Shown here: piece after piece, positions 1 through 64,000 of the stretch
Numbering within the stretch: position 1 is the first letter of the stretch
How the letters are laid out: the number at the start of each line of letters is the position of its first letter
Origin: Diplonema japonicum
Taxonomy: Eukaryota > Protista > Euglenozoa: Diplonemea
DNA: 64,000 nt
Direction of reading: 5' to 3'
Assembly: GCA_964019335.1 (NCBI GenBank)
Contig: OZ025762.1
Span: forward strand, 62,001 to 126,000
Position numbers and translations under genes: made by a program
The notes under the pieces: generated by a model
The model's input: only the letters and a program-made list of their open reading frames with translations
What the model was told of the DNA's origin: nothing
Database searches by the model: none

Positions 1-2
1 TA

Positions 3-824
3 CAGAGTGAGAAGGAGGATGTCGAGGCCGAGAACTTTGAAAAGGATGCCACCGACATTGTTGCCTGCTGGCCATGCTGGGACGAGCAATACACTCTAAG
101 CAACTGGATGAAGGGCAGCAAGTTGTGGGTCGGAACAAAAACCGAAGGAGAGGAAAAAAGAAAGCTTGCAATGAGGATTCAGATATGCAGCGAGCCAGAT
201 GACGAAGCGATCTCCCAGATCATGCAGTGCACCAACAACAACATTGTGAACATATATGAAGTGAAAAGGCTCGCCGACGGCAGGGTGGCGACGGTGACGG
301 ATGTCTACGAGAAGAACCTGACAACACTCATCAAGGAGGATGGTTGCCTCAGAATAGAAAAAGCGAGGGAAGTACTTTTAGACTCACTTCAGGGCCTTCT
401 TGAAATCCATAATGAAAACCTCATCCATGGGGGTATCAACACCGACAACATCGTTCTGGACGACAAAGGGAATGCTCTTATCAGCGGACTGGGAACAGTG
501 CGAAGCACTTTGTGTGACGAGTCCTACTGCGAACCACCCTTCAAAGCACCTGAAGGAGGCACCAGCCAAGAAGCAGACTGCTGGGCTTTGGGTGTCACAC
601 TGTGCTGTGCATGTCTTGGGATGGAGGAGGGCATGAAGGAAGTAAAGTCGATCCAAGAAGGAAAGTTGTTCGAGAAGCTGCTGGATCGTGGAAGTGCGGG
701 CAAAACCCTTTCCGACGTTATCTCTGGTCTTCTGTGTGTCAATCCTGTTGGCAGGCTTTCATTTGCTGGCCTGCATGAGCTCATTGAACAAACATCGCTC
801 TGTTTTGGGCCGCTGTCGATGTAA
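3..824 (+). CDS. Protein kinase-like domain, probably a pseudokinase; 5'-partial
   Basis: The kinase subdomain order is recognisable (NIVNIYEV, GLLEIH..NLIHGGINTDNIVL, FKAPE, DCWALGV, LLCVNPVGR), but HRD reads HGG and DFG reads SGLG. The frame has no stop from position 3, so the gene probably starts before the window. Confidence 0.7.
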   Translation, partial: QSEKEDVEAENFEKDATDIVACWPCWDEQYTLSNWMKGSKLWVGTKTEGEEKRKLAMRIQICSEPDDEAISQIMQCTNNNIVNIYEVKRLADGRVATVTDVYEKNLTTLIKEDGCLRIEKAREVLLDSLQGLLEIHNENLIHGGINTDNIVLDDKGNALISGLGTVRSTLCDESYCEPPFKAPEGGTSQEADCWALGVTLCCACLGMEEGMKEVKSIQEGKLFEKLLDRGSAGKTLSDVISGLLCVNPVGRLSFAGLHELIEQTSLCFGPLSM

Positions 825-919
825 GTTTAAAATAAATTTAAATTTTACAACAAATTAAATTTTAAATCTTTTTCTCTCTATACAGTAATCCGATGCTCCA
901 GAAAGGGTGTATCTGTCTG

Positions 920-922
<3 letters not shown>

Positions 923-973
<51 letters not shown>

Positions 974-1016
974 TTTGGCATGAAAATCGTTTCCAGCACC
1001 TTTCGAAGGGAGCATT

Positions 1017-1067
<51 letters not shown>
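923..1067. repeat. A49 tract and T50 tract separated by 46 bp
   Basis: Direct reading: A run 923-971, T run 1018-1067. Confidence 0.9.
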
Positions 1068-2290
1068 CCCGGGAGCGAGAGGACGACGAGGAGAGGGGGC
1101 CGCTAGGGGTCTTGCTGAAGAGGTGGCTACCCTTCCTGAACAAGGGGTGGTCCTTCATTGAAGGTTTGCGCGCTCTGGTGCCCAGTGCGAGACGCCATGA
1201 AGTAAGACAGGCGATCAGACCGGCTGTTGCAAAGGAATTGATCCACGGCAGGTCGTCTTTTGCTGGAATGGAAGCGGGTGCATGTCCGTCCACGAACGCC
1301 TGGTGGAGGAAGCTCCAGTCTCGGAGACCGCTGATATCGTACAGACTGCGGCGGATCATCAGCGGTGCAGTGTTCACGGTACACCCTCGAGTGTGGGGGA
1401 AGCAATTGGATGAACGTGAGGGTGTGGAAAGCTCGTCTCTTGCGTGCGACGTCTGCGACCATCGATGCCAGACGACGACAGAAGTCACGGAGCACGCCCT
1501 ATGGGAATGTGCACCAGCGAGAGCTGCCCTGACAAACGAAAGATATGGCGGGATGACGCGAAGTGACCTACCTGCAGTGACCGCCCTCCACGGGATCATT
1601 CCAAGGGGCGCAACGGGGGCTGCGAAGCAACAGGCGGCAGTCGTGCAACGATACCTGTTGGATGTCGTGTCAAGACGAGACGCCAGAGCGGCTGAACGGA
1701 GCACCAGAATCCTCACCACCAACCCGTGGGATGAGATCACAACGGGGAAGCAGCACACTGTGCCCACAGTGGAGCTGTTGAAATCGAACGGAGCGTCGGG
1801 AAAGGTCCTAATGTTCTACATGAAGAGCGTCCTCAGGTGGCTGAAAGCCTAAGATGGTACGCAGGCAGGAAGTTGACGTCCGTCACGACGATGGAGCTCG
1901 CAGTAGACTATGAGCAGGCCACCCGGCAGTCCTTGGCTGGACCCCTTGACGACCAGGACTGGCTCACAGAGAAGGCTGGAAGGATGCGATACATCTTAGG
2001 ACGTATTCAGAAATGCACAGCAAAGAGTGGGAAGAATGCTTTCCCCGCCAACGCAAAGACAAGGGTACACACCCTTCGACATCTTGGGGGCCCGACGACA
2101 CACGGCTACGACAGGAGACCACTCTTCTCCTCGAGCCAAACCGCCCCCTACCTAGCACGACTCCAAGCAATGTTTCTCGCCCAGATGCCGTCCATCTCAT
2201 CGCGACAAACAGCCACCGCAGGCACCAGACAGCAACCGCAGAACGGTGACCGATTAGTGTGAATTTCTCCCTGAACGGTGAGCACCCACC
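1068..2290 (+). mobile_element. 5'-truncated, frameshifted 3' end of a non-LTR retrotransposon (LINE ORF2 C-terminus)
   Basis: Contains a CCHC-type knuckle (CDVCDHRCQTTTEVTEHALWEC) after LRRIISGAVFT. A one-base frameshift near 1846 joins ...VLRWLK to LRWYAGRKLTSVTTMELAVDYE. That peptide is homologous to 61974-62540 (LRWMRQLRWYAGSRNTSVSTVELALDFE), and a related fragment lies at 40490-40715. Confidence 0.7.
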
Positions 2291-2330
2291 CGCACACCGA
2301 AATTTATCAATTTTTTTTTTTTTTTTTGTT

Positions 2331-2460
2331 ACAAATATTTATCTTTCAGAAAATGATTTTATAACTATATGCAACTTGTGCCGAGCAAAAAACTTTCGCA
2401 GCTTTTTAAAAAACCTTTTTTGCTCGTGCGAACAACAAAGACATATAGTCATAAAGAATT
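2331..2460. repeat. Dispersed AT-rich repeat; other copies (inverted) at ~46530-46735 and ~57015-57125
   Basis: Shared blocks such as ATCTTTCAGAAAATGATTTTATAACTATATGCA and AAACCTTTTTTGCTCGTGCGAACAACAAA recur as reverse complements. Confidence 0.8.
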
Positions 2461-2521
2461 ATTATTATTATTATTATTTTTTTTTTTTTTTGCTGGAACA
2501 AGTAAACAAATTTTTGAAAAG

Positions 2522-2597
2522 AATTGTTATTGCAAAAAAGAGTAGAGGCAGCTTGTCCGTTTATCCCTACTGTAGGTGAAAACGGCTTGCACAAACA
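2522..2597. repeat. Dispersed repeat directly upstream of the YR-element gag ORF; near-identical inverted copy at 30639-30717, diverged copies near 53475-53550, 61510-61550 and 61775-61868
   Basis: AATTGTTATTGCAAAAAAGAGTAGAGGCAGCTTGTCCGTTTATCCCTACTGTAGGTGAAAACGGCTT matches the reverse complement of 30639-30717. Confidence 0.8.
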
Positions 2598-2604
2598 AAA
2601 CAAT

Positions 2605-3648
2605 ATGGCTTGCGCAGACATCGACCCGTCGGAGTTATCGGTTATACTATACCCGGAGGGGGCCCCCGCGGCGCCGGCGGACCCGGACTGTGCTGCCGGC
2701 TGCGACCGGGAGCACAAAACGGGGTTCCATTGCCCCCGATGTGGTTGCCTGGGCAACGAAGCGTGCCTCAAGCAGGTTCACAAAAGAGACGGAACGCACC
2801 TTCTAAAGGACCTGGGCTCCAGGGGTTGGATCTGCCCCCGATGTCTATGGGCGGTCCAGAAGGAGGGCGAACCTCTGGTGCTGCTGGGTTCCCCCGCTAG
2901 GGAGGAGAAACAGGCCCCCGTCCTGACGGAGGGGCTGATGGGCGCCTTCAGGGCATTCTTGAGCAGCCCGGGGGGGCTCAAGAGTCTGGGTCTCGCAGAC
3001 CAGGAGGGATCCTCCGACCCCGCAGGTCGAGGAGAAGGCCAAGCAGGCCTAGGAGGGGGCCAAGCAGGCCTGGAAGGAGGCCACGCAGGCCCAGGAGGGG
3101 GCCAAGCAGGCCTAGGAGGAGGCCACGCAGGCCTGGGAGGGGGCCAAGCAGGACTGGTGCCAGACGAGCTTCCGTACTCGGTGGACACCAGAAGAGTGAC
3201 GTTCTGGGTCGGACACGTCACACACGCCCATCTCAGACGTCAGCTCCTTGGAAACATCCGGACTCGCTACGGACCGATCCCGGAGGACGCCCGGGACACT
3301 GCGCGTGGACACGAACACGATGTTCGTAGGTTGTTCCGGTACCTGACGCAGATCTTCCCGCTCTTTGCCACGGTAGGGGAGGCCCTGTTTCCGCTGGCGC
3401 ACGATCTCATGGTCCAGCTGGAGTGTTGCCGTATCAGGGCTAAGGCTCCGGATCGCCAATCCGGCATGGAAAGGGCCTTGGTGTACGAGGAAAGGCTGGA
3501 AGGATTGGAATGGACGAAGGTTGATGGCAATGTCATCAGCGCCGCGGCTCGGCTGGCGGCGGCGGTAAAGTCGGAACCTCTTAGGTCAGAACCCTCAAAG
3601 AGACCGAATTACTTCCACGGTGGGGGTCCAAAAAAGGCGAGGCATTGA
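2605..3648 (+). CDS. gag-like ORF with N-terminal PHD-like Cys cluster and Gly-rich heptad repeats
   Basis: ATG at 2605; CAAGC...CPRCGCLGNEAC...WICPRC; GQAGLGG-type repeats; it is the first ORF of the element. Confidence 0.6.
   Translation: MACADIDPSELSVILYPEGAPAAPADPDCAAGCDREHKTGFHCPRCGCLGNEACLKQVHKRDGTHLLKDLGSRGWICPRCLWAVQKEGEPLVLLGSPAREEKQAPVLTEGLMGAFRAFLSSPGGLKSLGLADQEGSSDPAGRGEGQAGLGGGQAGLEGGHAGPGGGQAGLGGGHAGLGGGQAGLVPDELPYSVDTRRVTFWVGHVTHAHLRRQLLGNIRTRYGPIPEDARDTARGHEHDVRRLFRYLTQIFPLFATVGEALFPLAHDLMVQLECCRIRAKAPDRQSGMERALVYEERLEGLEWTKVDGNVISAAARLAAAVKSEPLRSEPSKRPNYFHGGGPKKARH
3037..3156 (+). repeat. 21-bp coding tandem repeat, ~5.7 copies, encoding G(Q/H)AG(L/P)(G/E)G
   Basis: GGCCAAGCAGGCCTAGGAGGG and variants in tandem. 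Confidence 0.9.
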
Positions 3649-5282
3649 CAGCTGACTCATCCACCATCCCTAACTCGTATCAATCAGAACAGTACTTCTC
3701 TAGCTCCCGTCAACGGTTCCCTCCCCCCGCTCGCTCCTCTTTTTCATTTATCAAAAACGTTTCTCACTCCCTCTGCGACTCCGAAAGGTCGGCCGCGATT
3801 AAACGACTATTCGATCGCGAAGGAGGAAGTGGGACCCCTACTACTGCAAACGCAAGAGTTCATGGGGACTTGCTACAAATCTCAAGACTCGGTGGTCTCG
3901 GTCCTTCGCAGGGGCCGGCAATTCGCGGAGCAGGTACGCAGATGGCATCCGACGATATCGGAGGAGGAGGCCTTCCTGCTATGGATAGAAAGGAAACGCA
4001 GTGCGGGGCAGATTTCCGCTTCCTCCGCACTACAGTACATGACTTACTGGCGGATGGGTCAGGTCGGCCCGACGGCAGCCTATCGTCGTTCCCTCCAAGG
4101 GAGACTGGAGGTTTTCAACCATCGCCTAGAAAGCCAGAGGATTCTGGTGTCACGGGAGCAGGTGCTCAGTGTGATCTCGTCCCCGCAGGACATGTTGACG
4201 GCTGCCCTGTCCTTGCAATGGAGCACGGCCGGTCGGTTCGTGGACGTAGAACGTCTTCTAATAGGGCACGTGTTCCCCCGCCCCGGGGAGACCTTGATCA
4301 TGCTGGTTGGCGGGAAGACCGACCGACAAGGGAAGGGTCAGGGGGTCGTGGTCCCGTCGGACGGAAACCTATTCGGGCCTGCGAAGCGGTGGATCGAAGG
4401 AAGGAAGCGGTCGGCTACACCGGACCGAAGGGTCTTCCCAACGATATCCCGCGTAGCGTACAACCGTTTCCTGATGAAGAGCTTAAACGTCACGGCTCAC
4501 GACATAAGACATGCGGCGTTGACTCACGTGGCGCGACGTCTGGGGGAAGGAGCGGCCCAGAGCATGGCTCGACACGCAGAGGCGTCTACAACGAGGTTAT
4601 ATATACCTCCCGAGACGTGGCAGGCGTCGGCGGAGACACGGGCGGGAGGCGCCAGCCTGCAGTGAGGTCTCAGCCGGCGGTGCCGCGTTGGCCGGTCAGC
4701 TTGACGGACGTGTTCAGAACCTATGATTATGTGGAGTCGTGGCTGGAGCTGGGTTCGAGTGTGCGGCTGCCGAAGGCGGCGTACATCGGTGAGGTCGACA
4801 GAATACCCACCTCCACGATCGACACGGATGGCTTGTTGCTCAGGTTCCCGAGGCTGGAGGGTTCTCTACGATGGTGGACGGACGTCCATTTCCTTAGAAG
4901 CGTGGTGAAGCAGTCCTTTAGGAAGTCTCCGGGTCCCCCTAACGAAAAGCTACGACCCCACGCACGTTCCCTCTGGATGATGGGTTTGACCGAGCCGTCA
5001 ACGAGGACCTCCGCCCCGTGGTATCACTCCGCGTTCACTGTCCCGAAGAAGGATCCCTCGAGGCTGCGCTTTATCCTTGCCTGCACGGACTTCAACAACG
5101 CTACTTTGGACGTGCCTCTGCCCAGCTGCAACCTGCCCGCATACCGGGACATCATCGCCGATCTAATGAGCTGCGAGTACTGCGCAGAGTACGATTTCCG
5201 CTCCTTTTTCTTCCAGTTCGGTTTACCGGAGGCGGTTAGGCCGTTCTTTTCCTTCCGAATCCGAGGCGCGGGGGACGACATG
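3645..5282 (+). CDS. Long ORF overlapping the YR gene and ending in an N-terminal reverse transcriptase domain; 3'-partial at the gap
   Basis: SAFTVPKKDPSRLRFILACTDFN and EYDFRSFFFQFGLPEAVRPFFSFR match the first LTR/DIRS-type RT motifs. Ns begin at 5283. Confidence 0.75.
3649..4665 (+). CDS. Tyrosine recombinase (start uncertain; frame is open from the gag stop codon)
   Basis: Catalytic signature: R (TAGRFVDV), K (GGKTD), HxxR (AHDIRH), H (MARH), Y (TTRLYIP). Confidence 0.85.
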   Translation, partial: QLTHPPSLTRINQNSTSLAPVNGSLPPLAPLFHLSKTFLTPSATPKGRPRLNDYSIAKEEVGPLLLQTQEFMGTCYKSQDSVVSVLRRGRQFAEQVRRWHPTISEEEAFLLWIERKRSAGQISASSALQYMTYWRMGQVGPTAAYRRSLQGRLEVFNHRLESQRILVSREQVLSVISSPQDMLTAALSLQWSTAGRFVDVERLLIGHVFPRPGETLIMLVGGKTDRQGKGQGVVVPSDGNLFGPAKRWIEGRKRSATPDRRVFPTISRVAYNRFLMKSLNVTAHDIRHAALTHVARRLGEGAAQSMARHAEASTTRLYIPPETWQASAETRAGGASLQ

Positions 5283-5482
5283 NNNNNNNNNNNNNNNNNN
5301 NNNNNNNNNNNNNNNNNNNNNNNNNNNNNNNNNNNNNNNNNNNNNNNNNNNNNNNNNNNNNNNNNNNNNNNNNNNNNNNNNNNNNNNNNNNNNNNNNNNN
5401 NNNNNNNNNNNNNNNNNNNNNNNNNNNNNNNNNNNNNNNNNNNNNNNNNNNNNNNNNNNNNNNNNNNNNNNNNNNNNNNNNN
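5283..5482. other. Assembly gap (200 N)
   Basis: Run of N. Confidence 1.
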
Positions 5483-5605
5483 GGTTTGCGGGTTTGCGGG
5501 TTTGCGGGTTTGCGGGTTTGCGGGTTTGCGGGTTTGCGGGTTTGCGGGTTTGCGGGTTTGCGGGTTTGCGGGTTTGCGGGTTGGGTTTGCGGGTTTGCGG
5601 GTTTG
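5483..5605. repeat. (GGGTTTGC)n octamer tandem repeat, ~15 copies, at the gap edge
   Basis: Direct reading; one unit is shortened near 5578. Confidence 0.95.
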
Positions 5606-5634
5606 TTGGGGCGACCCCGGGATCAGCCCCGTCT

Positions 5635-5683
<49 letters not shown>

Positions 5684-5754
5684 AAGAAAAGAAAAATAAA
5701 AAGAAAATAAAAGATATATGAATTGAAGGGAGTCTTTGTGAGACGCTTTTTTAA

Positions 5755-6158
5755 GGGGGACTTGAGAAAATAAATAAAAAGGGGGACTTGAGAAAATAAA
5801 TAAAAAGGGGGACTTGAGAAAATAAATAAAAAGGGGGACTTGAGAAAATAAATAAAAAGGGGGACTTGAGAAAATAAATAAAAAGGGGGACTTGAGAAAA
5901 TAAATAAAAAGGGGGACTTGAGAAAATAAATAAAAAGGGGGACTTGAGAAAATAAATAAAAAGGGGGACTTGAGAAAATAAATAAAAAGGGGGACTTGAG
6001 AAAATAAATAAAAAGGGGGACTTGAGAAAATAAATAAAAAGGGGGACTTGAGAAAATAAATAAAAAGGGGGACTTGAGAAAATAAATAAAAAGGGGGACT
6101 TGAGAAAATAAATAAAAAGGGGGACTTGAGAAAATAAATAAAAAGGGGGACTTGAGAA
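5755..6158. repeat. 26-bp perfect tandem repeat GGGGGACTTGAGAAAATAAATAAAAA, 15.5 copies
   Basis: Unit starts at 5755, 5781, 5807 ... 6145 (390 = 15 x 26). No spacers. Confidence 0.95.
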
Positions 6159-6343
6159 TGTTTTTTTTTTTTTTTTTTTCTTCAAAAGACACACAAGGCA
6201 CGATAAATCTTAAGAGAAAATAAAAATATTCCAAAACAGACAATCAAGTTCCAACCTGGGAGGAAGGCATGGGTTTCTCTTTTTCTTTATGGGAGGGAGA
6301 GGGGAAGAAGAAGAAGCAACTCCAAATGATAAAAATTCAAAAA

Positions 6344-6395
6344 TAAAAATCTCAAAAAAGGCTTAAAAGAAGAAGAGGCAAATTCAAAAACATAC
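6344..6395. repeat. 52-bp direct repeat, left copy (candidate target-site duplication)
   Basis: TAAAAATCTCAAAAAAGGCTTAAAAGAAGAAGAGGCAAATTCAAAAACATAC, identical to 17160-17211. Confidence 0.9.
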
Positions 6396-6846
6396 TAGGG
6401 AGGAATGAGTGGGGCAGGGGGTAAAATTTAGGAGGGGGAAAGAGGGAGAATCAAAAAAGGGGAAAGGGGCAGAGTGACCAATGTCCATGCGAAAAAGCAT
6501 AGAGCGGGGGAAGAAGAAAATCAAAAACAGGAAAAACACATCACCACAAAAGAAAAAAGAAAAAAAAAAAAAAAACGTCGACCGAGATGGTTCCACTTCA
6601 AAAAGAAAAAGAAAAAGAAAAACAGAAAAATAAAAAAAAAAAAAAAAAAAAAGGAAAAACAAAAAGAAAAAAAAAAAAAAAGGAAAAAAAAAAAAAATCT
6701 AAGTGGTTCTATCTAGCCTGGCCGTTGTAGCACCTGTTCCTATTCTTTTATTTTTCCCTTTTTTTTTTCTCAGAAAAAAAAAAAAAAAAGTTTCACATCT
6801 TCCTATGGCGGGGGGGGGGAGAACAGCCCCCCACACCCCCGCTGGC

Positions 6847-9800
6847 CTATCTGGCCAGCGAGCCTTTGGACCTCTTCTTGTGGGGTATGGGCCCCACCCG
6901 TGCCCTCCCCGACTCGAGCTGCAGCCAAGCCACCGCACTGTTCACCGGGGCCCAGTTCTCCTTGTTGCGCACCTTGACCGTGTCCCGCACCAGGTCGTCG
7001 CTCCCCAGCTCTTCCATCAACCTGTGCTCCGCCAAGAACTTGAACTGGGGCCCGGTCATCCCCTTGAGCTCACCCCTGCATATGTTGGCTTCGACCACGG
7101 TGCCATCCGCCCCCGTACCCTTCAGATAGATGTAGCCACCCTCCACACAATCCGAGTCAGTACTGGCCGATCGGGCCCGGGCCCGCTTCTTGTCCTTCTT
7201 GCTCCACTTCAGCTCTTCCAGGGTGGGGAGGTCCGTGGCAACCACCTCAGGCCGCCTCTCCCTGTCTTCCTCCTTCTTCCGGGCCAACAGCCCAAGGTAC
7301 CTCTCAAAGGAGACGTCCTCGAACAACCCCGGGACCGTCACCACCGCTGACTGCAGGTCGACCTCTTCAACACCCATCTTCCGCAGATGGTCCTGGACAG
7401 TGCGCCTCGTCTCCTTCTCGCAGGGCCCCCTCCCCTCGTAGACGTCGAGGGTGACCTTCCTTCCATCCCTCACCCACGCCTTCACTTTGATCAGGTCCTT
7501 GACCTTTCCCACTGGGGCCCTTATCCTTGCGTCGCACCTCTCCAAGAACTCACGTAGTGTCACCTTGGTAGCGCCGGCTCCCGCCGCAATGCCCACTACC
7601 CCTTCCTTCCCCGGTGTCGGGTGGTGTCTGCACCCCCGGGTCTGCAACTTGACCACCCTCCATGCCGTTTCCAGAGTCCCCTTGAGCACGCCACCCTTGA
7701 AACGAACAGGTTGCACCGCCGAACACCCACACGCGTACGTGATCTGGAAATCCTGGACCGTCCTCGGGAACTCGAACTCGCGGTATGTTTCCGACTTCTG
7801 CACCTCACAACCCACAATGCGGCTGCGGCGCTCTCCGTCCGACCCACCTTCCAAGCTTGCGAAGTACTGCTTTACCATCATGTATCCAAGTCCAGCGATA
7901 CCAATCTGGCCAGCCATAGCCACCTCCAGTGGAACACCCAGCGACTCGGCCTTCGCAAGAAGCATCTCCTCAGTCCTCTCCCTTCCAGGGTCCGTTCCTT
8001 CTTCAAGGATGATCTCCACCCGGCCCTCGAACTGGATGATGAACTTGAGCAGTCGGTCCCCCGGCCTCGCCCTCAGTGGCACCATCGCTCTCGGAATTGG
8101 GATGCCCATCACCACATCAATCGGGTCAAGCTGAACGAAGTCTCCCCCTACTTCCACCTGCTGTTCCCTTTCCGGTGCCCCGACTCCCATCAGCTGATCT
8201 CCCTCCGGCGTCTGGATCCCACCCCTAGGTGTGTCAGGCCCCGACTGGCTGCCTCCGCTCGGTGCGTTCCCGCCCTCTTTGGTCCCTTCGGGGGCGTCAT
8301 CCGCCTGCGGCTTCAGAGTCCTCCCACCGCCCTGTCTCTTCGCAGCTTGTTCCCTACAGAATTCGCTCACGGTCATCTTCCTCGTAGCAGTTGTCGCACT
8401 CTGGTCCCCCTTGTTCGAGTCCCTCTGGGCCTCCGTATCCCCCTTAGGACACTGGTCCAAGGTCTGGTTCACCGCAGCGTCAGTCGCCCCTTGTCTCTTC
8501 CCATCTTCCTGGGCCTTCGGGTCAAGCTCCCCTCCCTGCCCAGCCCTCTCGCTGGATCCTGTTCCGACCATCTCCGTGTCTTCTCCTCCCGGCGAGGCTG
8601 CTTCGAGTCCTGCTCCCGCTTTCCCTTGTGTTCCACCCTCCACCGGTTCCGCCTTTCGCTGCTGCTGCATTCGGGCGTCCAGGTCCTTCTTCGTCTGCTC
8701 CAGAAGGGCATCCAGCTGGTGGGCCACCGTGATTGGGGGTCCGCCTCCCTGTCCCTTCACTTCCCTCTCGGACGACTCCTCAGCTTCGGTGGTTTTTTCA
8801 TTGCCGAAGGAGTCCTCTGTGAGGTCAGTGTTGGATTCAGTGTTGGGTTCGTTGTTCGCTTCCTCGTTGTCCTTTTTTTCCTCTTCGCCGTCCGGTACCG
8901 GGGGCCCTGGATCCAACTGTACAGGCCCTTTGACTAACAGCGCCCCTGCTATCGATCTCATCATGGCCGTTGACACCTCTTGGACCACACGCCTGTGTAT
9001 CGAGACTCTGTCCCCGTGAGCCCGCGCAGCTATGCTCCTGGACAGTTTCTTCGTGAGGTAGACTGCTGCCTCCCCGAACCCCCCAAAGGTCTCCATCGCG
9101 AAAGGTACAAAGGCCACGCGTGTCTTGGCGAGCTCCGCCTCATACTTCTGGCGCTTGTAGTGTTCCGCCTTCGCCGCTGCGTATCCCGCAGTCTTCGCCG
9201 CCTGGTTGACACAAGACTCGTTCCTCGGGTGCACGATGACCACGTCCATAGCCATTGGGCGGGAACCCCCCACCCCACCTGGGAAGAACACGTCCGCCGG
9301 GCGCTGGGACGACCCCGGGATCAGCCCCGTCTTCTCCATCGTTGCGCTCACCCCGGCCCACTGACAGTGTCTGTGGATGGTCTCCTTCACCCGGTCGTGC
9401 CTCGCAATCCTGGCGTTGCCGCATCCCTGGGCATGGTCACCCCATACGTCCATCCCCTCAGTCTTGCACCTCGGGTCGTGGCAGCTCTCACCCTGCTTGT
9501 AGACCGGAGCCCCCAACCACCACTTGATCAGAGCCCCAAACTCGTTGTCCGACAGCTGGTTGTAGAAGTCAGGCGTCGCCGTCAACCACGCTCCCGCATA
9601 GTGCATTGACTCCGACATCAACCTCGCTCTCGAGCGTGCATCTGCTTTCGCCAAGAGGTCCTCCAGCGCCTTCTCATCAAGCACCCTAGAGAGCCACCTC
9701 TGGCTGCAGATGTGGGGGGCCTTGGCCACCATGTCGGGTGTAATCTGCATGCCGCCCTTCGTCCTGTTGAACCACTCGAGCCAGCTCCCCCATACACCCC

Positions 9801-11120
9801 CTTCCAGCCCATGTTCGTATTTGGGATCCAGCTCCTTGCACAGCTTCATCGTCGACGCCCTCGAAGCCATGTTGGCCGCGCGCAGGTGCTCCTGGCAGCT
9901 CCTCATCCCAAGCCCACCGACTTTTACGGACAGTTTCGCCTGCTGCCATTCTTTCGACCCGTTCTCGAACTGCATGCCGCACACCTTCGACATCGTCTTC
10001 CGCACCATCTCGTCGAACCTGTGCATGACCCCTCCCACATGCGAGTCTGGGACCACTCTCATGTAAAACACCAGTTTGCTGTATGAGCTGCAATACCGGA
10101 GAAGTGTGTACCCTGTCTGCCTCCCCACCTTGGTCAGCATGTCGAAGTTCTCTTCCAGCGCGTCCAAGCGTTTGTTCAGAAAGGCTTGCGTGTACTCCGG
10201 CGATCCTATCGGCGCCCCCAGGAGCATGAAGTTCCTCTCTTTGTGGAAATTCTCTTCTGTCAGGCCATCGAAGCCTGTGTCCTCCACTGTCTGGGGGAGG
10301 TCGCCACTAACCCATATGAGCTCGCACTTCTGGGGTTTCACTTTCAGCCCTATCATTCCGCTCAGCTCACACAAGATGTTGTACGCCTTTCTCACTTCAT
10401 CCACATTCCCCACAAGGACGCCATCGTCCAGGTAGAACTGGAGGATGTCCAGGTTGCAGTCTTCACTTATCTTGTTCACCAGGGGTTGGATGGCCAGAGA
10501 GAACAGCAGCGGTCCCATCGGGTCCCCCTGTTGCACCCCTTCCTGGGACTTAATCACCTTTCCGTTGTAGTATAATTGGGAGGGCACCCTGTAGCACCAA
10601 TCGGCCCACGCATACAGCCCCGACGCTTGCTCATAGGCCTGTGAGCACAGCTGCCTCCGACAAACACTGTTGAAGGCGTTGGCGTAGTCGATCTTGAGGA
10701 TCACCTTGTTTTCCTGCTTGTTGCCCCGTTCCCTGTCCACATACTGCCTGATGGTGTGTATAGCCGCCTCCATTCCAGCAGGGACCGATACCCCCACCTG
10801 GCCGCCTTTCTTCAGGTACGAAGAGGCCACTTCCGGAGCGATCTTCTTCACAAGGGATTTCCCCACCAGCCGACGCAGCACATCCCCAACGGCTATGGGC
10901 CGCACGTCCCTGTCGTTCTTCTTGAGGGCCACAAGGTTCGCCCCTGCCATCAGCGGAGCCACCTCCCTAGGGGCCGTGCCTCTAGCTAATGCGTTGACTG
11001 CCCTCGTCACCGACATCAAACAGCCTTGAGACTCAAAAGCTCCGTCCACCGCGTCCTTGATGTGCTGGGCTCTCAGACCAGTCGGTCCCGCAGCAGTCCC
11101 CCTCGGGAAGTCCCTGATTG
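6847..11120 (-). CDS. Retroelement polyprotein, C-terminal part: RT, CCHC, restriction-like endonuclease and ~690-aa extension
   Basis: ORF track 6847..11217. The first ~32 aa of that ORF are an out-of-frame product of the duplication junction at 11121-11124. Confidence 0.85.
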
Positions 11121-12841
11121 CGTCTTCTCCATCGTTGCGCCCACCCCGGCCCACTGACAGTGTCTGTGGATGGTCTCCTTCACCCGGTCGTGCCTCGCAA
11201 TCCTGGCGTTGCCGCATCCCTGGGCATGGTCACCCCATACGTCCATCCCCTCAGTCTTGCACCTCGGGTCGTGGCAGCTCTCACCCTGCTTGTAGACCGG
11301 AGCCCCCAACCACCACTTGATCAGAGCCCCAAACTCGTTGTCCGACAGCTGGTTGTAGAAGTCAGGCGTCGCTGTCAACCACGCTCCCGCATAGTGCATT
11401 GACTCCGACATCAACCTCGCTCTCGAGCGTGCATCTGCTTTCGCCAAGAGGTCCTCCAGCGCCTTCTCATCAAGCACCCTAGAGAGCCACCTCTGGCTGC
11501 AGATGTGGGGGGCCTTGGCCACCATGTCGGGTGTAATCTGCATGCCGCCCTTCGTCCTGTTGAACCACTCGAGCCAGCTCCCCCATACACCCCCTTCCAG
11601 CCCATGTTCGTATTTGGGATCCAGCTCCTTGCACAGCTTCATCGTCGACGCCCTCGAAGCCATGTTGGCCGCGCGCAGGTGCTCCTGGCAGCTCCTCATC
11701 CCAAGCCCACCGACTTTTACGGACAGTTTCGCCTGCTGCCATTCTTTCGACCCGTTCTCGAACTGCATGCCGCACACCTTCGACATCGTCTTCCGCACCA
11801 TCTCGTCGAACCTGTGCATGACCCCTCCCACATGCGAGTCTGGGACCACTCTCATGTAAAACACCAGTTTGCTGTATGAGCTGCAATACCGGAGAAGTGT
11901 GTACCCTGTCTGCCTCCCCACCTTGGTCAGCATGTCGAAGTTCTCTTCCAGCGCGTCCAAGCGTTTGTTCAGAAAGGCTTGCGTGTACTCCGGCGATCCT
12001 CCACTGTCTGGGGGAGGTCGCCACTAACCCATATGAGCTCGCACTTCTGGGGTTTCACTTTCAGCCCTATCATTCCGCTCAGCTCACACAAGATGTTGTA
12101 CGCCTTTCTCACTTCATCCACATTCCCCACAAGGACGCCATCGTCCAGGTAGAACTGGAGGATGTCCAGGTTGCAGTCTTCACTTATCTTGTTCACCAGG
12201 GGTTGGATGGCCAGAGAGAACAGCAGCGGTCCCATCGGGTCCCCCTGTTGCACCCCTTCCTGGGACTTAATCACCTTTCCGTTGTAGTATAATTGGGAGG
12301 GCACCCTGTAGCACCAATCGGCCCACGCATACAGCCCCGACGCTTGCTCATAGGCCTGTGAGCACAGCTGCCTCCGACAAACACTGTTGAAGGCGTTGGC
12401 GTAGTCGATCTTGAGGATCACCTTGTTTTCCTGCTTGTTGCCCCGTTCCCTGTCCACATACTGCCTGATGGTGTGTATAGCCGCCTCCATTCCAGCAGGG
12501 ACCGATACCCCCACCTGGCCGCCTTTCTTCAGGTACGAAGAGGCCACTTCCGGAGCGATCTTCTTCACAAGGGATTTCCCCACCAGCCGACGCAGCACAT
12601 CCCCAACGGCTATGGGCCGCACGTCCCTGTCGTTCTTCTTGAGGGCCACAAGGTTCGCCCCTGCCATCAGCGGAGCCACCTCCCTAGGGGCCGTGCCTCT
12701 AGCTAATGCGTTGACTGCCCTCGTCACCGACATCAAACAGCCTTGAGACTCAAAAGCTCCGTCCACCGCGTCCTTGATGTGCTGGGCTCTCAGACCAGTC
12801 GGTCCCGCAGCAGTCCCCCTCGGGAAGTCCCTGATTGCGTC
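11121..12841 (-). pseudogene. Tandem duplicate of 9328-11124 (RT/thumb region) carrying a 76-bp deletion
   Basis: The offset between copies is 1793 bp before and 1717 bp after the deletion junction at ~11997-12000. ORFs 11073..11960 and 11969..12982 repeat the peptides of the 6847..11217 ORF. Confidence 0.9.
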
Positions 12842-12864
12842 CAGCACTTCTTCTGGCAAGACTT

Positions 12865-15800
12865 CTACCGCTTCCTTCGTCTTCGCCGGGTTGTCCCATT
12901 GGGGGTGTAGTGGCTCTGGATGTTTGCTCTGCAGCGGGCTACAAGCGCCGCGTTTCCTGCCGAGAACCTCCCTTTGCTGCACAGTTCCGTGGCCCTGGCG
13001 ACCTTAGAGACCTCGTCGTTCTTAGGTTCCCCCTTCTCACCTGATTCCAGCTTATTCCAGAGGGCCATGTAATTTCCCTTCTCCCACTCCTCCAATCTGG
13101 CCTGGACACTCAGCTCCGTCTCCTTGTCCCGCTTCTTCCCTCCCCTCTTCTTCCACAGGCAGGCTTTGGGGAGCATCGCCACCAGCAGCCAAGCCTCCTC
13201 TGTGTTGTCCTTCACCGCTCGGCCCAGAGTGTGCTTAAGGGTAAGCCCCCACAGTCTTTGAAGGCTCGTCGGGATCGACCCCATGGTCGTGACGTTCATG
13301 GCGGCTATGGTTTCCAGGCTGGGTAACTCGGTCCTCGTCGGGGCCGGCGGGGGGGTCGTGTATTCCCCTTCCCTTCGCACCGCCTTTTTGCACTCGTCGT
13401 GGCACCCCTGACCCTTCCACACACAGCCCCTGCACACCAGGCACCTCTCGAGGTCCAGTCTCCTCAGAACGCTCTCCGGGATCTCATCACTCTCCAGGTG
13501 CCCATCCAGGTGACACTTCCATACCCTTGTCGAGTTGAACGGGGTCGTGCTTTTGCACTTCGACCTAGCGCAGTTCGCCACCGGACAGTACAGGAATTGC
13601 TGGTTCCTTGCCCCCATCTGGTCCAACACCCCTGCCTTCCCGTATCCAGGGATCGCACGGTCTATTATGTCCCACTCCCCGATGTCCTCACCCGGGGCCT
13701 CGGAGGGTTGCTTACCTGCCTTTTGTAGAGCTACCGATTGGGACTCATCAAGGAGCATCATCATCGACTCCTCCTCTCCGACTGCATACTCGTAGTGGTT
13801 GCCGTTGTACGCCAGCACCACCACCTTCTCGTGGTCGGAGTTGTACTCCCCTATCATCAGGACTGGGTTGTTCCCCCCAGCAACCACGAGTATCGTGCGG
13901 CCAAACGCTTGTGCTGCGGCTGCCAGGCACAAGTGGTCTCCCCACGTCGCTGCTGTGCCCATCCCTTCCAAGTACCGGTCCCAACCCTCACTGCAAAACG
14001 GGGCATAGTGCTCCTCCCGGTGTTTCATCCATTCTACAACCTCGCTCCTGATGTGGGTGTGGTCGCCGTAGGCTTCCCCGAGCGAACCGGCCAGGGCGTG
14101 GAACATGCAGTTCCCGTCCTTCTCCGTCGATCTCCTCGTCAGCTTGAAGCTCTTCATGATCTCGTCCACTGACTTGCCGGCCCTGGGTTGTTTGTCGGGG
14201 TTCCACAGATTCCGCTGCCTGTGTAGTGCACAGTGCGTCTGGTTCGACGAGCACGCCGCAGCACACGTTCCACAGAGGTTCACCTTCATGCTCCTCGCCT
14301 GCTCTTGTTTCACAAAATGATGGTGGACCGCATTGAGGTGTTTAACTAGACAGCTTGCCACACTGGTGCGGAAAGAGCAGTCTTCCATCCGGCATTGATG
14401 TTTGTCTGATCCTTCTTTTTCCCCCTCCTTCTGCGCCTCCATGTGCTCATCATCCAAATCCATGGGGGGAGGGTCACCACCTCCTTGCAACGCGTCCCCT
14501 GCCAGCGTCAAGTCCGCAAAGGGGTCCAGGTGTTCGGCCTGAAAGAGCTTATCCTCCGTCTCAGCTCGTTCCTTCGCCGCTTGCTTGGCGTCCTCCTTCT
14601 TTTTTCTGCGTCTTGAGCTTCTAGGCGGGCCCAAGTACACCGGCCGGTAGTGACCTCTCGATCCGCGTCTTGTCTTCTTCAGCTTTACCGGTCCGAATCT
14701 CTGGGTCGGGCCAGCACCAGCTTTCCCCACCATCACTTCCACCATGGCCCAGAGCGACATCAGCCCCCCTATCCAAACTGAAGTGCTTCCCACCAGAGTG
14801 CCCCCTACCGCTAGCCAAGCGAGCTCCCCGGCGGACCATTCATCCCCTCGGGGCCCCACCTGTACCCTTGACCTGCGGGTGGTCCTCCTGTCGCTCCCCG
14901 GCCTCTTCCACAACACTGCCGCATGCAGGAAGGAGGGGGCCATCCCGATGCCCGCCCCCAGCACCTGCCTCACCCCTGGGATCAGCAAGAGGGAGAACAG
15001 GGCGACCCAGGCCCACGCCCCCAGGTGCTCCCATCTCACCCCTTCCTTGCTGTGTCCCGTCCGTCTGCGGTGCCTCCTTGTGCCGGTTGCAGCCCCAGGT
15101 GCCGGGATTCTGGGTGCCAGGGGTTGGGCTCCAGGCGTTCCCACCTCGGTCCGCTTCAGCCCCATTGCAGGGTCATCTGGCTTCTGTTCCAGGGCGGCCT
15201 CGTGTTCCTCTCTGCGGGCCCTCCTCCTCCCTTCTTTCCTCGCACGACGGTGCCTTTTCTTCTCCTGTCTGGCAGCCTCCCTCGCCCCCTCCCTCGCCTT
15301 GGTCCTCTTCTCCCGACGCCTCTGAAGGGCCGTTTCGCTCCTGTGCCTCCTCCTGTTCTTCTTCCGCTTGGGCGCTGGCTTAGGTTCCCTGCCACCCATG
15401 GCAATCCAGGGGGCTCTTTTCTGTCTTCTCACAAGGGTGTGCAGTGGTGCTCTCACGTCGCTCGCAGCCTCCGCCCCAACCACACCTTGGCGGGCGGTGG
15501 GGGTGGGTGCTGGGTCCCCCTGGTTGTTTGAAAAGAAAAAAGGTTCCTCCTTGTTTGTTTTTTTTTTTTCTTTCCCTTCCACCCTCAAAAAAAGCCCCCG
15601 GCCCTTGGGGACCAGGGTGTACACCTCCGTAGAGGGTCCAGAAAAAATGGGGGGCAGAGAGGGAGGGGCACTACCTTCTCTCGGGCGTGCTGTCTCTCCC
15701 TCTGCCTTTTTTTCCTCCGAAGAGGGTCTGTTTTTCACCTCCGTGGAGGGTCCCTCTGGAGAGGGCTCTATAAAAGAAAAAGGGGGGGACGAATGGGGGG

Positions 15801-16947
15801 GAGGAGCACCACCCTCTCTCGGGAGTGCCACCTCTTCCCCTTTCTCTCTATTTTCCTCCGAAGAGGGTCTGTTTTCCTCCGAAGAGGGTTCTAAAAAAAA
15901 AAGGGGGGCGGGTGGGGCACTATCCTCTCTTGGGAGTGCCACCCCCCCTTGCCCACAAAAAAGGGGATCTAAAAAAGGGGGTTCGTCTGTTAACCCAGGG
16001 GATGGGTCTTCCTGGGGTGTGCGGGTGAGCTTGGGGCCTACCGCACGCAGGGTGATCGACACCCTGACACCAGTGGACATCCCGGACGGGATGTGGTGCG
16101 TCCATTGGTGTCTCGCTTCACCTTCCAACAATGCCCATGAGAAGGGGGGCACCAGGTATTTCGCCACCCTGTCCCCCCTCCTCATGACCATTGTGGTCTC
16201 GGCTCCGTACGAGAGGACTAGGACAATCGGTCCCAGCCTCGCGTCGTCCTTGTGGGCGGCAATCCCACAACCAGACTTGTACTTGTTGACAAGTACCTGG
16301 TTGGGGACCACCTCGAGCCCTGCGGCGGCGGCCACCTCCCTCACCCACCCCTCCGCCCCCCCTGGGATCCCCGTGGTGGGGCGCACCTTGGCGTTCGTCC
16401 CCTCCCACCGGTACCCGTATTGGAGGGTCTCCCTCCCTGAGTTCCCAGACAGGGCCTCCCACTTTCCTGAAAGCAGGGCTTTCGGGAAGGCAGGGGCCGG
16501 GCCCGTCCTCAACCCGGGAGGGTGTTCACCATACACCAGTACCCACCCCTTTTTTTCTCCCTCTTTTCTTCCCTCTTCAACAATAGCAGGGTCGGCTGCA
16601 GGGGTCGTGGTCGCGGCGGTCGTGGCTGCGGCAGGGGCGGCTGCGGCGGTCTCAGTTGCGGCGATCAGGGCGGCAGGGTCGGCTGCGGCGTTCAGGGCGG
16701 CTGGGGCGGCCGTGGCTGTAGCAGCGGCGGTCAAAACCGCGGTCTCTGCTAGTGATTTTTTTATTTTATTTTTTTTTTCTAAAGGGGGGTGGGGGGATCT
16801 AGGGGGTGGGGGTGGGGATTCATACTGCCCAACCAGATAGTCTGGTTGGGTCGGCCCTGGCGTCGTGTGCAGCCTGGCGGCCTGTCGGGGTTCCTTCTCC
16901 CTGCGGTTTGCGCGGTCACCTCCTCTTGCGTTCCGTCTTGGATCCAT
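12865..16947 (-). CDS. Retroelement polyprotein, N-terminal part: AlkB-like dioxygenase, hydrophobic segments, Zn fingers, OTU-like protease; frameshifted from RT near 12940
   Basis: AlkB: NQVLVNKY..GIAAHKD..WTHHI..RVSITLR. OTU: DGNCMFHAL..WGD..NHY. C2H2-like CRMEDC..HLNAVHH. The pre-RT motif RATELCSKGRFSAGNAAL continues in another frame as LQSKHP. Confidence 0.85.
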   Translation of the reverse strand: MDPRRNARGGDRANRREKEPRQAARLHTTPGPTQPDYLVGQYESPPPPPRSPHPPLEKKNKIKKSLAETAVLTAAATATAAPAALNAAADPAALIAATETAAAAPAAATTAATTTPAADPAIVEEGRKEGEKKGWVLVYGEHPPGLRTGPAPAFPKALLSGKWEALSGNSGRETLQYGYRWEGTNAKVRPTTGIPGGAEGWVREVAAAAGLEVVPNQVLVNKYKSGCGIAAHKDDARLGPIVLVLSYGAETTMVMRRGDRVAKYLVPPFSWALLEGEARHQWTHHIPSGMSTGVRVSITLRAVGPKLTRTPQEDPSPGLTDEPPFLDPLFCGQGGVALPREDSAPPAPLFFLEPSSEENRPSSEENREKGEEVALPREGGAPPPHSSPPFSFIEPSPEGPSTEVKNRPSSEEKKAEGETARPREGSAPPSLPPIFSGPSTEVYTLVPKGRGLFLRVEGKEKKKTNKEEPFFFSNNQGDPAPTPTARQGVVGAEAASDVRAPLHTLVRRQKRAPWIAMGGREPKPAPKRKKNRRRHRSETALQRRREKRTKAREGAREAARQEKKRHRRARKEGRRRARREEHEAALEQKPDDPAMGLKRTEVGTPGAQPLAPRIPAPGAATGTRRHRRRTGHSKEGVRWEHLGAWAWVALFSLLLIPGVRQVLGAGIGMAPSFLHAAVLWKRPGSDRRTTRRSRVQVGPRGDEWSAGELAWLAVGGTLVGSTSVWIGGLMSLWAMVEVMVGKAGAGPTQRFGPVKLKKTRRGSRGHYRPVYLGPPRSSRRRKKKEDAKQAAKERAETEDKLFQAEHLDPFADLTLAGDALQGGGDPPPMDLDDEHMEAQKEGEKEGSDKHQCRMEDCSFRTSVASCLVKHLNAVHHHFVKQEQARSMKVNLCGTCAAACSSNQTHCALHRQRNLWNPDKQPRAGKSVDEIMKSFKLTRRSTEKDGNCMFHALAGSLGEAYGDHTHIRSEVVEWMKHREEHYAPFCSEGWDRYLEGMGTAATWGDHLCLAAAAQAFGRTILVVAGGNNPVLMIGEYNSDHEKVVVLAYNGNHYEYAVGEEESMMMLLDESQSVALQKAGKQPSEAPGEDIGEWDIIDRAIPGYGKAGVLDQMGARNQQFLYCPVANCARSKCKSTTPFNSTRVWKCHLDGHLESDEIPESVLRRLDLERCLVCRGCVWKGQGCHDECKKAVRREGEYTTPPPAPTRTELPSLETIAAMNVTTMGSIPTSLQRLWGLTLKHTLGRAVKDNTEEAWLLVAMLPKACLWKKRGGKKRDKETELSVQARLEEWEKGNYMALWNKLESGEKGEPKNDEVSKVARATELCSKGRFSAGNAALVARCRANIQSHYTPNGTTRRRRRKR

Positions 16948-17119
16948 TTTTTATTTTTTTTATTTTTTTTTAAAGTGTGTGTTGGGGGAGGGGATCCTTT
17001 CGGTAAGCGGCGGGCAGGCCGACAGGCAAAACAACCCCCCCGGACGACGGCGACGACGGACGACGGACGCAGCAGCAAACCCAGGCAGAGGCGGCAGGCA
17101 CCAGCAGAACACGAACGAC

Positions 17120-17158
17120 CAATAAAGTACAGAAACTGTAGCTTTAGAATCGTTGGTT
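17120..17158 (-). ncRNA. Spliced-leader (mini-exon) sequence, 39 nt, forming the 5' end of the retroelement
   Basis: The minus strand reads AACCAACGATTCTAAAGCTACAGTTTCTGTACTTTATTG. The 39-nt length and the 3' half CAGTTTCTGTACTTTATTG match kinetoplastid/diplonemid SL exons, and the AACCAACG start resembles the diplonemid SL as I recall it. Confidence 0.92.
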
Positions 17159-17159
17159 T

Positions 17160-17211
17160 TAAAAATCTCAAAAAAGGCTTAAAAGAAGAAGAGGCAAATT
17201 CAAAAACATAC
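17160..17211. repeat. 52-bp direct repeat, right copy (candidate target-site duplication)
   Basis: Identical to 6344-6395; it begins 1 nt beyond SL position +1. Confidence 0.9.
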
Positions 17212-18629
17212 AATTGAGCAACGGTCACAACGAAAGCGGATACACAGCACAGGGGGGAACCACGCACACACCAGTTACCTTACCCCCTCCGACCATCAAG
17301 GCATACCAAGGACAGGGCGAATGGGTAACAGGGCCCGCTCTAAATCTAGCCCCGGCAAGGTTCACACACACACACACACACCACAGCTTGGGTACCTCTC
17401 ACATTAGTTTCAGCCGAAGCTTACTTACAGGGGACGCCACGTGAAGGCTGTGAGTTGGATTTTGTCCCCCAAGTCCTCCATTGCTCCAGCTGATCATCCC
17501 TTCACCATGCCAAGGCGAGGACTTCCCACGAAAGTCTAGAGCATGCAGAAGCCCGCCCACAGGTGTCACAACGTCGCCGCCACGCGAACCGTGCCGTACT
17601 TCGAAGCCAGCACACAGCCTGTTGCGTCAGCTGTGCTTGTCACCGTCATCAGGGCATCCGAAGCACTGTCATGCCACTTGCCGTCGAAGTCATCGCACCC
17701 TGCAGTCACTACACTGGCAGCCACCACGTGGGACATCGACTCGGGGTTAGTCGAGGATGTGATGATGGTATCGCGCAAGTGATAACATCATCGAAGGTGA
17801 GGGTCTACCACTGACCTTCTGAGCGACCACTGGTATGGTGGCTAAAAGCCCCCTAAGCAACATCATCGTTATGAAACTGTGAAGATTGGGATGCAAAAAA
17901 AGTAATGGAAGAAAGATAATAACCCATGTCAAGCTACATGATCTTCTTAGAGAGGGAAAAGGGAAGCATGGTCCGAGACCTGCCGGTAACCAGTCGATAG
18001 CGCGGTCGCGTGCCCTCTTCGCAGGTTTTTCACACTTCGGTTTGGTCCTGGCAAACGATGCAAAGAGATTTCACAAACGGCCCGTGGCCTTCCCGGCACC
18101 AAGGCAAAAGTCACAATAATCGGACAAAAAAGGAGGACTTGAGTGATGACATCCATGCTGTCACCCTCGCGGACGTCACCCCAATTCTCTTTTCAACTTG
18201 GTCTAAAAGTAGCGGATTTTGGGATCTTTTAACGTGACATAGCCCGAATTAAAACAGGAATAAAAAAACAAAGTTCAGACAAGGATGAAGTAATAAGAAA
18301 GAACACAAGTAACAAGTCAAACAGCAGCAAAACAAGCACACGACATTATACTGGACAGAATAACTTCTTTTTAAAAAACAGAGAGGAAGAAAAATATAGA
18401 GAAGAAAAAGTGAGGAACTGAGTATATTCACGCTCGACTTCCATGGCCACCGTCCTGCTGTCTAGATGAACCGACACCCTTTGTGGGATCTGATGAGCGA
18501 CCACTCGGACACCTTAAGTCAGCTCTCGGTTCATTCCACATTTTATCATTAATTGCGAATGGAGAAAGGGGAAAGAAGCAATGCTTCTAACTGAATCGGC
18601 ATCAAATCGCCAACAAAAAAAAAAGAAAC

Positions 18630-20480
18630 CTAAACGACTGTCAATGGGCACCTTGATCGTTGACTCCCGTGCATGTCTCTCTGTCCCGCAGGAGCATAAC
18701 TCATTCGTGTGTAGAAGGGTAAGCCATGACCGATGCTCAAGTAATGCGGATCACATACAGGACTTGAAGTGCCATCCCGCAGTTCCATTGTCTGACCTGT
18801 ATTACTAACTGAAATGACCTTCATGTCAGGGATCACCTTTAGCTCAATATCCCCATCGCCATTGTCAGGAATGACAGCTTTGTAGGTTTCGTACTTCGGA
18901 AAAAGGCACGCAAAGTGGGTGAGCTCCTCAAAAAGATCCCGCCGCGTCTCGCTTGCATCGTCGTAGACACCGATGTAGGTGCTGATGATGATGTGCAGAA
19001 CCACATCCACGAACACCACCTTCGACACAAACATCCCTGCCAGCGTCTTCGTGATCAGCCTCGCAACGTACAACGGGGTCAGCAAGTTCTTCACCACCGC
19101 CACCCCCTGTGCCTTCAGAGCTATCAGATGGTCAGCCATGTAAATGCCCATTACAAGAAACCCAAGGCCAAGTACCTGCAGGACTGCAGCGACACGTGCA
19201 ATCCGTGTCATCAGCAAGTATGCCTCCTCACGTGTCACCGCCCGAAGCAGCTGTTCAGAGTACACCAAGAACAACCCCATGCTGGCGGTGATGAGGACAG
19301 CCGTGACCATCACAGGAACCGTCCCCACCACCACAAGAAGAAGGGCCATGACGCACATCACAATGGGAAGTGCCGAGGCCTGCAAGATGATCAGCATCCA
19401 CGAGGTCACACGGACACCAGGGAACATCAGCTTCGACATCTTCAAACCGCCCTGAAGACCAAGCATCAGGCCCAGAACACCAGGGGCAAGTGACTTCAGT
19501 GCTTCTACAGCACCCACGAGGAAGGGGAGGTAGATGATGTATCTCAAGAGGAGGCCCACAAAAGTCAGTACGAACTGGGACAACGATGTATCCCCACTGG
19601 CGGTGTCAATGAGCTGGAGACTGCCCGTTACTGTGCTCGTCATGTCTTCAATGTGCTCGCTGCACACTTCCTTGACATCCACAGTCTTACCGTCAAGCTG
19701 CAGCTCAACTCCGATGACGGCGTAGACCTTGTTGATGACCTTGAGGCTGTACATGCACAAACCCTGGACCTTCTCCTTGGGGGAGACGATGTCCATCCAG
19801 GGGACGAAGAAGTAGATGAAAGGGAGGAAGAAGACAAGGAACCAGCCGAAGGAGACAAGGCGGATGCTTCGTGTATATGATGACCACCTCCAGGCGGAGG
19901 CGGAGTAGAAGACGATGGCGATGATGGTTTGAACAAATGGGAGGAACTGAAGCAGCTGCTCCTTGGCCCTTTCCCTCATTTGATACGAGTCATCCGAGAC
20001 ATTGCTCTTTTCAGCTGCTACACCGAAGGCATCCTCGTTGTTCAAAGTTACGATGTCAATGACAAGGACTATCAGGTAGAGAAGCACGCTGGTGTTAAGC
20101 TGCGACCGCCGCCAGGCGAGGTACGTCTGTGAGATAAGAGGAATATCTGTGCCAAATACAGCAGCCGTCATGTCGTACTCAGAAGTCTCAACGATCACCT
20201 CGCTAAGATCTGTCTTCATGAGCCTGCTGGGTCTGGGCACCTGTAACTTTAGATTGTCTAAGAAAGCTGCAGGGTAGAGAGTTCCATTGAAGTAGCACAG
20301 ATACACCAGCAGCGTGGTAACACCAATCAGGAAAACTCCTAGAAAGATGTAACCAAGATACGACAGCGCGGCCTTATCGATATAAATATCTGGTGTGGGT
20401 GTTGTCTCCTGCTGTGCAGCCCCCAAGCCCGCGAACAAGCACACCACTACAACAATCACGTCCCACGGCGCAATGCGCAT
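18630..20480 (-). CDS. Multipass membrane protein, unnamed family, copy 1 (616 aa)
   Basis: Signal peptide, many hydrophobic helices, family motifs YLAWRRSQLN and GLQGGLKMSKLMFPG; upstream TTTTCCAG acceptor 7 nt before the ATG. Confidence 0.9.
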   Translation of the reverse strand: MRIAPWDVIVVVVCLFAGLGAAQQETTPTPDIYIDKAALSYLGYIFLGVFLIGVTTLLVYLCYFNGTLYPAAFLDNLKLQVPRPSRLMKTDLSEVIVETSEYDMTAAVFGTDIPLISQTYLAWRRSQLNTSVLLYLIVLVIDIVTLNNEDAFGVAAEKSNVSDDSYQMRERAKEQLLQFLPFVQTIIAIVFYSASAWRWSSYTRSIRLVSFGWFLVFFLPFIYFFVPWMDIVSPKEKVQGLCMYSLKVINKVYAVIGVELQLDGKTVDVKEVCSEHIEDMTSTVTGSLQLIDTASGDTSLSQFVLTFVGLLLRYIIYLPFLVGAVEALKSLAPGVLGLMLGLQGGLKMSKLMFPGVRVTSWMLIILQASALPIVMCVMALLLVVVGTVPVMVTAVLITASMGLFLVYSEQLLRAVTREEAYLLMTRIARVAAVLQVLGLGFLVMGIYMADHLIALKAQGVAVVKNLLTPLYVARLITKTLAGMFVSKVVFVDVVLHIIISTYIGVYDDASETRRDLFEELTHFACLFPKYETYKAVIPDNGDGDIELKVIPDMKVISVSNTGQTMELRDGTSSPVCDPHYLSIGHGLPFYTRMSYAPAGQRDMHGSQRSRCPLTVV

Positions 20481-21326
20481 GTTGTAACTGGAAAATGGTT
20501 AAAATCAAGAAATAAGATAATAGAAAGTACGTTTGAAAGCGTCATAAGAAAAAAGACGAAGAACCAAAAGGCTATATCTCCACCACCTCGAATACCCTCC
20601 TCTCCTAAATCGTGCTGTCGCTACGTTTAATCGCCTTGCGGAGAAAAACGTCGACAGGTCAAAAATAGGAGAAATACAAGAGAAAACAACGAGGGGGCTA
20701 AGATGAAACCAGGGAAAACAAACATGACAAGACGGAGCGGGGCTTACGTCTTCGTTTCTTTTTTCTTTTAATCCTTTTTTAAATCTCATTTCTTCTTCTT
20801 TTCTTTTTTTGAGTCGTTTTCTTCTTTCTCCCTCCCCTCACCTGCTTCTTCTTTTCTTTCTTTTTCACTTCTCTTCTTTTTCAACTCCCGTTCGAACCCA
20901 TCTCCCTGCTGTCGCAGCAGACGAAAAACATGGAAAAGGAAAGATTGGAACGGAAAGAACAAGGAGAACATTAAAGGAGCACATGCAAAGTGCCTTTTCC
21001 AAAAAAAGGAAGAAGAAAAGGGGGGAGGAAAAAAGAAAAAGGAGTTACGACAGAGGGTAAGAAAAGAAACAATAAAGAGAGAGAGAGAGAGACGGGAAAA
21101 GGGAGAAGGAGAGTAGGGAGGAAGTCAGCGTCTTATTAAAGCAAGATTCATTTTCTCGTGGAAGTGAACCCAAAGAGAAAAAGAGGGCAACAAACACAAA
21201 AAATATTCCGACTTTTTCGATTCCAAAACCACGAAGCACAAACAAGAATGAGAAAGAATCAGTTTTCTTTTTTTAAAACTACCCTTCCTTCTTACCACCC
21301 CCCTCCAGTGAAACGTGATCTCTTCT

Positions 21327-23516
21327 CTAGTTGGGCTTTGAAAAGACAACATAGTGGACGCTGAGGGGTGGCATGCTGACGGGGATGTCCACGGAGTAGT
21401 CCCTGTTGAGGGTGAAGGAGGTGGGGGGACTCTGACCGTCGATGGAGACGAGGGTAGTGGTGGTGAGCCCCGTGTAGTAGAGGGGGACGTTCACGTTGGC
21501 TGTGAGGGAGGAGTCAGTGGGGTTGAAGACCATGGCGAGCCCCACCTCGGCGGTGGCGGAGTAAGGGTTCACATGGAGGAAGGCGTCCCAGGACTGCATG
21601 GAGGGCCTGCGGATGTGGACGACGGGCTGGATGAGGGTCTGCCTGTGTGCCTTGTACATCCCGATCCACTTCTGGAGGACCGCCTTCATGGAGTCGGTGG
21701 TGTAGGGGACGTCCCCTCGGTAGCATGCGGCGGTCCCCGCCCCGAGGTACTGCGCCAGCCCCCACTCGTACTCCAGCTGGTGGGCTTGGAACTCAGCGGC
21801 GGTTCCCCCTGCGTGGTACTGCGTGATGGGGAGGAACATCCACCCCTGCGTCGGGAGGTGCACGTACAGGTCGTCGTAGAGCCCCATCCGCGACACCGAG
21901 AGGTCCCTCCAGCGCGGGAGGGAGTACTGCTGCTCGTCGTAGCCCATCCCCGTGCGCGACCCCCCTTGGAAGAAGTAGTCGTCTGGCTGGTTCACGTACA
22001 CCCCGAGACGGCGCATCTCCTGGTAGAAGGTGTTCTGCAGGACCGTTTGCTTGTACACGCTGTCGTCGAGGTTGTGGTGGTGCGCGTGCGAGGTCGACCC
22101 GCAGGTCTCCCCGCCGTACGGCCCGTCCGTCTCCAGCATCGACAGCCCCGTGCTGTTCAGGAACCCCTTCGCCTTCCCGAACAGGTCGTCGTACCAGCCG
22201 GACGCGAAGCACGCGTCCCCCGTGTTCCCCACCGCCTGGTACTCCTTCGGCACGCTCCCACCACGGTCCAAGCAAATCAGGTCGTAGCCCCCGACCTCGA
22301 TCCCCTTCGCGTTCGCGTACTGCACCAGGCTCTTCACCTCCGCCAGGTAAGACGGGTTCGTGCTCTCCAAATTGAACCCGGACCCGAAGGAGAAGATGAA
22401 CATCTCGAACCCGACCTCCGCCATCTGATCCACCGCCTTCTTAAACCCCGTCGGGTCGCTGTGCGTGCAGTGGAAGAAGATCGGGTTCTCCGTCGTGTGC
22501 GGGGCGAGCATCTGCGTCACCCGGTGCCTCGACAGGGTGTGTCGCTCCAGCTCCTCCGAGTCCGTCACCAGCAGGAAGGCCTTGAAGGAGGCAAAGGTCT
22601 CGGTCGGGGAGACCACCGCCCCCGGGCCCCGCGTGTACGAGCAGTTCAGGTAGGGCTCCACCGCCCCCTCGTCTTTGCACGACGCGCACCCCGGGATGTT
22701 GTCCACGCTGTTCGGGTAGTCGTCCTCCCACGTGCACGCCGAGCTGTGCGCCTGGTCCGTCTTCGCGTGCAGGAGCGAGTTCGGGGTCCCCGCCTGCACT
22801 GCCCCTTCCCCGTCCGCCCCGGGAACGAACGACCCGTGCGTGAAGTACTTCCCCCACCGCGGCATCACCCCGAGGAACTCCACCGCCGCCGCCTGCACCT
22901 GCGTCGTGTCCCCGAGCGACCGGATCGTCATCCACTTCTCCAGGAGCGGGATCCCCTGCAGAACCTGGTAGTGCAGCGTCACCTCCACCTGCGGCGCCCC
23001 CGGGGGCGGGTGGAACACCACCGACAGAGTCACCCCCTTCGGCGGCCAGCTGTACACCGTGCTCGAGTGCCGCGTCCCCGGCGTCCACGGGAAGGGCGCC
23101 GCAGGGGTCGACACGCTGTGGTTCACGTAGCGGAACGCCCCGCTGTCTGCCTTCAGCGCCAGCCCGCTCCGGTTGCAGTAGGCGAGAAACCCGTCCACCT
23201 GCTGCAGGCCCCCGATCATGTACTCCTTCCCGTCCAGCCACACACTCCCCTCCGGGTGCACCGACCGGAACAGCGACTGTTCCCCGCCGTACTTGCTCGT
23301 CGCGTTCAGAGACACGTCCACCGTCCCGAACGCGGGCGTTGTCACGAACCGCCGCGTCACAAGCCCGTTCCCGATCACCAGCCCGCCCCCCGTTGTCCCC
23401 CGAACGTACGCGGGGTCCTTCACCATCTCCACCAGCCAGTCCTCCTTCCGGTCCCCGAGCACCACTCCCAGGGAACAACAGGCTGTCACCACCGCAACAA
23501 GCTGAAGGCGCCGCAT
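21327..23516 (-). CDS. Secreted glycoside hydrolase-like protein (alpha-galactosidase/GH36-like barrel, tentative)
   Basis: Signal peptide and 729-aa ORF. Motifs TENPIFFH, EVGFEMFIFSFGSGFN, GIEVGGY, ETDGPYGG, MGYDE..YSLPR and GWMFLP resemble a bacterial-type alpha-galactosidase-like family as I recall it. Confidence 0.65.
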   Translation of the reverse strand: MRRLQLVAVVTACCSLGVVLGDRKEDWLVEMVKDPAYVRGTTGGGLVIGNGLVTRRFVTTPAFGTVDVSLNATSKYGGEQSLFRSVHPEGSVWLDGKEYMIGGLQQVDGFLAYCNRSGLALKADSGAFRYVNHSVSTPAAPFPWTPGTRHSSTVYSWPPKGVTLSVVFHPPPGAPQVEVTLHYQVLQGIPLLEKWMTIRSLGDTTQVQAAAVEFLGVMPRWGKYFTHGSFVPGADGEGAVQAGTPNSLLHAKTDQAHSSACTWEDDYPNSVDNIPGCASCKDEGAVEPYLNCSYTRGPGAVVSPTETFASFKAFLLVTDSEELERHTLSRHRVTQMLAPHTTENPIFFHCTHSDPTGFKKAVDQMAEVGFEMFIFSFGSGFNLESTNPSYLAEVKSLVQYANAKGIEVGGYDLICLDRGGSVPKEYQAVGNTGDACFASGWYDDLFGKAKGFLNSTGLSMLETDGPYGGETCGSTSHAHHHNLDDSVYKQTVLQNTFYQEMRRLGVYVNQPDDYFFQGGSRTGMGYDEQQYSLPRWRDLSVSRMGLYDDLYVHLPTQGWMFLPITQYHAGGTAAEFQAHQLEYEWGLAQYLGAGTAACYRGDVPYTTDSMKAVLQKWIGMYKAHRQTLIQPVVHIRRPSMQSWDAFLHVNPYSATAEVGLAMVFNPTDSSLTANVNVPLYYTGLTTTTLVSIDGQSPPTSFTLNRDYSVDIPVSMPPLSVHYVVFSKPN

Positions 23517-24213
23517 CTTCCTTTTTTATTTAATTCTCCTTTTAGGAACAGAAAGTAAGGTTTTGGTGTAGCTGTGAGTGCGTATGTGTACTGAAGATCT
23601 AACCTGAAATTGAATAAAGAAGTAAAGAAAAGAGAGAAAGAGGAAAGAGAGAACCTTTTCTGGGTAAGTGTGAGTAAGGTGAGGGACTCCTGAAAAATAG
23701 TATGGTCAATGATTTCGCTGTTGTCACAACTTCGTATCAAGCAGAAAGTTAGCTTCATTGTGTCGAGAGAAACAATATCGTGTCTCCAGAAACAATTTAT
23801 GGTATTTTCTTTCCTTCGGCAAAAAAGAAAAAGCAAAAAAAAACACTAAAATAGCTACGTACTTTGTATTACTTGCCTACCTGTCGCAGAAGAAGTCAAA
23901 AGCTGACCCTAGTGCCCCAGGTAGCCGTAACAAAAGCTTCTTTTTTGCAAACGGGATACTGCACGTCTGGGCTTACGAAAGAACTAAGTGGGCTCAAATC
24001 GCGTCTGAGCTGCGCTGCTGCTTCCGGGGTCCTTTCACGATCTCGGATTACACATTCTGGGGCACTTGTATCGGTAGGTGCAGCTACTTTTTGCATATAT
24101 TGAATAAAATATAGCAGCAAAAATTGAAAAATAATATTATTCACCCAATTTGAACAAGAATAGACAGAATTTCAAAAAAAGAAGAAAACAGAAAACTATG
24201 CAGAAACCTTCCA

Positions 24214-25680
24214 TTATACATCCACGAACTGGTACCCTGCAAGAGACAACACACTCCTCGTGAACCACTTACCCAGACCAGAGGTGGGAGCAGAGGAAGA
24301 GGGAGCAGTAGCAACAGGACTGACAGGTCTCGTTGGTGGGAAACAAGGAGAAGGGTCGCCCAGGAGGCTACTGTACTTGATGACAACATCGTGCTGCACG
24401 ATCCCTTCCATGTTGTGGCGCTTGCCAGCCTCCGTGTTCGTCATGACACTGAGGAGCTCATCAAGGTCGTGCTCCTGCTCCGAGCTGAGCGCAAGCCCCC
24501 CGACAAGCTCATTGAGCAGCCTGCCAAGCAGCCACACATCCACCTTCTGGTCGTAGTTCTCGGTGAAGACCTCTGGCGCTGCAAAGGCAGGGTTCCCCAC
24601 CTTGCTCATATACTGTTGGTCGTTGCAGCGATGCAACCCGAAGTCGCACAGCACGACACTTCTGAAGTCGTCTGCCAGGAGCACGTTGTCGACGCTGATA
24701 TCCCTGTGCAGATTGTTCTTACCGTAGATCTCGAACGTGGCGACCGCCACCTGCATGAAGTACAGCATCGCCTGCTCAAAGCTGCCGCACTTATACGTCC
24801 TCAGCGTCCCGTTACCGTGCCACGGTAGTATTAGCAGGCAGTCCTCCGCGCACCCCCCCAGGTTCTTTGTCGTGAACCGCACAACATCCAGCAGTTTGAT
24901 GATGTAATCGGCGTCTTCGTACAGCTTCAGGGCCGCCGCCTCCCGCTTCACGGTCTCGAGGTACGGGTTCATCAGGTCGTCGCTTTCCAGAGGGATCTTC
25001 ACCGCGACGTGGCCATGCTGCTCCGAGTACCCCTTGTAGATAGACGCGCAGCCTCCGCGTGCGAAATGGAACGTCCCCACTCCCTCGGGGTCCTCTCGTA
25101 TGAGGTAAGTGTTCCCTGTCCCGTCGTCCATCTCGTGGCTGCACAGCTTAATTCCTTGATCTTTCAGGTTCTCCACCCGTTCCAACAGCAAGCTCCCTGC
25201 CTGAGTTCGCACGACTGCCACCGCTGCCCCATTCCCTATGTCGAACCCAATGGGCTCCTCTACCAGAAACCTCTTTCCGACCAATGTGATCCCGCTGTGC
25301 GAGTGCAGCGCAGCGACCCGTCCCAATGAAGCGAGAATGTCCCGCTGCATCGCTGCCGTCCCCGTCATCTTCTTTAAGACGTCAAACGCCCTCCTGTACG
25401 CTTCGAACCCCTCTTTGAGGAGGATGTCAAACGTCACATCCACCTCTCGTAAATCTCCCTCGGTGTCCTCCACCACCCTCCATGCCGCCTCTAGATTTTC
25501 CCGTACCTTCGTCCCGTCTATCTCTCCTCTGTCCTCCATCCCGTCGGAGGTCCCGAGGAGCAACACTTTGGCTGCATGCGAGAGCTGCGGGTTCTGAATT
25601 AGCTCCTTAAACATGTTCCCCGCCTCGCTTTCCTTACACCCTAGGACTGCATCCCGCACCTGCTGAAGAGGCCCTGCCAT
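24214..25680 (-). CDS. Ser/Thr protein kinase with N-terminal extension
   Basis: ARGGCASIY, VAVK, HRDISVDNVLL, DFG, APE and DVW motifs are intact. Confidence 0.9.
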   Translation of the reverse strand: MAGPLQQVRDAVLGCKESEAGNMFKELIQNPQLSHAAKVLLLGTSDGMEDRGEIDGTKVRENLEAAWRVVEDTEGDLREVDVTFDILLKEGFEAYRRAFDVLKKMTGTAAMQRDILASLGRVAALHSHSGITLVGKRFLVEEPIGFDIGNGAAVAVVRTQAGSLLLERVENLKDQGIKLCSHEMDDGTGNTYLIREDPEGVGTFHFARGGCASIYKGYSEQHGHVAVKIPLESDDLMNPYLETVKREAAALKLYEDADYIIKLLDVVRFTTKNLGGCAEDCLLILPWHGNGTLRTYKCGSFEQAMLYFMQVAVATFEIYGKNNLHRDISVDNVLLADDFRSVVLCDFGLHRCNDQQYMSKVGNPAFAAPEVFTENYDQKVDVWLLGRLLNELVGGLALSSEQEHDLDELLSVMTNTEAGKRHNMEGIVQHDVVIKYSSLLGDPSPCFPPTRPVSPVATAPSSSAPTSGLGKWFTRSVLSLAGYQFVDV

Positions 25681-25829
25681 AGTGCGGTATCCTGTGGGTT
25701 GTGCTTGTAATATATTTTAAAGCAGTGAAAAAAAAACTCAAATTAACATGCTAACTCCTAAAAGCCGCATGCCCTAAAAAGGGAGGGGGGTATGGTTAGT
25801 ACTAGGTATCTCTCAGTTTCTATCTAATC

Positions 25830-25924
25830 TTGCGACTCCTCCAAGTGCTGATCTCTTCAGGCAGTAGCACCCTTCATTGGCTCCCACTAGCGTCCCAGCA
25901 GGTATGGAGAGTACTTTTCCCGAC
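25830..25924. repeat. Dispersed ~95-bp repeat; second copy at ~52824-52910
   Basis: Shared GCACCCTTCA(T/A)TGGCTCC(C/T)ACTAGCGTCCCAGCAGGT...GGAGAGTACTTTTCCCGA. Confidence 0.75.
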
Positions 25925-26370
25925 CACAATAAAAAAAAGAAGAAGAGCCTATTAAATAACTTCAGAAGGTCACCCGAGTATACTGCCCTCGTCCTCCTTC
26001 ATGCTTGAAAGGATAGCAGCTTCATCACCTCGATATGACCCAACACGCTGCATGGTGCAAGGTGTTTTCCCCAGTTGTCCTGTACATTTGGACTTTGCTT
26101 GTATTCGTCAACCAACTCCGTTCTATCACATCGACATGATCCCCAGATGCCCAGAAACGTCGAAACGGACGCAGTTAAACGCCCTACCAGGACGGAATCA
26201 ATGGGAAAAGAAGAAGATGGAAGAAGAAAAAAAAAGAGAGGAAAATAGAGCTTTTTAAAGTGGACGTATCCCTTCTGCCAGCAGTCTGCCGTCATACAAG
26301 GTTCTCACCTCCATGCATGCCGAGGAGTGGGTGGTGACGGACCCAGCACAAACACCCTCCCTTTTATCTT

Positions 26371-28012
26371 TCAAGAAATACTACAACCCCGCTTCTCTTG
26401 TTTCTTTGCAGCCTGCAACACTGTCACGATATTCGTATGCCCTTCTATTTCCGCGAAGCTCATGGGTGTCGTGCCACCTCTTGTCTTCAATCTTGGACTT
26501 TGTTCGTAACTATTGATCAAAAGTTTCACTACTTCGACATGACCAAAAGCTGCCGCAAAATGCAAGGGTGCCATTCCATTGTTGTTCTGTACACTTGGAC
26601 TTTGCTTGTAATCGTCAATCAACAGTTTTATTACATCGATATGACCCTCAGATGCCGCAACGTGCAAAAGTGTCGTTCCGTTGTTGTCCTGTACACTAGG
26701 ACTTTGCTTGTAATCGTCAATCAACAGCTTAATCGCTTCAACATGACCTCCATGTACCACATGGTGCAAGGGTGTCAATCCATTTGGACTTTGCTTGTAA
26801 TCGTCGATCAACAGTTTATCACATCGACACGACCCTCAGATGCCTGAGATACATGCAAAAGTGTCCTTTTGTAGGTGTCCTGTACACTTGGGCTTTGTTT
26901 GTAACCATCGACGAACAGCTTAATCGCTCAACATGACCTCCATAAATCGCATGGTGCAAGGGTGTCAATCCCACGTTGTCCTGAGATGCTGCAAGGTGCA
27001 AGGGTGTCAATCCCCTGTTGTCCTGTACACTTGGATTTTGTTTATAATCATTGATCAACAGCTTCATCGCTTCGACATGACCATTATATACCGCATGGTG
27101 CAAGGGTGTTCTTCCGTCGTGGTCCTGTACATTTGGAGATTGCTTGGAACTGTCAACCAACAGCTTAATCACCTCAACACGACCCTCACGTGCCGCATAG
27201 TGCAAAGGTGTGCGTTCACCGTTGTCTTGTACATTTGGACTTTGCTTGTAATCGTCAACCATCAGCTTAATCACATCGACATGACTACCAGATGCTGCAT
27301 GGTGCAAGAGTGTGCCTCCGTAGTTGTCCTTTACATTTGGAGATTGTTCGTAACCATCGATCAACAGCTTAATCGCTTCGGCCCGACCCTTACCTGCTGC
27401 ATCGTGCAAAGGTGTTCGCCCATCGTTGTTTCGTACATTTGGACTTTGCTTGTAATCGTCAATCAACAGCTTGATCGCTTCAACATCTCCTTCATGTGCT
27501 GCATCGTGCAAGGGTGTCATTCCCGCGTTGTCCTGTACACTTGGACTTTGCTTGTAATCGTCAATCAACAGTTTTATCACATTGACACAACCCTCAGATG
27601 CCTCAGTTACTGCATAGTGCAAAGGTGTTCTTCCGTAGTTGTCCCGCACACTTGGGCTCTGTTCGTACTTATCGATCAACAGCTTGACCACATTTGTTCG
27701 GCCGCCTGCTGCTGCTAAGTGCAAGGGTGTTATCTTGCCAGAGTGGCTTGCAACACCAGGGTTCTGCTTCAGTGAGAGCAGCAACTCAACTGCTTCAAGG
27801 TGTCCACCTGTAGCTGCATAATGCAGAGGTGTGTAACCATCATTGGTGGTGACCCCTGGGTCCTTCTTTTCTACTCTAAGCAACTTCTCCATCATCCCAA
27901 CATCGCCTAACCAAGCAGCTTTGAATAAAGGTGTCATCCAGTTGTATTCTTGAAGTACAGGAGTTGTTGGGCGTGCCTCCATCCCATGACTGAGCACTCC
28001 CTGATGCTCCAT
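26371..28012 (-). pseudogene. Ankyrin-repeat gene (34-aa/102-bp repeats) with frameshifts and partial-repeat deletions in its 3' half
   Basis: Repeats of G.TPLH.AA..G....IKLLIDDYKQSP.VQDN. The frame is lost near 26925 and resumes as ORF 26371..26811. A further degenerate repeat lies at ~26000-26150. Confidence 0.8.
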
Positions 28013-28406
28013 GCCCGTGTTGTGTGTTTCTTTTGTGGTCGTGAGAGGGGGGGGGGGGGTGACAAGGTGGGAAGGAATAGAAAAGGATTCGAAAGAAACG
28101 TGCTGCTGCTGGAGAAAAGAAAGGTGGAAGAAGAGCTATGAACCGAAGTATTGACTCCTGCGAACGGGGGAAAGCAGAAACAGCCAACCCTTGAGGCTCT
28201 TCTCTTTTCTTTTTTTAAAGCTTAGGGTTAAACCGAGACAGGTACCTGGAGGTGGCCTCGTGACGGGAAAGTCGTTTCTGCTTCGGTGTGAGATCCCCTT
28301 TTCTGGAGGCCTCGTACAGACTCCTATCTACTTCTGTTGAATGGCTGTCATCCGCCATTTCTTCTCATGCACTCTCTTTAAATAAGGGGTATCTACAGGA
28401 GGAACC

Positions 28407-30011
28407 TCATGTTCCGACATGGGCACCCTCTTTTGGAACAACAGCCCGCTTCTCAAGTTGTGACAGTACATTCATTAGTTGCCTCTGATTTGCAAAGATA
28501 GTTGCAATCTCCTCTTGTGTGACGGACGTGGACACCGGCTGCAACTCGACTGGATCGCTGTCCAGATCATGCTTTGATTGACGCCACAGACCTACACGCA
28601 GCATGAAGGCGTGCGAAAGGTAGAGAAGCATAACGATAATGCAGAAGCTTGCAAACAGGATGAATAAGCCGCTCATGTGCTTGACACTAATAACTAGCTC
28701 CCCCTTATCCCTTTCATGACCCACGCAGGGATCGGGGTAGTGGCGCTCTTGTATCTCTTTGAACTTGTCATTCGTGCGGATGTAAGCTATCGCACCGTTT
28801 AGGAACTTCGCTAGATGTTTGCTCTTCTGCGACAACACGAACGTCAGCTCCGTCGCCGCGTAGGCCACGCTCGATACCACTAAATCATCGCAATTCCTTG
28901 CCACCAACGCTGCAATCGTAAACTGGTCAGACTGCACACCGTCAACTATGCCTGCCCTCAACGCACCCAAGCAGTATTCTATCGCCGACTCCCTGTCTGT
29001 AGTCGGCGGCTGCACCCATCTGTCCGACGGGCATGCAGCCGAGCCCTTGCCGTACAAACAGCATATCTTTGTCTCTTGCGCTTCTTCGAGCGTCATAGGC
29101 CCGTCGCCAGAACGCACCTCCTCCGTGAGGGCAGACGCAAGCTCTGCTGTGTAAGTGCTCCTCACAATGAGCATGAAGAACAACATGGATACACGAACCA
29201 ACCTGCCCAGCCACGTCGTCACTTCGTACCCTTCGCCTCCCACTAGCAACGTTGTGATAGCAAAGTAAACAGCGCCCATAGCCCCCGACGGGGCAAGCCC
29301 CGTGCCGTCAACGTGCCTGCTATCCACCAACCAGAATATGGTCCCAGCAATCACGACGGCAGCACCGATGATGCACCAGAGCAAGGTTGAGAATGGAGAG
29401 AAGATACGCCAGAACCCACTGCTACGGGAGGACCTGCGTATGGCAACGGAGTGGTGGTACTCGACAATGGGGCGGGTGAAGGTGAGGGACAGGGCGTGCA
29501 CGTTGAAGAAGCTTGCGTCAAATGCGGTGATCGATATGTCGATGTCGTCGGAGGCGACAAGCCTCCCACTGATGAGAAAGGCTGGCTGCACCGGGACGAA
29601 GGTATAACTAAAACCCATGAGGAGGGACAACTCACTGACGTAGTCGGGCATCAGGCCGCGCCACCTGCCGTTCCCCACCTCGTCAGGGTGGTAGATCCAC
29701 AAGGACTCCAGGGTAGAGTTGAGCACAGCGATGCGTATCACATCCCCTACGCAGCACTGCCGATAGGTCCACCTGCATGAGGCACAGCAAAATGTCTTCA
29801 CCTGAATGTCATCACAACCTAGCGGCGCATATTGCAGCAGCTGCGAACAGTTCACTGTCTCTCGGCCCTTCAGCCTGTTCACCGTGCCATACCGATAGAG
29901 CGCCTCCGTCAAGACGCTGCTTTCGTTAGCTAAACCAGAGGGGATGACCAACGGGGTATCGACACAGAAGCTGCCTTGAACAAAGGCGCTGGCCAAGAGC
30001 AATAGTGCCAT
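28407..30011 (-). CDS. Ionotropic glutamate receptor-like ligand-gated ion channel
   Basis: Signal peptide; S1 (GLMPDYVSELS, DISI, FTRP); M1 (FSPFSTLLW); pore loop (VYFAITTLL); M3 (GRLV...STYTAELASALT, compare SYTANLAAFLT); S2; M4 (MSGLFILF). Confidence 0.85.
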   Translation of the reverse strand: MALLLLASAFVQGSFCVDTPLVIPSGLANESSVLTEALYRYGTVNRLKGRETVNCSQLLQYAPLGCDDIQVKTFCCASCRWTYRQCCVGDVIRIAVLNSTLESLWIYHPDEVGNGRWRGLMPDYVSELSLLMGFSYTFVPVQPAFLISGRLVASDDIDISITAFDASFFNVHALSLTFTRPIVEYHHSVAIRRSSRSSGFWRIFSPFSTLLWCIIGAAVVIAGTIFWLVDSRHVDGTGLAPSGAMGAVYFAITTLLVGGEGYEVTTWLGRLVRVSMLFFMLIVRSTYTAELASALTEEVRSGDGPMTLEEAQETKICCLYGKGSAACPSDRWVQPPTTDRESAIEYCLGALRAGIVDGVQSDQFTIAALVARNCDDLVVSSVAYAATELTFVLSQKSKHLAKFLNGAIAYIRTNDKFKEIQERHYPDPCVGHERDKGELVISVKHMSGLFILFASFCIIVMLLYLSHAFMLRVGLWRQSKHDLDSDPVELQPVSTSVTQEEIATIFANQRQLMNVLSQLEKRAVVPKEGAHVGT

Positions 30012-31120
30012 ATGTGTACTCCTTTCCTATGTGTGATGGGGAAGCAAGGAAGCAAAGGTTAACGGAGCTAGCCCGGTGGGGAAAGGAAATCAGCGGAAAC
30101 AGGAAGGGAGAGAGAAAAAAAAGAGGTGAATATATGGCCTTTCTTAGTATACGATTGACATAGCGTCAAAAAAGAAGAAAAAAAGGAAGGAAAAGAGAAA
30201 GCTGGTGGGGGAAATACAGCCTGCTGGCTTTTCCTTCAAAAGAAGAAAAAGAAGAAAAAAAAAGAATTATCTTAAACATAGAACTACTATATATAGAAAA
30301 TAGAAAAGAAATGTTAGTTTCGTAAGTCGGGAAGAAAGAAAAAGAAAAGATTGAACGCTTTTTTGTGTTCGCCGAACGGCGTCCACAAGGTATGGGTGTT
30401 TACCTACCAGTCTCATCTGTAATCCTCTGAGGAAGCATACTTGTCTTTCTTCACTAAGCCCGTGCATAGAAAAAAAAAGGGATCTCTGTGCAAAAATACT
30501 AACAAAAAAAAGAAAAGAAAAAAAAACAATATACTGTATATAAAAATTATAAAACTAAGTCGGAGCTCTGCCGCCCCAGGGTCTCTTGTAGCGATTTGCC
30601 TTCTTTTCTTTTTCTCTTCAAGAAGAGTCGGCTAATATTTGTTTGTGCAAAGCCGTTTTCACCTACAGTAGGGATAAACGGACAAGCTGCCTCTACTCTT
30701 TTTTTGCAATAACAATTTCAAGTCTGTAGGGAAGAGACGGAGAGACAGGTTCTAGCTAGGCGGAACCCATTTCTGTTGGAAGAGAGCGTCTCAAGAATGA
30801 CTATCCGTTTGTTCAGAATCATCCAAACTTCCTGTAGGCGCTCTCCAAAAAGAATAGTAAAAAAAAACAAAAGAAAACCAAAAAGAAAAACTGTTTCTCC
30901 ATTTTCCTATGTTCTCAAAAAATATTTTTCATTCTCCTTATCTTCTTCCTTCTTTTTTTTTCTTTTTCTTTTTCTTTTTCTTTCTCAGCGCGCCCAGATT
31001 GAAACTGGAAAGAGAAGAAAAAAAAGAAGGGAAAAAAAAAGGGAATGGGTCTGAAAATAAGGGTCTTTTCATTTCATCTTTTTGGTCATATATTCGAACG
31101 CAGAAAGAAGAAGAAAAAGT

Positions 31121-31852
31121 GTTTTATATAACTCGAGCCGGGTTTTCAAGGGTGGGAGTGAAAATAAGATTTTACTTTATGTCACTCCCAGCTTTATTTT
31201 CACTCCCAGTTTACCTTGAATTAGGCCCAGGAGTGAAATAATGTTCGAGCGTGAAATAATGTAACATTATTTCACTCCTGGGCCTAATTTCACCTATTCC
31301 ACCTAGGTTTAGGGCAAGTTACAGCAAGATCAACGCCATCATCCAACGAAACTTCGGTAAAAAAAATGCAGAGCTTTCCCAGGGTTGCACTTCTTTTGAA
31401 GAAGGCCATGAGGTGAAAAAAGCTTCGGTGTTTAGTCAGGAACAAATGAAAGAGTATCTGGCAATGAAATTCAGCAACAACATAGTGCGTCAGGCATATG
31501 CAGCTTGCATGTTTGGACAAAAGAGTCGCACAAACTGAAATTTAGCGACGTTGTAACTCCCACACACTGTAACCCAATCCCACTTTTCACTTGTTGTAAC
31601 CCTGTAACCTCCCACCCTTTCAAACCCGGCTCTTGTTAAATAAAACAACGTATTAGTGAAAATAAGAGCATTATTCCACTTGTGGTGGCAGGTTTAACTC
31701 GTAGCTTTTTACTTCACTCGCTGCGCTCGTGAAGTAAACGGGATATTAGTTCACTCGCTTCGCTCGTGAACTAAGATCCCTACTCGTTAAACCCCCTGCC
31801 ACCACGCGTGAAATAATGCTATCTTATTTTCACTTAATAAATAGCTATTATT
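31121..31852 (+). mobile_element. Crypton-like tyrosine-recombinase DNA element relic, unit 1
   Basis: 37-bp inverted repeat (31121-31157 / 31610-31646, 32 of 37 matches) encloses a decayed peptide YSKINAII..MQSFPRVALLLK..EVKKASVFSQEQMKEYL..LKFSDV. A ~200-bp foldback module follows. Confidence 0.55.
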
Positions 31853-32585
31853 TAATTCTGAGCAGCTCTCTCAAAAAATTTAGGCCGGAAGATATAAATC
31901 AGGTTTCACTTTATTTCACGCCCAGACCTGGGCGTGAAATAAAGTATCTGATTTTTTCCTCATGTTTTTAAGCCAAACGTTGCTGATTTTGCTGGGCGTG
32001 AAAATCAGGTACTTTATTTCACGCCCACAGTCATTTCTAGCAAAATGGGAAGAAAACCGAAGGCGACCGGGAAGCGAGCCAAGGGCATCAGCCTCGAGAA
32101 AGAGGCCAAAGCTGTGATGGAAGACACGCTTCCAACGGCAAGCAAAATAGCCTACAAGAAGGAGTAGGAGAGGTTTTACACCTACCACTCGATCAAACCC
32201 ACGCCCCTTCAGCCCTGCCCCCTTCGACACAGCCCACTTCTTCAACAGTGCACAGAATCACGTTTGACACAAACGTCAACATCGATTCGCCGAATTGATC
32301 ATACCAAACCCAGTACCGTGTTCAGTAAAGATCGCGCATTGCGCCGCTACAAGCAGGCAGCAGCGAAGCCACACTTAGCACCTAAATTCTTTTCGAGAGC
32401 AGCTCATCATTAAATAAACTGCAGTATTGAATAAAATCAGAGCATGATTTCACTTGTGGGGTCCCCTTTTTGACTCGTTTTTTTACTTCACGAGCGAAGC
32501 GAGTGAAGTAAAATCACTCGTCAAAAAGGGGACCCCACGCGTGAAATCAGGCTATCTGATTTTCATTTAATAAATAGCTATTATT
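31848..32585 (+). mobile_element. Crypton-like relic, unit 2 (internally deleted)
   Basis: Inverted repeat 31848-31884 / 32381-32417; peptide MGRKPK..EAKAVMEDTLPTASKIAYKKE*ERFY from 32045; foldback module 32424-32585 homologous to 31650-31852. Confidence 0.5.
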
Positions 32586-32770
32586 AAAAAATGTGAATCG
32601 CTTCCAAGAGACAAAAAAAAAAACCACTTTTATATCACGCGCGCGCTTCTGCACATGAACTACCACAGACCACAGAGGGAAAAGAAGAACCAAGACGTTG
32701 TTTTTTTCTTTTTCTTTTTCTTTTTTTTTTTCTTCCAATGATTCTGCCAAATTCCCTATTTTCTTCTTTA

Positions 32771-32860
32771 TTTTATTTAATTCGAGCCGGTTTTCAAGGG
32801 TGGGAGTGAAAATAATATTTCACTTTATATCACGCTCAACATTATACTCACTCCCAGCTT
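32771..32860 (+). repeat. Truncated copy of the unit-1 left end
   Basis: TCGAGCCGG(G)TTTTCAAGGGTGGGAGTGAAAATAA is shared with 31133-31167. Confidence 0.75.
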
Positions 32861-35377
32861 AAAGAGAAATGAAGCCCAGGATGACAACTGTTGGTGGCTT
32901 GTTGCTTTTTTTTCGAATGATGAAAAGTCTCTGCTGCCAACGATCAAAACAGGTTCTAAACAAAAAAAAAAAGGTAAAGGTACCGGGAAGACAATGCTTC
33001 ACCCCCCTGTGGGAAGGGAAGGAGAAGAGTGCGTCTTCTGGTCTTTCAGGTTTCTTTCAGCTTAGCCTGAGCTAAGAGTAGTAAGTAGAAGGTAAGGGTG
33101 GAGAGGGGAAGGAAAAGGAGAACATTGTCTACAAACCTTTATCCTCATTTTAATCAAAAAAAAAAAAAGAAATTACTATCTCCGCTTAATTCACCCTACG
33201 CATCTAACTGACAAAAAGAAAAACCAGTTCGACACAAGTGTTTAATTTACCTAATAAAAACTACTCATTGCGTTTCAGTTACTATTTCTTTAGTCTCGAC
33301 ATAGTTACTAAACTTGTTATATAAAAAAAAAGATTAACTCGTTCAAAGGCGGCTTGGATCCCTTCTGATTGGAATAGCCACTTTCTCCCCTTTTGTCTCT
33401 TCTTTTCTTTTTCTCTTTTTTCTCTTTCTCCTCGTTTGCTCTTTGCTGCTCTTTTTTTTTTTTTTTTTTTTTTTTTTCTTTCTTCAAAAACTAGTTCTTT
33501 CTTCACTACGAAAATAAAAAAAAAAAAAAAAAAGAGAAAAAAAGAAAAAGAAAAAAAAAAGAAAAGAGGAAAATGTTTTTCGTCGAGATAAGAAAAAACC
33601 GATATGGTGGGGGAAGGAAAGAGCACCGAACAGGGATGCTGCGTACCTTTGATCTCGGTAACGTGAAAAAAAGAAATATAAATTCGATTAAGCTTCTAAA
33701 AGTACACTGCTGACAGGGAACCAACGACAGTAATTAAGATTTTTTCGATGATTGTTGAAATGAAACCCACCGTTCGTTTGGTTATACCTCATTTTGTTAC
33801 GGATACACCAACTATAAAAAAAAAAAAAAAAAAAATAGAACTCCACAAAACAAACAAAAAAAAAAAGACACTTTTGGCCGATCGATCAACAGAAAGCAGG
33901 GAAGAGGCGGGGCGAGGCTGGGGTTACCTGGCACATTTCTTTTTTTGATTTTCTTTTTTAATTTATCCATTCTTGGGCAAAAAAAAAGAGGGGGGGTCGG
34001 GAGGGGTAGAAACCGAGGCTGAGAGTCAAAGTGTATGGTCAAATGGCCTTGAAAAAAAAGCATTTCTTTTTGGAAAAACTGAAAAAAAAAAAAAAAAAAC
34101 CTTTGCATGGGATTCCTTTTGGAGGGGTTTGATGACAAACCCTAGGCAGCTGTGAAACGAATAGGTTTTCGCACATTTTCGCATTTTCAGCTCTGAGCCA
34201 AAATTTTGAACGTATTTTCGCAAATTCTCACAATGCGAAAATATGCAAAAAATATAATACGAAAATCCAATTCGCATCACTACTACGCCTGGGGGGGGGG
34301 GGGGGGGGCATAAATGTATGAGATAATCTCATCCACCTGCATTCAGATCGTACTTTTGCTCTTCATCGATGCATATTGCTCTCCTGCTCCATCTGATCAC
34401 CGCCTTTCCATCGAATGAAAAAGAGAAGAAGAAAAAAAAGGAAGAAGAAAAAGAAAACCAGATACGGAACACAGAGGGGGGGGAGAGGGAGGGGGAAGAA
34501 GAATAACCGTGTTTTTTTTTTTTTTTTTCGCAACCGCCCCCACTGTTATAAACAACTGCGTGAAGGATGATTATTTTCTTTCTTTTTCTTCTTTTCTTTT
34601 TTGTCTTTAAAGACAAATAAAAAGGGCATTACTTTTGCTTCTTCTTCTTTACTCTGCCAAGGCAGGCACCGTTTAAGGGAAACAAAGGAACCCCTCCCCT
34701 CGTAAGAAACATGAGTAAAGGAACTCGTAAGACAAAACCAACCTTTCTTTTACACAAGGTGACGCAAGGCAAGCAGCACTCAGTGTGACCACCACAGTCG
34801 GCCCCAGTGTACCACGGAACATGGGGGGGGGGGGGGGGGGGGGGTTGTAGTCACACGGCACATTGGAGAGTGAACATCTAACCTGTGCGGCGCCACCTCG
34901 TATTGAGAGGTCTGTGCCCGGAAAAGAAAAAGAAAAACCTTACAACAAAAAAAAGAAACTACACACACCGGCAAAAAAAAAAAAAAAAAAAAAAAAAAGT
35001 TCAACTCAAAGTATTTTCTTCTTTCGTTCAGACCCCTCGGGCTTTGGGGGCCTCTAGTTTCAAACTGCAGAAGTCTGAGATAGAGCCCTCCCTCCGTTAA
35101 AAACTACAACTACTGAAGAAGGGCACACCTGCTGATATATCTTTCTTTTGCTTTTTCTTTTTTCTTCTTTATATATCTCGAAACACACCCAAGCAAATCG
35201 CAGCTGAGTAGGTGGTTCATACCAAATCGACCAACCCTACTGACGCACAAAGAAAACTGTCCTGGTAAACTAGGCACTGTATATCAAAGTAAATCTTGTA
35301 TCAGCTTTATCTTATAACGTTTTTACCAAAACGGGGAAAGGGAAAGCAATAAGAACAAATGCATCATGACGAGGGGT

Positions 35378-37198
35378 CTATATATTACCCAAGGTCAGAC
35401 CTTCTTGCGGAGGGGGAGGGTAGTAGCCTCCGTTCTGTGTGAAGGAGGGTATCCCGTGGTTGATGCTAAGATGGTTCTCGGAATTCAACTCATTCAGCTT
35501 CCCAGGGCTCTCTGGCATCGCCGTAAGCTCCACATCCCCACAAGTATCGTCAGGAAGGACAGCTTTGTATGACTGGTAGTTCGGGAAGAGGCACGCAAAG
35601 TGGGTGAGCTCCTCGAACACATGCTGCCGCGTCTCGCTTGCATCGTCGTAGACACCGATGTAGGTGCTGATGATGATGTGCAGAACCACATCCACGAACA
35701 CCACCTTCGACACAAACATCCCTGCCAGCGTCTTCATGATCAGCCTCGCAACAAACAGCGGGCTCATCATGTTCTTCACCACCGCCACCCCCTGTGACTT
35801 CAGAGCTACCAAATGGTCAGCCATGTACACACCCAACAAAAGGAAGCCAAGGCCCAATATCTGCAGAACGATAGCTATGCGAGTGATCCGTGTCATCAGT
35901 GCCTGCGCCGTTTCACGTGTCACCGCCCGAAGAAGCTTGTCAGAGTACACCAAGAACAACCCCATGCTGGCGGTGATGAGGACAGCCGTTGCCATCACAG
36001 GAACCGTCCCCACCACCACGAGAAGAAGGGCCATGATGCACATCACAATGGGAAGTGCCGAGGCCTGCAAGATGATCAACATCCACGAGGTCACACGGAC
36101 ACCAGGGAACATCAGCTTCGACATCTTCAAACCCTTTTGCAAACCCAGCATCAGACCAAGTACGCCAGGGGCAAGTGACTTCAGTGCTTCCACAGCACCC
36201 AGAAGGAAAGGGAGGTAGATGATGTACCTCAAGAGGAGGCCTACGAAGGTCATCACAAGCTGAGATGCAGACTGTGCCCCGGTGGCAACCTCAATGAGCT
36301 GAATGTCCGATGTCACAGTGTTCGCCATGTCGTCGATGTGCTCGCTGCACACAGCGCCTACATCTACAGCCTTCCCGTTCAGTCGCAGCTCAGTTCCGAT
36401 AGAGGTGTAGACATCGCTGATGAGGTTGAGACAGAATTTGCACAAGCCTTGGACGCTTTCCTTGGGGGAGACGATGTCCATCCAGGGGACGAAGAAGTAG
36501 ATGAAAGGGAGGAAGAAGACAAGGAACCAGCCAAAGGTGACGAGGCGGATACTCTGGTGGTAAGAGACCCACCTCCAGGCGGAGGCGGAGTAGAAGGCGA
36601 TGGCAACGATGGTCTGTGCAAGCGGGATGAACTGCAGCAACTGCTTCTTTGACTTCTCCCTCATCTGGTAGGAGTTTGTGGTCATCACGTCCGCCTCAAC
36701 GTCGACGTCGAAGGCGCTATCCTTGTGCAAGTGCACGATGTTGAGGATGAGGACAATGACGTAGAAAAACACACTTATGTTAAGCTGCGACCGTCGCCAA
36801 GCAAGGTAGGCCTGCGAAACCTGAGGGGCTTTATCCCCCAAGAAGCCTGTGGCGGCGGCGCCCTCAGCTGGCTCCACTTCGACCAAGTTGAGGTCTGTCA
36901 TCATGAGCCTCCTGGGTCTGGGAACCTGCATCTTAAGGTTGTCAGCAAAGGGAACAGGGTAGGAGTAGCTGCTGAAGTAACACACATACAACAACAACCC
37001 ACCGGCCATGAGAAGGAAGATGGCCAAAAGGATGTACCCCAGGTACGAGAGTGCATTCCTACCGACGTAGTCCACTGGCTCGGGTGTACTAGGAGCATCA
37101 GTATCGGGAGCAGGGGTGTTGGGTGCCACTGTAGTCTGTGCCTGCAATACCACTGCGTGCATCAATAGGCACATTGCTGTGAACGTTGTCTTCGCCAT
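35378..37198 (-). CDS. Multipass membrane protein family, copy 2 (606 aa)
   Basis: Intact ORF with signal peptide and family motifs. Confidence 0.9.
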   Translation of the reverse strand: MAKTTFTAMCLLMHAVVLQAQTTVAPNTPAPDTDAPSTPEPVDYVGRNALSYLGYILLAIFLLMAGGLLLYVCYFSSYSYPVPFADNLKMQVPRPRRLMMTDLNLVEVEPAEGAAATGFLGDKAPQVSQAYLAWRRSQLNISVFFYVIVLILNIVHLHKDSAFDVDVEADVMTTNSYQMREKSKKQLLQFIPLAQTIVAIAFYSASAWRWVSYHQSIRLVTFGWFLVFFLPFIYFFVPWMDIVSPKESVQGLCKFCLNLISDVYTSIGTELRLNGKAVDVGAVCSEHIDDMANTVTSDIQLIEVATGAQSASQLVMTFVGLLLRYIIYLPFLLGAVEALKSLAPGVLGLMLGLQKGLKMSKLMFPGVRVTSWMLIILQASALPIVMCIMALLLVVVGTVPVMATAVLITASMGLFLVYSDKLLRAVTRETAQALMTRITRIAIVLQILGLGFLLLGVYMADHLVALKSQGVAVVKNMMSPLFVARLIMKTLAGMFVSKVVFVDVVLHIIISTYIGVYDDASETRQHVFEELTHFACLFPNYQSYKAVLPDDTCGDVELTAMPESPGKLNELNSENHLSINHGIPSFTQNGGYYPPPPQEGLTLGNI

Positions 37199-38277
37199 GC
37201 TGGTGAAATGTTACCTGTGTTGAGAATTAGAGATATTGCGCGTGGAACTGAGTAAATACTAGATAGACATGAACCAGTTTACTGTATAACAAAGGAGGAC
37301 GAGAAGCTAGATGAGAGGGGTTCTTAAACCCGTTTGAGGGAAGAATTAATGAAAAACAAGCTCGGTCTATTTTTGTGCGCCGGTTGTTTGTGCCCACCGG
37401 TGAAAAAAAGAGAAAAAAAGAAATTCCGTGGCATAACCACAAACTTCTTTTCTGCATCATTCGTTTCTGCACATCGGCACGACAGACCACCTGACTACGG
37501 GGAAGGACAGGGGAGGGGTGGGATCACGCCGATTAATACCTTTATGAATAGCAACTGTTCGAAAAAGTAAGAAAGAACATGGGGGGTCTTTTCTTTCTTT
37601 CTTTCTTCATCAACCTTTAACATATTGTCAAAGGTCCACAAACAACGAAAAGAAGATAAAGGAGGCCCTCGTCGTAACCGGAACAAGGTCTTTCGCAATG
37701 TAGTCAAGCCATTACAAGTGGGTAAAAAAAAGAAATCACGAATGTCATCGGCCAACAGCAAAAAAGAAAATACCCAAAACTGAGGGTGGTTCAACAAGGG
37801 ACGCGTAGTGACCGCTGACCCTTGAAATTACACTACAGAAATAAGGGAAACTATATAAAAGTAATGCGTAGAAGATTCTGAGTGTTTTGACAGTGTTTTC
37901 TGTTCTTGTGAACAACAACCACGAAGTTGTGGTGTAATCAAAAAAGTCGAGTGCTGCTTGGTGAGTGGGGGGGGGGGGGAGACGAAAAATACCAAAGACA
38001 AAATATACCCAAGACAATCATTAAACATGAACGAAGGATGGACAGAGCGCGAAGCTCCAAGTGCCAGCCTGATACGCCGGCTGAAACAGGACATGGGGTC
38101 AGTGCTGTTTGCTGCCAACAACATTCAAGGGTAAAAAAAGATAGGGAGAAAAAATATATGAGTTAAAGGAAGTGGCCCCCTTGTTCTCAAAAAACAAATA
38201 TTCTTTAGCGTCATAGTCAGCGAGTCAGCTAAAACAGAAAGATTAATCTGCAGGAAAAGATATCGTCCTGTCCCGCC

Positions 38278-40197
38278 TCACAACGTTTGCATTGCAAGCT
38301 GTTCCTTCGGGGGTGGGTTGTAGACCAAATGCGCAGTTCTAGTTGATACCCCGTGGTTGATGCTAAGATGGTTCTTGGAATCTATTCCTTTCAGTTGCAC
38401 AGGGGTCAGACCTTGCGGAGGGTACTGGTAGCCTTGTGTGAAGGAGGGTATCCCGTGGTTGATGCTAAGATGGTTCTCGGAATTCAACTCATCCCGCTTT
38501 CCAGAGCTCTCTGGCATCGCCGTAAGCTCCACATCCCCACAAGTATCGTCAGGAAGGACAGCTTTGTATGACTGGTAGTTCGGGAAGAGGCACGCAAAGT
38601 GGGTGAGCTCCTCGAACACATGCTGCCGCGTCTCGCTTGCATCGTCGTAGACACCGATGTAGGTGCTGATGATGATGTGCAGAACCACATCCACGAACAC
38701 CACCTTCGACACAAACATCCCTGCCAGCGTCTTCATTATCAGCCTCGAAACAAACAGCGGGCTCATCATGTTCTTCACCACCGCCACCCCCTGTACCTTC
38801 AGAGCCACCAAATGGTCAGCTTTGTACACACCCAACAAAAAGAAGCCAAGGCCCAATATCTGCAGAACGATAGCTATGCGAGTGATCCGTGTCATCAGTG
38901 CCTGTGCCGTTTCACGTGTCACCGCCCGAAGAAGCTTGTCAGAGTACACCAAGAACAACCCCATGCTGGCGGTGATGAGGACAGCCGTTGCCATCACAGG
39001 AATCGTCCCCACCACCACAAGAAGAAGGGCCATGATGCACATCACAATGGGAAGTGCCGAGGCCTGCAAGATGATCAGCATCCACGAGGTCACACGAACA
39101 CCAGGGAACATCAGCTTCGACATCTTCAAACCGCCCTGAAGACCAAGCATCAAGCCCAGAACACCAGGGGCAAGTGACTTCAGTGCTTCCATGGCACCCA
39201 GAAGGAAAGGGAGGTAGATGACGTATCTCAGAAGGAGGCCTATGAACGTTAAAACAAGCTGAGATTCAGATTGAAGTCCAGTAGCACTAGAGACGAGCGA
39301 AAGTTCCGTTCTCACAATCTTTGCCATATCACCAGTCCGTTCACTGCACACGGAGTTGATATCTGCCAGCTTCCCGTTCAGTCGCAGCTCAGTTCCGAAA
39401 GTGGTGTAGGTTTCGTTGATGAGGTTGAGACTATATTTGCACAGTCCTCGGACGCTTTCCTTGGGGGAGACGATGTCCATCCAGGGGACGAAGAAGTAGA
39501 TGAAAGGGAGGAAGAAGACAAGGAACCAGCCAAAGGTGACGAGGCGGATACTCTGGTGGTAAGAGACCCACCTCCAGGCGGAGGCGGAGTAGAAGGCGAT
39601 GGCAACGATGGTCTGTGCAAGCGGGATGAACTGCAGCAACTGCTTCTTTGCCTTCTGCTTCATCAGGTAGCGGTCGGTGGAAAGCACATTCGTTTCCACA
39701 TCAACGTTGAAGGCGCTATCCTTGTGCAGGTACGCGAAGTTGAGGATGAGGACAATGATGTAGAGTAACACACTTATGTTAAGCTGCGACCGTCGCCAAG
39801 CAAGGTAGGCCTGCGAAACCTGAGGGGCTTTATCCCCCAAGAAGCCTGTGGCGGCGGCGCCCTCAGCTGGCTCCACTTCGACCAAGTTGAGGTCTGTCAT
39901 CATGAGCCTCCTGGGTCTGGGAACCTGCATCTTAAGGTTGTCAGCAAAGGGAACAGGGTAGGAGTAGCTGCTGAAGTAACACACATACAACAACAACCCA
40001 CCGGCCATGAGAAGGAAGATGGCCAAAAGGATGTACCCCAGGTACGAGAGTGCATTCCTACCGACGTAGTCCACTGGCTCGGGTGTACTAGGAGCATCAG
40101 TATCGGGAGCAGGGGTGTTGGGTGCCACTGTAGTCTGTGCCTGCAATACCACTGCGTGCATCAATAGGCACATTGCTGTGAACGTTGTCTTCGCCAT
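38278..40197 (-). CDS. Multipass membrane protein family, copy 3 (639 aa)
   Basis: Intact ORF; the first ~140 aa are identical to copy 2; the C-terminal motif is duplicated. Confidence 0.9.
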   Translation of the reverse strand: MAKTTFTAMCLLMHAVVLQAQTTVAPNTPAPDTDAPSTPEPVDYVGRNALSYLGYILLAIFLLMAGGLLLYVCYFSSYSYPVPFADNLKMQVPRPRRLMMTDLNLVEVEPAEGAAATGFLGDKAPQVSQAYLAWRRSQLNISVLLYIIVLILNFAYLHKDSAFNVDVETNVLSTDRYLMKQKAKKQLLQFIPLAQTIVAIAFYSASAWRWVSYHQSIRLVTFGWFLVFFLPFIYFFVPWMDIVSPKESVRGLCKYSLNLINETYTTFGTELRLNGKLADINSVCSERTGDMAKIVRTELSLVSSATGLQSESQLVLTFIGLLLRYVIYLPFLLGAMEALKSLAPGVLGLMLGLQGGLKMSKLMFPGVRVTSWMLIILQASALPIVMCIMALLLVVVGTIPVMATAVLITASMGLFLVYSDKLLRAVTRETAQALMTRITRIAIVLQILGLGFFLLGVYKADHLVALKVQGVAVVKNMMSPLFVSRLIMKTLAGMFVSKVVFVDVVLHIIISTYIGVYDDASETRQHVFEELTHFACLFPNYQSYKAVLPDDTCGDVELTAMPESSGKRDELNSENHLSINHGIPSFTQGYQYPPQGLTPVQLKGIDSKNHLSINHGVSTRTAHLVYNPPPKEQLAMQTL

Positions 40198-40489
40198 GCT
40201 GGTGAAATGTTACCTGTGATGTCAGCATCTAGCATCTGGAATCCAATGATGTAAGAACAAAATATTTATTTTTCAAAGAATGACAAGGGACAAAAGGGAC
40301 ACAAAATAAATCCAGATGAATTCTTTCTGTGTAACCACCTCTTATCCCGGGCACTCTCCTCCGTTGTATTTCTTCAAGCAGTCTCTGCAAGAAGGGGAAG
40401 GCACACAAGCTGTGGGGGCTAGTAAGTCTGTAAAAGGTTTGAGGGAATATTGAATCAAAAACGAAAACTTAGATTAATTTCAGGGTGCG

Positions 40490-40715
40490 GATAGTCCCTA
40501 CCGTTCATTTAGAAACTAATCGGTCACCGTTCTGCGGTCGCTGTCTGGTGCCTGTCGGAGAATCATATCTTGGTGTGTGTACCCTGGTCTTGTCGTGGAG
40601 GGGAAAGCACTCTTCCCACTCCTTTTCTGAATACGTCCGAAGGTGTATCGCATCCTTCTGCCTTTTCTGTGGACCAGTCCTGGTCGCTGAGTTGGGTGGT
40701 CAAAGCCTCGTTGTT
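40490..40715 (-). mobile_element. Decayed LINE 3' fragment, same family as 1068-2290
   Basis: CTAATCGGTCACCGTTCTGCGG..GCTGTCTGGTGCCTG is the reverse complement of ~2218-2257. The peptide DQDWSTEKA matches DQDWLTEKA. Confidence 0.75.
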
Positions 40716-41254
40716 CTCTTCCCTTAGAAAAAAAGAAAGAAAAAAAAGAAAGAAAACAAGAAAGAAAATGCAAAGTAGATAATTTATCAAACAGCACGTA
40801 CTGGCCGTAACGACCAGCTAGGTGTGATGAAATCACGACTGTTGGTGGGGAGTGCAATGGCTCGAGGCCAGTCAACATCTTGCATAATCTTGTCTCCGAT
40901 GTCACCATCTACCACCAACGTGAGGAAAGTAACTCGCTTGAGGGGAGGTGTCGTTACCCACCTTGGACTTGGGCCCACGGAGGCCCAATGTCTTGTTGCC
41001 CCTTATAGAAAAAATGAGAGAAAAACTAACCAAACAAAAAAAAAAGAAATCAGAAAGGTTTGTTCACTGCTTCATAAGCCGCCTGGCTTACGAGCAGAAT
41101 AGAAAAGGAAGGAAATCGAAGGGACTTATTTGTTTTATACATTACTTTTTTCTTTTCCTTTCCTTGTATCTTTGTGAATCAGACCAAATCATAATGCCTC
41201 AGCCAAGAGGGGGTGGTCAATACAGCAAGCAATCCAATAAAACAAGTCAATGCT

Positions 41255-43066
41255 TTACAAACAAACTGCCTGGTCATGTAAGGCATCCTGCCCGTAGGCA
41301 TGATAGGGCACCCCGTGGTTGATACTCAAAAAGTGCTCTTCGTTATCACTGTTGATATCGATAGAGGTACTCGCATCACGGCTAGTAATCGTCAAAAGCT
41401 CAATATCAACAGCAGCAGGGGCAGGAATGACAGCCTTGTATGTCACATAATTCGGGAAGAGGTGCGCAAAGGAAGTAAGCTCCTTAAACACACCTTTACG
41501 CATTTCGCTTGGGTCATCATAGACACCGATGTAGGTACTCATCATGATGTGCAGCATTACATCAACAAATAGGACGCGTGAGACGAACATCCCTGCCAGC
41601 GTCTTCATAATCATTCTCGCAATGAACAGCGGGTCTAGCAAGCTTTTCACCGCCGCCACCCCCTGTTCCCTCAGCGCTGTCAGATGGTCAGCCATGTAGA
41701 TGCCTAAAATCAGAAGCCCAAGTCCCATAATCTGCAGAATGATTGCGATGCGGGTGAGCTTTGTTATCAACACCTGAGCTGCTGCGCGTGTAGAGGCTTT
41801 GAGAAGCTGGTCAGCGTACACCAAGAATAGAGCCATGCTGGCGGTGATGAGGACAGCCGTTGCCATCACAGGAACCGTCCCCACCACCACGAGAAGAAGG
41901 GCCATGATGCACATTATAACGGGCACAGCCGAGGCCTGCAGCACGATCAGCATCCACGAGATCATGCGGACACCAGGGAACATCAGCTTCGACATCTTCA
42001 AACCGCCCTGAAGACCAAGCATCAGGCCCAGAACGCCGGGGGCGAGCGTTTTCAGTGTTTGCAGTGCACCCACAAGGAACGGGAGGTAGATGATGTACCT
42101 CAACAATAGGCCCACGAAAACTAGCACAAGCTGTGCGTCAGATGAATTCTCCGAGGAGGGGTCGACAAGCTTCAGGCCGTGCTCGATTCTGTTTGCAATA
42201 TCGTTTATGTTGCCAGTGCACGCTGTGTCGACGGTGACAGGCAGCCCGTTCGAGAGCTGTAGCTGAGAAGCACCGTGCATTGAACTTACAAGGGTAAGGC
42301 AGTACTTGCACAGACCACGAACCCGTTCATTGGGGGAGACGATGTCCATCCAGGGAACGAAGAAGTAGACGAAGGGAAGAAAGAAGACAAGGAACCAGCC
42401 GAAGGCGACAAGACGCGTGCTACGTGAGTATGAGACCCATCTCCATGCAGCTACGGAGTAAAAGGCAGTGGCGATGGTGCACTGCGCGAGCGGGACGAAC
42501 TGCAGCAACTGTGTCTTCGCCCTGTTACGCATCACAAAGGAGGTGCTTATGGTGGGGTCCTTCTCAATGTTAACATTGAAGGCTTCTTCTTGGTGCAGAT
42601 GGGCCAATGTAAGGATGAAGCCGATCACGTAAAAAAGCATCCCGGTGTTGAGCTGCGACCGCCGCCACACAAGATAAGCCTGCGAGACACGAGGCACATC
42701 TTGACCGAACGCGTCAACAGCAGCCTCCTCTTCCTCATCCTCAACATCAATCTCACTTAGGTCCGATTCACAGAGCCTCCATGGCCTGGGTACCTGTAGC
42801 TTGAGGCTTTCAACAAAGGCCATGTTGACCTTGTCGTTGCACAAGTAGACCAGCAGACCTGTACCGCAGCACAGACAAAAGCCTAGCAAGATATAAGCCA
42901 GGTACGACATCGGCTGCTTGTCTATGTACTCTACTGATTCAGGAGTTTCGAGTGACGAAGCATCACCGGGGACCTCAACAATTTCTTGCGAGGCGTTCTG
43001 CATTAAAGCGTCAGCTGCCTGTAGCACTGCTGCATGCACGAGGACCACAAGCGCACCGCGGATCAT
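41255..43066 (-). CDS. Multipass membrane protein family, copy 4 (603 aa, more divergent)
   Basis: Intact ORF with family motifs. Confidence 0.9.
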   Translation of the reverse strand: MIRGALVVLVHAAVLQAADALMQNASQEIVEVPGDASSLETPESVEYIDKQPMSYLAYILLGFCLCCGTGLLVYLCNDKVNMAFVESLKLQVPRPWRLCESDLSEIDVEDEEEEAAVDAFGQDVPRVSQAYLVWRRSQLNTGMLFYVIGFILTLAHLHQEEAFNVNIEKDPTISTSFVMRNRAKTQLLQFVPLAQCTIATAFYSVAAWRWVSYSRSTRLVAFGWFLVFFLPFVYFFVPWMDIVSPNERVRGLCKYCLTLVSSMHGASQLQLSNGLPVTVDTACTGNINDIANRIEHGLKLVDPSSENSSDAQLVLVFVGLLLRYIIYLPFLVGALQTLKTLAPGVLGLMLGLQGGLKMSKLMFPGVRMISWMLIVLQASAVPVIMCIMALLLVVVGTVPVMATAVLITASMALFLVYADQLLKASTRAAAQVLITKLTRIAIILQIMGLGLLILGIYMADHLTALREQGVAAVKSLLDPLFIARMIMKTLAGMFVSRVLFVDVMLHIMMSTYIGVYDDPSEMRKGVFKELTSFAHLFPNYVTYKAVIPAPAAVDIELLTITSRDASTSIDINSDNEEHFLSINHGVPYHAYGQDALHDQAVCL

Positions 43067-43769
43067 TTTGCCCAGACAAGGCCTGTATGGATAATATTAT
43101 TAACTTCTATTTATCAAAAAACAACACACAAAAAAAGAGACAAAAAAAACAACAAAGAACTGCAAGCTGCATCAGAATATAGTAAGCCTCCTGCCATTTG
43201 CTTCGTTCGCTGGGTACCTCAGCGCAAGTGGTTGGCGGGGGGGAACCTTTCTTTTTTTTACCATGACTGAGCCCTTGCTTATATCAATATACTCTTTTTT
43301 CATTCTTTCCTCCTTTTTAAGTTCACGAAAGCCTTTCACGGAAACAGACAAAAGGAGAAAAAAAACACTGATAGAAGCGCGCTAAAATAGCGACCGAGCA
43401 TAGTACTCCATCGAGAAAAGTTAAAGTTTTATATTTGTTGAAGATGGATAGATGCGAACTGGTAGGAAAACGGGTGAATCAGCAAGCCCCCGATATTATA
43501 GCACCTAAGCGGGGTTATCAAGGCAGCAAAAAAGGAACGGTAGGATATCCTCACTCTTTCCTTGCTCTGCATGCGCTGTGGAAAATCGCAAACGGTTCAG
43601 CCCAATGACGTTTCGTTGAGTGAAGCGAAGCAAGTATTTGACCGCCATAGCCACCCACTGTGTACTAATCAAAGAAGATCACCTCAGGAAGAAAAAAAAA
43701 AACAATAAGAGCGTAAGAAATGGCACCGATGGGCAGTTTAACTGATAACACAGACGACCCGCCAGCCCT

Positions 43770-45518
43770 TCAACAGTGGTATATCTTCTGCGGGGGTTGG
43801 TACTGAAACGATGGTGTACCATGATTGATGCTGAGGTGATTTTCATCTCTAACATCTGCCGGAATTGCCGTAAGCTCCACATCCCCACAAGTATCGTCAG
43901 GAAGGACAGCTTTGTATGACTGGTAGTTCGGGAAGAGGCACGCAAAGTGGGTGAGCTCCTCGAACACATGCTGCCGCGTCTCGCTTGCATCGTCGTAGAC
44001 ACCGATGTAGGTGCTGATGATGATGTGCAGAACCACATCCACGAACACCACCTTCGACACAAACATCCCTGCCAGCGTCCCCACAATCAGCTTCGCAATG
44101 AACAGCGGGCTCATCATGTTCTTCACCGCCGCCACCCCCTCTGCCTTCAGAGCCACCAAATGGTCAGCCATGTACACACCCATAATAAGGAAGCCAAGGC
44201 CCACTATCTGCAGAACGATAGCTATGCGAGTGATCCGTGTCATCAGTGCCTGTGCCGTTTCACGTGTCACCGCCCGAAGAAGCTGTTCAGAGTACACTAA
44301 GAACAACCCCATGCTGGCGGTGATGAGGACAGCCGTTGCCATCACAGGAACCGTCCCCACCACCACAAGAAGAAGGGCCATGATGCACATCACAATGGGA
44401 AGTGCCGAGGCCTGCAAGATGATCAACATCCACGAGGTCACACGGACACCAGGGAACATCAGCTTCGACATCTTCAAACCGCCCTGAAGACCAAGCATCA
44501 GGCCCAGAACACCAGGGGCAAGTGACTTCAATGCTTGCACAGCACCCAGAAGGAAAGGGAGGTAGACGATGTACCTCAACAGGAGACCTATGAAGGTCAT
44601 CACAAGCTGAGATGCAGACTGTGCCCCGGTGGCAACCTCAATGAGCTGAATGTCCTCTGTCACAGTGTTCGCCATGTCGTCGATGCTCGAGCTGCACACA
44701 GCGCCTACATTTACAGCCTTCCCGTCCAGTCGCATCTCAGTTCCGATGGTGGTGTAGACATCGTTGATGAGGTTGAGGCAGAATTTGCACAGGCCCTGAA
44801 CCTCCTCCTTGGGGGAGACGATGTCCATCCAGGGGACGAAGAAGTAGATGAAAGGAAGGAAGAAGACAAGGAACCAGCCAAAGGTGACGAGACGGATGCT
44901 CTGGTGGTAAGAGACCCACCTCCAGGCGGAGGCGGAGTAGAAGGCGATGGCAATGATGGTCTGTGCAAGCGGGATGAACTGCAGCAACTGCTCCTTTGCC
45001 TTCTCCCTCGTCAGATAGGCGTTGTCAACTGTTTCGTCTTCCTCCACTCGAACGTCGAAGGCGTCCTCTTCGAACAGTATGGCAATGTTGAGGGCGAGAA
45101 CTACCACGTAGAACAGCACGCTAGTGCCTAGCTGCGACCGTCGCCAAGCAAGGTAGGCCTGCGAGACCTGAGGGGCTTTCTCTCCGAGAGCACCAGTGGC
45201 AGCAGTGCTTTCAGCGGGGCCCATTGTGACCTCATTGAGGTCTGTCTTCATGAGCCTACGTGGCGCAGGAACCTGCAGCTTTAAGTTCTCTGCCACAGGG
45301 ACCCTATAGACGTAGCCGCTGAAACGGCACAAATACACCAGCACCCCTGCAGCAAGGCACAGAAACACAACCAACATGATGTACCCAAGATATGACATCA
45401 CCTCAAGATCAACGTACGGAACAGGGGACGGCGTGTAGTCATCTACCGGTTCCTGTTGCGCCTGTAGAACAAGCGCATGGATGAGGACACAGAAAGCAGT
45501 ATTTGTTCTGCGTGCCAT
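43770..45518 (-). CDS. Multipass membrane protein family, copy 5 (582 aa)
   Basis: Intact ORF with family motifs. Confidence 0.9.
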   Translation of the reverse strand: MARRTNTAFCVLIHALVLQAQQEPVDDYTPSPVPYVDLEVMSYLGYIMLVVFLCLAAGVLVYLCRFSGYVYRVPVAENLKLQVPAPRRLMKTDLNEVTMGPAESTAATGALGEKAPQVSQAYLAWRRSQLGTSVLFYVVVLALNIAILFEEDAFDVRVEEDETVDNAYLTREKAKEQLLQFIPLAQTIIAIAFYSASAWRWVSYHQSIRLVTFGWFLVFFLPFIYFFVPWMDIVSPKEEVQGLCKFCLNLINDVYTTIGTEMRLDGKAVNVGAVCSSSIDDMANTVTEDIQLIEVATGAQSASQLVMTFIGLLLRYIVYLPFLLGAVQALKSLAPGVLGLMLGLQGGLKMSKLMFPGVRVTSWMLIILQASALPIVMCIMALLLVVVGTVPVMATAVLITASMGLFLVYSEQLLRAVTRETAQALMTRITRIAIVLQIVGLGFLIMGVYMADHLVALKAEGVAAVKNMMSPLFIAKLIVGTLAGMFVSKVVFVDVVLHIIISTYIGVYDDASETRQHVFEELTHFACLFPNYQSYKAVLPDDTCGDVELTAIPADVRDENHLSINHGTPSFQYQPPQKIYHC

Positions 45519-46608
45519 TTTCTCCCTTTTTACCTTTTTTGTATTTTACCTTCGGAAAGGAACCTTTTAAAGAAAATAAAGAAGACAGCGTTCTTCCACC
45601 ATGGGTTGGCGGATGCATTGGTCCTGGATGCACCTCGTGGGAGTCGGCGGGCTTAAGAGCGGGTAGCTCCACTAGCATCACTACACTACGCAGCTTACCT
45701 ACTCTGTTTAAAAAACGTCGGGCGAAATACTGAATATTTTCCGTGTATCCGCTGTGCGGTCCAATGTGACACAGGGATGGTCTCCGTACCTTGCGATCGT
45801 TGTCCTTTGTATGAAGAGAGGGTGTGGAAGAAAGAAACAAAGAAGGGGGAGGGGGTAGAGGAAGGTTGGTTTCACCGCTGGTGTAAAAAAAAGAACAGTC
45901 GATGTCACAATGCAAAATATATCTACTGTGCTAGGGTAGTTCCCCATATCGGATATATCATACAGGCGCTCCTTCAGGTGCCGTCCTCTTCTGGCGAGAG
46001 GCACAGCAGCACCCTACACCCAGCAGCACCCTACTAGCACTGTACTGTTCCCGACCAAAGAAAAACGAAAAAGAACGAATGAGGGCTACTTAAAAAAGAA
46101 CTTTCAACGGTCCTCTGTGGCCCCCTTAGAGGCCCCCCCCCCCCCCCCCCCTTTCTTGACAGGTAACAGATGCAACGTAAACAAAAGTGAATACTGTAAA
46201 CCAAAAGGAATTCGACGACATTTCCTCAAAACCTGCGGGAATAAAAAAGCGTGAAAAAATAAAATAAAAAAAAAGAAGAGTGACCTTAGCTGCTTCATAA
46301 ACTGCCTGGCGTATGAGAAGCTTCATATCCGTTGTCTTCACTACAAGCTTTGCTGGATGCGAACTTCGGCCTTCCGGTATCGAAGAGCTTCGCGGAATGA
46401 GGCTGCTGCTGCCAGTATCCGTCCCAATCGGTACCCCCTTGGCGTCTTGTTGTCGATGATGGACTCCGCCTAGTTCGATTCTAGCTACTGACCCCTCCCC
46501 AGTAATGATGTGCTCGGTTAAAAAAAAATAACTCTTTATGACTATATGTCGTTTTGTTGTTCGCACGAGCAAAAAAGGTTTTTGGAGAAAGCTTTTTTTG
46601 TGCATATA

Positions 46609-46694
46609 CTGTAAAACAAAATCGCCGGAAGATAAAATGTCCGGACCGCCGAAACATCCGGACATTTTATCTTCCGGTGATTTTTGTTTTACAG
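46609..46694. mobile_element. 86-bp MITE with ~37-bp terminal inverted repeats and TA duplication (Tc1/mariner/pogo type)
   Basis: TA|CTGTAAAACAAAATCGCCGGAAGATAAAATGTCCGGA...TCCGGACATTTTATCTTCCGGTGATTTTTGTTTTACAG|TA. The empty site GCATATAGTTATAAAATC is present in paralogous repeats at ~57095 and ~2356-2373. Confidence 0.85.
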
Positions 46695-47555
46695 TAGTTA
46701 TAAAATCATTTTCTGAAAGATAAATATTTGAAACAAAAAAATTTAAAAAAAAAAAGTAGAAGTTGACGTATAAAAATGGTTATGCAGTATGTGACACTGC
46801 GGTCACCCTTGTGAAAGCTTCGCCCCGAAGCCTCCCAAGCCGCCTGCGGTCCCGTAGAACGTAAAAGTGGAGAGGTAAAAAAAGCTTGAATTTGAAATAC
46901 AGATGCAATTAAACACCAACTGGAGGCACAAGGCTACGAGAGGCTACTTAGCCAGACTTCCTTGTTCAATGTAATGGGATAAGGAACTCTTCGTTGAGGG
47001 CGATGCGTCGGGTGGGCTCCCCGTGTACGGACTTAAGAACGAGAGTTTCCCTTTCCCTTGTGTCTCCCTCCAAACCACAATTACCAGGAACCACAGGGAT
47101 GTTGGAACCCTAAAAAAGAAGAAAAATAAATAGAGTTAAGTTAAAGGAGGCTGGTATTGGCGGCGCCCTTAAAAAAAAGAAACTATTACGCGCAACGACC
47201 CACCACAGCCATCGCCAACGTGGCGAAAAATGGGATAAACTCGCACACTGGTGTGAGCTTCATGGGAGCTAACCGGGGGAGGGGGGGGGCATTTATCTTT
47301 CGCCCGTAAGCTGCATCCCCAGCTCGCTTTGGGAGGTGTCGCCAACACTTGGGTCGCTTCGCGGTCTGATCTGTTGCCCGATTCAAAGCGCGGTCACGTA
47401 GGGCCTGTTCTACATTTAGTATAGTCCCGCCACTGAAAGAAACAAGATAACAGGTGTTGCCCACACACCTCAGATGAAAGAGGCAGTTTGAGTGAAAGAT
47501 ATCGGAGAGAGTAGGAGCGAAGAAGATTTCTTCATCTCTTGAAAAACCAAATTTC

Positions 47556-49352
47556 TCAGTGCGCGAGAGGATCAGGATGGTTCTGAAGTAAAGGTACACC
47601 TTTGTCGTTATCGTGACTTTGCAGGTGGTGATCGGCACCCTTTGTGCTTGTTGAGAGTATACCAAGTTCTATATCCTCTCCTTCCCCCATTTCGTCAGCA
47701 TAAGGAAACGAAAGCTCGGGTTCAAGAACATCAGTGTCACGCGCAAGCATAGATTTGTAAGACTCGTATTTCGGGAAGAGGCCCACAAACGAAGTCAGCT
47801 CCTGCCGCGTCTCGCTCTTGTCTTCATAGAAACCGATGTAGGTGCTGATGATGATGTGCAGAACCACATCCACGAACACCACCTTCGACACAAACATCCC
47901 CGCAACCAGTTGTATACCCAGCTTCACCATATACAATGGGCTCAGCATGTTCTTCACTGCCGCCACCCCCTGTGCCTTCAGAGCTATCAAATGGTCAGCC
48001 ATGTACACACCCATAATAAGGAAGATAAGGCCCACTATCTGCAGAACGATAGCTATGCGAGTGATCCGTGTCATCAGTGTCTCCGCGTCATGACGTGTCA
48101 CCGCCCGCATCAGTGTTTCAGAGTACACCAAGAACAGAGCCATACTAGTGGTGATGAGGACAGCCGTTGCCATCACAGGAGCCGTCCCCACCACCACAAG
48201 AAGAAGGGCCATGATGCACATCACAATGGGAAGCATCGAGGCTTCCAAGATGATCAGCATCCACGAGGTCACACGGACACCAGGGAACATCAGCTTCGAC
48301 ATTTTCAAACCGCCCTGAAGACCAAGCATCAGGCCCAGAACACCAGGACCGAGTGACTTCACAGCTTCCATGGCACCCACGAGGAAAGGGAGGTAGATGA
48401 TGTATTGAAAGAGGAGACCCACAAGGGGCAATAGGGGCTGTGACACTGAGACCCTATCTGTGATGGTGTTGTAGAGGACCAGTTTCTCGGATACAGTTTC
48501 TGTCATTTCGTTCAATCTTTGATTGCACACAAAAGCGACATCTACGGGCCCCCCGTCTAGTCGTAGCTCAGTTCCGGTGGCACCAAAGACATCATTCATA
48601 AGGTTGAGGGTGTATTTGCACAGGCCCTGAACCTGCTCCTTGGGGGGTACGATGTCCATCCAGGGGACGAAGAAGTAGATGAAAGGGAGGAAGAAGACAA
48701 GGAGCCAGCCGAATGCAACAAGGAGGATGCTCCGTTCATACGAGACCCACCTCCAGGCGGAGGCGGAGTAGAAGGCGATGGCAATGATGGTCTGTGCAAG
48801 CGGGATGAACTGCAGCAACTGTTCCTTTGCTTTATCCTTCTTCAGAAAGGATTCGGACACAAGTTCATCCCTCGGGATGTTAACATCAAAGGCGTCCTCC
48901 TGGTATAGCATCACAAAGTTGAGGATGAGGACAATCAAATATAGAATCACGCCCATGTTGAGCTGCGACCGTCGCCAAGCAAGGTAGGCATGTGAGACAG
49001 GGGGCGCTTCACTTCCCAGGCAGGTGGTCGCGAGTTTGCCTTCCGAGTGCCCCATTGTTACCTCCGTGAGATCTGTCATCATGAGTCTACTCGGCTTTGG
49101 AACTTGTACCTTCATGTTCTCTATCAAACCCACGTCATAGGAATGCCCATGCTTCCACAAGCGTGTCAATATCCACCCGGACGTGACCAGAACAACCAAG
49201 AGGATGAAATACCCCAAAAATGACAACACCTCTGGATCAGCTTTCGGTACAGGTGTGGCTGGTTCAGAGGTATCAGGCACAAGTGTCGGTTGTGCTTGCG
49301 AGGCCAACGTGTGGATGATGAAGCACACCGCTGCGAGCTGCCTTCGTGCCAT
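47556..49352 (-). CDS. Multipass membrane protein family, copy 6 (start at MARRQL)
   Basis: The ATG at 49352 aligns with paralog signal peptides. Confidence 0.88.
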   Translation of the reverse strand: MARRQLAAVCFIIHTLASQAQPTLVPDTSEPATPVPKADPEVLSFLGYFILLVVLVTSGWILTRLWKHGHSYDVGLIENMKVQVPKPSRLMMTDLTEVTMGHSEGKLATTCLGSEAPPVSHAYLAWRRSQLNMGVILYLIVLILNFVMLYQEDAFDVNIPRDELVSESFLKKDKAKEQLLQFIPLAQTIIAIAFYSASAWRWVSYERSILLVAFGWLLVFFLPFIYFFVPWMDIVPPKEQVQGLCKYTLNLMNDVFGATGTELRLDGGPVDVAFVCNQRLNEMTETVSEKLVLYNTITDRVSVSQPLLPLVGLLFQYIIYLPFLVGAMEAVKSLGPGVLGLMLGLQGGLKMSKLMFPGVRVTSWMLIILEASMLPIVMCIMALLLVVVGTAPVMATAVLITTSMALFLVYSETLMRAVTRHDAETLMTRITRIAIVLQIVGLIFLIMGVYMADHLIALKAQGVAAVKNMLSPLYMVKLGIQLVAGMFVSKVVFVDVVLHIIISTYIGFYEDKSETRQELTSFVGLFPKYESYKSMLARDTDVLEPELSFPYADEMGEGEDIELGILSTSTKGADHHLQSHDNDKGVPLLQNHPDPLAH

Positions 49353-50383
49353 TTCGTTCCCCTTTCCAAAGAACCTGTTGTAACATGTTGTCTGAAATGC
49401 AAAAGTATCAAAGCAAAGAAGAAGAAGAAAAAAAAAAAGAAAAGACAAAAATAACTAATAGGACTTTAAACAACCTCAGACACGCGCATGCCGTCAAGTC
49501 TCGAGGAGGCTTCCTAGCATGAAAGAATGGCTGGAGCATGGGGCTGCTCGCACTGAGTACCATCTTTGCACGCACCGACCCTGCAGGTTGAGGACGGGCT
49601 CCCTCGGACTACTCTTAACGTCCGTAAGCGACTCGTATTTAAGCTCGTCCGGAAAAAAATGTCGATATTTCTTTTGGCAGTACGGAAGCTTTTTGTTTTG
49701 ATTATTTGAGCAAAAGGCCCTTAGGGATTTTAGCCAAAGATAGGATTTTACCCCACCCCATTTTAATAATGATTAAAAACAAACCCAATAAACACAAAAG
49801 AAATATGGAGTCGGCCTATTTCCGATGCCAAAAACCAAAAAGCCATTCTAAAAAGCTTGTTTTTGCACGCGCGTTTCAGAAATGAAACAAATTGCGAGCA
49901 TTGTGACCTATATGACACACAAAGATCTTCCGTTGCAAAAGGGTTATTTTCTGACATTTTCTTCCGGACAGACCCAATGATCAAATAATGAAAAAGACAG
50001 AATGGGGAGAAAGAAATGCTAGATACGGAAAAGGAACGACGTCCCTCAGATAGAGATGAACGCAAAGAGGACTGTCGCAACTCGTAACAACCTCAAAAGT
50101 AGCTACACTTGAATTGGTCTGCCAAGGAGTCCGTTCGTGAACAAACCAATATATTGAGCTGCTAGCCTAAAACGAAGGGTAGCGAGGGGGGAGGTAGAAA
50201 CAACGTGCTCATGCATGCACGTGCTACTGAGAGCACGTCATGCAACATGTATAAAGAAAAGAAAACACTCAACAAAAACAAAAAAGGAATATGAAGCACA
50301 CATGGCCTTTGGATACGAACATTCATATTAATTAAACGGGCGAAACAAAAACAATAGGAAAAACCACTTATCTAGACACATAT

Positions 50384-51820
50384 CTATGACTGCAAGGGAA
50401 CAGGCGCCCGCATACCCTTGTAGGACTGGTACCTGGGGAAAAGATCAGCATACAAAGTGAGCTTCTCGAACACATGCCGCCGCGTCTCGCTTGGGTCGTC
50501 GTAGACACCGATGTAGGTGCTGATGATGATGTGCAGAACCACATCCACGAACACCACCTTCGACACAAACATCCCTGCCAGCGTCCCCACAATCAGCTTC
50601 ACAACAAACAGCGCGCTTATCATGTTCTTAACAGCCTTTAGCAGCACCAAATGGTCAGCCACGTACACACCCAACAAAAGGAAGCCAAGGCCCAATATCT
50701 GCAGAACAAATGCAATTCTCCCGAGCTTTGCCATAATTGCCTGCGCGGCTTCCGGTGTCACCGCCCGAAGAAGCTGGTCTGAGAATATTAAGTACAGCGA
50801 CATGCTGGCGGTGATGAGGACAGCCGTTGCCATCACAGGAATCGTTCCCACCACCACAAGAAGAAGGGCCATGATGCACATCACAATGGGAAGTGCCGAG
50901 GCCTGCAAGATGATCAACATCCACGAGGTCACACGGACACCAGGGAACATCAGCTTCGACATCTTCAAACCGCCCTGAAGACCAAGCATCAGGCCCAGAA
51001 CACCAGGGGCAAGTGACTTCAGTGCTTCCAAGGCTCTCATAAGGAAGGGGAGGTAGACAATGTACCTCAACAGGAGGCCTACCAAAGTCAGAAGTAGCTG
51101 AGGCGAAGAAACAGTACCCGTCCCCAAAAGCTTGAGCTTCTTGGCAGTGCTCGCCATATCTTCAATGTCCTTGCTGCACACAGCTTCTATGTCCACAGGC
51201 TTCCCGTCAAGCTGCAGTCGTGCTTCGCCAGTGGAATAAACCTCGCTGAGGAGGTTGAGGCTGCACCTGCAAAGGTACTGGACGTTTTCCTTGGGGGAGA
51301 CGATGTCCATGGGGACGAAGAAGTAGATGAAAGGGAGGAAGAAGACAAGGAACCAACCACAGGCAACGAGGCGGATACTCTGGTCATAGGAGACCCACCT
51401 CCAGGCGGAGGCATAGTAGAAGACAATGGCGATGAAGGTCTGCAGCAACTGGGCTTTATCTGCCTGCTCCCCCAAGGAGCCCCTCTTGCTCAAGCTGACG
51501 ATGTTCACCGCAGTAACGAGCATAAAGAGGACGATGACGTAGAGCAGAACGCCAATGTTGAGCTGCGACCGCCTCCAAGCGAGGTAGGCATGCGACACAG
51601 GAGGAGCCTTGTGACCTTCGGTTAGATTCTTCACCGCTCTAAGTTCCATCTTCACTGAAAACGGGTTCAGATTGCGCACAAAGCTCAACCCAAGAAACAA
51701 AGAGAGCATCAGAATGCCGTCCCCAAGGAACGAAGATGCCTGACCCCCGACGAATGAGCCAGCTGGCTGCGCCTGCGAGGCCACGGCCTGTACAAGGAAC
51801 ACCAAGATGCCTGCTGTCAT
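50384..51820 (-). CDS. Multipass membrane protein family, copy 7, shortened and possibly decaying
   Basis: In-frame deletions relative to paralogs and no C-terminal tail. The ATG at 51820 follows a TTCTCACAG acceptor. Confidence 0.75.
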   Translation of the reverse strand: MTAGILVFLVQAVASQAQPAGSFVGGQASSFLGDGILMLSLFLGLSFVRNLNPFSVKMELRAVKNLTEGHKAPPVSHAYLAWRRSQLNIGVLLYVIVLFMLVTAVNIVSLSKRGSLGEQADKAQLLQTFIAIVFYYASAWRWVSYDQSIRLVACGWFLVFFLPFIYFFVPMDIVSPKENVQYLCRCSLNLLSEVYSTGEARLQLDGKPVDIEAVCSKDIEDMASTAKKLKLLGTGTVSSPQLLLTLVGLLLRYIVYLPFLMRALEALKSLAPGVLGLMLGLQGGLKMSKLMFPGVRVTSWMLIILQASALPIVMCIMALLLVVVGTIPVMATAVLITASMSLYLIFSDQLLRAVTPEAAQAIMAKLGRIAFVLQILGLGFLLLGVYVADHLVLLKAVKNMISALFVVKLIVGTLAGMFVSKVVFVDVVLHIIISTYIGVYDDPSETRRHVFEKLTLYADLFPRYQSYKGMRAPVPLQS

Positions 51821-53799
51821 TTTGATACAACTGTGAGAAAAAACCATTTGCGTTTATGGGGGGAAAAAAATTAGAAAAGGGGGGGAGGGGCGACGAAAAA
51901 ACCTGGAATTAAAAAAAAGGGGGGGTGTTGTTATATCCTTATTTCTTTTTTATCTGTGTTGAAACAAAAGGGAGGGAGGGGGGTGGAGGGGGGACAGTAT
52001 TCTTAGAGACCAAAAACCTTTTGCATTTCAATACCTATTGCAGGTACCCTCTGTCGTTGGACACATGCTGTTCAGGATGAGATGCAGCTAGAATGGGCAG
52101 GGTCACAAACAGAAGGAAATACCCCAGACAAGCCTTATCGCAACTGTGAAGGGACATCTTTCTAGAGCCAGTTTTTTCAGTTTTTCTCTCTTTACAAAAT
52201 CCAGTCTCTAAAAAATATCTTTTTTTTCTTTTTCTCTCGCGAAAGAAGCGTTTTCTACTAGGGACTTCGGTCCCTAGCTTATCGTTTTTTTTCTTTTTTT
52301 TTTTTTTCTTTTTTTTTCCTTCATAGAATCTATGTCTAAGGCCCATACGTGAAAACGTGGTGTCTATCAACAAGCCTGCCTCTCCATCCCTTCAGGGCTT
52401 TGGGTAACGGAATTACAGTGAACCTTAGCTCGCGGCCTTCCCTGTATGGTTAGCAGTGTGTGGTATACAAGCAGGTCTGCTATCGTCATTTTTTCTTATT
52501 TTTTGCTTCCCCCTTTCCCGTTGTTTAGTATGCGTGAGGTGTCATGGTCGTGTATAAAAGAAAACATGAGTTCACCCGGAAAAGAAATGCCAGCGCTTGT
52601 CATCAACAGGATTCTACCACGTAAAAAGTACCCAAAATGGTGTATAATAAGTCAAATCTGGTGTTGCTCCAGAGCAAGAAGCACTGTTAAGCCTCTAAGA
52701 AAGAAAAAGAAATTCAGAACGGGGGGGGGGGGGGAGAAAAGAAAGAGAACTAATAAAATATTTTAAAAAGAAATAATTCAAGAGGGTATGGTCAGCACTA
52801 GGCATCTCTTTTCGGACATATTTCGCGACTCCTCCAGATGCTGTCCTCAGAGAGGCACCCTTCAATGGCTCCTACTAGCGTCCCAGCAGGTTGGAGAGTA
52901 CTTTTCCCGATAAAAAAAAGCAATGGGTTTGCACTTTCCTTCGGTTTCGTTTCCCAGCCTGGGAGGCCTAAAAAAGGGGGGGAAATCATATTTTTTCTTC
53001 AGGCACGAATGGTAGAATTATTTCTACCGGAAGAAATACTTTATCAAAAAAAAAAAAAAAAAAAAAAAAGAGACATTTAAGGGTATTTGCGGTATGTGGC
53101 AGGACGCTTGAAAAAAGGGGGAGGAGAGGGAAGAGAAAAGGATTCACTATGATAGAAACGAAAAAATGGTTAGCAACGGCCCCACAAGAAAGGAAAAAAA
53201 AAAAAAAAACAGTTTGGTTAGGGAATATCTAGAGAAAATCAACGCCAGACGGAGCTTCGAAAAGTTCCCTTAGCTCTGTGAATCAGTGCCCAGCAGTTGT
53301 TGAGAGAAAGTCTAACTAAAGCACAAAAGAGAATGGCATGCTATGTTAGGAGAGTGTCTCATCTCCCGGTTGTCAATACGAGTTGCTTGGGTACGCGAAC
53401 AGCGTGCTTGACAAGGAGTTGTAGGAAAAAAAGAAGAAAAAAGAATGGGGGTGCTCGCTGTTGAAAAAAAAAGATTCGGCTGATTGTTGTTTGCGCACAG
53501 CCGGGGGGGGGGGGGGGGGGGGGTTAACCTGTAGAAGGATAAGCCCAACACCCGAAGGTGATCGGTTAACCCTGGATCCGGGCCACCTACAACCTTCTTT
53601 TCTTATATTGTTTTTCGGAATTGCCGGATTCGGAGGGTCATAGAGAAGCCACAGACGGGGTTCCACACTGAAACAGTCAGGTGTAAGAAAATCATCATCG
53701 CGTTTTCCACTAAAGCCCATCGTGGTTCTGAGATTTAGATGTACCGCAGACAGGCTGGGCGTTTAGGGGTTACCGCATAAAAATAGTTTAAACTTTGAA

Positions 53800-55698
53800 C
53801 TATTTTGAAAGTGGGCAACCTGATGCACCGTGGGTGGGCTCATCGTGGTTCCGATATACCTGGTATAGCAGGGGTGACCTCCTGAATGTTGCTTGGGAAA
53901 AGCGAGGAGTACCATGGGTGAGACTCAGATAGTGCTCACCTTCATCAGGTCTCGTACTGCCTGCATTCCCCACCACCCTTCCTGTGTTGCCAACAGTTAC
54001 CTCAATAAGTTCTTCGTCCTTGGGAAGGTATGCCTTGTAAGACTCGTACTTCGGGAACAGGTTTGCAAAGTGGGTGAGCTCCTCGAACACCTCCTGCCTC
54101 ATTTCGCTTGCATCGTCGTAGACACCGATGTAGGTGCTGATGATGATGTGCAGAACCACATCCACGAACACCACCTTCGACACAAACATCCCTGCCAGCG
54201 TCTTCATGATCAGCCTCGCAATGAACAGCGGCGTGAAAATACGCTTCACAAACGCTAGCCCTTGTTCCTTCAGGGCTACCAGATGGTCAGCCATGTGTAC
54301 CCCCAGTATCAGAAAACCAAGGCCAAGTATCTGCAGGACAATCGCAATCCGCGCCAGCCTCGTCAGCAGGTCATCTGCCGCGTCTCGTGTCGTCGCATTA
54401 AGAAGCTTGTTATAAGATACTAAAAACAGCGACATGCTGGCGGTGATGAGGATGGCCGTTGCCATCACAGGAGCCGTCCCCACCACCACAAGAAGAAGGG
54501 CCATGATGCACATCACAATGGGAAGCATCGAGGCCTGCAAGATGATCAGCATCCACGAGGTCACACGGACACCAGGGAACATCAGCTTCGACATCTTCAA
54601 ACCGCCCTGAAGACCAAGCATCAAGCCCAGAACACCAGGACCGAGTGACTTCAATGCTTGCACAGCACCCAGAAGGAAGGGGAAGTAGACAATGTACCTC
54701 AACAGGAGACCCACGAAGGTCATCACAAGCTGAGATGCAGAAGTCTTGCCTGTTGCCTTTTCAAAGAGCTGAAGGCCACTGGTCACGGTGTTCGCCATCT
54801 CGTTGATGTGCATGCTGCAGATGGAACCAACGTCTGCAGGCTTCCCGTTGCTCAGTCGCATCTCGATCCCCAAGGTGGTGTAGACTGTCTTGATGTTGCT
54901 GAGGCAGAATCTGCACAGGCCTTGAACCTGCTCCTTGGGGGAGACGATGTCCATCCAGGGGACGAAGAAGTAGATGAAAGGGAGGAAGAAGACAAGGAAC
55001 CAACCACAGGCAACGAGGCGGATACTCTGGCTATATGATGACCACCTCCAGGCGGAGGCGGAGTAGAAGAAAATGGCGAATATGGACTGAACAAGAGGGA
55101 TGAAGTCCAAAAGCTGAACCCTCGCCCTGTCCCTGAGGCGGAAGTTGTCGCTGATGATGGCATTCTTCTCAACGCTGGTGTCAAAGGCATCGTCTCTGTG
55201 CAGCATCATGACATTGAGGACGAGGACGATGACGTAGAGCAGAATGCTGATGTTGAGCTGCGACCTCCGCCAAGCAAGGTAGGCATGCGACACAAGGGGC
55301 GCCTTGTCCCCAAGAGAGGCAGCGGAGGCAACAGTCTCCGAGGAGTCCACTTCAACCTCTCTGAGGTCTGTCTTGAAGGCCCTTGAAGGCCGAGGGATCT
55401 GCAGTTTCAAGTTGCTAACTGGTTCCACAGGGTAGGTGTAGCCGCTGAAGCACAAATAGGCAAGCAGCCCAGCACCGATGAGGATAACGACGGCAAACAT
55501 GATGTACGCTAAGTAGGAGAGGGCCTCCTTGCCGATGTAGTCAATTTTAACATTTTCCGCGGAGGGGGAACTAAAAATTGGGACAAGACTGTTGTTGTTA
55601 TCTTGAGCAGCTGTCTCGAGAGCAGGAGCTTGCTGTGCTTGCAAGGACACAGCGTGCAGAAGTATGAGCTTTATTAGGAGCCATTTGCAGGAAGCCAT
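53800..55698 (-). CDS. Multipass membrane protein family, copy 8 (start at MASCKW)
   Basis: Intact ORF, nearly identical to copy 9 beyond the N-terminus. Confidence 0.9.
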   Translation of the reverse strand: MASCKWLLIKLILLHAVSLQAQQAPALETAAQDNNNSLVPIFSSPSAENVKIDYIGKEALSYLAYIMFAVVILIGAGLLAYLCFSGYTYPVEPVSNLKLQIPRPSRAFKTDLREVEVDSSETVASAASLGDKAPLVSHAYLAWRRSQLNISILLYVIVLVLNVMMLHRDDAFDTSVEKNAIISDNFRLRDRARVQLLDFIPLVQSIFAIFFYSASAWRWSSYSQSIRLVACGWFLVFFLPFIYFFVPWMDIVSPKEQVQGLCRFCLSNIKTVYTTLGIEMRLSNGKPADVGSICSMHINEMANTVTSGLQLFEKATGKTSASQLVMTFVGLLLRYIVYFPFLLGAVQALKSLGPGVLGLMLGLQGGLKMSKLMFPGVRVTSWMLIILQASMLPIVMCIMALLLVVVGTAPVMATAILITASMSLFLVSYNKLLNATTRDAADDLLTRLARIAIVLQILGLGFLILGVHMADHLVALKEQGLAFVKRIFTPLFIARLIMKTLAGMFVSKVVFVDVVLHIIISTYIGVYDDASEMRQEVFEELTHFANLFPKYESYKAYLPKDEELIEVTVGNTGRVVGNAGSTRPDEGEHYLSLTHGTPRFSQATFRRSPLLYQVYRNHDEPTHGASGCPLSK

Positions 55699-55927
55699 CG
55701 TCTTTCGTTTTTGATATGGTGGCAAGAGCCCTGTTAATATGGTGCATTAAGAACTGAATGAAATAGGGATATCGAACAAATCGAAAGGAGGGAGGAAAAA
55801 GAAAAAAGAATTGTCCCTGAAGGGTCACTATGATGAGAAAGCGCCAGCAAGCCCATCAAGGCTGTTTTCTTTCCAAGAAAGCTGAACTTCACTGTACTTT
55901 ATCATCATCCTGAGACGTAAGGAAAAG

Positions 55928-56216
55928 AAAATATATGTGAGTTAAAGGAAGTCGTTGTGAGACGCCCCCTTGTTCTCATCCACTACCTGCACCTATTCTC
56001 CCCAGCTTGGTCTTTCTCTTGCCATTGCGCCCCCAACTCTTCGTTGATGCAAAGATTGCTCTTCTACTCCACCCGATCCGCCTTCGTCCCTCCGATTGAT
56101 CGCAGCGTATGTACTCTCTTGCATGGTTCAGCAGGGAAGGCCCTCCTTCCTTTCACCTTCTTCTGCAGTCTCCGAAGCTCAGTCTTCTGGCCTTCCCTCC
56201 AAGGGACTTCCGGGTC

Positions 56217-56218
<2 letters not shown>
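55928..56218 (-). mobile_element. Decayed LINE 3' fragment related to 61920-62540
   Basis: Shared GAGTTAAAGGAAGTC..TGTGAGACGCCCCCTTGTTCTCATC end and peptide KKVKGRRAFPAEP..RVHTLRSIG. Confidence 0.75.
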
Positions 56219-56251
<33 letters not shown>

Positions 56252-56357
56252 AGAATGCCACTTACCCCTTCGCGTGGAAAAGAAAAATAGCGATGGCTAG
56301 AGGGATAATCGGATATTTCTTTCCTTCGGCGTCTAGTTCTATTCTTTCTCTTTTACC

Positions 56358-56393
<36 letters not shown>

Positions 56394-57160
56394 TAAATTC
56401 CTCTCTGGGAGAGCAAAACACAATGGAAAAGGAAGACAGACGTGTAATAAAGGAAAACGGGAGGGAACGGCCCAAAGGGGCATCTACTACTACTTGTGAA
56501 AGCCTCTCCCTTTGCCTGGTTAAAAAAAAAAAGGAGAAAGTTCTGCGGGGGCTGAAGCAGGGGGGGAACACAGTACAGCTCTAAAACTGCATATACATCG
56601 CGAGCTGGTGCTTAAATTCCCAAAGGGACGCATGCACCAGAGTATAGTATCCTGTGAACAAAGCCCCCCCCAAGTATTTATGACTGTCATACACAGCAAG
56701 AGAACAATAACCCTTGTCAGGGCAAGTTCTAGTAGTGTGTAAGGCAAAAAAAAAACTAGCTTGGCCCTCCATTTGTTTGTGCGCACGAGCGGAATTTTAC
56801 CTAATAAAATAGCTCATTACGCTGCCATCTCTAGTTTTAGTCTCGACAATAATATTGTTAAAACAAAAAAAAAAAAAAGAAAAAAGAGAGGGAAAGAAGA
56901 GGATCTGGCCGTTATGTGCAGGGTACAAATTTTGACTGATGATTGTAACATGAAACACATCGCCAATATTTCCCCCTTCGCATGACGGACAATGCCCAAA
57001 GAACAATTCTTTATCTTCGTTGTTCTTGTTGTTCGAACAAGCAAAATGAAAGGTTTTTAAAAAAGCGTGAAAGCTTTTTGCTGCGGCACAAGTTGCATAT
57101 AGTTATAAAATCATTTTTTGAAAGATTATTTCTGCGCATAAAAATAGTTTAAACTTTGAA

Positions 57161-59095
57161 CTATTTTGAAAGTGGGCAACTGTGGGTGGGCTCATCGTGG
57201 TTCTGAGACCTGGATGTACTTACCTGATATAGCAGGGGTGACCTCCTGAATGTTGCTTGGGAAAAGCGAGGAGTACCATGGGTGAGACTCAGATAGTGCT
57301 CACCTTCATCAGGTCTCGTACTGCCTGCATTCCCCACCACCCTTCCTGTGTTGCCAACAGTTACCTCAATAAGTTCTTCGTCCTTGGGAAGGTATGCCTT
57401 GTAAGACTCGTACTTCGGGAACAGGTTTGCAAAGTGGGTGAGCTCCTCGAACACCTCCTGCCTCATTTCGCTTGCATCGTCGTAGACACCGATGTAGGTG
57501 CTGATGATGATGTGCAGAACCACATCCACGAACACCACCTTCGACACAAACATCCCTGCCAGCGTCTTCATGATCAGCCTCGCAATGAACAGCGGCGTGA
57601 AAATACGCTTCACAAACGCTAGCCCTTGTTCCTTCAGGGCTACCAGATGGTCAGCCATGTGTACCCCCAGTATCAGAAAACCAAGGCCAAGTATCTGCAG
57701 GACAATCGCAATCCGCGCCAGCCTCGTCAGCAGGTCATCTGCCGCGTCTCGTGTCGTCGCATTAAGAAGCTTGTTATAAGATACTAAAAACAGCGACATG
57801 CTGGCGGTGATGAGGATGGCCGTTGCCATCACAGGAGCCGTCCCCACCACCACAAGAAGAAGGGCCATGATGCACATCACAATGGGAAGCATCGAGGCCT
57901 GCAAGATGATCAGCATCCACGAGGTCACACGGACACCAGGGAACATCAGCTTCGACATCTTCAAACCGCCCTGAAGACCAAGCATCAAGCCCAGAACACC
58001 AGGACCGAGTGACTTCAATGCTTGCACAGCACCCAGAAGGAAGGGGAAGTAGACAATGTACCTCAACAGGAGACCCACGAAGGTCATCACAAGCTGAGAT
58101 GCAGAAGTCTTGCCTGTTGCCTTTTCAAAGAGCTGAAGGCCACTGGTCACGGTGTTCGCCATCTCGTTGATGTGCATGCTGCAGATGGAACCAACGTCTG
58201 CAGGCTTCCCGTTCAGCCGCATCTCGATCCCCAAGGTGGTGTAGACTGTCTTGATGTTGCTGAGGCAGAATCTGCACAGGCCTTGAACCTGCTCCTTGGG
58301 GGAGACGATGTCCATCCAGGGGACGAAGAAGTAGATGAAAGGGAGGAAGAAGACAAGGAACCAACCACAGGCAACGAGGCGGATACTCTGGCTATATGAT
58401 GACCACCTCCAGGCGGAGGCGGAGTAGAAGAAAATGGCGAATATGGACTGAACAAGAGGGATGAAGTCCAAAAGCTGCTCCCTCGCCCTGTCCCTGAGGA
58501 GGAAGTTGTCGCTATCGATGGCATCCTTCTCAACGCTGGTGTCAAAGGCATCGTCTCTGTGCAGCATCATGACATTGAGGACGAGGACGATGACGTAGAG
58601 CAGAATGCTGATGTTGAGCTGCGACCTCCGCCAAGCAAGGTAGGCATGCGACACAAGGGGCGCCTTGTCCCCAAGAGAGGCGGCGGAGGCAACAGTCTCC
58701 GAGGAGTCCACTTCAACCTCTCTGAGGTCTGTCGTGAAGGCCCTTGAAGGCCGAGGGATCTGCAGTTTCAAGTTGCTAACTGGTTCCACAGGGTAGGTGT
58801 AGCCGCTGAAGCACAAATAGGCAAGCAGCCCAGCACCGATGAGGATAACGACGGCAAACATGATGTACGCTAAGTAGGAGAGGGCCTCCTTCCCGATGTA
58901 GTCAACAGGAATTCTGAGAAAGTCAGCTTCACTGGGCAAAGAAAATGGGGGCAAGGAAAGTGGAGGCAAGGTATCGTTCGGAGTTATCTCACTCTCCGGT
59001 GCAAACAGATCGTCGAGTTCAGGTAAGGCCAAAGGCTGCGCTTGCAAAGCCACCACGTGCAGAAGTGCGTATATGATCCAGCGACAAGGAGCCAT
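57161..59095 (-). CDS. Multipass membrane protein family, copy 9 (644 aa)
   Basis: Intact ORF with family motifs. Confidence 0.9.
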   Translation of the reverse strand: MAPCRWIIYALLHVVALQAQPLALPELDDLFAPESEITPNDTLPPLSLPPFSLPSEADFLRIPVDYIGKEALSYLAYIMFAVVILIGAGLLAYLCFSGYTYPVEPVSNLKLQIPRPSRAFTTDLREVEVDSSETVASAASLGDKAPLVSHAYLAWRRSQLNISILLYVIVLVLNVMMLHRDDAFDTSVEKDAIDSDNFLLRDRAREQLLDFIPLVQSIFAIFFYSASAWRWSSYSQSIRLVACGWFLVFFLPFIYFFVPWMDIVSPKEQVQGLCRFCLSNIKTVYTTLGIEMRLNGKPADVGSICSMHINEMANTVTSGLQLFEKATGKTSASQLVMTFVGLLLRYIVYFPFLLGAVQALKSLGPGVLGLMLGLQGGLKMSKLMFPGVRVTSWMLIILQASMLPIVMCIMALLLVVVGTAPVMATAILITASMSLFLVSYNKLLNATTRDAADDLLTRLARIAIVLQILGLGFLILGVHMADHLVALKEQGLAFVKRIFTPLFIARLIMKTLAGMFVSKVVFVDVVLHIIISTYIGVYDDASEMRQEVFEELTHFANLFPKYESYKAYLPKDEELIEVTVGNTGRVVGNAGSTRPDEGEHYLSLTHGTPRFSQATFRRSPLLYQVSTSRSQNHDEPTHSCPLSK

Positions 59096-60155
59096 TTTCT
59101 ATGTTTGAGTTCCAATTAAAAAACTCCCGTGTGTTGCATCTGTTGAGAAAAGTGAGAATAAGAAAGCGACAAGAATAAGAAAGAGAAAAGATATTTGTGT
59201 TGAGGGACCCTTTTAGCAGCGGTTTCTCCTTCTTCAACATGTTATCGGGTGCATCTACCCAGGCTAGGTGTTGTTCAATGAACTTGCTGTCATTGTGTCA
59301 GATTTGTACGGCTTATGCACCTCCATGCTGTCCTCCATGGTGTTCTACGCCACAATGTCTTTAAGTATGCGTTCCTCTGTATTCGATCGATTGTTATAAG
59401 TATAATTATAAAAATTAGCGCGCATTTCGACGACAGCTGAAGCGACTGGCACCTTCCGAAGAAAGTTGGGTTGAGGCCTGGACCTTGTCTGTGAGAAGAG
59501 CCAAGCTAGCTGTATCTTTCTATATGGTTCTACTGACGTGGCTGTTGCTTCCCGGCTCCCTGCTCATGTTGCCCGTCGTCAAGGGACTTGTCGTCTTCCT
59601 TCCTTCGCACCTACACTTATCGTCCCGCTGCAACACCTGCTGCGATTCGCACGAACAGCCGTCGTGTCGTCACTGCTGACATATCTTTTATTTCTTCTTT
59701 CTTTCTTTTTTTTTTTTCGAAAAGATCCTGATCGGGTTTAGAACGGAACAAAAACCTGTGTTAACACAAAAAAAAAAAAAACGAAACAAAACAAAAAGAA
59801 AAGGGGGGGTAGACGTAGAAAGTAAAAAAAGTGGGGAGGTAAAGAAAGCTGTTGAAAAAGGGAGAGAGGCCACAGAAGCAATTAAACACCAACTGGAGAA
59901 TTGCTTCCTCCTTGTTCGATGTAACCGGCGCCACGCGTAGGGTGGGTTCTCCACCCCCGTCCAGGTTTCCCCACGTGTACGGCTTTAGAACGAGACTCCC
60001 AAATCACAAAACCAAGATGGAAGGATGGCATTACAACGTGTAAAGCCTACATAGGTCAAGAGGAGGGGTCGGCTGACTGTCTAATCTATCCCCCCCCACC
60101 CCCCCCCCCCCACGTTTCTCGTGGAAGTGGGAAGGAAGTAGGCGGGTAACCCAAA

Positions 60156-60690
60156 AACACGTTGCCAGTGTTCCCCTTTTGTTTTGGACAAGTCAAAGAC
60201 TCGTTGTTGCAAAAGGAAAAAAGAAAGGGAAAAAAAAAAGATGGGAGGATGACATTCTTTGGTAAACGTCGACATTCTTTGCTAAGAACCAACGTAAAGG
60301 AAGTAGATTTATTTTTAAAGGAAGGGGGGGGGGGGGGGGGGTCAACCGAGTTTGCTAAAGCTATCGCCCCTCTTCACCCCTCTCCTGTATGTACTGTCTT
60401 CATAAGAGGTAACAAAGTTGAAAGGTACAAAGAAAAGGGAAAATATCGTAAAAAACAGAACAAAACTCAAAAAAACGAAGTGGTTAGCAACGGCCTACCG
60501 CGGTGGCCTCCCACCTTATGATGCTCCCCTTTTGGGTTCCCTGCTACCACAAAAAAGAGGAACTGGCCGTTGTTTGTACGTGCCGGGTAAAACCTGGAGA
60601 AGTTTGTCAACCCGAAACACGTTGCCAACGTTCCCCTTTTGTTTAGACAAGTCAAAGACTCGTTCTTGCAAAAAAAAAAAAGGAAAAAAA
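60156..60690. repeat. Local direct repeat of ~60-80 bp (60156-60240 and 60615-60692)
   Basis: AAACACGTTGCCA..GTTCCCCTTTTGTTT..GACAAGTCAAAGACTCGTT.TTGCAAAA occurs twice. Confidence 0.75.
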
Positions 60691-61919
60691 AAGCAACCGA
60701 TAACCAGATGAGGCCTCACGACTTAAGAAAAAATGGCAGGTGTCCAAAAAAAAAGGGGGGGTTGTGAATGGATATTTTTAAAAAAAGAAAAAAAGAAGGT
60801 TGGTGGCAACTTGACCCCTTATGGTTTTCGAAATGCTCAAAGTCCGTCCTTCTTCGAGGGCACACAACAACGTCACTGGTGCTTCCCTTCACGTTAAAAA
60901 AAAAAAGAAAAAGGAAATCTTAATGATGTTTGTCAGGTGTTGTTTCGAAGACGCCGGGGGGGGGGGGGGGGGGGGGGGGCATGGCCGGCTTGGGCTGTCA
61001 TCACCAACAGCGGTCGGAAAGACGGCAAAAACCTTTGAGATTATCTTCGAAGTTATGGGGAAAAGAAAAAAAAAAAAGAACGGAAAGTCAAAAAAAAAAA
61101 AAGTTTCTTTCCTTTTTTGAAAGGTTATTGCCCCTTCACTAAGGCGAAGAAGAAGAGAAAGCTAGACATCTTCGGTGCGTGTTTCCGCTCTTCCGTTAGT
61201 AACCACTTCCGCTTATCATGAAAAGAAAAGCCCCCCCCGTGATCTTTCACCAACCTTTTCTTGAATAGTGCACTGCCACATCCTTTCGAGGGGAGGGAGG
61301 GGGGGAGTAGGAATTTGTATATTTATCTTTTCTTTTTTTTCTTCTCTCTTTTTTTTTTTTTATAAAATTCCATTTTATCGAGTGGTGAGAGATTCAGAGA
61401 AAAATGGAACCACTGGGTCGTGTTAAGCCGGCTTGGCTTGTTGACCACAGAAGAACCCCCGCTGAAGCAGGTGGAAAAAGCGGGGGGGGAAAAAAAAATA
61501 GGGTCGTCGGTAGTTGTTTGCGCACAACCGAGGGTCAACCTGTATGGATGTGCAAAAAGAAAAAAGAAGAAAAAATGGGGCTTTGATTGCAACACTAAGG
61601 GGCGTTAAGTGCGCAACGTAGTATGGACTGTCTACTTGGCCGAGGAGCTTCTTCTGCATTCCGCGACCAAGATTCGGCGCTCGTGCTGTTCGTCACCCTG
61701 AGCATCTGCGTTATGATCTGATGTACTTCTTTATATTTCCATGTTTTCCCCACCACCTATAAAAAAAAAAAAAGAGTCGGTTGATTGTTGTTTGTGCACA
61801 GCTGGGATTAACCTGTAGAAGGATAAGCCCAACAATGCTACCACTACTCTTTTTAGCAATAACAATTCATTATCAATATATTGTTTTTCTTGTTCATGCA
61901 AAAAAAAAAAAAGAAAGAA

Positions 61920-62540
61920 ACAAATATATGAGTTAAAGGAAGTCTTTGTGAGACGCCCCCTTGTTCTCATCTTCTACCTGCACCTATCCCCCTTCAGCAG
62001 CGGTTTCTCCTCCTTTGGTGGTCTTGCCGGCCTTCTCCCCAGCCTGGCCGCTCTTTCTCTTCGTTCTCTCGCCCATTGTCCTTTCAACGCCTCTAGGTCA
62101 TGCTTGGTCTTCGGTGATGCAAATATCGCCCTCCTGTTCCATCCGATCACCGCCTTTGTCCTCCCGATGGATCGTAGTGTGTGCACCCTTGTGCTCGGCT
62201 CAGCTGGGAAGGCCCTCCTTCCTTTCACCTTCTTCAGTACCCTCCCTAGCTCCCATGTGTGCCAGATCTTCTTCATCAGTCCATGCAATCTCCTCGCTTT
62301 CTGCTGTACTTCTGCGAGATCCCCCAGCTTCCCTCCAAGGGTCTTCCCGGTCACGTTCTCGAAATCCAGTGCCAGCTCCACCGTCGACACTGACGTGTTC
62401 CTGCTGCCTGCATACCAGCGCAGTTGCCGCATCCACCTCAGCGTGTACTCCCGTAGGACATCCCCTGCCGGTAGCTTGCCGAAGTCCTTGTCCGTCGGTA
62501 CTGGGTGTTCTTGACCTTGTGTGATCTCCAGCCACTGGTG
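61920..62540 (-). mobile_element. 5'-truncated LINE 3' end, distant relative of 1068-2290
   Basis: WLEITQGQEHPVPT...LRWYAG...VELALDFE...AFPA...RVHTLR aligns by eye with WDEITTGKQHTVPT...LRWYAG...MELAVDYE...AFPA...RVHTLR. Its 3' terminus recurs at ~5712-5746, ~38152-38190 and ~55928. Confidence 0.75.
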
Positions 62541-62647
62541 TGTAAAAAAAAGATAAGATAATTTCTTTTCGTACCGCAAGAGCAAAGCGCGGCTCAACTA
62601 CTTAAGAAAAGGATCTGATTAAACAAAAAAAAAAAAGATAAAAAGGA

Positions 62648-64000
62648 TCAAATAATTGTCTCATCTGCAAACCTAGTCTTTAATGGGCAAAATGAAGGCA
62701 CACCATGGCACAGACTGAGATAGTGCATGTTGTAGTAACTATGCTTCTGAGCTGGAGTGCCTCCCTCTTCTAGCACTTCTCCCAAGTTGCTAACTGAGAG
62801 AATCCTAACAGATGGTAGTTCTGACATTTCCTGGCCAAAGCCGCCTTCGTCTTTACTAGGAATGAAGGGCTTGTAAGACTCGTACTTCGGGAAGAGGCAC
62901 GCAAAGTGGGTGAGCTCCTCGAACACATGCTGCCGCGTCTCGCTTGCATCGTCGTAGACACCGATGTAGGTGCTGATGATGATGTGCAGAACCACATCCA
63001 CGAACACCACCTTCGACACAAACATCCCTGCCAGCGTCTTCATGAGCATCCTCGCAATGAACAGCGGTGTGAACAAGTTTTTTATAACTGCTATCCCTTC
63101 TGACTTCAGAGCCACCAAGTGATCGGCCATGTGTACCCCCAGTATCAGAAAACCAAGGCCAAGGAACTGCAGGACTATCGCAATCCGTGATAGCCTCGTC
63201 ATCAGTGCATCTGCCGTGTCTCGCGTCACCGCCCGAAGAAGCTTGTCGTGAAATACCAAGAACAACCCCATGCTGGCGGTGATGAGGACAGCCGTTGCCA
63301 TCACAGGAGCCGTCCCCACCACCACAAGAAGAAGGGCCATGATGGCCATCACAATGGGAAGTGCCGAGGCCTGCAAGATGATCAGCATCCACGAGGTCAC
63401 ACGGACACCAGGGAACATCAGCTTCGACATCTTCAAACCGCCCTGAAGACCAAGCATCAGGCCCAGAACACCAGGGGCAAGTGACTTCAATGCTTGCACA
63501 GCACCCAGAAGGAAGGGTAGGTAGACAATGTACCTCAAGAGGAGGCCTACGAAAGTCATCACAAGCTGAGATGCAGAAATCGTATCGGTAGAGGTGTCAA
63601 TGAGCTGCAGGCCCTCTGTCACGGTGTTCGCCATGTCGTCGATGTGCATGCTGCAGATGGAACCAACGTCTGCAGGCTTCCCGTTGCTCAGCCGCATCTC
63701 GAACCCCACGGCGGTGTAGACCTCGTTGACGAGGTTGAGGGTGTACTTGCAAAGATCCTGAACCTGCTCCTTGGGGGGTACGATGTCCATCCAGGGGACG
63801 AAGAAGTAGATGAAAGGGAGGAAGAAGACAAGGAACCAGCCGAAAGTGACGAGGCGGATGCTTTGATGGTAAGAGATCCACCTCCAGGCGGAGGCGGAGT
63901 AGAAGAAAATGGCGAATATGGACTGAACAAGAGGGATGAAATCCAAAAGCTGCTCCCTCGCCCTGTCCCTGAGGAGGAAGTTGTCGCTGGTGATGAGGTC
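62648..64000 (-). CDS. Multipass membrane protein family, copy 10; 5'-partial
   Basis: Family motifs present; the frame runs off the window end. Confidence 0.88.
   Translation of the reverse strand, partial: DLITSDNFLLRDRAREQLLDFIPLVQSIFAIFFYSASAWRWISYHQSIRLVTFGWFLVFFLPFIYFFVPWMDIVPPKEQVQDLCKYTLNLVNEVYTAVGFEMRLSNGKPADVGSICSMHIDDMANTVTEGLQLIDTSTDTISASQLVMTFVGLLLRYIVYLPFLLGAVQALKSLAPGVLGLMLGLQGGLKMSKLMFPGVRVTSWMLIILQASALPIVMAIMALLLVVVGTAPVMATAVLITASMGLFLVFHDKLLRAVTRDTADALMTRLSRIAIVLQFLGLGFLILGVHMADHLVALKSEGIAVIKNLFTPLFIARMLMKTLAGMFVSKVVFVDVVLHIIISTYIGVYDDASETRQHVFEELTHFACLFPKYESYKPFIPSKDEGGFGQEMSELPSVRILSVSNLGEVLEEGGTPAQKHSYYNMHYLSLCHGVPSFCPLKTRFADETII

Follow-up and report, generated by a model that had tools for sequence, protein, structure and literature searches.

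The question raised by this locus in Diplonema japonicum is whether one retrotransposon protein really joins an AlkB-type dioxygenase and an OTU-type cysteine protease to a reverse transcriptase (RT), and what two such domains might do for the element. The window, by which we mean the whole stretch of 64,000 nucleotides that was analysed, carries on its minus strand an element for which a sequence-only reading had proposed a single CRE/SLACS-like protein of ~2,800 aa with both domains and the RT. That proposal is borne out by the three Pfam families it predicted, 2OG-FeII_Oxy_2 (aa 168–301) and OTU (aa 944–1049) in frame 16947–12865(-) and RVT_1 in frame 11229–6847(-), and by the recurrence of the same order in D. 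papillatum. The order is AlkB, basic tract, zinc fingers, OTU, zinc fingers, RT, CCHC finger, restriction-like endonuclease and long tail (Table 1), with ~640 residues between AlkB and OTU. The single frame, N-terminal zinc fingers, central RT and C-terminal CCHC finger plus endonuclease (the endonuclease by motifs only), with a poly(A) of 43 bases and a 7-base target-site duplication at the younger of two nested copies, are those of CRE-like elements, and we conclude that the element is a non-LTR retrotransposon of CRE/SLACS-like type, present in multiple copies and likely diplonemid. Rfam gave 0 matches, and 0 of three proteins matched PHROGs.

Table 1. Features of the element and its nested copies, in window coordinates
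Feature	Position	Strand	Evidence or remark
7-base target duplication (also 11121–11127) and 18 further host-copy bases	5612..5636	-	equals the element's own sequence there
Younger 5'-truncated copy, inserted in older copy	5637..11124	-	4-base microhomology at 5' junction
Poly(A) tail, 43 bases	5637..5679	-	
3' UTR; U-rich tracts, and a tandem array (26-base x 15.6) at 5753–6158	5680..6846	-	
C-terminal tail, ~690 residues, open frame	6847..8919	-	no known domain
CCHC finger and restriction-like endonuclease	8920..9483	-	RHD, PADV, DV, KY, ETFG motifs
RT core	10312..10923	-	QQGDP, YLDD; Pfam RVT_1 E 1e-16; R2 structures best in PDB, 2.3e-7
RT region of older (host) copy	11121..12841	-	76-base deletion at 11997–12000
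N-terminal part of polyprotein frame	12865..16947	-	1,360 aa as it stands; out of frame past deletion at 12936
37-base deletion shifting frame in older copy	12936..12937	-	bases present in X1, X4 contigs; loose ends X3, X9
Zinc-finger pair upstream of RT	13405..13587	-	read from translation
OTU cysteine-protease (deubiquitinase-type) domain	13789..14118	-	Pfam PF02338 E 3.2e-12; C947, H1051 present
C2H2-type finger and second Cys/His cluster before OTU	14227..14394	-	translation read by eye; cysteines kept in D. papillatum
Moderately hydrophobic segment after basic tract	14971..15027	-	aa 641–659, Kyte-Doolittle mean 1.68
AlkB-type Fe(II)/2-oxoglutarate dioxygenase domain, ALKBH8-like	16045..16446	-	Pfam PF13532 E 1.5e-13; alignment; PDB best match ALKBH8
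5' UTR	16948..17119	-	from leader to first ATG
Complete 39-base spliced-leader exon at element 5' end	17120..17158	-	37/39 letters match 'Euglenozoa 14' leader (PMC3795323)
52-base copy of element's own 3' UTR (6344–6395), ahead of leader	17160..17211	-	100% identical

The window copy is damaged, and its history was reconstructed with contigs of four public sequencing runs (X1, X3, X4 and X9). A 1717-bp duplicate had been noted earlier; its size is confirmed, as two blocks (12841–11997 = 11124–10280, 845/845 identical; 12000–11121 = 10207–9328, 878/880 identical) together make 1,717 bases, but it had been taken for a simple duplication. Because a poly(A), a target duplication and a 25-base continuation (25/25 letters, with two minus-strand occurrences in the window) accompany it, it is best read, and likely so, as a 5'-truncated younger copy nested in an older one, and the same features disfavour an assembly duplicate. 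The window's own nested junction appears in none of the runs, and the older copy, which lacks its 3' end, has no recognisable target duplication. The frameshift suspected near 12940 lies at 12936, and restoring its 37 bases gives a frame of 8,418 bases (2,806 codons), as the proposed ~8.4 kb single frame had it, except that the first RT copy also lacks 76 bases. These too are present, in X1 and X9 contigs that bridge the place. Both breaks are therefore private damage, and a 3,003-base X1 contig that starts upstream of the OTU continues through the RT with neither deletion. Programmed frameshifting at 12936 was rejected, since other contigs are 37 bases longer at that point and the corresponding residues exist in D. 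papillatum. Reads covered 30/30 bins in X1, X3 and X4 and 29/30 in X9 (depth here is not a copy number). No run contig joins AlkB to RT, a link that comes from the window and D. papillatum.

The 3' end had first been placed at 6396, and we now put it at the poly(A) at 5679–5637. The 52-base repeat ahead of the leader was considered as a target duplication and rejected: there is no poly(A) at 6396, and in contigs of 4/4 runs the repeat sits between 3' UTR flanks (loose ends 17160 and 17211); it is likely a template jump or a captured fragment. The spliced-leader exon is single-copy in the window, and a second 5' UTR variant, sharing the leader and ~10 further bases, occurs in X3, X4 and X9 (loose end at 17108).

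The best named relatives of the RT are automatically annotated as SLACS (E 7e-146) and R2 is far off (2e-7, PDB), the RT trees being built without named reference elements such as CRE1, SLACS, CZAR, Cnl1, R2 or NeSL. The CCHC finger and endonuclease were assigned from motifs by eye, Pfam matching neither, and relatives cover 95–100% of that region. The tail shows a coding signal (0 stops in frame vs 22–23 in the other two frames of the strand; GC3 0.735) and has no match in Pfam, PHROG or relatives; tail and linkers likewise have no relatives among the stored proteins compared, and a single-sequence model of the tail reached a pLDDT of 40. The Cys/His region before the OTU has no Pfam match. 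Of the several hydrophobic segments reported there, one stretch reaches a Kyte-Doolittle mean of at least 1.6 and the others fall below; the feature is weak in the window copy, and the matching place in D. papillatum scores 2.32. None of 64 stretches of metagenome contigs was hit with the RT.

The AlkB domain retains the family's HxD...H iron triad, N-x-Y and RxxxxxR (N221, Y223, H232, D234, H284, R295, R301). Its best PDB match is ALKBH8 (1.8e-9 vs 0.013 for ALKBH3, 0.019 for ALKBH2 and 0.06 for E. coli AlkB, the poor matches spanning 0.01–0.1), and the NCBIfam AlkB profile scores 21 bits vs a cut-off of 267; judged by these matches, the domain is of the ALKBH8-like subfamily. ALKBH8 is a tRNA wobble hydroxylase. 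Lying closest to it and away from the ALKBH5-type m6A erasers, the domain may have a substrate other than m6A. Between the window and X9, 16 of the 26 listed differences in the AlkB region are silent and 16 fall at third positions, giving a pN/pS of 0.22 (p 1e-4; the 26 come from a table with 42 further rows, and no transition-bias correction was applied). The main X9 contig of the region changes R301, the last 2-oxoglutarate-binding Arg, to His (depth 19.3/19.3), a change absent from X1, X3 and X4, and also alters two aromatic lid residues, so the AlkB is not necessarily active in every lineage. A single-sequence AlkB model was unusable (pLDDT 35.7). Viral contigs searched with the window AlkB gave 0/5 stretches and with protein P0127 no locus; protein P0124 found 14 loci, three named GVMAG, none of which grouped firmly with the element.

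The OTU domain has both the Asp-x-x-Cys and the His loop (D944, C947, H1051), and with OTUD5 (3.3e-6) and OTUD3 (4.6e-6) as human matches it is, by sequence, of the cellular type. Sister families carry N-terminal OTU-like domains and, in the tail, a second domain of OTU or USP type; in the RT tree the OTU- or USP-bearing sister sequences and the window element fall into one clade (99/98, IQ-TREE). Deubiquitinase domains thus recur among related elements, AlkB being found only in the window element and those of D. papillatum. Since sister elements have the OTU without AlkB, the two were not gained as a pair, and since close relatives of similar length (2,570–2,840 aa) have no AlkB, AlkB is dispensable for transposition.

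In D. papillatum, P0273 (KAJ9442719.1, 2,635 aa) and P0274 unite AlkB, OTU and RT in one predicted protein, their OTU scoring under the Pfam cut-off (E 8e-4 and 6e-4) with the catalytic Cys and His present. These 'SLACS 132 kDa' proteins (KAJ9442719.1, KAJ9464152.1 and cluster mates), deposited under automatic names, share the order, down to the basic tract, the hydrophobic segment and the long tail, with ~40% identity in the RT-endonuclease part (39% to P0003, 45% over part to P0021). Six proteins with the element AlkB lie on six contigs of different length. The AlkB domains of the two species are 38.5% identical over 135 aa, and both keep HxD, H and RxxxxxR. The two AlkB-bearing RTs are sisters in FastTree (support 0.918) and unresolved in IQ-TREE; a tree of the AlkB domains, itself poorly resolved, does not pair those of the two species, so that the trees give no firm support to an origin from one event. 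No replicase-length AlkB protein outside D. papillatum was met among the best 150 of 1,424 matches or among 769 long candidates. The main text of the D. papillatum genome paper, as excerpted, does not describe the architecture (PMC10161547).

The trypanosomatid CRE clade (CRE1, CRE2, SLACS and CZAR), as described in a paper with 0 mentions of AlkB or OTU (PMC12278014, in excerpt), resembles the element in its one-frame layout, its zinc fingers, its RT and restriction-like endonuclease, its poly(A), its duplicated target and its tie to the spliced leader. The element differs in its AlkB, OTU, 690-residue tail, length of ~2,800 aa and whole leader at the 5' end, and in that neither copy lies at the fixed site in spliced-leader RNA genes that marks strict SLACS, CZAR and CRE1 elements. 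Retrotransposon-borne AlkB is known from Phalaenopsis Ty3/Gypsy elements, which are of LTR type, encode an ALKBH5-type enzyme with demonstrated m6A demethylase activity in a separate ORF and have no OTU (PMC9289625, in excerpt). NeSL and Utopia-1_TSP, also non-LTR elements of the endonuclease type, resemble ours in having at the N-terminus a cysteine protease that acts on ubiquitin-like modifiers, but its fold is Ulp1, there is no AlkB, and they belong to another clade (PMC4640811, in excerpt), and Ginger1, Helitron and Mutator, with their OTU, Ulp1 or USP domains, are DNA transposons without AlkB (PMC2836005, in excerpt). We found no report in the literature of an AlkB in a non-LTR polyprotein, or of its pairing there with OTU, Repbase and Dfam lying outside the search.

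The element had been likened to plant RNA viruses, by convergence, and as an analogy this stands. In carla- and foveaviruses the OTU lies behind AlkB, and both precede the polymerase in one polyprotein. The AlkBs in replicases of Flexiviridae, Closteroviridae and kin, which repair RNA, resemble group 1B bacterial AlkB and ABH2/ABH3 (PMC2553587, in excerpt). The element's AlkB, compared with that published description, is of another subfamily, its OTU is cellular-type (OTUD5/OTUD3-like), its polymerase is an RT rather than an RdRp, the domains are far apart, and they were not gained together. No sequence kinship with the replicases was found for either domain; with an ALKBH8-like AlkB and a cellular-type OTU, the likeness is convergence, and direct origin from plant viruses has no support, the AlkB and OTU matches pointing elsewhere.

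What, then, might the two domains do? We think it fairly probable that, in this single-frame CRE/SLACS-like element, AlkB demethylates the element's own RNA and OTU deubiquitinates its own protein. The model starts from what is seen directly, namely the domain order in both species, the intact catalytic residues, the 5' leader, the poly(A), the short target duplication and the 5' truncation with microhomology. R2-type elements integrate by target-primed reverse transcription: their endonuclease makes a nick in the target, and their RT begins at the poly(A) end when it copies the RNA. Here the element RNA would gain the host leader, most likely via trans-splicing, and be translated into a single protein of 2,806 residues bound to the RNA that encodes it. 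Methylated bases, whether m6A written by the host or m1A/m3C damage, would otherwise make that RNA unstable or halt the RT along its ~10 kb, and the tethered AlkB could clear them. The OTU, presumably inherited from the wider deubiquitinase-bearing branch, may shield the protein-RNA complex from ubiquitin-dependent turnover. At the locus itself, a full-length insertion would have lost 37 and 76 bases before the 5'-truncated younger copy interrupted it.

For the leader alone, a variant of SLACS/CRE targeting is possible, though doubtful: master copies might sit immediately behind the exon of spliced-leader RNA genes, where the leader promoter would drive their transcription and trans-splicing would play no part. 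A GT after the leader, the same junction in two 5' UTR variants, and low-depth joints between the leader and internal positions of the element that have no AG acceptor in front are consistent with this. Yet the leader in the window is preceded by the 3' UTR piece and not by the leader-upstream sequence of X4 and X9, the insertion site of the younger copy is the endonuclease region of the element itself, and the 745 D. papillatum members of the SLACS orthogroup fit dispersal. Trypanosome spliced-leader caps carry cap-4-type methyl marks that block base pairing. A long shot is that this diplonemid lineage of non-LTR elements is the first with an epitranscriptome eraser and a deubiquitinase fused to the RT, the AlkB erasing base methylation at the leader cap and so letting the RT copy a trans-spliced RNA up to the last base of the leader, which is complete in the window copy.

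As to the domains, we consider it unlikely that AlkB acts on DNA (new cDNA, target site or nearby chromatin), removing 6mA or alkylation damage such as m3C and letting the element escape methylation-linked silencing, with the OTU acting on repair or chromatin proteins at the nick. It would fit with this that both domains are tied to the integrating enzyme, that the D. papillatum genome has genes for 5mC methyltransferases and base J enzymes (PMC10161547, in excerpt), and that OTU/Ulp1 domains have been suggested to act on repair factors in transposition (PMC2836005, in excerpt); but the DNA-repair enzymes ALKBH2 and E. coli AlkB match poorly (0.02–0.1), and the mobile-element AlkBs that were assayed prefer RNA. 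Action in trans like that of ALKBH8, on tRNA wobble uridines or other host RNA or protein, tuning translation of the long element protein while the OTU cuts the polyprotein into modules, strikes us as less likely again: the element protein has neither the RRM nor the methyltransferase domain of ALKBH8, the nearest AlkB relatives are small stand-alone proteins (some on giant-virus contigs), and no cleavage site was found for the cellular-type OTU, even though ALKBH8 is the best solved relative, NCBI names two D. papillatum copies for the ALKBH8/Trm9 enzyme, and AlkB is set apart from the RT by a hydrophobic segment and by long linkers of low complexity. That the AlkB is passive cargo captured once without benefit, or the fusion an assembly chimera, is very improbable given the same order in two species whose AlkBs have diverged with all catalytic residues kept, the excess of silent changes, and the repair of both breaks in independent contigs; the R301 change in X9, the AlkB-less sister families and a broken window copy beside a scaffold gap would be its grounds.

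With this element, the repeated capture of AlkB by RNA-replicating parasites, so far plant viruses and an orchid LTR element, extends to endonuclease-type non-LTR elements, with an AlkB subfamily different from that of the earlier captures, in a CRE-like branch that as a whole keeps one or two deubiquitinase domains. This suggests that euglenozoan hosts control retrotransposons through RNA methylation and ubiquitin. For annotation, the six AlkB-bearing D. papillatum proteins belong to the element, and may overlap with the 'dozen' AlkB-type genes taken as host regulators (PMC10161547, in excerpt). As D. papillatum has the same element, the idea can be tested there.

The minus-strand element has two long reading frames that are separated by two broken RT frames (see the table). 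Pfam recovers the three domains that the sequence-only reading had proposed: AlkB (PF13532, E 1.5e-13) and OTU (PF02338, E 3.2e-12) in the first long frame, RVT_1 (E 1e-16) in the other. The AlkB domain retains N221, Y223, H232, D234, H284, R295 and R301, and the OTU domain D944, C947 and H1051. QQGDP and YLDD are present in the RT; behind it lie a CCHC finger and endonuclease motifs, these two identified by eye. The 690-residue C-terminal tail matched no known domain, and its frame contains no stops, whereas the two other frames on this strand contain 22 and 23.

Coordinates of the element and neighboring features in the window
Feature	Position	Strand	Size
Long frame 1	16947-12865	-	1,360 aa
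Long frame 2	11229-6847	-	1,460 aa
Spliced leader match	17158-17120		
Younger, 5'-truncated copy	11124-5637		
Poly(A)	5679-5637		43 bases
Array of 8-base unit	5483-5605		15.8 copies
Gag-like, tyrosine-recombinase-like and RT-start frames	2518-5282	+	
Multi-membrane-span gene, one copy	18630-20498		
Array of 102-base unit	26516-27601		

Two copies, probably nested, are present at this locus, and the repeated blocks are identical at 845/845 and 878/880 positions. The poly(A) is followed by 25 bases of the element's own sequence from the point where the older, broken copy breaks off (11121), seven of these bases are duplicated, and the 5' junction of the younger copy has a four-base microhomology. 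From these features we infer that the truncated copy entered the older full-length copy via target-primed reverse transcription; in this element class the endonuclease nicks the target, which then primes copying. The remainder of the older copy is missing at an 8-base repeat array and a scaffold gap, and the window's nested junction was not seen in the contigs of four public sequencing runs (X1, X3, X4 and X9). The limits given in the sequence-only reading (6396..17158) are flanked by a 52-base repeat, which belongs to the 3' UTR in all four runs.

Contigs of these runs, which come from four studies and one of which may be the window's own source, were aligned to 11060-17400. Their cover is continuous (30/30 bins in X1, X3 and X4; 29 bins in X9), and the contig numbers and 90–95% identity class in X3 (48 of 309) and X4 (49 of 334) fit a multi-copy family. 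At 12936 the X1 and X4 contigs carry 37 bases more than the window, and X3 and X9 have the same letters as loose ends. Restored, these bases are stop-free, encode (by hand reading) a GLAEDN motif that lies at the matching spot in the Diplonema papillatum proteins P0003 and P0273, and give a frame of 8,418 bases or 2,806 codons. Another 76 bases, absent from the window at 11997-12000, are present in X1 and X9 contigs. Both breaks are private to the window copy. A 3,003-base X1 contig spans from upstream of OTU through RT; none of the contigs listed for the four runs links AlkB to RT.

A search with the AlkB among 1.84 billion representatives yielded 1,424 matches to 1e-3 and none to 1e-30, and three of the best 150 are from D. 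papillatum. The cluster mates P0273 (KAJ9442719.1; 2,635 aa) and P0274 (1,964 aa) have AlkB, OTU and RT in that order, with basic tract, hydrophobic segment and zinc fingers in positions that agree with those of the window protein. This AlkB, with its catalytic residues, occurs in six D. papillatum proteins, encoded on six contigs that differ in length. A one-off chimera, which would have undone the sequence-only reading, is thus removed by the second species and the six contigs.

A profile built from short AlkB matches was run on 156 proteins (153 RT relatives or cluster mates and three pieces) and found AlkB in five, each of them from the window or D. papillatum; among 69 further cluster members it found none. 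Many of these proteins are fragmentary, but AlkB is also absent from relatives of 2,567–2,840 aa. Among long proteins, one of 769 candidates matched the D. papillatum AlkB, namely its own cluster, in a search that depends on shared five-residue words. In contrast, N-terminal OTU-like domains are present in the relatives P0285, P0286, P0007, P0313 and P0364, and also in P0066 and P0114, which lie on a separate branch; several relatives have a second OTU-like or a USP domain in the tail, and the usual Cys loop is missing from some OTU-like copies. In RT trees built without named CRE1, SLACS, CZAR and NeSL, a clade (99/98; IQ-TREE, 38 rows) with unresolved base unites the window with three D. papillatum rows and six OTU/USP-bearing relatives, and the window and D. 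papillatum are joined with support 0.918 (FastTree, 143 rows, 11 short rows dropped). Given this spread of OTU and USP against the restriction of AlkB to two species, the deubiquitinases are likely an old feature of this branch and AlkB a likely addition, seen only in the D. japonicum window and D. papillatum; a single gain is likely. We also note two deubiquitinase domains (OTU and USP, or two OTU-like) in the related CRE-like P0364, P0372, P0282, P0113, P0286 and P0313, an accessory-rich branch that deserves separate study; P0364 and P0372 additionally have two RNase H1 N-terminal (hybrid-binding) domains. P0298 (2,111 aa), a distant RT relative, includes an adenine methyltransferase domain of Dam type (E 1e-6).

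The window AlkB is nearest ALKBH8 (1.8e-9), followed by ALKBH3 and ALKBH2 (0.01–0.05) and E. coli AlkB (0.06–0.1), whereas plant-virus AlkBs are placed near group 1B and ABH2/ABH3 in the available text of PMC2553587. Its nearest relatives among the best 150 of 1,424 matches are small stand-alone proteins with 28–48% identity, a type also found in IMG/VR contigs, of which three of 14 carry the name of a giant-virus genome; the AlkB domain tree points to no donor. The OTU domain matches OTUD5 and OTUD3. As far as tested, neither domain appears to be derived from a virus.

The anatomy of the element and the marks of its retrotransposition are directly visible in the window. We lean towards an AlkB that would act in cis on the element's RNA and an OTU that would act on its own protein. 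Action on DNA seems unlikely, and ALKBH8-like action in trans, for all that ALKBH8 is the best match, more unlikely still. That AlkB is passive cargo is very improbable; in the AlkB region 16 of 26 listed differences between the window and X9 are silent (pN/pS 0.22, ignoring transition bias), but the X9 AlkB has R301 and two lid aromatics altered, which weighs against reading this silent excess as selection.

The 5' end of the element carries the 'Euglenozoa 14' leader, which we take to be the diplonemid leader, in agreement with D. papillatum supplying the best named relatives of the element. The match covers 37 of 39 places of the leader as given in the accessible part of PMC3795323. A different sequence, likely the upstream region of the leader gene, precedes the leader in X4 and X9, and in X9 the leader once continues into a different sequence starting with GT, likely the leader intron (as judged from listed joints; 160 further loose ends exist). 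Neither flanks the leader in the window. The presence of a whole leader in the absence of its gene is most readily explained if an RNA bearing the leader was copied. Gain of the leader through trans-splicing is quite probable, the rival being a master copy transcribed out of a leader gene. Low-depth joints in X3 and X4 connect the leader (17119-17157) to inner sites 15574, 15609, 14410 and 13796; these are likely truncated copies behind the leader and new leader-headed copies within old ones.

Elsewhere in the window, the three successive frames cut by an N gap (Phage_integrase E 0.0086; RVT_1 E 7e-4) are likely a TATE/VIPER-type element. The 8-base unit array lies directly against the broken-off end of the older copy and may be a shared repeat or the tail of a different mobile element; D. 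papillatum P0021 has a truncated RT followed by the C-terminal peptide that this array encodes, and the array is not oriented as expected of a chromosome end. The multi-membrane-span gene has no Pfam match and recurs at nine other sites (35500-63500), its ten copies being 70–98% alike and mostly in tandem array. The 102-base unit equals 34 codons and would fit ankyrin-size repeats.

The AlkB+OTU+RT architecture is real and conserved, and on a known kind of element it is apparently undescribed so far. Both accessory modules have precedent in other mobile elements: in the texts as available, AlkB is reported in orchid Gypsy elements (PMC9289625) and OTU in Ginger and Helitron (PMC2836005), NeSL and Utopia carry Ulp1 proteases (PMC4640811), and trypanosomatid CRE as surveyed are described with neither AlkB nor OTU (PMC12278014). 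A literature search, with subscription papers mostly and Repbase/Dfam entirely outside it, found no publication linking AlkB or OTU with such elements. The D. papillatum genome paper, in the parts covered (seven supplementary files, Additional file 1 with its repeats section lying outside), names SLACS RTs and separately takes a dozen AlkB-type genes as host regulators (PMC10161547). The D. papillatum AlkB proteins P0133, P0136, P0140, P0273, P0274 and P0281, whose database entries are called tRNA methyltransferase, hypothetical protein or the like, are element-borne, and the host AlkB gene count of this species may be inflated by such proteins.

Follow-up and report, generated by a model that had tools for sequence, protein, structure and literature searches.

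A CRE/SLACS-like non-LTR retrotransposon of Diplonema japonicum carries an AlkB domain that is ALKBH8-type by sequence and conserved in Diplonema papillatum elements

We analyzed a window of 64,000 nucleotides of D. japonicum DNA (contig OZ025762.1, positions 62,001 to 126,000), in which a 10.8-kb CRE/SLACS-like non-LTR retrotransposon lies on the minus strand. A perfect 52-bp target duplication brackets 10,764 bases, and the element has the layout of the CRE group, with zinc fingers followed by reverse transcriptase (RT), a CCHC finger and a restriction-like endonuclease, and without an AP endonuclease. The minus-strand ORF at 16950-12865 encodes P0001, a protein of 1,361 residues that carries an AlkB domain and then an OTU domain. 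The features of the element, from its 5' end, are as follows.

17160..17211, minus strand: 5' target-site duplication, 52 bp, T-rich, non-leader, 100% identical to 6344-6395
17120..17158, minus strand: complete spliced-leader-type exon, 39 nt, at the element's 5' end (contigs of runs X2, X9 and X13)
12865..16947, minus strand: P0001, the opening part of the polyprotein ORF, beginning at the first post-leader ATG (16947)
16036..16533, minus strand: AlkB-family 2OG-Fe(II) dioxygenase, ALKBH8-type by sequence (aa about 140-305)
15643..15943, minus strand: internal repeats, imperfect (68% identity), within the low-complexity linker
15031..15375, minus strand: Arg/Lys-rich region, candidate RNA-binding arm (40 K+R in 115 residues)
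14731..15027, minus strand: hydrophobic stretches, matched in position by those of D. papillatum proteins
14479..14490, minus strand: LxGG motif, then G/A-D/E-P; candidate OTU self-cleavage site (aa821-824)
14206..14394, minus strand: Cys/His zinc-finger region, recognized in the sequence and alignable with P0155 and P0154
13801..14118, minus strand: OTU cysteine protease (PF02338, E 3.2e-12, aa945-1050)
12930..12940, minus strand: frameshift of this copy, near 12936; an X1 contig is 37 letters longer
11125..12841, minus strand: internal duplication of the RT and part of the endonuclease region, short microhomologies at the joints
10312..10923, minus strand: reverse transcriptase (PF00078); second copy at 12032-12640
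8920..9483, minus strand: CCHC finger and restriction-like endonuclease motifs (motif scan), 35% identical to P0155
6396..6846, minus strand: U-rich 3' UTR; the sequence shows no poly(A) tail at the junction (6396)
6344..6395, minus strand: 3' target-site duplication, 52 bp, perfect

This copy of the element is broken by a frameshift and an internal duplication. The frameshift near 12936 severs the AlkB-OTU frame from the RT; in the X1 contig, 2662 letters stand over 2625 bases of the window, which by frame arithmetic restores a single frame from AlkB-OTU to RT. The 1.7-kb duplication consists of repeats of 880 bp (99.8% identical) and 845 bp (100%) and reflects either a rearranged copy or an assembly error. 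Coordinate arithmetic gives about 2,800 residues for the one ORF of an undamaged copy. The two RT copies matched Pfam with E values of 1e-16 and 2e-17, and their closest solved structures were R2 proteins (E 2e-7); one of seven motif patterns had no match in P0002 as written. The OTU domain matched OTUD5 and OTUD3, with the catalytic Cys and His invariant in all three rows aligned. The linker after AlkB stays open for 520 codons, and a frame of that length was kept in none of 500 block shuffles, so its openness goes beyond chance. The 3' junction recurs in run X9. Loose contig ends were considered as an empty site and are better read as the element's 3' junction.

At the 5' end, contigs from runs X2, X9 and X13 share 17118-17158 with the window and diverge from it on either side, the pattern expected of a separate leader gene. 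The 39-nt exon presumably represents a diplonemid spliced leader, which it resembles, and the only leader motif in the window is this one. Rfam returned two weak, chance-level matches and did not find a leader family, and the first letters of the leader were not found in a literature search. One extra A (17159) precedes the leader exon, and GT (17119-17118) follows it.

A motif scan of P0001 placed five AlkB motifs in a single minus-strand frame between 16434 and 16045: RETLQYGY at aa173 (16434-16411), NQVLVNKY at aa217, AHKD at aa232, WTHHI at aa283 and RVSITLR at aa296 (16065-16045). Pfam PF13532 (2OG-FeII_Oxy_2) matched aa169-302 with an E value of 1.5e-13 (51.8 bits against a cut-off of 31.2). 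The residues N222, Y224, H233, D235, H285, R296 and R302 were all intact, providing both the HxD...H iron triad of the AlkB family (H233, D235 and H285) and its 2OG-binding NxY and RxxxxxR residues (N222, Y224, R296 and R302). In an alignment of 106 rows (the element domain and 105 relatives), the columns of Y224, H233, D235 and H285 were invariant, and those of N222, R296 and R302 were at least 90% conserved. An AlphaFold model of the domain (mean pLDDT 87.9, with 52-75 over the first 30 residues) predicted with high confidence a double-stranded beta-helix with recognition-lid hairpins. A Foldseek search of the PDB gave ALKBH6 as the best match (E 7.6e-13), and the matches listed were all AlkB-family. 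Judged by its residues, the domain is catalytically complete. The first-pass annotation had claimed as much, and the in-frame motifs, the Pfam match and the predicted fold uphold it; its placement of AlkB as the N-terminal part of the retroelement also stands, since the AlkB frame opens at the first ATG after the leader (16947) and continues into the OTU domain.

Sequence comparison indicates that AlkB is conserved between this element and elements of D. papillatum. Pfam found AlkB, OTU and RT in one chain in the D. papillatum proteins P0155 (2,635 aa) and P0156, and NCBI names the D. papillatum relatives SLACS proteins. The shared order within one ORF is AlkB, a basic and hydrophobic linker, zinc finger, OTU, RT and endonuclease, which disposes of the idea that the domain was recently captured by this single copy. 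Identity between this element and P0155 is 39.6% for the AlkB core (z 19.6), 50% for the RT and 35% for the endonuclease. The OTU domain lies below AlkB, at 26-34% identity to the D. papillatum elements (26% to P0155), and the linker aligned with that of P0155 no better than shuffled sequence (z 0.6). The NxY, HxD, WxH and RxSxTxR motifs were intact in all nine element-type proteins scanned, most of them near-identical copies, and the recognition-lid motif is kept in both host species. Two linker properties recur as well. The Arg/Lys-rich region, a candidate RNA-binding arm, holds 36 K+R in 100 residues in D. papillatum, and the hydrophobic stretches, a possible membrane anchor, reach a best 19-residue hydropathy of 1.68 here, 2.32 in P0155 and 1.69 in P0154.

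A sequence search of 1.84 billion representatives with the AlkB domain gave 1,421 matches, the closest 37% identical and none reaching E 1e-30. Three D. papillatum proteins were among the best 150 of these matches, which are the ones listed; one of the three falls in a cluster that contains NCBI "SLACS" proteins. A protein search with a two-row profile returned seven proteins, five from D. papillatum and two unrelated (730-743 aa). Word-based protein searches, with the AlkB domain against longer proteins and with residues 830-1330, found no match, though relatives exist. None of 50 pattern matches in viral contigs was confirmed, and a metagenome RT scan yielded 13 loci (2-6.5 kb, 26-42% identical), none with AlkB, most being too short upstream. 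A 4.3-kb stretch of the element was present in 19 of the 24 listed sequencing runs, from 12 studies, eight of which runs were compared in detail; no single contig spanned AlkB to RT in the four runs compared for this. Run X14 covers 68 bases of the 4.3-kb stretch. No RNA run was listed among those with the stretch, though run X18 may be one.

Selection on the AlkB domain was estimated from the best-supported differences listed for three variant stretches, with the window as their common reference. The pN/pS ratio was 0.33 for the X8 contig (16 of 18 differences), 0.15 for the X18 contig (13 of 15, one listed change outside the domain being dropped) and 0.22 for the X9 contig (24 of 55). Pooled over these three stretches and their shared reference, pN/pS was 0.22 (binomial p 8e-8). 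Two X9 changes beyond the diverged half were left out of the count, one synonymous and the other R302H, which alters the last catalytic arginine. A minor X8 contig carries N222K, and another X18 contig has a 29-base deletion. The sequences thus read as a family under purifying selection while single copies decay, as expected, and neutral decay of the domain is contradicted by the pooled ratio together with the kept catalytic motifs. If AlkB were a neutral passenger captured from a host gene, damaging changes such as those in some copies would be understandable, but the low pN/pS, the better conservation of AlkB than of OTU across the two species beside an unalignable linker, and the distance of the closest database match speak against it; we regard this explanation as largely refuted and give it hardly any credence.

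To rank the AlkB subfamilies, a profile built from two element AlkB domains only was compared with solved structures. ALKBH8 came first (E 3e-15), followed by Ofd2 (7e-10), ALKBH3, ALKBH2 and ALKBH6 (about 1e-7), NMAD-1 (1e-6), ALKBH5 (4e-4) and E. coli AlkB (about 0.02). ALKBH8 is thus the closest solved relative by sequence, in agreement with two other sequence comparisons, and neither AlkB, ALKBH2 and ALKBH3 (E about 0.02 and 1e-7 versus 3e-15) nor ALKBH5 is the closest, though the fold score of ALKBH5 lies near those of the others. The NCBIfam AlkB equivalog was not reached by the element domain (20.9 bits against a cut-off of 267). On this sequence ranking, the domain is ALKBH8-type. Foldseek was less decisive: ALKBH6 ranked first, NMAD-1 third and ALKBH5 fourth, all ahead of ALKBH8 by small score margins, and the substrate therefore cannot be read from the subfamily.

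The element AlkBs formed one group in two quick trees (SH-aLRT 78 with 152 rows and 91 with 33 rows), a grouping that joins long branches and may be false. Neither tree gave a supported grouping with a donor lineage, giant-virus proteins included. In a viral fold search with the element AlkB, giant-virus proteins came out on top, and plant-virus AlkBs ranked below them.

The closest characterized enzymes are ALKBH8-type oxygenases that stand alone in bacteria, protozoa and mimivirus (PMC4051686). Like the element AlkB, they have the same lid and core motifs and lack an RRM and a methyltransferase; they are free-standing genes, whereas the element AlkB is fused into a retroelement and sits on a long branch. 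All four purified proteins of this type repaired etheno adducts in DNA and two of the four repaired m3C in DNA, whereas m1A was touched by the mimivirus protein alone, and very weakly. No ALKBH8 protein was able to rescue methylated RNA phage, and an Agrobacterium knockout had no damage phenotype (PMC4051686), so repair may not be the real job of these proteins. These data and the subfamily ranking change one part of the earlier interpretation: a complete, element-owned AlkB under purifying selection holds, but the proposed m1A/m3C or m6A substrate is weakened, and the model of m1A/m3C removal from RNA is weaker than it had been stated.

True ALKBH8 hydroxylates the wobble uridine of tRNA, and an element enzyme doing the same could tune element translation. 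ALKBH8 being the closest solved relative, the NCBI naming of P0013 and P0020 after the tRNA enzyme, and the weak activity of a Tetrahymena stand-alone ALKBH8 on tRNA (PMC4051686) would agree with this. Pfam, however, found neither the RRM nor the methyltransferase of full ALKBH8 in P0001, while it detected both in the ascidian ALKBH8 P0076. Human ALKBH8 needs its RRM, and the bacterial and mimivirus members leave tRNA unmodified (PMC4051686). We consider a tRNA substrate very unlikely.

Another reading has AlkB erase host methyl marks, either m6A on element RNA or 6mA on DNA, and thereby counter silencing alongside the OTU deubiquitinase. An AlkB from an orchid Gypsy element demethylates m6A RNA in vitro (PMC9289625), D. 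papillatum has 5mC, base J and RNAi machinery (PMC10161547), and the third and fourth Foldseek matches were NMAD-1, a DNA 6mA demethylase by its PDB title, and ALKBH5. The orchid enzyme is nevertheless a captured ALKBH5 and belongs to another lineage (PMC9289625), and ALKBH5 is distant from the element domain by sequence (E 4e-4 versus 3e-15 for ALKBH8). Erasure of host marks is possible but, in our judgment, not probable.

AlkB could instead hydroxylate or demethylate protein, either a histone or the element's own Arg/Lys-rich arm, and work with OTU on the chromatin of the insertion site. S. pombe Ofd2, the second-best solved relative, has a histone substrate, and the best fold match was ALKBH6. 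ALKBH1 and ALKBH4 also have protein substrates (PMC4051686). A protein substrate fits poorly with the recognition lid, which is kept in both species and modeled with high confidence, and the putative LxGG cut and the hydrophobic stretches would hold AlkB off chromatin, making this proposal unlikely.

The LxGG site is a new lead from this analysis and a candidate cleavage site. P0001 has a single LxGG (aa821), 32 residues ahead of its first zinc finger; the corresponding distances are 15 residues in P0155, where it is also the sole one, and 38 in P0154, where it is one of three. Three lineages, with OTU domains sharing 26-52% identity, thus have LxGG-G/A-D/E-P at a common position. The tail of ubiquitin reads LXGG, and the coronavirus PLpro cleaves its own polyprotein at this motif (PMC7464072). 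By this analogy, the conserved LxGG suggests that the OTU protease cleaves off the AlkB-bearing third of the protein.

We tentatively favor, at a little less than an even chance, the explanation that AlkB works in cis and oxidatively strips alkyl adducts from RNA or single-stranded cDNA of the element itself. It is supported by the in vitro repair of etheno adducts, and in some cases m3C, in DNA by stand-alone ALKBH8-type enzymes. From the domain observed at this position in the element, its catalytic residues, its conservation and the purifying selection on it, we infer four steps. First, translation of the leader-capped element RNA would start at the first ATG and yield a single protein of about 2,800 residues. 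Second, OTU would cut at LxGG and free an N-terminal piece of about 820 residues, made up of AlkB, the Arg-rich arm and the hydrophobic stretches, from the zinc finger-OTU-RT-endonuclease part. Third, the Arg-rich arm would keep AlkB on the element RNP. Fourth, AlkB would clear lesions that block reverse transcription, with etheno adducts or m3C-type methyls likelier than m1A, and a larger share of insertions would be full-length. A cut at LxGG would part AlkB from the RT, so action on nascent cDNA is a poorer fit.

The earlier note had also speculated that AlkB demethylates the nucleotides of the spliced-leader cap, allowing the RT to copy the leader to +1. The element does start at leader +1, and two 5'-UTR variants in run X1 both continue into the leader exon. 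Copying to +1 was seen in one insertion, which is too few, and leader +1 and +2 are A beside the one extra A, so untemplated addition could mimic it. AlkB chemistry is not known to remove ribose methyls. The methylation of cap 4 stalls reverse transcriptase in trypanosomes (PMC6173450), but this block is partial; moreover, four of the cap 4 methyls sit on ribose, and position 4 of the leader is C, compared with the m3U-bearing U of cap 4 (PMC11735809). A role in cap demethylation seems decidedly improbable to us.

A composite reading would have diplonemid non-LTR elements converge on the design of plant RNA virus replicases: the polyprotein would be self-cut by OTU at a ubiquitin-tail mimic, a membrane-anchored, RNA-binding AlkB protein would be released, and AlkB would rewrite base methylation on the leader-capped RNA, which would then be copied to its first nucleotide and escape host marking. 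We regard this composite as doubtful. In the replicases of flexiviruses and closteroviruses, AlkB and then an OTU protease stand upstream of the polymerase in one polyprotein, as here, but these are RNA viruses with an RdRp in place of the RT (PMC544882). The likeness is most simply convergent.

Non-LTR elements rarely retain accessory enzymes. In the literature searched, accessory AlkB domains occurred only in viruses and one orchid LTR element. This Phalaenopsis Ty3/Gypsy (Ogre/Tat) element likewise retains a catalytically complete AlkB beside an Arg/Lys-rich region, but it is of the LTR type and carries on a separate ORF a recently captured m6A demethylase of the ALKBH5 type (PMC9289625), whereas the Diplonema element is non-LTR, has a domain that is ALKBH8-type by sequence in frame with OTU and RT, and is found in two diverged hosts. 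Elements of the kinetoplastid CRE clade (SLACS, CZAR, CRE1 and CRE2) resemble it in having one ORF with zinc fingers, RT and a restriction-like endonuclease, internal repeats and a long target duplication (PMC12278014). These kinetoplastid elements target spliced-leader genes and as a rule terminate in poly(A) (PMC12278014), whereas this element has a non-leader target and flanks, a whole leader exon at its 5' end and no poly(A), and carries AlkB and OTU in addition. Its working is therefore SLACS/CRE-like, but two features of the kinetoplastid elements are absent. Ubiquitin-family proteases are known in other mobile elements, with the Ulp1 protease in NeSL and Utopia non-LTR elements (PMC4640811) and OTU in Ginger1 and Helitron transposons, where it is proposed to act on host ubiquitin and not on an LxGG of its own (PMC2836005).

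The terms "AlkB", "OTU" and "protease" were absent from the accessible main text on CRE clade elements (PMC12278014), and AlkB was absent from the accessible parts of the Utopia paper (PMC4640811) and of a review of giant transposons (PMC6431247). The D. papillatum genome paper, in its accessible text, reports SLACS models as well as a dozen AlkB genes but does not connect the two, and no AlkB-SLACS link was found in the supplements searched (PMC10161547). No paper on AlkB in a non-LTR element was found in the freely accessible literature searched. The AlkB domain in this non-LTR retrotransposon is real and conserved, and it is probably undescribed.

Retention of AlkB in two diverged protist hosts suggests that selection, through RNA damage or host methyl marks, acts on retrotransposons of the oldest type. 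For the stand-alone ALKBH8-type oxygenases, which have no settled natural role, the element offers a context with a measurable outcome, namely retrotransposition, and through the LxGG site it can be tested directly whether a non-LTR polyprotein processes itself. The element proteins also form an annotation trap: those of D. papillatum are annotated as tRNA methyltransferases, which may lead to host AlkB genes being overcounted.

Comparison of two element-type proteins of D. papillatum, P0154 and P0155, revealed that the AlkB half is common to both, while the linker, zinc finger and OTU differ (the OTU domains are 52% identical). This combination of one AlkB half with different other modules indicates that modules are exchanged between element subfamilies; in the variant contigs from runs X9 and X13, differences were likewise confined to the first half of AlkB. 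The linker cannot be aligned between the window element and these two proteins except at one short motif, the candidate self-cleavage site of the OTU protease, which is conserved upstream of the first zinc finger as LxGG-G/A-D/E-P:

14479-14490, minus strand: LxGG-G/A-D/E-P in the window element
aa921: the same motif in P0155
aa1005: the same motif in P0154

The D. papillatum protein P0165, otherwise an unrelated long gene model, ends at aa1339-1430 in a piece of element-type AlkB that has diverged but keeps its motifs intact, and in D. papillatum P0164 a tyrosine-recombinase/RT (TATE/DIRS-like) protein is apparently joined to an AlkB element piece. The metagenome contig proteins P0084 and P0090 are close relatives of the element AlkB domain; their fusion partners are mRNA cap guanine-N7 methyltransferase and FtsJ-like methyltransferase domains.

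At the 5' end of the element (17117-17119), separate leader-gene contigs match it for 2 bases beyond the exon, through the GT, and this copy has no AG acceptor before the junction. If the leader was added by trans-splicing, the 2-base match would be a coincidence with a probability of 1 in 16; alternatively, template switching onto leader RNA or its gene produced the 5' end. At the other end, ∼690 residues continue in frame after the endonuclease (7000-8900, minus strand) and gave no Pfam match; the D. papillatum elements likewise have a long tail.

Additional features were found elsewhere in the window:

3585-5282, plus strand: overlapping frames with weak Pfam matches to tyrosine-recombinase (E 0.0086) and RT (E 0.004)
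5483-6160, beyond the gap of 200 N: a tandem repeat (8 bp), an extended run of T and a tandem array (27 bp)
18630-20498 and 35378-59098, minus strand: nine paralogous membrane-protein-like ORFs of 490-650 aa

The weak matches suggest that the first is a TATE/DIRS-like element interrupted by the N gap. The second may be an assembly joint; at 5607-5637 it also carries a 31-bp fragment of the retrotransposon, equal to 9305-9335 in the endonuclease region. The nine ORFs, for which Pfam returned no convincing family, are 53-91% identical.
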